Source: Oxalobacteraceae bacterium (GTDB taxonomy: Bacteria > Pseudomonadota > Gammaproteobacteria > Burkholderiales > Burkholderiaceae_D). Taken from it: a stretch of DNA of 35,973 nucleotides. Each line of letters opens with the position of its first letter. Position 1 is the first letter of the stretch. Shown in pieces: positions 1-35,973 of this stretch. The DNA lies in NCBI GenBank assembly GCA_003132085.1, contig PKWO01000089.1:16941-52913 (forward strand), read 5' to 3'. The position numbers were made by a program, and so were the translations under genes. The notes below the pieces were generated by a model, which was not told where the DNA came from, made no database searches, and was given only the letters and a program-made list of their open reading frames with translations.

Positions 1-1
1 T

Positions 2-661
2 GTCAACTATCAACTCGCCGGCCACCAAATCGGCACTTGGATGGCTGAGCAAATCGGCAAAAAAGGTAACGTGCTTGTGGTGGAAGGAATTCCGGGAACA
101 TCCGGATCAGACTCGCAGGACCGCGGCGTAAAGTCGGGACTTGCAGCCTATCCCGACGTGAAGATCGTCGGTGATGTTGCCGGCATGTGGACCGATCAGG
201 TTGCCCAGGCCGAAGTCCAGAAGTGGCTTGCCACCCATCCGGGTCAGTTGGATGGGATCGTCGTGCAGTCTGCAGCTGAGCTTGGCGTCTTGCGGGCGAT
301 GCAGCAATCCAACCGTCCGATGGTTCCGATTGCGATCGGTGGCGAGAGTGGAGCGCTGTGTTATTGGCGCAAACATCCCACGTTCGTTAGCGCCGCAATT
401 CAGACATGGCCGCCCGGCGACGACGTGGAGCTAATGTGGAACATCATGATTCGCACCTTGGAAGGTCAAGGTCCGAAGACGCAATCAATATTGGTCGATC
501 CAGTCAAGCTCACTATCGATGATATCAACAAGGCCATACCCGACAAGTGCAGCGAGGATTCGGACAAGTGGCTAAACGTCGGAACGGCCAAGTGGGGCAG
601 CAAGACCTATCTGGATCAGTTCTTCCTGCGTCCAGCCGATCCAGAGAAGTTTAAGCATTAA
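2..661 (+). CDS. Periplasmic sugar-type ABC substrate-binding protein, 5' end cut by the window edge
   Basis: The reading frame is open from nt 2, with no stop before the ATG at 41. The translation (GNVLVVEGIPGTSGSDSQDRGVKSGL...DGIVVQSAAELGVLRAMQQ) looks like the second lobe of Peripla_BP/LacI-type sugar-binding proteins. It is followed on the same strand by a double ATPase and two permeases. Confidence 0.7.
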   Translation, partial: VNYQLAGHQIGTWMAEQIGKKGNVLVVEGIPGTSGSDSQDRGVKSGLAAYPDVKIVGDVAGMWTDQVAQAEVQKWLATHPGQLDGIVVQSAAELGVLRAMQQSNRPMVPIAIGGESGALCYWRKHPTFVSAAIQTWPPGDDVELMWNIMIRTLEGQGPKTQSILVDPVKLTIDDINKAIPDKCSEDSDKWLNVGTAKWGSKTYLDQFFLRPADPEKFKH

Positions 662-735
662 CTCTCTTCCAAAACCAAAAGGCCGAGCGTAATTTAATTT
701 TGCCGCTCGGCGTGCTGAAATGGAGGAAGGATCAA

Positions 736-780
736 ATGATGCTTTTTCCCTGGCAAGTAAATCAGTATTCAATCAGGTAA
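736..780 (+). other. Candidate 14-codon leader-type mini-ORF (MMLFPWQVNQYSIR)
   Basis: GGAGGAAGG at 722-730 lies 5 nt before ATGATG at 736. The stop TAA is at 778-780, 2 nt before the stem-loop at 783-808. It could be a chance ORF. Confidence 0.2.
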
Positions 781-782
781 AC

Positions 783-808
783 CGGGCAACGCCACAAGGT
801 GTTGCCCG
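783..808 (+). promoter_or_regulatory. Stable GC-rich stem-loop in the binding-protein/ATPase spacer (candidate mRNA stabiliser or attenuator)
   Basis: cgggcaacgcc / acaa / ggtgttgcccg forms an 11-bp stem (one G-U pair) with a 4-nt loop. No U-run follows on the + strand. A weaker 8-bp hairpin lies at 682-689/704-711. Confidence 0.4.
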
Positions 809-991
809 AGGCTACCTACACACAACAGAATTGAAGCATGATGACTTGATCGCGTGGACCGGATGAGCAATTTCACCAGATCCAACAATGGAATATTCCG
901 GCATAACGATCAGCACCCGTCGCGCTGAATTTTTGTAAATAACTCTTAATGGTAAGGCCTCCTCGGAGTCCGATTATATGAACAACTTGAC

Positions 992-3499
992 TTGTTTGCT
1001 GGGATGTCGTTGCCTGTCGCACCACATGGCGCGACCGATAGCGCTCCACAAACAAACCTTTGCAGCACAATCAGTACTGTTCAATTCTTAACCGATACAA
1101 CCGTGACTACCGATAACCTTTCGCGTCCCCAGATAGAAGGTGCCACAGAGCATGCCTCGGCGGTGCCTGTTGCCACTGCAGGCGGCATCGCCGTTTCGGG
1201 TGTGCATAAATCTTTTGACGTGACGAAAGCACTCAATGGCGTCACGTTTAGCGCGTCGTTAGGTGAAATTCACGCGATCGTAGGAGGTAACGGATGCGGA
1301 AAGAGCACTTTGGCGAAAGTTATTTCGGGTGTAATCCCAATCGATGCTGGCCAGGTATCGGTCCTTGGTCACACGCCAACCACACCGCACGAGGCGCGAG
1401 CGCATGGAATTGCCACCGTCTTTCAGGAAGTGTTGGTCGCAGATGAATGTTCGATTGTCGAAAATCTATTTCTTGGCTCGGACAGTCTGTTGTCACGGTC
1501 CTTGCCGACCATGGAGAAGCTCAAGGCCGCAAAATTGCTGATGGCCGAATTGACGGGCGAAGCGATCGATCCTGAAACCCTGGTCGGGACGCTACCTCTC
1601 GGCATCAAACAGTGGATCACGATTGGCCGTGCGCTCTTAACCAAGCCAAAGGTGCTGATTTTAGACGAATCATCTGCTGCTCTTGATCTCGATTCAACCG
1701 AAAGGCTCTTCGCGAAGATGCGCGAATTGCGTGATCAGGGATCGGCCATCATTATCGTAACGCATCGAATCGCCGAACTGATCCGCATTTCCGATAGAGC
1801 CACCGTTCTTAGGGACGGTCGAGATGTCGGAGTGCTCGAAAAAAAAGACATCACTGAAAAGAATCTGCTAAGGCTAATGACAGGCAAGGAAGAAACGCAT
1901 GCAATATCGCGCTCCGCAGTTGAAAAGGTTCTGCATGCAGAAGTTGTATTGAAGGCAGAAAATCTGAAAATTTGGCCGAGCAGCAAAGAAATCGATTTTC
2001 GTCTCCACAAGGGTGAGATATTAGGAATTGCAGGACTTGATGGTCAAGGACAGAGCGAATTCGTCCGAATCCTGGCAGGTGTTGATAAGGCGATTCACTC
2101 TGAGCCGATGGTGGCGCGTCGCACTGGAGGCTACGCCAACATCATGGGTCTCGTCGATGCGGTCGAATATGGTGTCTCCTATGTCTCAGGCGATAGAAAG
2201 CGCGAAGGGATTTTCGCGAATCTGAGTATCTTCGAAAACCTGCTGATGCCGCTGTACCGGCGCAAGGCAAGAGGCGGAAAACTTGGGATTATCGACTGGA
2301 GCGTGTTGTCAGGCGTGTTTGATTGGGAGGTGGAGCGGCTCTCTATAAGAATGGGCGATCGCAGCAACAAGATCACGTCACTTAGCGGCGGCAATCAACA
2401 GAAAGTGCTGATCGGACGAGCATTTGCCTTGAATCCCAACATCCTCGTTCTCAACGACCCTGCGCGCGGCATTGATGTCGGTGCAAAAGGCGAGCTATAT
2501 GGTCACTTGAAAGACTTTGCAGCGACGGGAAAATCTGTTGTCTACATGTCTAGCGAGATTGAGGAGTTCGTCGGTTTCTGCTCGCGTGTGATCGTGTTCC
2601 GGAACGGCAGTATTTTTGATGAATTTTCCGGCAGCGAGATTGAGCCGGCTGGCATTCTTGAAGCAATGTTTGGACAGGCCAGAGGATTGAAACATTACCA
2701 AGCCGATGTGGAGCCTGGGAAAGGGACAGACAGCATGAAGATCGTGGAATTCAATAAAGATAATAATGATTCAGGCCTGAGTGACAAGAACTCATGGAAA
2801 TCGGCAAAGAGCGCCTATCCGCAATATGACGCCGGCGTAAAAACATCGGCCAACGCGCCTGGCGCTATGCCAAGCAGACCCGAGCTGAGTTCTATCCCAA
2901 GCAAAGCAAATAGCTTGGTCGAGGTTGATAAAAACTCTTGGAAATCGGCGAAAAGTGCCTATCCGCAGTTTGATATAGATGAAAGGACATCGCGGAATGA
3001 ACCTGAATTTTCCCATCAAGGCCCTGCGCAAAGAACAGCAGGTTCAGGAAATTTTCCGAGCAAAGAAAACAATAATTCTGACGTAAGCGATAAGCATTCG
3101 TGGAAATCCGCTAAAAGCGCGTACCCGCAGTTTGATTCTGCCGCAACGCCATTAGGAAACGCGCAAAATGTTGCGTATCAAGATTCCGCCGAAAGAAGGA
3201 ACGGGCAAAGTAGTGCGCCGAGCCTAGGTGACCAGAACTCCCGGTCCGGCTTGCTGGGAAATTCAGGGAAGACCGACGAACGTGCAAGTGGCGGCATTGG
3301 GAACATCAAGATTGTCGAGTTCGACAAACCGCCCGTCTACAACAATGCCAGTAGCAGCGCGAAGCAGCGCGAGCGCATCGAAGCCGATGATTTCAACGAA
3401 AAGGTAAAATATGAAAGCGCTATCGGGCGCGATGCCCAACGCGGACACATCAAGATCGTTGAATTCGACAATCTGAGCAGTAAGCGGACGAAAGCATGA
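992..3499 (+). CDS. Sugar-type (CUT2) ABC transporter ATP-binding protein with two fused nucleotide-binding domains and a ~265-aa non-ATPase C-terminal extension
   Basis: NBD1 has Walker A GGNGCGKST and Walker B VLILDESSAALD. NBD2 has the degenerate P-loop GLDGQGQSE typical of RbsA/MglA-like proteins, the signature LSGGNQQK and Walker B ILVLNDPARGID. The start is uncertain (TTG 992, ATG 1004 or GTG 1105), and none has a clear SD. The ATPase part ends near aa 565-570. Confidence 0.85.
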   Translation: MFAGMSLPVAPHGATDSAPQTNLCSTISTVQFLTDTTVTTDNLSRPQIEGATEHASAVPVATAGGIAVSGVHKSFDVTKALNGVTFSASLGEIHAIVGGNGCGKSTLAKVISGVIPIDAGQVSVLGHTPTTPHEARAHGIATVFQEVLVADECSIVENLFLGSDSLLSRSLPTMEKLKAAKLLMAELTGEAIDPETLVGTLPLGIKQWITIGRALLTKPKVLILDESSAALDLDSTERLFAKMRELRDQGSAIIIVTHRIAELIRISDRATVLRDGRDVGVLEKKDITEKNLLRLMTGKEETHAISRSAVEKVLHAEVVLKAENLKIWPSSKEIDFRLHKGEILGIAGLDGQGQSEFVRILAGVDKAIHSEPMVARRTGGYANIMGLVDAVEYGVSYVSGDRKREGIFANLSIFENLLMPLYRRKARGGKLGIIDWSVLSGVFDWEVERLSIRMGDRSNKITSLSGGNQQKVLIGRAFALNPNILVLNDPARGIDVGAKGELYGHLKDFAATGKSVVYMSSEIEEFVGFCSRVIVFRNGSIFDEFSGSEIEPAGILEAMFGQARGLKHYQADVEPGKGTDSMKIVEFNKDNNDSGLSDKNSWKSAKSAYPQYDAGVKTSANAPGAMPSRPELSSIPSKANSLVEVDKNSWKSAKSAYPQFDIDERTSRNEPEFSHQGPAQRTAGSGNFPSKENNNSDVSDKHSWKSAKSAYPQFDSAATPLGNAQNVAYQDSAERRNGQSSAPSLGDQNSRSGLLGNSGKTDERASGGIGNIKIVEFDKPPVYNNASSSAKQRERIEADDFNEKVKYESAIGRDAQRGHIKIVEFDNLSSKRTKA
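2789..3136 (+). repeat. Three in-frame 42-nt imperfect direct repeats encoding [N/H]SWKSAKSAYPQ[Y/F]D
   Basis: The copies are at 2789-2830, 2933-2974 and 3095-3136. The peptide is nearly identical in all three, but codons differ at third positions (TCA/TCT/TCG, GCA/GCG/GCT, AGC/AGT/AGC, TAT/TAT/TAC, CAA/CAG/CAG, GAC/GAT/GAT). A second triplicated motif, KIVEF[N/D], is at 2738-2752, 3308-3322 and 3452-3466. Confidence 0.9.
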
Positions 3500-3550
3500 T
3501 GATCATGAATTCACGCACTTTTCACAATTTTACATCGACGGTGAGCGAAC

Positions 3551-5263
3551 TTGGCTGAGGTCAGTGTGAAAGCACCATCTTCGTCGACCAACATGTATCT
3601 GTTGGTCCCGATTCTATTGCTTTTCCTTTTACTCATCGTAGCTGTGCTCAGAAGCCCCAATCTGATTTCTAGTGCCGGTATCGGCAGCGCCATCATCGTG
3701 ATGACGCCTCTCGCGCTGGCAACTTATGCTCTGATGGCAGTTGCGATCGCTGGACGCGGGACGGTGGATCTCTCTGTCGGCCCCCTGATTGGCTTTATCA
3801 ACGTGACTCTGGTGCAGCTGTACGGAGCAGATTTCATCACTTCGCCCCTCGCGTTCTTTGCGTATGCGATTGCAGTGGGTATCGCATATCATCTGATTAT
3901 GGGGCTGATCATCGTCTTTGTCCGGGTTCAACCGATCATCGTTTCGCTTAGCGGCTACCTGGCGCTCTCCGGCTTGAATCTCGTCATTCTGCCGCGACCG
4001 GGCGGAAGTGCACCAGAATGGATGCTACCTTGGGGTCTCGGGACATCGATTTTTTCCCCGATACTGGTTATTCTGGTCCTTAGTACAGGCGGCTGGCTGT
4101 TATTTACCAGAACCGCTTTTTATGGGCATTTGCGATTGATGGGGTCGGACGAGCGGTCTGCCTATACCAGCGGTGTCAGGATTTACATCGTACGTCTCGG
4201 CGCACACTGCATTTCCGGCATCTTTAGCGCACTCGCGGCGTTGACGTTTACCGCACTGATCGGTTCCGGCGATCCGACGCAGGGTACCACCTACACGCTG
4301 ATCGCAGTAACCGCCCTTGTATTGGGCGGCACCAGTCTTGCCGGCGGTCGCGGCGGTGTAATTGGGTCGCTGTTAGGCGCAGTGAACATTTTTCTCATTG
4401 GTTATGTGCTGGCGACGTTCAGCTTCGGGACGGTGCAGGGATTCGTGACAGACCTCGCCTACGGCTTCATCCTCGTGATCTCGTTGCTATTGACGGTTGC
4501 GCTGCCGTACCTTCAGTCACGTATCCGAAATGTTTCACCGTTTCTGGTTTTCGTGGTCCTCTCGCTTCTGTTTATGGGCGTGATTCTTCACGCGACTTAC
4601 GATTACTCGAAGCCTGCGCCTGTGGTGACAGTTGCAACGGTGGTGCCTCAAGCTGAGGCCACTGTGAGTGTGGACGAGGCGACCACTACTACCCCGCCGG
4701 TAACCGAAAACTTGGCTCCAGTTGCGACTGCAACGGAAGCGCCAGTTCTAACGACTGACATTGCGACGACAGCTCAAACACAAACTATGGCACCAGCTCC
4801 AATTACAGAAAACGCGACAACTACTGCGCCCGACTCAGCAAAGGCGACTCCAGCGGAGGCAGCCATTCCCTCCGCTGCTGAGGCAGCGACCAAGTCCCCT
4901 GCTCCGGCTCCTGGCGCAGCTATCTTACTAGCTCCCGCCGCGCCGATTGTGGCGACAGAGAATTGGGCGGCCTCCAGCGGATTCATCTTTGAAAAAATCG
5001 AAGATCAGCAAGGAATTGGCAAGTCGGAATATGCCAGACCGGTCACCTTTGCGTCGATAATAATGATTTCCCTGTTGATCCTGGCTAGGGCCATCGTGTC
5101 CCAGACCATGAAGCGCAAGATGACCGCGCTCATTTGGGTCATCATTACGGTTCTATTAGCATTGGGCGTCTACGTTCTGGCGACCTGGATGGTTGAACGA
5201 TCACCGCCTAGTTCCGGAGGTCGGTCTTCCCCATCTTCCACCGCAACCGGAGTCCAGTCATGA
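3551..5263 (+). CDS. ABC sugar permease (RbsC/BPD_transp_2 type) with a Thr/Ala/Pro-rich C-terminal extension and two extra predicted TM helices
   Basis: The multi-TM core contains GRGTVDLSVGPLIGF and GGTSLAGGRGGVIGS motifs typical of ribose-type permeases. The low-complexity TAP-rich stretch is at about 4610-4960. It is followed by the hydrophobic segments FASIIMISLLILARAIV and ALIWVIITVLLALGVYVLATWMV. The start could be TTG 3551 or ATG 3593. Confidence 0.8.
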   Translation: MAEVSVKAPSSSTNMYLLVPILLLFLLLIVAVLRSPNLISSAGIGSAIIVMTPLALATYALMAVAIAGRGTVDLSVGPLIGFINVTLVQLYGADFITSPLAFFAYAIAVGIAYHLIMGLIIVFVRVQPIIVSLSGYLALSGLNLVILPRPGGSAPEWMLPWGLGTSIFSPILVILVLSTGGWLLFTRTAFYGHLRLMGSDERSAYTSGVRIYIVRLGAHCISGIFSALAALTFTALIGSGDPTQGTTYTLIAVTALVLGGTSLAGGRGGVIGSLLGAVNIFLIGYVLATFSFGTVQGFVTDLAYGFILVISLLLTVALPYLQSRIRNVSPFLVFVVLSLLFMGVILHATYDYSKPAPVVTVATVVPQAEATVSVDEATTTTPPVTENLAPVATATEAPVLTTDIATTAQTQTMAPAPITENATTTAPDSAKATPAEAAIPSAAEAATKSPAPAPGAAILLAPAAPIVATENWAASSGFIFEKIEDQQGIGKSEYARPVTFASIIMISLLILARAIVSQTMKRKMTALIWVIITVLLALGVYVLATWMVERSPPSSGGRSSPSSTATGVQS

Positions 5264-6633
5264 ACAAGTCGACTGTACCAGCACTCAAATGGGTCGGATT
5301 GGTACTAGCAGTGCTCATTTCCGGCCTAGGAGCCGGCCTCGGATTCTGGCAGAGAGTTCCTGCACAGTACGTAATTTTTTACGCCGCAGCGACATTTGCG
5401 TTGGTTGTATGGGTATGGAATAGCTACCTGCCGCGTTGGAGCGGTGACGCCGATGAGGCTGGTGCCAAAGGTGTAGGCCGGCGTGGGCGCAACGGCTTCA
5501 AAACCTTCCTGGTACGCTTCCGTTCCATCCTCGCTAGTTTGGTTCTGCTGGTGGCCGCATTCTTGATCGCCTCGGTGACAGTGACGGGATTTTTCTCGCT
5601 GATGAACGTCATCACCTTTTTGATTCTCGCGGCCCTCATCATTTTCGCCACACTGGTAAGCAAGCTATTTGTCGACAACCGGAGCGCCTTCATTGGGCTT
5701 ACCGTGCTCATCGGTATGTTCGCCATTGGATCCCTTAACATAGACGGCTTTTTTTCGACCGCAAACGTCAAATCGATGCTGGTGTTCGCATCATTTCTCG
5801 GCATTGCCTGCATTGGCCAGACGTTGGTGGCGCTACTGGGTGGACTGGATCTGTCGATTCCGTTTGTCATCGGATCGTCAAATGTTGGTTTGCTCTATCT
5901 GCTAGGGCTAGGTGTCCCATCTTGGCTCGGCGTCGTCATCATTCTTATTCTGGGTGCTGGTATCGGTTTCATCAATGGCATCCTCAGCTTTAGATTGCAG
6001 GGGCAGGCCTTGATCTTGACTTTGGGCGTCGGATTTGCGATTTCCGGCGGAACGCAAATACTGACTAGCATTGGTACCGCATACGGGGGCAACGTGTTCG
6101 GAGCGGTGCCGGACTGGCTAAAGAACCTGGCGGCAATGAACGGCAGCACGTTTGGCCTGGACGTTCCACCGGTTATTTTCATCTGGATAATATTAGCCGC
6201 GGTCCTGATCTACGCCATGAAGAATTCAGTCTATGGACGTTATATGTATGGGCTCGGAGGCAACCGTACCTCGGCACAAAGGTTGTCGATCTCGGAGCGT
6301 CGGTACTGGGTCGGTGCGTTCGCCATCAGCGGCTGTGTCTCCGCCTTCACCGGCGCACTATTGCTGGGTTGGAGCGGCGGCGGCTTTATCGGTGTTGGCC
6401 AACCCTATCTGTTCATGACGTTGGCTGCTGTCGTGATCGGCGGTACGTCCTTGCTCGGCGGCTATGGCGGCTATGGGTTTACCGTCATTGGCGTCCTCGT
6501 GCTTCAGGTGCTTACATCGTTTCTGATCGGTATAGGTCTTAAGTATGAATGGCAACAATTCATCTTTGGCATTCTGATCCTGCCAATGGTGGCCTTGTAT
6601 GCGCGCTCACCGCATATCCGCACCCAGATTTGA
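5260..6633 (+). CDS. Second ABC sugar permease (RbsC type) with an ~85-aa N-terminal extension carrying extra TM helices
   Basis: It overlaps the upstream permease by ATGA (5260-5263). The core contains LLGGLDLSIPFVIGSS and IGGTSLLGGYGGYG motifs. The N-terminal segments WVGLVLAVLISGLGAGLGFW and YVIFYAAATFALVVWVW precede the canonical permease start. Confidence 0.8.
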   Translation: MNKSTVPALKWVGLVLAVLISGLGAGLGFWQRVPAQYVIFYAAATFALVVWVWNSYLPRWSGDADEAGAKGVGRRGRNGFKTFLVRFRSILASLVLLVAAFLIASVTVTGFFSLMNVITFLILAALIIFATLVSKLFVDNRSAFIGLTVLIGMFAIGSLNIDGFFSTANVKSMLVFASFLGIACIGQTLVALLGGLDLSIPFVIGSSNVGLLYLLGLGVPSWLGVVIILILGAGIGFINGILSFRLQGQALILTLGVGFAISGGTQILTSIGTAYGGNVFGAVPDWLKNLAAMNGSTFGLDVPPVIFIWIILAAVLIYAMKNSVYGRYMYGLGGNRTSAQRLSISERRYWVGAFAISGCVSAFTGALLLGWSGGGFIGVGQPYLFMTLAAVVIGGTSLLGGYGGYGFTVIGVLVLQVLTSFLIGIGLKYEWQQFIFGILILPMVALYARSPHIRTQI

Positions 6634-6797
6634 GCGATATGAAACTAATTGCAAATTTGGACATAAACTAAAAAATTCATTGAAATCAATCATGATAAAA
6701 AATAGAGAAACGTCGTCAGAAGGTTTAAATAGCGGACAAATAGAGCGACGTGAGTTTGCGGTTGCAGCGTCAGTCCAATATAAATTTGGAGTGTCTT

Positions 6798-7499
6798 ATG
6801 AGTACTAAATTACTTCAGGCTACCGATGTGGCAAGCGGCACATTTTTGCTTGTTTTCACCGGAATGGTTGCTGCGACCGTATTGCTCATTATGGGGACTG
6901 CGTGGGTCTCAAGGAGGTGGAAGCTTCCGGTCGCTCTATCTGGCATCGTTACGTTGGTTGCGGCGATGTATTACTTCTATGTTAGCAATATCTGGATAGA
7001 GTCAGGGCAAATGCCGATCGTCTATCGCTATATCGATTGGTTCATTACCATTCCGCTGCAGGTGGTGACGCTTTACTTCTTCATCAGAGTCATCTCGTCA
7101 CTATCAACCTGGCTATTTTGGCGCCTGCTGGTGGTCTCTGTGGTGATGGTGCTTGCGAGATATATGGGGGAAGCTGGTCTCATGCATCCTACATTGGGTT
7201 TTCTGATTGGCCTTATTTCCTGGCTCTATATACTGGGCGAGGCGTTCTTTGGCCGGCTTGGCGAGCTTAGCGCAAAGAGTTCCAACTACGCCGTGCACAC
7301 AGGTTTTTTCTGGTTGCGCTTAATCGTAACGGTCGGCTGGGCGATTTACCCATTGTGTTACTTCATCGCGGGCTTTGCGGGCGGGGTTGAGGTACAGAAG
7401 TTGAACATCGTCTACAACTTGTCTGACTTTGTAAATCAGATTGCGTTTGGATTGGTGATATTGACGACTGCAATGAAAGACTCGGCGTCCTCAAAATGA
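6798..7499 (+). CDS. Microbial rhodopsin (proteorhodopsin/xanthorhodopsin-like) homolog lacking the Schiff-base lysine (Gln214), 233 aa
   Basis: There are seven hydrophobic segments. Helix C reads YRYIDWFITIPLQVVTLYF (compare proteorhodopsin (PR) FRYIDWLLTVPLLICEFYL). Helix D reads LLVVSVVMVLARYMGEAGLM. Helix F reads VGWAIYPLCYF. Helix G reads VYNLSDFVNQIAFGLVIL (compare PR IYNLADFVNKILFGLIIW). GGAG at 6788-6791 lies 6 nt before ATG 6798. The GTG at 6750 in the ORF track adds 16 non-homologous residues and has no SD. Confidence 0.85.
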   Translation: MSTKLLQATDVASGTFLLVFTGMVAATVLLIMGTAWVSRRWKLPVALSGIVTLVAAMYYFYVSNIWIESGQMPIVYRYIDWFITIPLQVVTLYFFIRVISSLSTWLFWRLLVVSVVMVLARYMGEAGLMHPTLGFLIGLISWLYILGEAFFGRLGELSAKSSNYAVHTGFFWLRLIVTVGWAIYPLCYFIAGFAGGVEVQKLNIVYNLSDFVNQIAFGLVILTTAMKDSASSK

Positions 7500-7521
7500 A
7501 GCTATCGATGATTCTACAGCA

Positions 7522-7547
7522 GATGAAACGCCTGCAATCGTTTCGTC
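7522..7547 (+). terminator. Weak terminator-like hairpin after the opsin gene
   Basis: gatgaaacg / cctgcaat / cgtttcgtc forms a 9-bp stem (one G-U pair) with an 8-nt loop, followed by aatttaag. The U tract is poor, so at best this is a partial terminator. Confidence 0.3.
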
Positions 7548-7653
7548 AATTTAAGAGCATGACACGGACCGTCTCTGAAGCGACCCGGCATGAAATATAC
7601 GCGAATGCGCAGGCAACGGCGCTAACTTTGAAACTGGTTTGGAGGGTTAAGGC

Positions 7654-9348
7654 ATGAACGGTGCGGACATCATTGCGATTATCATTCTGGCTGCAATTGT
7701 CATTGCAGTTATTGTTTACCTGTTGCACTGGCTTTATCGGCACTCATCGAAGGATCTTTCCTTTGTGCGTACCGGATTGGGCGGTGAAAAGGTAGTGATG
7801 GGGGGCGGCGCATTGGTGCTTCCCATCGTCCATGACCTGACGGAAGTCAGCATGAATACCCTGCGGATTGAAGTCCGAAGGGCTGCGGAGAAATCTCTGA
7901 TCACAAGAAACCGCATGCGGATCGAGGTAAGCGTTGAATTTTTTGTGCGGGTTATTCCTTCCGCAGAGGCAGTCGCTGCAGCGGCACGCACCTTGGGTAA
8001 TCGAACGCTGAACCCGGAAAGCCTTAGAGACCTGGTGCAGGGTCGGTTCGTAGATGCGATGGGCGCCGTGGCCGCCAAGATGACGATGGAAGAAATCCAC
8101 GAAAACCGGAGCGACTACATCAAGGGCGTCAAGGCGCAAGTTGCCGATGCGCTTACGGCGAATGGTCTTGAACTTGAGGCAGTCTCGCTCACTAGCCTGG
8201 ATCAAACGGATATGAAGCTATTCAATCCGTCGAATGCTTTCGACGCCGAAGGCCTGACTCGTCTGACCGAAGAAATCGAGACGCGCAAGAAGAAGCGTAA
8301 CGACATCGAGCAGGACACGATGATCGCTATTCGAAAGAAAAACCTGGAGTCCGAGAAACTCGCATTGATCATCGATAAGGAGAGCGAGTATGCACGCTTG
8401 GAGCAGGAAAGCGAGGTCGCGATGCGACGTGCTCAGCAGCGCACTGAAGTGGCACTTGAAAAGACCGATCGCGACCGGGACATTGAGGAAGCGCACATCC
8501 GTTCGAAAGAGCTAGTGGATAAGAGTCGCATTCTGCAGGAACGAGCGATTGATGCGGAGCGCATCTTGCGCGAGCAGGAGACCGAGAAGCTGGAAATTCA
8601 GCGCCGCAAGACGCTGGAGATGGAGGAGCAGGATCGGGTGATAGCAGTAGCGGTAAAGTCTAAGACACAGTCGGACGCTCAGGCAGCCGCCGAAACCGCT
8701 CGCGCGCTATTGGTCGAGGCACAGGAAAAAGTCATCACCGTGCGAGAAACGGAAATAGCCGAACGGCGGAAGCTCATCGAATTGATCGACGCAGCACAAC
8801 AGGCGGAGCGCGAGGCGATCAAGCTTACGACGAATGCCAGCGCCGAGAAGGCGGCGGCGGTCGATCGGGCGGAGGCCGACAATGCGGCAGCTAAGGCTGC
8901 GGAGTATCGCTACGAGGTGGATGCCGAAGGTCGACGCAAGCTGAACGAGGCCGAGAACATGCGGTCCGACGCGAGTCGCCGCAGTTCCTTTAACGCCAAG
9001 CTGATCGAAAATCTGCCTTTGATCATCCGCGAAAGCGTCAAGCCGATGGAAAATATCGAGTCTATAAAGATTCTCCAGGTTGATGGTCTCCCGGGGCTTA
9101 GCGGCATGCAGCATTCTGGCGGACAGGGTGGCGATCATGCCAACGACGGGGATCCTCGAACGGGTAGTCTTGCGGACAACGTGGTGAATTCCGCCTTGCG
9201 TTACCGAGCCCAGGTTCCCTTTGTCGATAACTTGTTGCAGGAAATCGGCATGTCGTCCAACGCCATCAGCAGCCTAGGAAGTCTGGGCGGCCTTGGAAAC
9301 ATCGGGTTGCCTGATGGCAGTCGTCCGAAGGACGATAAAAAGCACTAA
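7654..9348 (+). CDS. Flotillin-family SPFH/Band-7 protein (YqiK/FloT-like)
   Basis: It has an N-terminal membrane anchor (IIAIIILAAIVIAVIVYLL). The SPFH core reads FVRTGLGGEKVV...LPIVHDLTEVSMNTLRIEV...MTMEEIHENR. A long Glu/Ala/Arg-rich coiled-coil region follows. GGAGGG at 7641-7646 lies 7 nt before the ATG. Confidence 0.85.
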   Translation: MNGADIIAIIILAAIVIAVIVYLLHWLYRHSSKDLSFVRTGLGGEKVVMGGGALVLPIVHDLTEVSMNTLRIEVRRAAEKSLITRNRMRIEVSVEFFVRVIPSAEAVAAAARTLGNRTLNPESLRDLVQGRFVDAMGAVAAKMTMEEIHENRSDYIKGVKAQVADALTANGLELEAVSLTSLDQTDMKLFNPSNAFDAEGLTRLTEEIETRKKKRNDIEQDTMIAIRKKNLESEKLALIIDKESEYARLEQESEVAMRRAQQRTEVALEKTDRDRDIEEAHIRSKELVDKSRILQERAIDAERILREQETEKLEIQRRKTLEMEEQDRVIAVAVKSKTQSDAQAAAETARALLVEAQEKVITVRETEIAERRKLIELIDAAQQAEREAIKLTTNASAEKAAAVDRAEADNAAAKAAEYRYEVDAEGRRKLNEAENMRSDASRRSSFNAKLIENLPLIIRESVKPMENIESIKILQVDGLPGLSGMQHSGGQGGDHANDGDPRTGSLADNVVNSALRYRAQVPFVDNLLQEIGMSSNAISSLGSLGGLGNIGLPDGSRPKDDKKH

Positions 9349-9436
9349 ACAGGACAGGGACATGATGCGCAGGGCCGCAGCTCCGAACGTCACTCGCTGT
9401 TTTCCACTCAATCGTTTGTAGAAGGTTGCATTAAAA

Positions 9437-9847
9437 ATGGCCGTCATTGAAGAAACTGAGAAGAGACTAGCAGTCATCACGAACTGGGCGTTTTTCGGGT
9501 CGTTCGGGTCAAGCTTCATATTGTCTGGGTTTAGCGATGGCGATCTGGTGATGGGCCAAATTGGATTTGCGGTACTTGCACTGGGCTTTATCGCTCACGT
9601 CATCATCAACCGCATTTTCGATGCAGGCTTCAGCAAGGGCGAAGTTGCATTTGGGTTGATCGTCTTCGGTGTTTCAGTACTTAGCTTCGTTGGAAGCTGG
9701 CTATTTGATCCACACTTCGGCGGCGTGAATATCGTCATCGGTCTGGCCGGTTTTAGTGAGATCGTTGCATGCCTAATCGTCTATGTCGTTATCAAATTCG
9801 GGCTCAAAGGTTCCTTTACCATGATCCACCAGCTGCGTAACCATTAA
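9437..9847 (+). CDS. Small integral membrane protein (about 4 TM), unknown family; possible symporter accessory subunit
   Basis: The translation is hydrophobic, with four helix-length segments. The stop lies 12 nt before the TTG start of the symporter gene. I do not recognise it as DUF485/DUF4212 or NfeD. Confidence 0.5.
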   Translation: MAVIEETEKRLAVITNWAFFGSFGSSFILSGFSDGDLVMGQIGFAVLALGFIAHVIINRIFDAGFSKGEVAFGLIVFGVSVLSFVGSWLFDPHFGGVNIVIGLAGFSEIVACLIVYVVIKFGLKGSFTMIHQLRNH

Positions 9848-9859
9848 CCAGAGGCTGCC

Positions 9860-11878
9860 TTGACAACAAACGTGGTTTGGCTGTTCGTTTTTATCGCACT
9901 GTACTGGGTGTATTGCACGCATTGGGGCGTCACTAGCGCCCGGCTTGCGGGGTCGAATCCGAACGATTATTTTCTCGCGAGTCGGCAGATCCCTGCCTGG
10001 ATCTTTGCGTTGTCGGCAACCGTGATGTCATTTTCTGGATGGACTTTCCTGGGAAATCCCGCGCTGATTTTTCGGGACGGATTCCAGTTTGCGCAGCTTG
10101 CACTGTGTGCCATTACGATTCCCCTCACCGGGGTCATATTCCTGAAGCGGCAGTGGATGCTCGGAAAACGCTTTGGCTACGTGACGCCGGGTGAAATGTT
10201 TTCGGACTATTTCGGCGGCGATGGAATTCGGCTACTGGTTCTTCTGGTGGCTTTGGTCTTCTCGATCCCGTTCCTTGGGATGCAACTAGCAGCATCGGGT
10301 TATTTGATTCAAGTGCTGTCCGGCGGCGCCGTCCATTGGAGCGTCGCGATGTGGGTTCTCACGGCTGTCGTCTTTCTCTATGTATGCATTGGCGGAATGC
10401 GCGCGGTGGCCTACGTCGGTACGCTTCAATGTCTGTTCTTTGCCGCCGGAATCGTGGCAGTCGGATTGATCGCATATGGCGCGCTCGGTGGCTTTGGTGC
10501 GTTTATTGATGCGTTGGCTAAACTTGGTGCAACCGGTATCGGGCCGTGGGGCAGCACTGCGCAGGGATACAACGCCTATTTCGAAATTCCTGGGGTCATC
10601 CAGTTTACCGAGGGTTTGGGCAAGGAAGCCCCGGTCGGCGGCCTTTGGACGAGCTCGATGATTCTGACTTACAGCTTCGCTCTGATGGGAATTCAGGCAG
10701 CTCCGGCGTTCACGATGTGGGCTTTCAGCAGCCGCGACCCAAAAGGGTTCGCGCCTCAGCAGGTTTGGGTATCGGCCGCGGCAATTGGCGTCATCCTGGT
10801 ATTCTTTGCGGTGGCACAAGGTATGGGAGCGCATTTTTTGGGCGCATCGCCGGCCGTGACCGACGCCGGGCTTGCGGTCGCCAAGGTATTGCCTGACCTC
10901 GGTTCCGGCAAGCAGACAAATGTCGTCGCCTATTATATCAAGTCGATCGGCGACCATGCACCTTGGTTCATGGCACTGTTAGCAGTCTGTGCATTGGCTG
11001 CCATTCAAGCGATGGCATCAGCCTATGCATCAACTGCCGGCACGATGCTCGCGCGCGATCTCTACAAGCGTTTTCTTAACGCCGGCGCCGACGATCGAGC
11101 GCAAAAGTTCTTTGGACGGGTCGGCGTCGGCTTGATCTTTCTCGTGGCTCTGCTGATGGCCACTTACCTACCCACCGCACAAGTTGAACTCGGGGCATTG
11201 GCGCTGGCGTTCGGCTTTCAGTTGTGGCCGTCACTGGCGGCTATATGCTGGCTCCCCTGGATCACGCGGCAGGGAGCAACCCTGGGGCTGGCCGCAGGTC
11301 TTGTGGCAGTTGTGCTAACCGAGCAACTTGGGACGACTGTCACCGAATTTTTTGGCTTCCCGCTTCCATGGGGCCGCTGGCCCTGGACCATCCATTCTGC
11401 GGGTTGGGGCATTTTTTTCAATGTTGCGGTGTGCATCATCGTCTCACTGCTGACTCGGAACAAGGGCGACCGGCAGCATCGGATGAAGTATCACGGGTTC
11501 CTCGCGGAAACCGCTGCCTTGCCGGCGGAAAAGCAATTTCTGCGACCGGTTGCATGGACCATCACGCTGGCTTGGCTGTTCTTTGCTGTCGGCCCAGGTG
11601 CCGTTATCGGGAATGATTTTTTCGGACCACCCAATAAGGGCATCGCAGTTTGGAATCTGGGCGTACCTTCGATTTGGGCGTGGCAGATTTTGTTGTGGGT
11701 ATTGGGCGTCCTCGTGATCTGGTTGCTTGCTTACAAATTGGAGATGTCGACCGTACCGCGAGGCACGATCAGCGCACAGAATGCAGATAGAGGAACTCCA
11801 GAGATTGAGCCGGAAGCCAGGACTAAGTCATGGTTGGGGCAATCACGCGAACAGGGAACAGCGATGCAAACGTCATGA
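9860..11878 (+). CDS. Sodium:solute symporter (SSS) family transporter
   Basis: The protein is 672 aa and polytopic. The N-terminus (YFLASRQIPAWIFALSATVMSFSGWTFLGNPALIF) is typical of SSS proteins. AGAGG at 9850-9854 lies 5 nt before TTG 9860. Confidence 0.8.
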   Translation: MTTNVVWLFVFIALYWVYCTHWGVTSARLAGSNPNDYFLASRQIPAWIFALSATVMSFSGWTFLGNPALIFRDGFQFAQLALCAITIPLTGVIFLKRQWMLGKRFGYVTPGEMFSDYFGGDGIRLLVLLVALVFSIPFLGMQLAASGYLIQVLSGGAVHWSVAMWVLTAVVFLYVCIGGMRAVAYVGTLQCLFFAAGIVAVGLIAYGALGGFGAFIDALAKLGATGIGPWGSTAQGYNAYFEIPGVIQFTEGLGKEAPVGGLWTSSMILTYSFALMGIQAAPAFTMWAFSSRDPKGFAPQQVWVSAAAIGVILVFFAVAQGMGAHFLGASPAVTDAGLAVAKVLPDLGSGKQTNVVAYYIKSIGDHAPWFMALLAVCALAAIQAMASAYASTAGTMLARDLYKRFLNAGADDRAQKFFGRVGVGLIFLVALLMATYLPTAQVELGALALAFGFQLWPSLAAICWLPWITRQGATLGLAAGLVAVVLTEQLGTTVTEFFGFPLPWGRWPWTIHSAGWGIFFNVAVCIIVSLLTRNKGDRQHRMKYHGFLAETAALPAEKQFLRPVAWTITLAWLFFAVGPGAVIGNDFFGPPNKGIAVWNLGVPSIWAWQILLWVLGVLVIWLLAYKLEMSTVPRGTISAQNADRGTPEIEPEARTKSWLGQSREQGTAMQTS

Positions 11879-12034
11879 ATCCGAGATGAAGAGAAGAACG
11901 GACGTGGGAGCACCACTGTATCTGTCAAGCGACAGAGTATGCGCATGTAATGTTTTCAAGCGATGTAAGGTACACCAAACAAGGTTCGCTCGGTGTGAAA
12001 CGCACATTCAGTACAACAAAGACAAGGAGCAGTA

Positions 12035-12424
12035 ATGGCTATAGACATTAAAAGCTGGGCAAACAAGTTCAAGTCCATGTCCGACAATGATCAGACTATT
12101 GCGGCGATGGCCAAGTATTACACTTGTACGTTCATGTGGGACATGGGCGACAAGAAGGTGATCATCGAGATGCACGACGGCAAGGTGAAAAATATCAACA
12201 TCGATCCCGCTCCTCTTGACGCCTACGATTTCGCACTTCGTGCCGGCGCACAGACGTGGCGGGAGTTTGGACAACCCATTCCAAAGCCAATGTTCCATGG
12301 CATCTGGGCGGCAAGTTTTCGCGAAGATCTAAAGCTCGAGGGGAACATCCTGGTAATGATGCAAAATCTTAGAAACTTCACCGTACAGTTTGAACTGCTG
12401 CGTAAATGCGGCGTACCGGTCTAA
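12035..12424 (+). CDS. SCP2 sterol-carrier-like small protein
   Basis: The 129-aa pattern (...FALRAGAQTWREF...LKLEGNILVMMQNLRNF...) resembles the SCP2 lipid-binding fold. AAGGAG lies just upstream of the ATG. Confidence 0.45.
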   Translation: MAIDIKSWANKFKSMSDNDQTIAAMAKYYTCTFMWDMGDKKVIIEMHDGKVKNINIDPAPLDAYDFALRAGAQTWREFGQPIPKPMFHGIWAASFREDLKLEGNILVMMQNLRNFTVQFELLRKCGVPV

Positions 12425-12478
12425 AGTATTTTAAATTAGTTATGTGCGTGCACTCTATCAAAAAAAGGGATTGAAATC

Positions 12479-13330
12479 ATGGTTCGTCATTCGCCCGTAA
12501 CAGGCCGCTACGTCACCATCGATGTCGATGGTATGGAATATAAAGTTTTCTATCTGCAAAACGGGAAGGGAGTTCCGCTGGTTTGCCAACACACGGCTGG
12601 TTGCCATAATCATCAATGGCGCGGACTACTCGAAGATGAGGAAATTACAAAGAACTATAACGTCATTGCTTATGACCTCCCGCGCCATGGTAAGTCAGAC
12701 CCACCACATAACAGCGAATGGTGGAAAACAGAGTACAAGCTCACTGCAGACCACTTTGTGAATTTCATCGTGAAATTTTGTGACGCGCTTGAGCTGCGCG
12801 ACCCCATTTTCATGGGCTCATCTTTTGGCGGTAATGTTGCCCTGCAATTGGCATTGCGTCGTCCAGATCGCTTCAAGGCCGTTATCCCGGTTGAGGCCGG
12901 TGATTACGCGCCCGGATTTTATCTGGACTGGTGGCGGCATCCACATGCAAACGCGGCGCAAGTTTGCGCCAGCGGTGTGTGGGATTTGATGGCCCCGCAA
13001 TCCCCCGATATGGACCGATGGCTGACTTGGCACTACTACACGCAAGGGGCGGAGGCATTCAAGGGTGACCTTTACTTCTATTCGGTAGATCATGATCTTC
13101 GAGAAGAACTTGAAAATATCGACGGTAGGCGGTGCCCGGTGGTCATGATGACGGGGACCTATGACTATTTAACGCCGCCGGAGGTGACCGAAAATACCGC
13201 TCGACGCATCAAGGGAGGCGTCTACATCGAAATGACCGACATTGGACACTTTCCGATGAGCGAAAACTACCCCGTCTTTAAGGTTTACTTGAAAGAGGCG
13301 CTGAGAATTATCCGGGAGCGGAAGGGTTGA
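12479..13330 (+). CDS. Alpha/beta-fold hydrolase (esterase or enol-lactonase-like)
   Basis: The nucleophile elbow is GSSFGG. An HG-type oxyanion region (QHTAGC) is present. The C-terminal part carries an Asp (TGTYDYL) and a His (IGHFP), consistent with a Ser-Asp-His triad. Confidence 0.75.
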   Translation: MVRHSPVTGRYVTIDVDGMEYKVFYLQNGKGVPLVCQHTAGCHNHQWRGLLEDEEITKNYNVIAYDLPRHGKSDPPHNSEWWKTEYKLTADHFVNFIVKFCDALELRDPIFMGSSFGGNVALQLALRRPDRFKAVIPVEAGDYAPGFYLDWWRHPHANAAQVCASGVWDLMAPQSPDMDRWLTWHYYTQGAEAFKGDLYFYSVDHDLREELENIDGRRCPVVMMTGTYDYLTPPEVTENTARRIKGGVYIEMTDIGHFPMSENYPVFKVYLKEALRIIRERKG

Positions 13331-13448
13331 TCGCAATCTGTATGTTGATTAATGACAGGTCTCTTCGCAACCCATCTTGCCGATTCGCGCGTGATGCGGC
13401 AAAAGTAATGACCTGATTGGTAAATCGTTTAAAGATGAGAATTTTCGT

Positions 13449-14000
13449 ATGAAATTGGACATTACCGATGCGTCACCATTTGTAAGCAAGATGGTTCATC
13501 TACACGAATGCGCTGTGTTTGATTCGCCAGAGCCAGCATTGGACCCGATGATAGATATTCAGACGAATCGGGACGAGATGATTCTTTACGCGCTTCAGTT
13601 GCGCCCTTGCTACCATCGTATCGGTCGCATTATCGGCCAACTGGGCGGGCTTTTCATTCTTGCCCAGGCAAGTGGTCGGTTTGAGGTCGATTTTGGGGCA
13701 GTAGCGGTGGTAGTTGAGCAGGTAGAGCAAACCGTTGCCGCAATCCACGCAGTCAAGGTTCCAAAGCAAACTGAGCGACACCATGAACGCCTGGTGAAGG
13801 CGCTTGGCTTGGTGGCGTCTGTTACCGCGGAATTTGGCGATTCGATGCGGACGCCGGAGCGCATACGCGAACGCTTAGGTTTATGGACGAAACGTCTGAA
13901 GAACGCGAATGCGATGGTAAGTGGTGCTGCAGTCGACCGGCTCGGTCTAATGCCGGTTGATTTTAGTCATGCATGTTGTAACTGCGGTGTAGGCGATTAA
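13449..14000 (+). CDS. Hypothetical protein with a C-terminal Cys cluster (HACCNCG)
   Basis: The ORF is 183 aa, co-directional with its neighbours and sits between the two hydrolase genes. I recognise no family. Confidence 0.4.
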   Translation: MKLDITDASPFVSKMVHLHECAVFDSPEPALDPMIDIQTNRDEMILYALQLRPCYHRIGRIIGQLGGLFILAQASGRFEVDFGAVAVVVEQVEQTVAAIHAVKVPKQTERHHERLVKALGLVASVTAEFGDSMRTPERIRERLGLWTKRLKNANAMVSGAAVDRLGLMPVDFSHACCNCGVGD

Positions 14001-14064
14001 GAAATAACTCACAAGATTTGACTGCGTTGCCGACGTAAATTTAACTTATAACAGGATATTGAAA

Positions 14065-14952
14065 ATGGCTGAATATTCAATCTGGGTAATGGAATACTCA
14101 TATGTTGTTAATTGTGCCGTCAGCAGCGTAATTTACGGTGCACACAATCAAGGTATTCGTAAGTTACCCTACTGCTATGCGCTGATTAAAAGCGATGATC
14201 ATATTGCGATGGTTGACGTCGGTTTCAACCAAAAGGAATACGGCGCTTATCTGGGCGAAAAATTCGGCGTCGAAAACTGGCATTCGCCAAAAGAAGTATT
14301 AGCGCAAGCGGGCATTAGACCGGGCGATGTCGATTCGATATTTATTACGCATGCCCATTTCGACCACATGGGAAACATAGGCGATTTCCCTAACGCGACT
14401 TTTTATATTCAGGAGCGTGAGCTGTCGAAATGGATCTGGGCGATGTCTTTGCCGGATCGGATGCGCTACATGATGGTGGCAACCGATCCCTCTGACGTAC
14501 TCCGCGCAGTCGATTTGGCGCGGCAAGGCCGCCTGGTGTGTGTTCCAGGCGATATGGAAAATGTAATTCCGGGAATTGATTTGCATGCGGCGTACGATAC
14601 GCATACCTATGGGTGCCAATGGGTACACATCCGCAATGACATGAAGCCAAAATCTCAAGATAGCTGGGTGATGGCAGGGGATCTAATTTACGTTTATGAA
14701 AATCTGCAAAGCGATGGGGATCTCGTTGGTGTGGAGAAGATGTATACGCCGGTAGGCTTGGCGCTGGGTAGCATTACTAACCTGGTCATGACTACCGAAG
14801 AAATCATGAAGGCGGTCGGTTATGAAGTCAAGCGTGTGATTCCCGTGCATGAAGAGCGACTTAAGGACACGTTTCCTTCCAGGATAACCAAGGATGGACT
14901 TCGAATTAGTGAGATATGTCTTGCCAGCGGCCATAAATCCCTTGTGTACTAA
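14065..14952 (+). CDS. Metallo-beta-lactamase-fold hydrolase (N-acyl-homoserine-lactonase-like)
   Basis: The zinc motif is ITHAHFDHMGN (HxHxDH). AGGA at 14053-14056 lies 8 nt before ATG 14065. The ORF track starts two codons earlier, at TTG 14059. Confidence 0.75.
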   Translation: MAEYSIWVMEYSYVVNCAVSSVIYGAHNQGIRKLPYCYALIKSDDHIAMVDVGFNQKEYGAYLGEKFGVENWHSPKEVLAQAGIRPGDVDSIFITHAHFDHMGNIGDFPNATFYIQERELSKWIWAMSLPDRMRYMMVATDPSDVLRAVDLARQGRLVCVPGDMENVIPGIDLHAAYDTHTYGCQWVHIRNDMKPKSQDSWVMAGDLIYVYENLQSDGDLVGVEKMYTPVGLALGSITNLVMTTEEIMKAVGYEVKRVIPVHEERLKDTFPSRITKDGLRISEICLASGHKSLVY

Positions 14953-15144
14953 CCATTGAACCTTTGAATGGAATATGTGGCTGGCAGTCGGTAGGGAAAT
15001 TTTGAATTTTACGAGCAGACTGATGAGAAAGAATAGGCTTGATTGGGGTGCCGTCGCGATGAAGGAAATCATCGAGGGTACTGTGCAGTCGATTGTCTGC
15101 CTATAGAGAGTTTTGCTTCGGGCAATACTGGTTGGAGGAAAATC

Positions 15145-15357
15145 ATGGATGACGTGAAGCACCCGACAAAAGAGCAGGTTCGTCTTTATATGGAACAGCG
15201 CCAAGCTGAGCGAGAAGTACCGCCTCCAATTGAAGAGTTCCGTCGTCGGTTGAAGTGGAATTTTGAATCTACTCGGGCCACCGCTGCTTATCTGAATATG
15301 GCATGCCGAAATGGTTTGTCAGGTCGCGAGTCAACACTAACTTCCGGCAGCCGTTAA
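15145..15357 (+). CDS. Small hypothetical protein (70 aa)
   Basis: GGAGG at 15134-15138 lies 6 nt before ATG 15145. Translation starts MDDVKHPTKEQVRLYMEQRQAEREVPPPIEEFRRRL. I recognise no family, and it may not be expressed. Confidence 0.3.
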   Translation: MDDVKHPTKEQVRLYMEQRQAEREVPPPIEEFRRRLKWNFESTRATAAYLNMACRNGLSGRESTLTSGSR

Positions 15358-15441
15358 GCAGCACCTACATTAGCTTTCCCGAAAAAATGACACGATTTAG
15401 CTGAACACGATTGAAACGGCCTAACAAAAAAGGAACTCTCG

Positions 15442-16596
15442 ATGTCTCAATTTACGTTTGAAACTTCACCCAAGATCATTTGCGAGCAAGGCGGCGCTCG
15501 ACGGCTGGGCGAAATTGCCCGGGGGCTAGGTGCCAGCCGCGTCTTCATCGTCACCGACCACGGCCTGGTGCAGGCAGGCGTCATCAACGGCGCACTGGCA
15601 GCGCTGGCGGAATCCGGTGTTGAGGTCACGTTGTTTTCCGACGTCTTGGCCGATCCACCGGTGGCGAGTGTGCTGGCGGCAGTGGCCGCGGCGCGTGCGG
15701 CCGGAGTGGATGCGGTGGTGGGCTTGGGAGGCGGTAGCTCGATGGATACAGCCAAATTGGTGGCGTTGCTGGCGCGTACGCCGCAGCCGTTGGACGATAT
15801 CTATGGCATCGGTTTGGCACGGGGCGCCCGGTTGCCGTTGATCCAGGTGCCGACCACCGCAGGAACCGGTTCCGAAGTCACGCCAATCTCGATTCTTACT
15901 ACTCTGACCCACGAGAAAAAAGGCGTCGTCTCGCCCTTGCTTTACCCTGACGTAGCGCTGCTCGATGCCGAGCTTACCCTCGGGTTGCCGCCGGCGATTA
16001 CCGCCATGACAGGGGTGGATGCGATGGTCCATGCGATTGAATCATTCACCAGCCGTGTGAAGAAAAATCCGCTTTCAGATGCGCTGGCGATCAAGGCACT
16101 GAAACTGCTCTACGCAAACCTGTCTGTGGCCGTCACCGACGGCGGCGACCCCAACGTACGGGAGAACATGCTGCTCGGTTCGCTGTTCGCAGGAATGGCT
16201 TTCGCCAATGCGCCGGTGGCTGCCGTGCATGCGCTCGCGTATCCGCTCGGTGGGCACTACCATTTGCCGCACGGCCTATCGAACTCGTTGGTATTGGGAC
16301 CGGTGCTCGAGTTCAACCGCACGGCGGCAAGCGCGTTGTATGCTGAACTCGGGCGCGCCATTCTACCCGAGCAGTACTCAGCCGGCGATGACGCGGTTGC
16401 CACCGCTTTCATTGCTGCGATACGCAAGCTGGTGGCGGCGATGCCCTACCCGCAAAGGTTGCGCGACGCTGGCGTAACAGAGGCCGATTTGCCCCAACTT
16501 GCACGCGACGTCATGAACATCCAACGCTTGCTGGTGAACAATCCGCGCGATGTTGCTTACGAGGACGCGCTGGCAATTTATCAGGCTGCCTACTGA
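15442..16596 (+). CDS. Iron-containing (group III) alcohol dehydrogenase; possible 4-hydroxybutyrate dehydrogenase
   Basis: The GGGSSMDTAK motif and the conserved His cluster (VHAIESF...HALAYPLGGHYHLPHG) are present. It lies immediately upstream of the succinate-semialdehyde dehydrogenase gene. Confidence 0.8.
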   Translation: MSQFTFETSPKIICEQGGARRLGEIARGLGASRVFIVTDHGLVQAGVINGALAALAESGVEVTLFSDVLADPPVASVLAAVAAARAAGVDAVVGLGGGSSMDTAKLVALLARTPQPLDDIYGIGLARGARLPLIQVPTTAGTGSEVTPISILTTLTHEKKGVVSPLLYPDVALLDAELTLGLPPAITAMTGVDAMVHAIESFTSRVKKNPLSDALAIKALKLLYANLSVAVTDGGDPNVRENMLLGSLFAGMAFANAPVAAVHALAYPLGGHYHLPHGLSNSLVLGPVLEFNRTAASALYAELGRAILPEQYSAGDDAVATAFIAAIRKLVAAMPYPQRLRDAGVTEADLPQLARDVMNIQRLLVNNPRDVAYEDALAIYQAAY

Positions 16597-16695
16597 AGAG
16601 TGCGCCCGACAAAAAAAACGTTACCGATTCTCGACCGGCTGTACGACCGCGATAGAGCCGCAGCCAAAATATAAACCTTTACTTGGAATAATTAC

Positions 16696-18156
16696 ATGAT
16701 GCAACTAAAAGACCCTTCGCTGCTGCGGCAGCAAGCCTATCTGAACGGCGAGTGGTGCGACGCGGACAATGGCGAAACTTGCCCGGTTACTAATCCGGCT
16801 ACCGGCGAAATGATCGGTACGGTGCCGCAAATGGGCGCGGATGAAACTCGGCGGGCGATCGCGGCAGCCGACAGTGCCTGGCGCGGTTGGCGCGCTAAAA
16901 CCGGCAAGGAGCGCAGCGCCATCCTGCGCAAGTGGAATGATCTGATGCTGGCTAATGCCGACGATTTGGCAATGATCATGACGGTCGAGCAAGGCAAGCC
17001 GCTGGCCGAATCCAAGGGCGAAATCGGCTACGCAGCATCTTTTATCGAATGGTTTGCCGAAGAAGCCAAGCGCGTCAATGGCGACACCATGCAGTCCCCT
17101 TGGGCGGATCGCCGCATTGTCGTCATCAAACAGCCGATTGGCGTGTGCGCCGCCATTACACCGTGGAATTTCCCGTCGGCGATGATCACTCGCAAAGCCG
17201 GTCCGGCGCTAGCGGCAGGTTGTCCGATGGTATTGAAGCCGGCGATGGCGACGCCGTACTCGGCGTTGGCTTTGGCGGTATTGGGCGAACGCGCCGGAAT
17301 ACCGGTCGGCGTATTCAACGTCTTGACCGGATCGTCGCGCGCGATCGGCGGCGAGATGACATCCAACCCGACCGTACGCAAGCTGACCTTCACAGGTTCG
17401 ACCGAGGTCGGACGCATGCTGATGCAACAATGCGCGCCGACCATCAAGAAGCTGTCGCTGGAACTGGGCGGCAACGCGCCGTTCATCGTGTTTGACGATG
17501 CCGACCTGGATGCGGCGGTCGAGGGCGCCATCGTTTCCAAATACCGCAACGCCGGTCAGACTTGCGTGTGCGCCAACCGTTTGTATGTGCAAGACGGCGT
17601 ATACGACGCGTTCGCGAAAAAGCTGGTGGCTGCAGTCGAAGAACTCAAGGTCGGCAACGGCGTCGAGTCCGGCGTCACGCAAGGGCCGCTGATCGACGGC
17701 GCCGCAATCGAAAAAGTGGAACAACACATTGCTGATGCGATCGCGAAAGGCGGACGGCTGCTGACCGGCGGCAAGCGCCATGCGCTCGGGCATAGTTTCT
17801 TTGAACCCACCGTGATCGCCGATACCAGTTCCAATATGCTGGTGGCGCGCGAAGAAACCTTTGGGCCGCTGGCCCCGTTGTTTCGCTTCAAGACCGATGC
17901 CGAAGCGATCGAGTTGGCGAACGATACCGAATTCGGTCTTGCCAGCTATTTCTATTCGCGCGACATCGGCCGCATCTGGCGCGTCGCGGAAGGTCTGGAG
18001 AGCGGGATGGTTGGCATCAATACCGGCCTGATATCGAATGAAATCGCGCCGTTTGGCGGCGTCAAGCAATCCGGGCTTGGGCGCGAAGGCTCGAAGTATG
18101 GGATGGACGATTATCTGGTGATCAAATATCTGTGCATGGGTGGGTTGGATATGTAA
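16696..18156 (+). CDS. gabD: NAD(P)-dependent succinate-semialdehyde dehydrogenase
   Basis: The protein belongs to the aldehyde dehydrogenase family. The N-terminus (LLRQQAYLNGEWCDADNGETCPVTNPATGE) is GabD-like. The catalytic region reads LELGGNAPFIVFDDADL...NAGQTCVCANR. The start could be ATG 16696 or 16699. Confidence 0.8.
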   Translation: MMQLKDPSLLRQQAYLNGEWCDADNGETCPVTNPATGEMIGTVPQMGADETRRAIAAADSAWRGWRAKTGKERSAILRKWNDLMLANADDLAMIMTVEQGKPLAESKGEIGYAASFIEWFAEEAKRVNGDTMQSPWADRRIVVIKQPIGVCAAITPWNFPSAMITRKAGPALAAGCPMVLKPAMATPYSALALAVLGERAGIPVGVFNVLTGSSRAIGGEMTSNPTVRKLTFTGSTEVGRMLMQQCAPTIKKLSLELGGNAPFIVFDDADLDAAVEGAIVSKYRNAGQTCVCANRLYVQDGVYDAFAKKLVAAVEELKVGNGVESGVTQGPLIDGAAIEKVEQHIADAIAKGGRLLTGGKRHALGHSFFEPTVIADTSSNMLVAREETFGPLAPLFRFKTDAEAIELANDTEFGLASYFYSRDIGRIWRVAEGLESGMVGINTGLISNEIAPFGGVKQSGLGREGSKYGMDDYLVIKYLCMGGLDM

Positions 18157-18405
18157 TTGTTTGTTAGAAGATAGCCTTGCTTGCAGACCGCGTAGGTGTT
18201 ATGGATTCGCATGTGAGGCCATTTCGTTATTCTGATACGCTTAGCATCGTGCGCATCGGTTTTCGCAACTTGGGCATTTTCGTCGTCCTTCATCGTAAAA
18301 CTGACTAGGATTAAAACCCGGTCTTTAGGCCGAAAACCTCTAGTCTTACTGTGTCATAAATTGAATTATGTGCGTATACTGTTGAACTGTCTATAACGGC
18401 AGGAG

Positions 18406-18672
18406 ATGGGAATGACGAATTTGGCTGAGCTGGATATGTATCTTGAGCGGCTGTGCGACGCACTGGGCCATATGGATCGCCGGACAAGTCTGAAGGATTA
18501 CTGTCAAGGGCTGATGCTGCCGATCGCCCGCAAGAGCGTCGAGCCGCTGGCGGCGCACATCAAACCGACGCAAGTACGCGCCAAACACCAATCCCTTCAT
18601 CATTTCGTGGCGAAGTCGGCATGGTCGGACACGGCCGTCCTGCGCTCGGTGTGTGACCGGTTGAATCCGCAG
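18406..18672 (+). pseudogene. N-terminal fragment (~88 aa) of an IS701-like DDE transposase
   Basis: LERLCDALGHMDRRTSLKDYCQGLMLPIARKSVEPLAAHIKPTQVRAKHQSLHHFVAKSAWSDTAVLRSV matches the N-terminal region I remember for IS701-type transposases. The rest of the 142-aa ORF is not transposase-like, and no DDE domain follows in any frame. Confidence 0.55.
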
Positions 18673-18854
18673 TCGCCAAGGGCCAGTCGGCCTAACGGAT
18701 GCGGTCATTCGATTTTAATTTTTCCAATTATTCCGGCGACCGTCCGCCACCGTCAGCAATTTGGGTTAAGCGGAAATTGCCGGCTCTTCGGTCGACTGAC
18801 TGCAACACCTAAGGACCGGCCAGTCGGATCATAAAAAGTTCGCGCAAGCAACGG

Positions 18855-18900
18855 CCGCAGCACCCTCTTATGCATAGCTATACATAAGAGGGTGCTGCGG
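18855..18900. repeat. Perfect 18-bp inverted repeat with a 10-nt spacer
   Basis: ccgcagcaccctcttatg (18855-18872) / catagctata / cataagagggtgctgcgg (18883-18900). Neither strand has a flanking T-run. It lies between the two IS fragments. Confidence 0.9.
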
Positions 18901-19011
18901 ACGCTCATTATCCTGCCCGTGTCGAGGGAAAGTTACTCACCCTACCGGCGCAAGTCGCCATTATTCTTTGCTGCCTTGCATCAAGCGTTATCGCGCCAGA
19001 CACCATATGGA

Positions 19012-19171
19012 TCAAGCAATTGGCGGGTTATACGAGACATAGTTGGCCACCTTGTCGAAGCGTTCGATGGGACCTACTTCGCGAATAATTACCGGCGCAA
19101 GTATCCGGCCAATTCCTGCCACACTGTTTAGAAATTTGTACGCAACTCGTGCGGCAATGGGCGATAATCGC
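19012..19171 (-). pseudogene. C-terminal fragment of an IS110-family transposase (helix-hairpin-helix region)
   Basis: Hand translation of the minus strand gives YKFLNSVAGIGRILAPVIIREVGPIERFDKVANYVSYNPPIA*. This fits the IS110/Transposase_20 pattern L..hPGIG...A..hhhEhG.h.RF......SY.G. Its upstream end is cut exactly at the pyc stop codon (19172-19174), and the downstream part is lost to an early stop. Confidence 0.5.
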
Positions 19172-22100
19172 CTAGCTCCACTCAATCAGCAAATCCTTCG
19201 CGGCGACAACCGCACCCGGCTTCACATGGATATGTTTGATCACCACGTCGCGTTCGGCCCGAACCATAGTTTCCATCTTCATCGCCTCGATTGACACCAG
19301 GGGATCGCCTTTCGCCACTTTTTGCCCGGCTTTGACCGCGATGGTCACCACCATTCCGGGCATCGGCGCACCTAGATGAAGCAGATTGCCATCTTCCGCT
19401 TGCGGGTGGCCGACCGCCTTGACGGCACCGACGCGATCGATGCGGATCAGGCGCGGCTGCCCGTTGAGTTCAAAGAACAATTTGGCCTGCCCGCCCTCGA
19501 CCTCATCAGTTCGCCCCTGCAGACGCAGCACCAGGGTCTTGCCCTGATCGATGTCAATCGATATATCCTGTCCTTCCTGCAGGCCATAGAAAAATACCGA
19601 GGTCGGCAACACGCTGACGTCGCCATAATGGCGGAGGTGTTCGGCATAATCGCAAAACACTTTCGGGTACATCAGGTAGGAAGACAATTCCTGCTCGCTG
19701 ACCACGCGCCCAACCGCCTTTTCGGCCTGAATGCGTACCGCGTCGAAGTCAACCGGTGGCAGGCTGGCGCCAAGGCGACCTGACAACGGCTGGCTGCCTT
19801 GCAATATCTTGTGTTCCAGCTCTTTCGGGAAGCCGTCCGGCGGGAAGCCCAACTCGCCTTTGAACAGTGATATCACCGATTCCGGGAAATCTATTTCCTT
19901 GTCGGGATTGCGCACATCGTCCTTGGTTAAATCAGCAGCGACCATGAAAAGCGCCATGTCACCGACCACTTTGGAGGTCGGCGTGACTTTGACGATGTCG
20001 CCGAACAGTTGGTTGACATCTGCGTAGGCTTGCGACACCTCGTTCCACCGATGGATTAGGCCCATTGCGCGAGCCTGTTCGCGCAGGTTGGTATACTGGC
20101 CGCCTGGCATTCCATGGCGATATACGTCCGACGTTCCTGAGCGCATTTCTGCCTCGAACGGAGCGTAGAAGCGGCGCATCCCCTCCCAGTATTGGGAAAT
20201 CGCAAACATCGCATCGTGGTCGACACCAGGATCGCGCTCGCTGCCCTGAAGCGCTGCCGCGATTGAGCCCAGGTTGGGCTGCGAAGTCAGGCCGCTCATC
20301 GCGTCCATCGCGCCATCAACCGCATCGCAACCGGCTTCAACCGCTGCCAGTACACTGGCGGCCGAAATACCACTAGTGTCGTGCGTATGGAAATGGATCG
20401 GCAGTCCGACTTCATCCTTGATCGCCTTGACCAGCATACGCGCGGCTTCCGGCTTGCACACGCCGGCCATGTCCTTGATGCCGAGGATGTTGGCACCGGC
20501 ACGTTCCAGTTCCTTGGCCATCGTCACGTAATACTTGAGGTCATACTTCGGACGACCCTTGTCGAGCAGGTCGCCGGTATAGCAGATGGCTCCTTCGCAG
20601 AGCGCGCCGGCTTCGCGCACCGCATCTATCGCCACCCGCATGTTCTCCACCCAGTTGAGCGAATCAAATACCCGGAACACATCGACCCCACCCTTTGCTG
20701 CCTCCCGTACGAAATGCTGTACCACATTGTCCGGATAGTTGGTATAGCCGACCGCGTTGGAGCCGCGCAGCAGCATCTGGAAGAGGATATTGGGAACGCG
20801 CATACGCAGTTGCGACAGACGATCCCACGGATCTTCCTTCAGAAAGCGCATTGCCACGTCGAAAGTCGCGCCGCCCCAACACTCCAGCGAAAACAGGTTG
20901 GGCAGCATACGCGCATAATATGGCGCAATTGCGAGCATGTCGGCGGTACGCATGCGGGTTGCAAATAGCGACTGGTGCGCGTCGCGCATGGTGGTGTCGG
21001 TCAGCAGCACGCGCGGTTGTTCCAGCATCCATTGCGAGAATTTTTCCGGGCCCAATTCTAGCAACTTGTCACGGCTTCCGGGCAGGATAGGTGTCTGACG
21101 GCTGGATATAGGCAGGATCGGATGCGGCAGGATGCCCTCAGGGCTAGTGCGTCCTTTCATCTCCGGGTTGCCGTTGACCACTACTTCACCGACAAAACGC
21201 AGCAGGCGCGTGGCGCGGTCGCGGCGTTTGGCGAACTTGAACAATTCCGGCGTGCTGTCAATGAAGCGCGTGATGCACGCGCCTGACGTGAACTGCGGAT
21301 GGTTGATGACATTTTCGAGAAAGAGCAAATTGGTTGATACGCCGCGAATGCGAAATTCGCGCAACGCCCGATCCATGCGGGCAATCGCCTCATCGGAGGA
21401 TGGGCCCCAGGTTGTCACTTTCACCAGCAGCGAATCGTAGAAAGGGGTGATGATCGCACCGGAATAGGCGGTGCCTCCATCAAGCCGCACGCCGAAGCCT
21501 GCCGCGCTACGGTAGGCGGTCAGGCGGCCGTAATCCGGCGTAAAGTTTTTTTCAGGATCTTCGGTAGTGATCCGACATTGCAGCGCATGGCCGTTCAGCC
21601 GGATATCGGCTTGCGGTGGCACTCCGGCCAACGGAATGCCTTCGATAGTTTGGTGTGAACCGATCATCGCGCCTTCGCAAATGCGGATTTGCGCCTTGAC
21701 GATGTCGATGCCGGTAACTTGCTCGGTCACAGTATGCTCGACCTGGATGCGCGGATTGACTTCGATGAAATAAAACTTGCCGGTATCGGCATCCATTAGG
21801 AATTCGACCGTTCCGGCATGGGTATAGCCGACCGCACGGCCGAGACGCAATGCCGCTGCGCACAATTCAATACGGCTCGCCTCATCCAGGTAGGGTGCCG
21901 GCGCGCGCTCGACTACCTTCTGATTGCGGCGCTGTACGGTGCAGTCGCGCTCGAACAGGTGCACCAGATTACCGTGCTGGTCACCCAAAATTTGTACTTC
22001 AACATGGCGCGCACGACGCACCAGTTTCTCCAGGTACATCTCGTCACTGCCGAATGCCGCCAGTGCCTCGCGCCGCGCCATTTGCAAGTGCTCAGGCAAA

Positions 22101-22657
22101 TCGGCTTCAGTCTCAATCACGCGCATGCCGCGCCCGCCGCCACCCCAGCTAGCTTTAAGCATCAGCGGATATCCGACCTCAGAGGCCAGTCGTTTGGCAT
22201 CCTCGATTTCATACGGCAGTGCACCGGTAGCCGGCATTACCGGCACCCCGGCGGAAACGGCTGCTTTGCGTGCGGCGACCTTGTTGCCGAGAGTGCGCAT
22301 CACGTCTGGACTAGGGCCAATGAAGGCGATGCCATTGGCTGCGCAAGCCTCGGCAAAATCAGGATTTTCCGCCAGAAATCCGTAGCCGGGATGGATCGCA
22401 TCCACTTTTGCTTCCTTGGCGATGCGAATGATGTCGTCGATGTCGAGATAGGCGGCGATCGGCTTTTTGCCTTCGCCTACCAGATAACTTTCATCCGACT
22501 TGAAGCGATGCAGTGCAAAGCGGTCTTCGGCTGCGTAAATCGCAACCGTGCGAATGCCAAGCTCAGCTGCGGCACGCATGACGCGAATGCAAATTTCAGA
22601 CCGGTTGGCGATCAGAATCTTGCGTATGTGGCGCTGGATATGAAGTTTAATGGTCAT
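19172..22657 (-). CDS. pyc: Pyruvate carboxylase, single-chain (biotin carboxylase + carboxyltransferase + biotinyl domain)
   Basis: The protein is 1161 aa. The N-terminal ATP-grasp biotin carboxylase region reads KILIANRSEICIRVMRAAAELGI...GYGFLAEN. The central HMGL-like carboxyltransferase region contains FRVFDSLNW...HFHTHDTSG. The C-terminal biotinylation motif is EAMKME. Confidence 0.95.
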   Translation of the reverse strand: MTIKLHIQRHIRKILIANRSEICIRVMRAAAELGIRTVAIYAAEDRFALHRFKSDESYLVGEGKKPIAAYLDIDDIIRIAKEAKVDAIHPGYGFLAENPDFAEACAANGIAFIGPSPDVMRTLGNKVAARKAAVSAGVPVMPATGALPYEIEDAKRLASEVGYPLMLKASWGGGGRGMRVIETEADLPEHLQMARREALAAFGSDEMYLEKLVRRARHVEVQILGDQHGNLVHLFERDCTVQRRNQKVVERAPAPYLDEASRIELCAAALRLGRAVGYTHAGTVEFLMDADTGKFYFIEVNPRIQVEHTVTEQVTGIDIVKAQIRICEGAMIGSHQTIEGIPLAGVPPQADIRLNGHALQCRITTEDPEKNFTPDYGRLTAYRSAAGFGVRLDGGTAYSGAIITPFYDSLLVKVTTWGPSSDEAIARMDRALREFRIRGVSTNLLFLENVINHPQFTSGACITRFIDSTPELFKFAKRRDRATRLLRFVGEVVVNGNPEMKGRTSPEGILPHPILPISSRQTPILPGSRDKLLELGPEKFSQWMLEQPRVLLTDTTMRDAHQSLFATRMRTADMLAIAPYYARMLPNLFSLECWGGATFDVAMRFLKEDPWDRLSQLRMRVPNILFQMLLRGSNAVGYTNYPDNVVQHFVREAAKGGVDVFRVFDSLNWVENMRVAIDAVREAGALCEGAICYTGDLLDKGRPKYDLKYYVTMAKELERAGANILGIKDMAGVCKPEAARMLVKAIKDEVGLPIHFHTHDTSGISAASVLAAVEAGCDAVDGAMDAMSGLTSQPNLGSIAAALQGSERDPGVDHDAMFAISQYWEGMRRFYAPFEAEMRSGTSDVYRHGMPGGQYTNLREQARAMGLIHRWNEVSQAYADVNQLFGDIVKVTPTSKVVGDMALFMVAADLTKDDVRNPDKEIDFPESVISLFKGELGFPPDGFPKELEHKILQGSQPLSGRLGASLPPVDFDAVRIQAEKAVGRVVSEQELSSYLMYPKVFCDYAEHLRHYGDVSVLPTSVFFYGLQEGQDISIDIDQGKTLVLRLQGRTDEVEGGQAKLFFELNGQPRLIRIDRVGAVKAVGHPQAEDGNLLHLGAPMPGMVVTIAVKAGQKVAKGDPLVSIEAMKMETMVRAERDVVIKHIHVKPGAVVAAKDLLIEWS

Positions 22658-23158
22658 GATTTATGTAATGTAGACGGCTTCCACCGAAAATTTCTATCAA
22701 AGAAAGTGAGGCGTTGCACCGCCCCAAACCACGCTACCGAAACAACATGAGGAGACATACAAATAAGCTTGGTCTTGATCGAAGTTCAATATTCCACAGC
22801 AACGGGCAGCCTAGATTGGTTTGACCATCCTGCTGAAATATTGCAAGCGTTAACTGTACAGCGTCACAGTTTTGCGCACTTTCATTCATACGTCAGCTTC
22901 CTCCAACCGGGCGCTCATGGTTGCGAAAACTTTTTTCAAGTAACGAAGAAAATGGATCCCCCGCCGATTAGTCGAAAATTGGTAGAAAAACACACCGTAC
23001 TCCTCCATCATCATCTTTAGTTGAATAGCGCAGGAGGAGTCGCATCCCCACGTACTCCTACCGCGGGCATAGGCTGATTTTGGTGTAAACAAAACGGGGC
23101 TACCCTGTGATAGAAAAGAGTATGGCGTTGATATAGCAATTCAGTTGATTCGACATTT

Positions 23159-23416
23159 CTATCTTTCCCCGTTCTCTATCCCTACTCCTTTGACAAGCGA
23201 GGCAGCGCGCGCCACACGGGCAAGTTTGCGTTCGATCGAACAGGCTTTGCACTCATAGCCCATGCAGTTCCCCGACATATTGAAGAATTCAGCATCCGTG
23301 GGCCATAATTCACCGCAAGATCCACAAACCTGTTCTTCTCCCAGTTCTGTTTCTACCACCCGGCGAAATCCCTTTCGGATGCGTTTTAGCGATCCGAAAT
23401 TATTTGAATTTACCAT
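23159..23416 (-). CDS. Small Cys-rich (zinc-ribbon-like) hypothetical protein
   Basis: The protein is 85 aa with a CGSC...(17 residues)...C-x4-CKAC pattern. It is the last of three tandem small ORFs. Confidence 0.4.
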   Translation of the reverse strand: MVNSNNFGSLKRIRKGFRRVVETELGEEQVCGSCGELWPTDAEFFNMSGNCMGYECKACSIERKLARVARAASLVKGVGIENGER

Positions 23417-23425
23417 CTCTATTTC

Positions 23426-23695
23426 CTATTTTGGGCCGAGCACGAAGGTGCCAACAATGTTGCACCTCATCAGCGTCTTCCTGCTGCAATCGACTGCGCC
23501 GCTTTCCACTAACGACAAGATGCCGTCTTCAATCAGATGGGCGACATAGCTGCCGATGGCCTGCTGCACCGTACCGATGGCCGGCATCTCCACCTTCAGA
23601 ATTGGCTCTTCACTTTCCGCCAGTGCCGCTACTTGCGATACGTATACGTAGCACTTGCCATTGGCAAGCAGCGCATTCGAATTGACTTCCACCAC
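23426..23695 (-). CDS. Hypothetical small protein (89 aa from GTG), possibly the 3' part of a frameshifted gene
   Basis: The GTG start at 23695 lies 2 nt after the TAG of the upstream mini-ORF. The same frame stays open, and looks protein-like, for about 23 codons upstream (NGYSSLNLGIDYTKEAVAKLHLA). Confidence 0.35.
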   Translation of the reverse strand: MVEVNSNALLANGKCYVYVSQVAALAESEEPILKVEMPAIGTVQQAIGSYVAHLIEDGILSLVESGAVDCSRKTLMRCNIVGTFVLGPK

Positions 23696-23697
23696 CG

Positions 23698-23871
23698 CTA
23701 AGTGCAGTTTTGCAACAGCCTCCTTGGTGTAATCGATGCCAAGGTTGAGCGAAGAATAGCCATTGGTTCGCCAACATCGGTTGGCACGATGGTGGCATCG
23801 CCATCGTGAATCAACCAGATTGCCTGTTTGGGATTGGTGCGTTTACTGCGATAAAGCGCCGATATGGACAT
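23698..23871 (-). CDS. 57-codon mini-ORF (MSISALYRSKRTNPKQAIWLIHDGDATIVPTDVGEP...), possibly the 5' part of a frameshifted gene
   Basis: I translated this by hand from the minus strand. It is below the 60-aa cutoff of the ORF track. The last ~20 residues (AILRSTLASITPRRLLQNCT) look less protein-like than the overlapping alternative frame. Confidence 0.25.
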   Translation of the reverse strand: MSISALYRSKRTNPKQAIWLIHDGDATIVPTDVGEPMAILRSTLASITPRRLLQNCT

Positions 23872-23965
23872 CTTGTTTCCAAAATTTATCTACTTATTTT
23901 TTTCTTTTATATGACGACAGTCGGCTGACGGCGACAGAATCCGGCGTCACTTGTCCTGAACACCG

Positions 23966-24604
23966 TCAGGTAGAGAAATCGCGCGCAACAGGATCACCGC
24001 TGAAGTGTATCCACGGGCGCGCTTGTCGGTCGTGCTGCTGAAAGCGCTCAATTTCAGCGGCCAGACGTAGCGTCTGATCAATCTCGTCCAATCCGGCCAG
24101 CAAGGCGTCGCGCTGCGCTTCGGGGAAGATAAAAGATATCGGTGCGACCCCTTCCGCGCTCACGATACACCCCTGCAAATCCACTCTAACGCGACCGCCT
24201 GCGACCGCTGCGGTGGCAAGCAGGTCGATTGACGCTTTGTCCAGCGTGACCGCCAAGACACCGTTTTGCAGGCAGTTATTGAAAAAAATATCACCGAAGC
24301 TTTGTGCAATGATGCAACGAATGCCGAATTCGTCAAGCGCCCAGACAGCCATCTCACGGGAACTGCCGCAACCGAAATTGGCTCCAGCCAGCATGATCTG
24401 CGCTTCTCGGAATCCGACCTGGTTCAAGACGAAATCCTTATTCTCGTCGCCGTCCGGAAGATAGCGCCAGCTTTCAAATACCCAGCGCGCAAACTGGCCG
24501 CGTTTCAATTGGGCGATACGTTCGATGCGCACAATCAGATCGGTATCGATATTGTCCCGCAGCAACGGCGCCGCCACGCCTTCGCATATGGTGAAAGCTC
24601 TCAT
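23966..24604 (-). CDS. Aconitase-family dehydratase small subunit (LeuD-like)
   Basis: DNIDTDLIV...AGANFGCGSSREMAVWAL...IIAQSFGDIFFNNCLQNG is the LeuD/aconitase swivel-domain pattern. It overlaps the large-subunit gene by ATGA. Confidence 0.85.
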   Translation of the reverse strand: MRAFTICEGVAAPLLRDNIDTDLIVRIERIAQLKRGQFARWVFESWRYLPDGDENKDFVLNQVGFREAQIMLAGANFGCGSSREMAVWALDEFGIRCIIAQSFGDIFFNNCLQNGVLAVTLDKASIDLLATAAVAGGRVRVDLQGCIVSAEGVAPISFIFPEAQRDALLAGLDEIDQTLRLAAEIERFQQHDRQARPWIHFSGDPVARDFST

Positions 24605-26046
24605 GCTACCTCCTCTTCAGAAGCGGTAAGCCGCTTAATATCGACCGGGGCTGCGATACAGCCGGCAATCGCACTGGCTGCGGCCACCGCAGGACTGGCC
24701 AGATGAGTCCGAGCTCCCGGTCCCTGGCGACCGACGAAATTGCGGTTCGAGGTCGACAGACAGCGTTCCCCCGGCGCCACCAGATCGCCATTGGCGCCAA
24801 CGCACATCGAGCATCCCGGCGCGCGCCATTCAAAGCCGGCGTCCAGAAACACCTTGTCCAACCCTTCCTGTTCGGCAGCATGCTTGACCAATAGCGATCC
24901 CGGGACCACCCAAGCGCGCACATGCGGCGCTACTTTGCAGCCACGCACCACGCGCGCCGCCGCCTGCAAATCGGACAATCGGCTATTGGCGCAGGAACCG
25001 ATGAATACCCGGTCGAGAGGCGTGCCGCTGATCGGCTGGCCCGGCCGCAAATGCATATAGTCGAGTGCCGCCAGCATCGCCTCTCGGCGCGCCGGATCGC
25101 ATTCCTGCTGCGGATCCGGAATCGTACCGTCAATCGCCATCACTTGTTCCGGGCTGGTGCCCCAACTGACTTGCGGATAAATCTTTGCCGCGTCGATACT
25201 CACTTCGCGGTCGAACACTGCGTCGCGGTCCGTCACCAGCGTCCGCCAGTGCGCGACGGCCGCCTCGAATTGCGCGCCGCACGGCGCAAATGGCCTACCG
25301 CACATGTAGTCGAAGGTGGTCTGGTCCGGGGCGATCAGGCCCATCTTGGCGCCGAACTCAATGGACATGTTACAGAGGCTCATGCGTGCTTCCATATCCA
25401 TGGCGACAATCGCCGGACCCACAAATTCGACCGCATAGCCGGTGCCGGCCGAGGCGCCTAGACGGCCGATCAGATGCATAATCATGTCCTTGGCACCGAC
25501 ACCTTCAGCCAGCATACCGGAGAATGTTACCCGCATCGTCTTGGGACGGCGCTGACGAATGGTCTGGGTCGCCAGCACATGCACCAGTTCGGAAGACCCG
25601 ATGCCCCAGGCAATCGCACCGAATGCGCCATGCGTGCAGGTATGGCTGTCACCGCAGACAATCACTGACCCGGGTAGTGACACACCCTGCTCCGGTCCGA
25701 TCACGTGCACGATGCCCTGTCTCCCGTCGGCAGTGTCGAAACGCCGAATGCCGTGCTGGCTGCTACTCTTGCGCATCGCGTCTACCATCATCGTGCTCCA
25801 CGGGGCATCGCCAGCACCATCGGTGCTGCTATCACGCCCCGGCCTAGTCGAAATCACATGGTCCAGCGCGGCAAACGTGAGTTCCGGATTGCGTACCGGC
25901 AAACCGCGCTTTTCCAGTTGCCCGATTGCCTCTACGCCGGTCAGTTCATGCATCAGATGACGATCCACATGCAGCAGGCTGACCGCCCCCGGCAATTCTG
26001 CCACCTGATGCAAATCCCAAATCTTGTCGAATATGGTCTGCGCCAT
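24601..26046 (-). CDS. Aconitase-family dehydratase large subunit (LeuC-like)
   Basis: MAQTIFDKIWDLHQV...HVDRHLMHE...VCGDSHTCTHGAFGA...GSCANSRLSDL carries the Fe-S cluster Cys motifs. GGAGGAG lies 7 nt before ATG 26046. The ORF track starts at GTG 26052. Confidence 0.85.
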   Translation of the reverse strand: MAQTIFDKIWDLHQVAELPGAVSLLHVDRHLMHELTGVEAIGQLEKRGLPVRNPELTFAALDHVISTRPGRDSSTDGAGDAPWSTMMVDAMRKSSSQHGIRRFDTADGRQGIVHVIGPEQGVSLPGSVIVCGDSHTCTHGAFGAIAWGIGSSELVHVLATQTIRQRRPKTMRVTFSGMLAEGVGAKDMIMHLIGRLGASAGTGYAVEFVGPAIVAMDMEARMSLCNMSIEFGAKMGLIAPDQTTFDYMCGRPFAPCGAQFEAAVAHWRTLVTDRDAVFDREVSIDAAKIYPQVSWGTSPEQVMAIDGTIPDPQQECDPARREAMLAALDYMHLRPGQPISGTPLDRVFIGSCANSRLSDLQAAARVVRGCKVAPHVRAWVVPGSLLVKHAAEQEGLDKVFLDAGFEWRAPGCSMCVGANGDLVAPGERCLSTSNRNFVGRQGPGARTHLASPAVAAASAIAGCIAAPVDIKRLTASEEEVA

Positions 26047-26048
26047 GA

Positions 26049-26924
26049 TCACTCCTCCGATCCGATTGCATGACGTTTTTCAAATTCCCATACTTCAGGG
26101 AAGCCAACCAGTTCATGCAGTTGTTTCATCGTAAGAAACGGCACGTCGAGATCAATGGTCGAATGATTTTTCTCCAGGAATCTGTAACCGGCTTCCAATG
26201 CCGCGGTTGCCACGGCCATGCCCAATGCCGGATAGATAGCGACGTTGAACCCCCAATCTTTTAACTGCGGGCTGGAGATTTCCGGTGACAACCCGGTTGG
26301 CACGATATTGGCCAACAAAAAAGCATCGATCTCGTCGGCGACTCGCCGGAATTCGTCCGCGGATTCGGGCGATTCGACAAACACGATGTCGGCACCCGCT
26401 TTGGCAAACGCCTTGCCGCGCGCAATCGCGGCGTCCAATCCCAGGCTAGTGCGGGCGTCAGTGCGGGCGATGATCAGCGTATCGTCGCTGCGACGGGCTT
26501 CGATCGCGACCTCGATCTTTTTGAGCATGTCATCCAGCGGTATCACCCGGCGCCCCGCCGTATGACCACATTTTTTTGGCATTTCCTGATCTTCGATCTG
26601 GATCGCCTGGACCCCGGCCGCTTCGTAGCCGCGTACCGTGTGACGCACATTGATCAGAGCACCAAAGCCGGTGTCGGCATCGGCAATCAGCGGCTTGTCT
26701 GTACCGGAGGCGATCTGCCGGGCGCGTCCGACCATGTCCGTATAGGTGGTAATACCGACATCCGCCACACCGTTATACGAAGCGGACACGCCGTAGCCGG
26801 TCATGTACAATGCCTTGAAGTTGAGCCGGTTAGCAATGCGGGCAGAAAACATGTCGAAGACGCCCGGTGCGACAACGAACTGACCGGACTGAAGAATTTG
26901 TTTGAGCTTCGGTTGCACAGACAT
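26049..26924 (-). CDS. Isocitrate-lyase/PEP-mutase superfamily C-C lyase (2-methylisocitrate lyase or 2,3-dimethylmalate lyase-like)
   Basis: The motifs MTGYGVSAS, ADADTGFG and IEDQEMPKKCGH are present. The KKCGH loop carries the catalytic Cys, which favours a lyase over a mutase. ARTDA is also present. Confidence 0.8.
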   Translation of the reverse strand: MSVQPKLKQILQSGQFVVAPGVFDMFSARIANRLNFKALYMTGYGVSASYNGVADVGITTYTDMVGRARQIASGTDKPLIADADTGFGALINVRHTVRGYEAAGVQAIQIEDQEMPKKCGHTAGRRVIPLDDMLKKIEVAIEARRSDDTLIIARTDARTSLGLDAAIARGKAFAKAGADIVFVESPESADEFRRVADEIDAFLLANIVPTGLSPEISSPQLKDWGFNVAIYPALGMAVATAALEAGYRFLEKNHSTIDLDVPFLTMKQLHELVGFPEVWEFEKRHAIGSEE

Positions 26925-27121
26925 GGTGGATTTCCTGGTTAATAATTGATGTTAACGAAATTGTAAAAAAACTAGTTGAGAGACCAAAAGAACCATGCTT
27001 TGAATGGTCGCTTGACCACTTCCCGGTCTACGATCGTTGAATACAACACGTTTTAAAGGCTCGATTTTCATTCATCACAATTGATATTTTTCTACAGTCT
27101 CAACGGCTGATATACGCGGCA

Positions 27122-27934
27122 TCAAGCTTCAGGTTGTGCCAAGATGGTACGTGCCTGGTCGATCAGCGGTTTATCTATGAGCTTTCCGTCTACTGCTATG
27201 GCACCATGTGCTCCGGCCGCAATGGCCTCGACCACACGCTTGGCCCAAGTGCGCTCAATCGTAGACGGTAGAAAACCGGCATTGACTGACGGCACCTGCT
27301 TCGGGTGAATGCAGAGCTTTGCGCCAAATCCCAGCGCACGCGCACGCGTTACATCGGACAATATGCTGTCAACCTCTGCAATTGCGGTCGATACGCCATC
27401 GATCGGCGCCGGCAGGCCGGCATAGCGGGATTCCAACACGATCGCCGTGCGCACTGCGTCCAATGCGCCATCCAGGTCCTGCATACCCGCGTCGGTACAG
27501 AAATCGACCGACCCGAATGCAACGCGCGCGACCATCCCGGATTGCACGATTTCACGCAAGGCCAAGACGCCGGATACCGACTCGACCAACGCGAGCAGCG
27601 GCTGGCACGCCGATAACCGGGCTTTCACAGCACGGACCATGGAAGCACTTTCCGTCTTTGGCAGCATCACGGACTGTACCGCTGGCAGTGCTGCAAGCGC
27701 CAAGTCATCGTCGTGCCATTCTGTCTGCGCACCGTTAACACGTACGCAAACCCTGGTACCCGGGGCAGCATCTGCAAGCCAATCGCGCAGTGCAGCACGC
27801 GCGACTTCCTTGGCGTCCGGATTTACAGCATCCTCCAGATCGATAACAACCTGGTGGGCGCCGCTCGCAAGCGCTTTAAGAAAGCGTTCCGGCCGGTCAC
27901 CCGGAACGAAGAGATAACTGCGCGGTAAGATCAT
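27122..27934 (-). CDS. HpcH/HpaI aldolase / citrate-lyase beta (CitE)-like acyl-CoA lyase (citramalyl-CoA or malyl-CoA lyase type)
   Basis: RSYLFVPGDRPERFLKALASGAHQVVIDLEDAV is the classic CitE N-terminus. The C-terminal part contains FGAKLCIHPKQV. Confidence 0.8.
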   Translation of the reverse strand: MILPRSYLFVPGDRPERFLKALASGAHQVVIDLEDAVNPDAKEVARAALRDWLADAAPGTRVCVRVNGAQTEWHDDDLALAALPAVQSVMLPKTESASMVRAVKARLSACQPLLALVESVSGVLALREIVQSGMVARVAFGSVDFCTDAGMQDLDGALDAVRTAIVLESRYAGLPAPIDGVSTAIAEVDSILSDVTRARALGFGAKLCIHPKQVPSVNAGFLPSTIERTWAKRVVEAIAAGAHGAIAVDGKLIDKPLIDQARTILAQPEA

Positions 27935-27961
27935 GACAAATTCCTTTCGATATCGATCGTC

Positions 27962-28708
27962 CTACCTTGCTTGCCAGTCCCGCTGGAAAATCTGGGAATA
28001 TGCGAAGCGATTCGCGGGGTGAGTGCTGATCGCCACTTCAATAATTTGCTTCTTGCGATTGATATAGTGACGGGAAATGCGCAAGGCCGGCGATAACGGC
28101 TTGACTCCGAGCACTTGTGCCATGGCCTTCGGGATCGCGACAGCACAGATTTCCTGTACCACTTCCACAATATGCTCACCGAACTGTTGCTCGATCAGAA
28201 TAAAGATTGGCGTATGCCTGCTACTAGTCAGGCCCGTCACGGACCGAAACGCCGGATGGATCAATACCTCCGTGAAGCAAATCGGCGGCGAGTGTTCATT
28301 GGTACGACGAACACCAGTAGCACGCAGCCAGCGCTCGCCGGGATGCGCATCGACTAGCTGGGCGGTTTCCAAATCCAGTTCCACCAGTCCGGCCTCAGCA
28401 ATAACGAGCTCGGTCTCAGCCGTGTATTGGCGTAAATCAGCCAACTCTCCCATCACTTGCCGATAGCCGGCTACTGGTGTAGTCGCCACGACATGCGTCC
28501 CAACACGAGGCTGCCGCACAACCATTCCCATCTGGGCGAGCTGCTTAATCGCTTCGCGAACCGTAAATCGGCTTACGCCAAACTGCTTGCACAATTCGAA
28601 CTCCGTCGGTAACTGGCCGCCGAGCGGATATTGACCCGACTGGATCTCATTGAGCAGCGTCTGTGCCAACTGCATATATCTTGGTTGCTGACCGATAAAA
28701 GAAACCAT
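27962..28708 (-). CDS. GntR-family transcriptional regulator, HutC/UTRA subfamily
   Basis: The N-terminal winged helix reads LPTEFELCKQFGVSRFTVREAIKQLAQMGMVVRQPRVGTHV. An effector domain of about 170 aa follows. Confidence 0.8.
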   Translation of the reverse strand: MVSFIGQQPRYMQLAQTLLNEIQSGQYPLGGQLPTEFELCKQFGVSRFTVREAIKQLAQMGMVVRQPRVGTHVVATTPVAGYRQVMGELADLRQYTAETELVIAEAGLVELDLETAQLVDAHPGERWLRATGVRRTNEHSPPICFTEVLIHPAFRSVTGLTSSRHTPIFILIEQQFGEHIVEVVQEICAVAIPKAMAQVLGVKPLSPALRISRHYINRKKQIIEVAISTHPANRFAYSQIFQRDWQAR

Positions 28709-28759
28709 AGTGAAAACGCCTGTCTTGTTTAAGAGTGATAGGGGAGCACTGCGCTGCCG

Positions 28760-29953
28760 CTATTGCACCACCGCTTGCTCCCTTAAGGAAGCGATGCGTT
28801 CCGCACTGTAGCCCAGTTCGGTCAATATATCTTCGGTATCCTCGCCGAGACGAGGGGCCGCCCGAGTAGGCAAGCAGTCCCCTTGCACGCGTACTGGGGA
28901 CGCGACGTTTCGAATCGCGCCATGCTCAGGGTGGATGAAATCGACGATACGTTCCTGTTCCGCGACGAAATCGGTATCGAGCGCCTGCGCCACATCATAC
29001 ACCGGTGCTGCGGGAACCTTGCCAGCGAAACGCGTGATCCATTCAGCGGTGTCGTGCTGCATCAGCACACCGTCCAATTCACGCCGCACGCGATCCCTAT
29101 TCTTCAGACGCACCTTGTAGTTAGCCAGCTCCGGATCCGTTACCCATTCAGGCTTGCCGACAACATGTGCCAGCGCTCCCCAAAACTTCTCCTTGTTACA
29201 CATGATAAAAATCCAGCCGTCTCGTGTGCGATACAGCTCACTCGGCGTCAATGATGGATGACTCGAACGCGGCTCGCGCTGGGTGACATGTTTTCCATTG
29301 AGATACCAGGTAGCAACGTAGGCTAGATTATGCAACGCAACGTCAAAGAGGCTCACGTCAAGGTCACGCCCTCGCCCAGTGCGGCGCGCTTCCAGCACCC
29401 CAGCCAACATCGCCATCGCGGCCGTCGTACCAGTCATCAGGTCGACGATTGACAGACCGAATCGAGCCGGGGGGCCATCTGGATCCCCGGTCAAAGATAG
29501 ATAGCCTGTCTCGGCTTGCATCAGATAATCGTAACCGGGCCATGCCGCACGCGAACCCGTGCGTCCATAGGCCGACAGGTGTACGCAGACCACTGCAGGG
29601 TTGTACTCGGCGAGCGATTGGTAATCGATGCCAAGCTTGGCGGGAAGGTCACCGCGCAGGTTATTGAAAACAATATCGCAATTTGCCGTCAGGTTATGCA
29701 GTACCTCCTTCCCTTCCAGCTTCTTGAGATCCAGCGACATGCTGCGCTTATTCCGGTTGAACGCCTCGTAAAAGTGACTGTCTCCTGGCCCAAAGTAGTA
29801 GGGGCCAACCACCCGGCCAACGTCACCACCATCGTTCGGGTTCTCGATCTTGATTACCTCAGCGCCAAGGTCAGCCAGATGCTGAGTTGCGAATGGGCCA
29901 GCGCCGTACTGCTCGACGGCGACGATGCGAAGGCCTGCGAGAGGGAGGCTCAT
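28760..29953 (-). CDS. Family III (CaiB/BaiF) CoA-transferase
   Basis: The N-terminus PLAGLRIVAVEQYGAGPFATQHLADLGAEVIKIE is family-III-like. It overlaps the upstream acyl-CoA dehydrogenase gene by 4 nt. Confidence 0.85.
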   Translation of the reverse strand: MSLPLAGLRIVAVEQYGAGPFATQHLADLGAEVIKIENPNDGGDVGRVVGPYYFGPGDSHFYEAFNRNKRSMSLDLKKLEGKEVLHNLTANCDIVFNNLRGDLPAKLGIDYQSLAEYNPAVVCVHLSAYGRTGSRAAWPGYDYLMQAETGYLSLTGDPDGPPARFGLSIVDLMTGTTAAMAMLAGVLEARRTGRGRDLDVSLFDVALHNLAYVATWYLNGKHVTQREPRSSHPSLTPSELYRTRDGWIFIMCNKEKFWGALAHVVGKPEWVTDPELANYKVRLKNRDRVRRELDGVLMQHDTAEWITRFAGKVPAAPVYDVAQALDTDFVAEQERIVDFIHPEHGAIRNVASPVRVQGDCLPTRAAPRLGEDTEDILTELGYSAERIASLREQAVVQ

Positions 29954-31110
29954 ACCGGATTCCTTTCAATTAGTTGACGCGCAATGATGATGCGCTGCAT
30001 TTCGTTAGTGCCTTCACCGATGACGAGTAGTGGCGCATCGCGGTACAAGCGCTCAATGTTAAGTTCCTTGGAATAGCCGTATCCACCGTGAATGCGCATC
30101 GCCTCCAAGCTGTTTTCCACCCCGGCTTCGGTAGCAAAGTATTTGGCCATGCCAGCTTCCATGTCACAGCGTTCGCCGCGATCGAAAGCCTGCGCGGCTG
30201 CATCCACGAGCAAGCGCGCGGCATGCACGCGCGTCGCCATTTCCCCAAGTTTGAGCTGGATGGCCTGGTGTTCGCAGATTGGCTTACCGAAAGTCTTGCG
30301 CATCTGAGCATAGGCGACTGACTCGTCCAGCGCCGCTGATGCGATGCCGACGCCACGGGCAGCCACGTTGATACGCCCGAGCTCCAATCCACCTAGGATT
30401 TGCTGCAACCCGCGCCCTTCCTTTCCACCGATCAGGCGATCGACTGGAACGCGGTAGTTTTCAAAACGTAACTCGCATGTATCAATACCCTTGTAGCCAA
30501 GCTTTTCGAGCTTTCGGCTCACTTCAAAGCCAGGTCCTTTTTCTGCAATCAATAGGCTCATACCTTTGTGTGCTGGCTTTGCACTAAGGTCGGTCTTCAC
30601 TAGCAACGCCACGGTGTTGCCATACATACTATTGGTGATCCAGGTCTTCGCACCATTGATCACATATTCGTCGCCTTCACGCTTGGCCATCGTGCGGATA
30701 GCTTGCAGGTCAGTACCGCAGTCAGGCTCGGTCAAGGCCACGCCGCCGCGCAGCTCGCCGGTAGCGAAACGCGGCAGATAGGCTTGCTTCTGCGCCTCGG
30801 TACCATTGCGTTGCACAGCCATGGCCAAAATCAGGTGCGAATTGATGATGCCGCTAATCGACATCCATACCGACGACATCCGTTCGATGATGCGCGCGTA
30901 GATGCGCGTATTCAGCCCGAACCCGCCGTATTCCGGCGCGATGAGACAGCCGAACAATCCCATCTCCTTCATTTTTTCGACAATCGCGGCCGGATACTCA
31001 TCGTCCCTCTCGAGCTGGCGGACGTATGGCTTGACCTCGACCTTGAGGAAGCGGTCGACCATGTCGAGAATAATTTTCCCCTGATCATCGGGATCGATAG
31101 TTGACGTCAT
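29950..31110 (-). CDS. Acyl-CoA dehydrogenase
   Basis: The protein is 386 aa. LTEPDCGTDL, WITNS and the C-terminal IYEGTNE-like motif (VIGEGTNEMQR) are present. Confidence 0.85.
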   Translation of the reverse strand: MTSTIDPDDQGKIILDMVDRFLKVEVKPYVRQLERDDEYPAAIVEKMKEMGLFGCLIAPEYGGFGLNTRIYARIIERMSSVWMSISGIINSHLILAMAVQRNGTEAQKQAYLPRFATGELRGGVALTEPDCGTDLQAIRTMAKREGDEYVINGAKTWITNSMYGNTVALLVKTDLSAKPAHKGMSLLIAEKGPGFEVSRKLEKLGYKGIDTCELRFENYRVPVDRLIGGKEGRGLQQILGGLELGRINVAARGVGIASAALDESVAYAQMRKTFGKPICEHQAIQLKLGEMATRVHAARLLVDAAAQAFDRGERCDMEAGMAKYFATEAGVENSLEAMRIHGGYGYSKELNIERLYRDAPLLVIGEGTNEMQRIIIARQLIERNPV

Positions 31111-31174
31111 TTTTTGCTCCGTTTCTATATGCGAATAATTTTAATTGCGGGCAGCGATGCTCGCTCCCAGCCTG

Positions 31175-32596
31175 TCATGGCTTTTCTGCGAAGATGGCCG
31201 CAAGTGCACGCGCGTCATGCTGATCGAGGGTCAACACGGCTTCCGCGACACGCTGTGCATGACTCTGGCTCAAGGCACGCGTCGCGTTCTCCATGTACTT
31301 CGCCAGGACATCATCGTTGCCAAGCGGACGGTCGGTGTTTCCCCGATTCACGGCTTCACGGTGGCGCAGTACACTGCCATTCTCCATTTCGACGATGACC
31401 TCGCCGGTGTAATGACGGGGAAAAGTAGAGTCCGGGTCCACCTGATAATCCACCTTTGCCGCTAAGGCGAGCACTGCCGCATCGGCAAGCGCTTCCTCCT
31501 CCAGCTCATCAATGGTGAACCGCCCCTTCAGTAACCCCGTCGCGACGATATAAGGGATGCTGAACTGCGCGTCATAGCTGTTAGCAGGGCGGCGCTTGTT
31601 TGAGACAGGTTCGCACACTGTCTTGACGACCTGCTCCGGCACCAGCACGCACACGCGACGGATACGGCGTACCCTGTCGGCGGTTGCGTCTCCACCCAAC
31701 TGGCGAGATAGCGCGATCGCAGCATCGGCCGCAGCATGGGTGAAATGGCATGCCGGTATTGGCTTGATGGCCACCTCTTCTATCTGCCAACGCTGACCTA
31801 GTGCCTCGGTGGCCAGTCCTAGATCGGCTTGTGCAAGGCGGTCACCGAGATGGCTGGCATAGAGGCCAAAGCGACCTTCATAGGGGCGGCGCGGACCGAT
31901 ATACCCGTGTTCAGCAAACGTGGCCGCAGTAATGCCCGCCACGCCGGCCCAACCGGGATGCATGCGCTTAGTCCATGCACCATCCTCGAGGAATTCGAGG
32001 CTGCCGCTGGCCATGGACAAGGCGATACCCTGCGCCATTACCGTTCGCTCCTGATCTAGTCCTCGCAGCCGCGCTGTCGCTACCGTACAACCAAAGGCAC
32101 CAGCAACACCAGTGGGATGGAAGCCCACTTGATGAAAGCCGCCCTGTGCCACCATACCGACCCGAGTTGCAATTTCCATCCCCAAGATATAAGCGGTCAG
32201 CAGATCCACGCCAGAGGCGCCATCATGATCGGCGACCGCTAGAGCCGTCGGGAATAAACTTGCGGTCGCGTGAATCACGCCCCGCGAATGCGTGTCGTCG
32301 TAGTCGAGGCCATGGATTAGGATGCCGTTCATCAGCACCGCATCTCGCATGCCAAGAATCCGGCCATGTCCAATGACGCAGGCGGGTCCATTACCAAAGG
32401 CCTGGAGCGCCTTCAGCGAGACCGTCTCGTAAGGATAGCCTTGGGACGCATAGGCGATGCCGACTGCGTCCAGGATCAGATATTTGGCGCGCTCCCTCAC
32501 CGCTGCGGGAATGGCATCGGCGGAAAGCGTAGTCGTGAAGCGTGCAAGTACATCTGAAATATTTTCAGTCGCAAGTCGTTGTTCGGGGGCATTCAT
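31175..32596 (-). CDS. MmgE/PrpD-family protein (2-methylcitrate dehydratase / cis-aconitate decarboxylase superfamily)
   Basis: The protein is 473 aa. The N-terminus reads ARFTTTLSADAIPAAVRERAKYLILDAVGIAYAS. The HPGW...G motifs are characteristic of the family. Confidence 0.8.
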   Translation of the reverse strand: MNAPEQRLATENISDVLARFTTTLSADAIPAAVRERAKYLILDAVGIAYASQGYPYETVSLKALQAFGNGPACVIGHGRILGMRDAVLMNGILIHGLDYDDTHSRGVIHATASLFPTALAVADHDGASGVDLLTAYILGMEIATRVGMVAQGGFHQVGFHPTGVAGAFGCTVATARLRGLDQERTVMAQGIALSMASGSLEFLEDGAWTKRMHPGWAGVAGITAATFAEHGYIGPRRPYEGRFGLYASHLGDRLAQADLGLATEALGQRWQIEEVAIKPIPACHFTHAAADAAIALSRQLGGDATADRVRRIRRVCVLVPEQVVKTVCEPVSNKRRPANSYDAQFSIPYIVATGLLKGRFTIDELEEEALADAAVLALAAKVDYQVDPDSTFPRHYTGEVIVEMENGSVLRHREAVNRGNTDRPLGNDDVLAKYMENATRALSQSHAQRVAEAVLTLDQHDARALAAIFAEKP

Positions 32597-32623
32597 CTTG
32601 ATCTCCTATGTTGGCGTGGTGTA

Positions 32624-32637
32624 CTGATACGTGTCAG
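32624..32637. promoter_or_regulatory. Candidate operator: 14-bp near-palindrome CTGATACGTGTCAG upstream of the MmgE/PrpD gene
   Basis: Six of seven half-site positions are self-complementary. It lies 28-41 nt upstream of ATG 32596 (minus strand). A HutC-type GntR regulator is encoded in the cluster. I found no second copy. Confidence 0.2.
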
Positions 32638-32819
32638 CTAGTATGCGCACCGGCACTGTCAGTGCGATCCGGGGAAGGTTCGGGGGCAGATGGTTCGGGA
32701 ACAACGTCTTCAAGCGAATGCTGGCTGGTCTCGAGTGTGTTGCACCAATGAAAGCGCGAAACAGATAGGCGATTAAGTCGCGCGCCGGCATTGACGTTGC
32801 TTATGGTGCTAGTCTTCAT
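32634..32819 (-). pseudogene. Possible relic of an MFS transporter N-terminus (61-codon ORF)
   Basis: AAGGAGA lies 5 nt before ATG 32819. The start MKTSTISNVNAGARLNRLSVSRFHW resembles the (A)RLDRLP.(S/T)R..W N-terminal motif I remember from a proteobacterial MFS subfamily. No TM1 follows in any frame. Confidence 0.25.
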
Positions 32820-32864
32820 TGCTGTCTCCTTGAGTATTCTTATGCGTCATTAATGGTGTGTTTC

Positions 32865-34289
32865 CTACACAGGGTATTGTTCGTGCCAATCGGTTCTCTG
32901 CTGATACTGGTGGCCGACGCGAAACAAAGTAGCCTCACCAAACGGTCGGCCGACCAGTTGCACCCCACACGGTAACCCATTGCCTGTCTTGCCGGCTGGC
33001 AGCGCCAGCGCTGGAAGTCCGAGATAGCTGATGCCGCGGGTCCAATAGGAGAAGCCACCAAAGCGAGCCTCGATCTCTCCTTCGCTTCCGCGCACAGTTT
33101 CTTCAATACTTGGCACGGCATAGGGCAGTACCGGCAGAAGCAGTGCATCCGCACCCGGCAAAAATTGCTTCAGAAACTGCGCAAGCATCAGCGGTCGCAA
33201 CCGCAGCGCATCGATGTAGCGCGTAGCCGGGTACAGCAAACCACGTTCGATCCGGCGCCTCACCTGCCTACCGTAGTCATCGGCACGCGAGGCAAGCCAT
33301 CGCTGATGGATCGAGGCGGCTTCCGCACCCAGTACCAAATTGGCAAGTGCGCTGAGATCATTAAAGTTAGGTACCGGTACCCGCAGCAGGACAGCGCCTG
33401 CGGCTGAGAATACTCGAGCAGCCTCCTCCACGCGCTCGCGGACTTCAGCCGATACGGGGCTAGTCTCGTCAAATAGAGGTACAGCGAGTCGTACGCCATC
33501 CTGCAAGGGACGCTCGATACCGACCTCGTAATCTTGTCTGCCTGTCGCGACGCAGGTCGGGTCGTTGGCATCTGGACCAGACACGGCGCTAAGTAATTTG
33601 GCGCAATCGCGAACTGTCTGCGCCAGAAAGCCGACACAATCCAGACTCGGCGAGAGCGGCATCACACCATGTATCGAAACTAGGTGCTGCGTCGGTTTGA
33701 TGCCTGTCACACCACACACCGCGGCCGGAATTCGCACTGACCCGCCGGTATCCGACCCGAGGGCGGCGCTAACGAGGCGCGCTGCGGTCACCACGCCGCT
33801 ACCGCTAGACGATCCGCCGGACACGTGATCGTCCGACCAGGGGTTACGACCGTGCCCGATCTGCGCGTTGAATCCAGTTGGGCTCATGGCGAACTCGGCC
33901 ATATGCAGTGCGCCGATGTCAACCGCGCCGGCCGCCTCCAGCCGGGTGATAACCGTTGCGGTGAAATCTGGTGTGAATCCCTTCAGGATGGCGCTACCGC
34001 ATTCAGTCAATTCTCCCGCGCGGTAAAACATATCCTTGTGTGCAAACGGCACTCCCGCGAGCAGGGCGTTAGGCGTTGGGACGTCATCGCGCGCTGCGGC
34101 GTCGCTCAGGGCTCCGCGTTCTCGCAAGCGGACGAAGCCGGTACCGGCAAATCGATGAGCTGCCGTCAAGGCGCGTTCGGCTAGCTCGACAGCAGTATAG
34201 CGCCCAGCTCGACATGCGTCGGCGGCGTCTGTCACGGAAAGTGCCATCGGTACCATGATGGACTGCTTGGTGTGCAATGGTTGGTTCAT
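32865..34289 (-). CDS. Amidase-signature (AS) family amidase
   Basis: The AS motif is GGSSSGSGVVTAARLVSAALGSDTGGSVRIPAAVCGVTGIKPT. The catalytic Lys context is PFAHKDMF. Confidence 0.85.
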   Translation of the reverse strand: MNQPLHTKQSIMVPMALSVTDAADACRAGRYTAVELAERALTAAHRFAGTGFVRLRERGALSDAAARDDVPTPNALLAGVPFAHKDMFYRAGELTECGSAILKGFTPDFTATVITRLEAAGAVDIGALHMAEFAMSPTGFNAQIGHGRNPWSDDHVSGGSSSGSGVVTAARLVSAALGSDTGGSVRIPAAVCGVTGIKPTQHLVSIHGVMPLSPSLDCVGFLAQTVRDCAKLLSAVSGPDANDPTCVATGRQDYEVGIERPLQDGVRLAVPLFDETSPVSAEVRERVEEAARVFSAAGAVLLRVPVPNFNDLSALANLVLGAEAASIHQRWLASRADDYGRQVRRRIERGLLYPATRYIDALRLRPLMLAQFLKQFLPGADALLLPVLPYAVPSIEETVRGSEGEIEARFGGFSYWTRGISYLGLPALALPAGKTGNGLPCGVQLVGRPFGEATLFRVGHQYQQRTDWHEQYPV

Positions 34290-34537
34290 TGGTCACCCTC
34301 CACAGCACTTCGGCCCTGAGAAAGCCGCAACATCACGCTACCAAAAGGGGCGACAACATTGTCCCACGAAAGCATTTCCGCTGTGATACGCGCGGAGACA
34401 TCAACGATGTGCAAGGCTCCTGCGACCGCTTCCGCGGCATCGCGCTCGACGAGGGAGGCTCCGGAGAAACGGGTCGCAAACAACTGGGCGTAGCGCTCTG
34501 GATGCAGCGTGGTCTGGTCGGTTGTTGCTTCCATCAC
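34286..34537 (-). CDS. Small protein translationally coupled to the amidase; possible AtzG/GatC-like (DUF4089-type) amidase partner
   Basis: The ORF is about 82 aa. Its start (GTGATG) overlaps the MaoC gene stop, and its stop overlaps the amidase ATG (ATGA). The Ala-rich helical sequence ends in ...LSWDNVVAPFG. The family assignment is from memory only. Confidence 0.4.
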   Translation of the reverse strand: MMEATTDQTTLHPERYAQLFATRFSGASLVERDAAEAVAGALHIVDVSARITAEMLSWDNVVAPFGSVMLRLSQGRSAVEGDQ

Positions 34538-35037
34538 AAATCATCTACGCCGTGGCCGCGCTTAGGAACCAGTGCGCTACGTACAAAGTCCATGACCTGA
34601 ACGCCGTTCTGATTAAAGGCACGCGTATGGACAGTGACGATCCCCTGGGTGGGCCTCGACCGCGATTCACGCTTTTCCAGCACCTCCGATTCGGCGTATA
34701 GAGTATCGTTACAGAATACGGGGGCAGTTAGCTTGATCTCTTTCCAGCCCAAGTTAGCGATGGCTTTGCCGCTGACATCATTGACCGACATACCGAGCAC
34801 GATAGCAACGGTCAGGCCACTGTTGACCAGCAGTTGGCCGAACTCACTCTTGGCCGCATGCGCTTTGTCGCAATGCATCGGATGGAAATTCATCGTGAGC
34901 AAGGAAAAATGGATATTGTCGGCTTCTGTGATAGTGCGGCCCGGCCGGTGCTCATAGATGTCACCGACCGTGAAATCTTCGAGATAGCGGCCATAGCTGG
35001 AACGGATGCGTTGCTTAGCGGAAGCGAGGGCGGTCAT
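34534..35037 (-). CDS. MaoC-like (R)-specific enoyl-CoA hydratase (itaconyl-CoA or mesaconyl-CoA hydratase type)
   Basis: The 167-aa hot-dog-fold pattern reads FTVGDIYEHRPGRTITEADNIHFSLLTMNFHPMHCD...GLTVAIVLGMS...IVTVHTRAFNQNG. Confidence 0.8.
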   Translation of the reverse strand: MTALASAKQRIRSSYGRYLEDFTVGDIYEHRPGRTITEADNIHFSLLTMNFHPMHCDKAHAAKSEFGQLLVNSGLTVAIVLGMSVNDVSGKAIANLGWKEIKLTAPVFCNDTLYAESEVLEKRESRSRPTQGIVTVHTRAFNQNGVQVMDFVRSALVPKRGHGVDDL

Positions 35038-35109
35038 GAGGTCTCCTTGGTGAGAAAATTAAAATAGGTTCGGCAGGTCTTGTGTGGAAAAATCCATGCG
35101 AGGTTCGGT

Positions 35110-35973
35110 TCATGTCGGCAGCGCCGGACCGGGGCGTGGAAGTAAAAGCAAGAAGACAGCGAAAAGTGGTAGTGCGGCGAGCCACATGAACGCGCTGGAC
35201 ATGTTTCCGAAGTAGCTCACCAGCCAGCCAAACGCAGGCGGTCCGACGACCACTCCTATGTAGGTAAAAAACAGCGCACCGCCGGTCACGGTGGCTACCT
35301 GTCCTGGTGGCGACAGCCGGGCGACTTCGCCGAGGTAAACGCCGTTCCAACCAATTGCAGTGGCGCCAAAACACATCGCAGTCAGGCATACCGCAGGCAT
35401 GGTCCACGCGTCGCTGATCACGCTGGTGCAAAGTGCGCTGGCCGTCATTAGTACCGCCACCACAATCAAAACGCCGCGGGTCGATCGACTGCAATCGGCG
35501 AGGTGCCCCCACATCAGGCGACCAGCTATGCCTGCCGCCTGTGCCGCAGCATATATCAGGCCAGCGCGCACCAGATCGACATTAGTCTTAACGAGGAGAT
35601 ACGCTGTGAGATAGCCGCTGACACATAATTGCACCGCCGAGAACAGGAGCGAGAGCGCTGCCAGCATGCGCAGGGTTGGTGAACGTAACACCAGCAATAC
35701 GGGAGTCAACGCGCGGGCACCGGGCGCGGTGGACGACGCATGTTTTGGCTCATCCAGTCCGTTGCGCAGGGAGGTACATATACACGCCACACCTACTGTT
35801 AGCGCTGCCAGCGACCAGAATGCGACTCGCCAACCGAACAGGCCAGATAGCCCCGGCAGCAAGGCGCCTGCGGCCAACCCGCCCAATGGCACCCCAGTCT
35901 GCTTAAATGAAAACACAAAGCTCATGCGGTCGGCCGACGTTATTCTGGCAAGGATCTTAGAACTGGCTGGCGT
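35110..35973 (-). CDS. MFS transporter, 5' end beyond the window
   Basis: The frame stays open upstream of the ATG at 35925 to the window edge (TPASSKILARITSADR MSF...). The 271+ aa visible form six hydrophobic helices, consistent with the C-terminal half of an MFS protein. Confidence 0.7.
   Translation of the reverse strand, partial: TPASSKILARITSADRMSFVFSFKQTGVPLGGLAAGALLPGLSGLFGWRVAFWSLAALTVGVACICTSLRNGLDEPKHASSTAPGARALTPVLLVLRSPTLRMLAALSLLFSAVQLCVSGYLTAYLLVKTNVDLVRAGLIYAAAQAAGIAGRLMWGHLADCSRSTRGVLIVVAVLMTASALCTSVISDAWTMPAVCLTAMCFGATAIGWNGVYLGEVARLSPPGQVATVTGGALFFTYIGVVVGPPAFGWLVSYFGNMSSAFMWLAALPLFAVFLLLLPRPGPALPT

Follow-up and report, generated by a model that had tools for sequence, protein, structure and literature searches.

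The gene at positions 6798-7499 of the window (the whole stretch of DNA analysed, 35,973 nt from an Oxalobacteraceae contig) is placed by its sequence among the flotillin-associated rhodopsins, or FArhodopsins, in a subclade that lacks the retinal Schiff-base lysine. This lysine-less branch is old, strongly selected and tied to a conserved cluster of transport and catabolic genes. Taken as a whole, the best explanation, to which we give a probability of roughly 0.6, is that the protein acts as a light-independent partner of a flotillin scaffold; the scaffold mechanism is its weakest step. The original prediction was of a chromophore-less opsin with a light-independent role, and that core reading fits all the evidence. 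The assignment to the flotillin-associated rhodopsins was missed because the flotillin gene 154 nt downstream was overlooked. Opsins carrying Gln at the Schiff-base position have been published before: flotillin-associated rhodopsins were described in 2023, and among them are freshwater members whose Lys is replaced by Gln, Thr, Leu or Arg (Haro-Moreno et al., mSystems, PMC10308929). The features of the rhodopsin and flotillin genes are as follows.

6798..7499, + strand: gene assigned to the lysine-less FArhodopsins, R-type subclade, 233 aa (PF01036, PsFAR match, AF2, Foldseek, NJ tree, dN/dS)
7035..7070, + strand: D80/T84/T91 'DTT' motif, at the positions of proteorhodopsin D97/T101/E108 (alignments)
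7158..7160, + strand: codon AGA, Arg121; Gly in proteorhodopsin, the pocket-blocking Glu120 in PsFAR (homolog column, alignment A1)
7188..7247, + strand: helix E, residues 131-150, LGFLIGLISWLYILGEAFFG (conservation across 82 sequences)
7437..7439, + strand: codon CAG, Gln214, at the alignment position of the retinal Schiff-base Lys (HMMER alignments, homolog column)
7500..7653, + strand: rhodopsin-flotillin spacer, 154 nt (terminator scan, relatives compared)
7654..9348, + strand: flotillin, 564 aa, with an N-terminal TM helix, an SPFH domain and a flotillin coiled-coil domain (Pfam)

The 233-aa product matches Pfam PF01036 (Bac_rhodopsin) with an E-value of 1.8e-26, and its AF2 model (pLDDT 93.8) has the seven TM helices of the microbial-rhodopsin fold. 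Its closest match of known structure is PsFAR, from marine Pseudothioglobus, for which a retinal-free cryo-EM structure was reported in 2025 (PDB 9r21; bioRxiv 10.1101/2025.04.29.651185). PsFAR is the top Foldseek match to the model (9r21_A, TM 0.93) and the best PDB sequence match (9r23/9r21, 43% identity, E 7e-65; 222 bits versus 183 for the best proteorhodopsin), with xanthorhodopsin matches much weaker at E 1e-7 to 1e-9. In an NJ tree with 100 bootstraps and few proteorhodopsin outgroups, the flotillin-associated sequences, PsFAR and the window protein among them, stand apart from the proteorhodopsins at 99/100, and the R-type clade and the PsFAR type separate from each other, each at 100/100. 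A search of a representative library of 1.84 billion proteins gave mostly fragments and proteorhodopsins at 30-45% identity, and few outgroups were gained from it. The protein had been taken for green proteorhodopsin with one substitution; it comes instead from a separate, old clade.

The likeness to the green and blue proteorhodopsins (proton pumps; 7b03, 4jq6, 4kly) is nevertheless considerable. The fold is the same, identity is about 38-44%, and R77, D80, W81, T84, D210, N213 and the GWAIYP motif are common to both, while Gln88, at proteorhodopsin position 105, is as in blue proteorhodopsin. Unlike the proteorhodopsins, the window protein has neither the Schiff-base Lys nor the E108 proton donor (Thr91) nor His75 (Tyr58), a pocket Gly has become Arg121, and the gene context is flotillin and transporters. 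DTE with its Glu108 donor is thus replaced by D80/T84/T91, one of the DTT, DTL or DNI motifs by which FArhodopsins are known, and the motif varies within the subclade. The substitutions first listed (DTT, Tyr58, Gln88) all hold in the alignments, as do K227 and the residues named as retained.

The missing lysine is not an artefact. Gln214, in DFVNQIAFG, aligns with the Schiff-base Lys of DFLNKIIFG, DFVNKILFG and DLINKAAFG in HMMER alignments to PsFAR, PsPR and blue proteorhodopsin, which puts it in the K231 column, as had been claimed. The claim of an uninterrupted reading frame with a good Shine-Dalgarno sequence is likewise borne out: the gene is open throughout and has GGAG 6 nt 5′ of its ATG. 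CAG is one base from AAG, and it had been cautioned that the Gln could be a miscalled base or a mutation of very recent date; on this view an otherwise normal proteorhodopsin has been inactivated and the gene is a nascent pseudogene. This is refuted. The exact protein is found on 18 contigs, and the gene is nucleotide-identical, CAG included, at the six loci examined, which are from six different samples (at least six independent assemblies). The codon is CAG also in relatives at 91% and 85%. The column in the 120 best homologs (58-100% identity) has Q in 101, L in 5, E in 5, R in 4, V in 4, T in 1 and K in none, and the proton donor E108 and His75 are replaced too. On the window's lineage the dN/dS of the rhodopsin gene is about 0.055-0.058, and comparisons inside the rhodopsin clade give 0.01-0.13. 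Since the ratio is low and an identical copy is present in six independent samples, the opsin gene is intact and functional rather than decaying, and is under strong purifying selection.

The original description of much of the pocket as kept stands for the residues it listed, and fails at position 121. There, Arg takes the place of the Gly that in proteorhodopsin lines the beta-ionone site, and it does so in 119 of the 120 best homologs. In alignment A1 both Arg121 and Glu125, which is one helical turn on (i+4), are invariant. PsFAR is like the window protein in being flotillin-associated, in being without a proton donor and in placing a large, charged side chain at the ionone site of helix D. 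The two differ in that PsFAR has Lys213, Ser54, Glu120/Ala124 and a His84 that fills the polyene channel, where the window protein has Gln214, Ala55, Arg121/Glu125 and Ile85. PsFAR is colourless though its Lys is kept, and the H84V single mutant, in which Glu120 is still present, does not regain retinal binding (bioRxiv 10.1101/2025.04.29.651185). The His84 position is said to be aromatic in all flotillin-associated rhodopsins. It is, however, Ile, Val or Met across the lysine-less subclade, so blockage of the pocket here would rest only on Arg121 and the missing Lys.

It is very unlikely that light is still used, with retinal or another carotenoid derivative held non-covalently by a protein that serves as sensor or pump. 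The conservation of R77, W81, D210, N213 and GWAIYP would suit such use, and other carotenoid derivatives were left possible as ligands by Haro-Moreno et al. (PMC10308929). Against it, Arg121 sits invariant in the ionone site, the place at which PsFAR excludes retinal by Glu120 alone, and this makes the non-covalent binding of retinal, offered originally as an alternative, improbable. From the aligned sequences, the counter-ion Asp80 is unconserved in the clade: across the 120 best homologs position 80 is D in 44, A in 38, G in 26 and E in 8, and most clade members have A, G, V, L or M instead of D80. The proteorhodopsin proton donor is absent, its position never being Glu. The window, as was noted at the outset, has no retinal or carotenoid gene among its main ORFs (Pfam), and several related MAGs and isolates have names that point to soil, groundwater, lichen or sponge. 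From these residues and by analogy with PsFAR, then, retinal is probably not bound, and the protein would neither pump ions nor sense light.

The nearly invariant Arg121 of the subclade, which goes beyond PMC10308929 and is without mention in the available text of that paper, leads to a concrete prediction. Restoring Lys alone should not restore pigment in the Arg121 subclade; a Q214K revertant, which had been proposed as a test, is predicted to be without pigment because Arg121 would also need to be removed. This sets the branch apart from Rh-noK, which, as far as its available description goes, is also a natural bacterial opsin without the Schiff-base Lys. Rh-noK is described there as xanthorhodopsin-related, as paired in tandem with the gene of a functional rhodopsin, and as able to pump again once its Lys is restored. 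The window protein, unlike Rh-noK, is related to proteorhodopsin and PsFAR (E 7e-8 to xanthorhodopsin, 7e-65 to PsFAR) and has no tandem rhodopsin, so it falls outside that group, and Arg121 predicts that Lys restoration would be insufficient. Arg121 co-occurs with the missing Lys214 at every locus but one, L052. Because L052, in which Arg121 occurs together with Lys, is a basal branch of the clade, the change of Gly to Arg121 and the resulting pocket blockage probably preceded the loss of Lys. Once freed, position 214 may then have changed by drift, giving Q, R, L, E, V or T.

The flotillin gene (PF15975 Flot, 5.6e-35; PF01145 Band_7, 2.4e-14) is directly 3′ of the rhodopsin gene and on the same strand in 83 of the 83 related loci that have downstream sequence, and its dN/dS is 0.045. 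The spacer, 154 nt here, is 28-168 nt at distant loci. No terminator was found on the + strand between the two genes, and promoter, terminator and Rfam scans around the rhodopsin gene gave nothing above chance and no RNA family. A 53-codon ORF at 7496..7657 (+), whose ends cover the rhodopsin stop codon and the flotillin start codon, was considered as a third gene and rejected. The frame is open in the 91% and 85% relatives as well, but its substitutions are even across codon positions (12/11/15, versus 19/8/80 in the rhodopsin gene), its dN/dS is 0.45 and it is absent from distant loci.

The adjacency of flotillin supports a functional link, and not any specific mechanism. Across the flotillin-associated rhodopsins no segment is more conserved than helix E: 10 of its 20 positions are invariant in 82 sequences, and its L136, L146 and G147 are unlike both proteorhodopsins compared. 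On this conservation it is a candidate protein-protein interface, and helix E contact with flotillin was speculated on by Kovalev et al. (bioRxiv 10.1101/2025.04.29.651185). The protein would probably be pentameric, by analogy with PsFAR, and made together with flotillin. It could serve as light-independent integral-membrane partner, or nucleus, of a flotillin scaffold, which it would touch through helix E, highly conserved and facing outward, and through the long helix G. Such a scaffold may in turn set up a microdomain of the membrane that serves the ABC and sodium-solute transporters encoded alongside, and the lipid-handling proteins. What suggests this is that there is no + strand terminator between the genes, that L136, L146 and G147 in the conserved helix E are specific to flotillin-associated rhodopsins, and that both papers on the family suggest a role in microdomains (PMC10308929; bioRxiv 10.1101/2025.04.29.651185). 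On adaptation to flotillin binding, Kovalev et al. report 'no obvious evidence' (bioRxiv 10.1101/2025.04.29.651185).

The rhodopsin gene is embedded in a conserved cluster of about 14 transporter and catabolic genes, which is syntenic across Alpha-, Beta- and Gammaproteobacteria (86 loci). Conservation of this cluster around the gene also goes beyond PMC10308929. The other members in the window are these.

1..6633, + strand: CUT2-type (monosaccharide-like) ABC transporter (Pfam, NCBIfam; syntenic in 65-83 of 86 loci)
..661, + strand: its substrate-binding protein, cut by the window start (Pfam, NCBIfam)
992-3499, + strand: its fused double ATPase (Pfam, NCBIfam)
3551-5263 and 5260-6633, + strand: its two permeases (Pfam, NCBIfam)
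9437-9847, + strand: p136, a small 4-TM membrane protein (syntenic in 49 of 86 loci)
9860-11878, + strand: sodium:solute symporter family protein (PF00474 SSF, TIGR00813; syntenic in 77 of 86 loci)
12035-12424, + strand: p129, possibly SCP2-like, a conserved pair with the hydrolase (syntenic in 71-72 loci)
12479-13330, + strand: alpha/beta-hydrolase (Abhydrolase_1), a conserved pair with p129 (syntenic in 71-72 loci)
13449..18156, + strand: the distal part, with p183, a metallo-beta-lactamase-fold protein, an Fe-alcohol dehydrogenase and an aldehyde dehydrogenase (Pfam; 13-41 of 86 loci)

This composition matches the published description of the FArhodopsin cluster (symporter, inner-membrane translocator, SCP-like protein, hydrolase and Fe-ADH). 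The freshwater lysine-less FArhodopsins are like the window in having a proteorhodopsin-related opsin with Gln at the Schiff-base site and a DTT motif, flotillin always next on the same strand, and a symporter, an 'inner-membrane translocator', an alpha/beta-hydrolase and an Fe-ADH as neighbours.

The buried, invariant Arg121/Glu125 pair could point to another use of the former retinal pocket. The protein may bind a different small ligand, or may handle lipid, for instance as a scramblase or by binding lipids or fatty acids in concert with the SCP2-like p129. Either way it would be no passive scaffold partner but would serve the neighbouring transporters as chemosensor, gate or lipid organiser. 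We consider this doubtful, yet the most credible of the alternatives to the flotillin-partner reading. Charges at 77, 80 and 214 covary in some subclades. Decanoate is bound by a retinal-free proteo-opsin, going by the available part of the entry (PDB 8cnk), and light-independent scramblase activity is reported for a proteorhodopsin in the available part of PMC10730872. p129 is extremely conserved (orthologs are 64-86% identical) and resembles SCP2 weakly, the identification as an SCP2 domain being a weak one: there are weak PF02036 SCP2 matches in 12 of 22 orthologs (best E 0.022), and the SCP2 C-terminal motif is colinear with p129, at an hhalign probability of 12.6% against an approximate human SCP2 sequence. 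The window p129 itself has no Pfam, NCBIfam or PDB match, and its single-sequence structure model has a pLDDT of 42. The weakness of this assignment counts against the idea, as does the presence in PsFAR of only small water-filled cavities (bioRxiv 10.1101/2025.04.29.651185). A more specific form is unlikely: that the R-type proteins are more than 'blind' leftovers, the opsin fold having been re-used as a light-independent ligand- or lipid-binding subunit. A small anionic or amphipathic molecule, such as the cluster's substrate or a membrane lipid brought by p129, would be held at Arg121/Glu125 in the former ionone pocket, and the subunit would, with flotillin, assemble or gate the ABC and sodium-solute transporters.

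For marine members of the family the published hypothesis is of a partner for proteorhodopsin in dim light (PMC10308929; bioRxiv 10.1101/2025.04.29.651185). Applied here, the window protein would be a regulatory subunit of a proteorhodopsin encoded elsewhere, the two forming hetero-oligomers in flotillin rafts that tune dim-light proton pumping. The marine carriers are reported always to have a proteorhodopsin paralog, and PsFAR and PsPR are both pentamers (bioRxiv 10.1101/2025.04.29.651185). There is, however, no second rhodopsin in the window, nor within 10 kb of the gene at any of the 86 loci, and the conserved cluster is for transport and catabolism, not phototrophy. The window's host belongs to the Oxalobacteraceae and is related to Herminiimonas and Glaciimonas, and dim-light pumping seems unlikely in carriers whose names point to soil, lichen, groundwater or sponge. 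This makes the proteorhodopsin-partner role quite improbable here.

The distribution of the subclade bears further on the light-independent, flotillin-partner reading. Published FArhodopsin hypotheses are centred on the dim-light ocean ecology of uncultured, streamlined bacteria (PMC10308929; bioRxiv 10.1101/2025.04.29.651185). In PMC10308929 most freshwater contigs are taxonomically unclassifiable, and the family is portrayed as coming from aquatic, streamlined, uncultured bacteria. The window, unlike those contigs, is from an Oxalobacteraceae-like genome. The subclade, beyond that portrayal, is present in cultured bacteria (Tistlia consotensis USBA 355, Hoeflea alexandrii G21627-S1, Zhengella mangrovi X9-2-2 and Lichenifustis flavocetrariae BP6-180914) and in MAGs that, judging by their names, come from soil, lichen, groundwater or sponge. 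Light-related explanations are weakened by its occurrence in ordinary cultivable heterotrophs and in apparently non-aquatic MAGs. The cultivable carriers offer a genetically tractable route to the role of a retinal-free opsin with flotillin, and because the module exists in them the ligand- or lipid-subunit reading can also be tested genetically.

The opsin gene is intact, as the original prediction had it, with GGAG 6 nt 5′ of its ATG. The gene directly after it on the same strand, overlooked in that prediction, encodes a flotillin (PF15975, 5.6e-35; PF01145, 2.4e-14).

6798..7499, + strand: opsin, uninterrupted ORF, 233 aa
7654..9348, + strand: flotillin, 564 aa; N-terminal TM helix, SPFH/Band_7 domain and flotillin domain

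The opsin product matches Pfam PF01036 (Bac_rhodopsin) with E 1.8e-26, and pairwise HMMER alignment to solved structures places its YNLSDFVNQIAFG opposite YNLTDFLNKIIFG of PsFAR (the marine Pseudothioglobus flotillin-associated rhodopsin), YNLADFVNKILFG of PsPR and YNLADLINKAAFG of blue proteorhodopsin. From these alignments Gln214, whose codon is CAG (7437-7439), occupies the column of the retinal Schiff-base lysine, as had been proposed. The other residues then singled out were correctly read (D80/T84/T91, Tyr58 at proteorhodopsin His75, Gln88 at proteorhodopsin position 105, R77, W81, D210, N213, GWAIYP and K227), and no retinal or carotenoid gene is present among the main ORFs of the window, again as claimed.

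That Gln214 reflects a sequencing error, or that the gene is a pseudogene, has a negligible probability. Records of the identical protein come from 18 contigs, and the gene with its CAG is nucleotide-identical in 6 fetched loci from 6 different samples. CAG is also present in the nearest relatives (91% and 85% identity), against which dN/dS is 0.055 and 0.058; within the opsin clade it is 0.01-0.13 for unsaturated pairs. Conservation of Gln among orthologs and purifying selection had been put forward as checks, and both are found: in the best 120 database homologs (58-100% identity) column 214 is Q in 101, L in 5, E in 5, R in 4, V in 4 and T in 1, and never Lys. Gln214 is neither a sequencing error nor a recent lesion.

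The opsin belongs to the lysine-less FArhodopsins, a family already described. FArhodopsins were defined by a flotillin gene that invariably accompanies them and by a DTT, DTL or DNI motif; freshwater members with Gln, Thr, Leu or Arg instead of the lysine were reported in the same paper (Haro-Moreno et al. 2023, PMC10308929). The structure of PsFAR has been solved; the protein is colourless, its pocket is filled by His84 and Glu120, and retinal binding returns in the double mutant H84V/E120G alone (Kovalev et al. 2025, bioRxiv 10.1101/2025.04.29.651185). A literature search found no FArhodopsin papers besides these two. By sequence, the PDB entries closest to the opsin are 9r23 and 9r21 (‘flotillin-associated rhodopsin’, E 7e-65), ahead of the top proteorhodopsin at E 6e-53. 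An AF2 model (pLDDT 93.8, pTM 0.91) has seven TM helices, and its top Foldseek match is 9r21_A (TM 0.93). A neighbour-joining tree (233 columns, 100 bootstraps) splits every flotillin-associated sequence, PsFAR included, from proteorhodopsins in 99 replicates. Flotillin is 3′ of the opsin in 83 of the 83 loci having downstream sequence, the spacers being mostly 28-168 nt, and no + strand terminator was found between the two genes. [A 53-codon ORF, 7496-7657 (+), overlaps both the stop of the rhodopsin gene (ATGA) and the start of the flotillin gene; in the 91% and 85% relatives, which have an in-frame indel of 3 nt, it stays open. It was rejected as a gene: substitutions by codon position are 12/11/15, dN/dS is 0.45 and there is no coding signature. 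Its conservation is confined to the 3′ end, which holds the flotillin ribosome-binding site.]

Scanning one genome per species turned up 80 related loci, whose key opsin columns sort into two types, each a clade with 100/100 support in the neighbour-joining tree. The K/E type (9 loci) has Ser55, His85, Glu121, Ala125 and Lys214, matching PsFAR. The R type, to which the window opsin belongs, pairs Arg121 with Glu125 a helical turn away, is aliphatic at 85 and carries Q, R, L, E or T at 214; the published claim of an aromatic residue at the His84 position ‘in all FARs’ fails for this subclade. Arg121 is present in 119 of 120 close homologs and invariant in a 28-sequence alignment, whereas proteorhodopsins have Gly there; in PsFAR the position is that of Glu120, which helps exclude retinal. 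Arg121 goes with a missing Lys214 in every locus except one, that of an uncultured Rhodospirillales MAG (L052:9420-10088), the sole relative found with both Arg121 and Lys214. Its basal position in the lysine-less clade makes its opsin a possible evolutionary intermediate. Together with the site of PsFAR Glu120, this pattern suggests that the pocket was probably blocked first, leaving the lysine free to vary, and predicts that a Q214K revertant alone would not bind retinal. In keeping with lost photochemistry, the clade does not conserve the counter-ion Asp80 (D44, A38, G26, E8 in the best 120 homologs), and the proton-donor position is never Glu in the same set.

The opsin fold is intact and under selection, lacking both the lysine and the donor and carrying Arg at the ionone site, and the gene is invariably paired with flotillin in a transport and catabolic cluster. 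By analogy with PsFAR and from these residues, the window opsin would bind no retinal, would not pump and would not sense light. The earlier chromophore-less reading is supported; residual non-covalent binding of a chromophore is very improbable. The explanation favoured, tentatively and at a probability of about 0.4, is that the opsin serves, independent of light, as an integral-membrane partner of the flotillin scaffold, where it would help to set up a microdomain for the transporters encoded alongside. Across 82 flotillin-associated opsins conservation peaks in helix E (10 of 20 positions invariant), whose L136, L146 and G147 are the only invariant residues differing from both proteorhodopsins compared. 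That pattern accords with helix E being a contact surface, as speculated by Kovalev et al. (bioRxiv 10.1101/2025.04.29.651185). Modulation of a proteorhodopsin paralog is improbable; in none of the loci is there a second rhodopsin within 10 kb of the opsin. Re-use of the former pocket for ligand or lipid binding is somewhat less remote, though still unlikely. The finding offers a route to testing what lysine-less FArhodopsins do.

In what used to be the Schiff-base region, charged residues (columns 77, 80 and 214; L007-L086) appear to vary together in some subclades: Arg214 occurs mostly with His77 and Gly80 (Hyphomicrobiales-type loci), Glu214 with Ala80 and Leu214 with Gly80. This suggests that a polar network may be maintained there but rearranged.

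When the window proteins were compared by tblastn with all 86 loci, a conserved order emerged: substrate-binding protein, fused ABC ATPase, two permeases, opsin, flotillin, p136, a sodium:solute symporter, then p129 with an alpha/beta-hydrolase always after it. A p183/MBL pair, Fe-ADH and ALDH are often next. The transporter belongs to the CUT2 (monosaccharide) type, and the neighbourhood agrees with the published ‘FAR cluster’.

992-3499, + strand: fused ABC ATPase; C-terminal ~270 aa a long low-complexity tail
3551-5263, + strand: first permease, 570 aa; Thr/Ala/Pro-rich linker of ~110 aa past the BPD_transp_2 core, then an extra hydrophobic helix
9437-9847, + strand: p136, small, about four predicted TM helices, no family match
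12035-12424, + strand: p129, soluble protein of 129 aa, orthologs in 72 loci
18406-18834, + strand: truncated DDE_5 transposase fragment, directly after the aldehyde dehydrogenase of the cluster
19172-35925, - strand: pyruvate carboxylase and an apparent organic-acid or acyl-CoA catabolic cluster

The most conserved gene of the FAR cluster is that of p129 (64-86% identity, versus 46-70% for the opsin); no family assignment was obtained for it, 12 of 22 orthologs being weakly SCP2-like (best E 0.022). p136, 12 nt ahead of the symporter start and detected in 49 of 86 loci, could be a symporter accessory subunit or a flotillin partner. The ATPase tail has three DK(N/H)SWKSAKSAYPQ(Y/F)D copies and three (M/I)KIVEF(N/D) motifs; its length is variable between near relatives (ATPases of 835, 804 and 687 aa), and it is apparently not conserved in more distant loci, where tblastn matches cover only ~500-550 aa. 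Both permeases, the second (457 aa) with an N-terminal extension of ~130 aa, are much longer than typical CUT2 permeases. The transposase fragment at the cluster end, and an opsin closest to a Rhodospirillaceae MAG copy (70%) and only 63% identical to that of an Oxalobacteraceae MAG (L048), hint that the cluster moves horizontally.

The pyruvate carboxylase shares 89-90% identity with its counterparts in Herminiimonas sp. CN, Glaciimonas sp. PCH181 and an Oxalobacteraceae MAG, and G+C is 55%; the host is therefore an Oxalobacteraceae-like betaproteobacterium rather than a streamlined planktonic one. Among the carriers of the R-type module are records without a MAG label (Tistlia consotensis USBA 355, Lichenifustis flavocetrariae BP6-180914, Hoeflea alexandrii G21627-S1, Zhengella mangrovi X9-2-2 and Rhizobiales bacterium AFS031141) and many MAGs, for some of which the name alone suggests soil, groundwater, lichen or sponge. 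The published view of all producers as uncultivated aquatic microbes therefore seems too narrow. Modest additions to published work are the invariant Arg121, with its tie to lysine loss, the cultivable or apparently non-aquatic hosts, and the extent of cluster conservation.

PsFAR-type, lysine-retaining opsins (Ser55, His85, Glu121, Lys214), each with a flotillin, occur at L064-L067, L069, L072, L079, L080 and L083. Their MAG labels (Ca. Poriferihabitaceae, Arenicellales, Chromatiales, Hyphomicrobiales, Rhizobiaceae and Rhodobiaceae) span more groups than the three marine taxa named by Haro-Moreno et al. 2023. The minus-strand block of the window is outside the conserved cluster and also encodes aconitase-family large and small subunits, PEP-mutase/isocitrate-lyase-like and HpcH/CitE-like lyase proteins, a GntR regulator, a family III CoA-transferase, an acyl-CoA dehydrogenase, a PrpD-like protein, an amidase, a MaoC hydratase and an MFS transporter.
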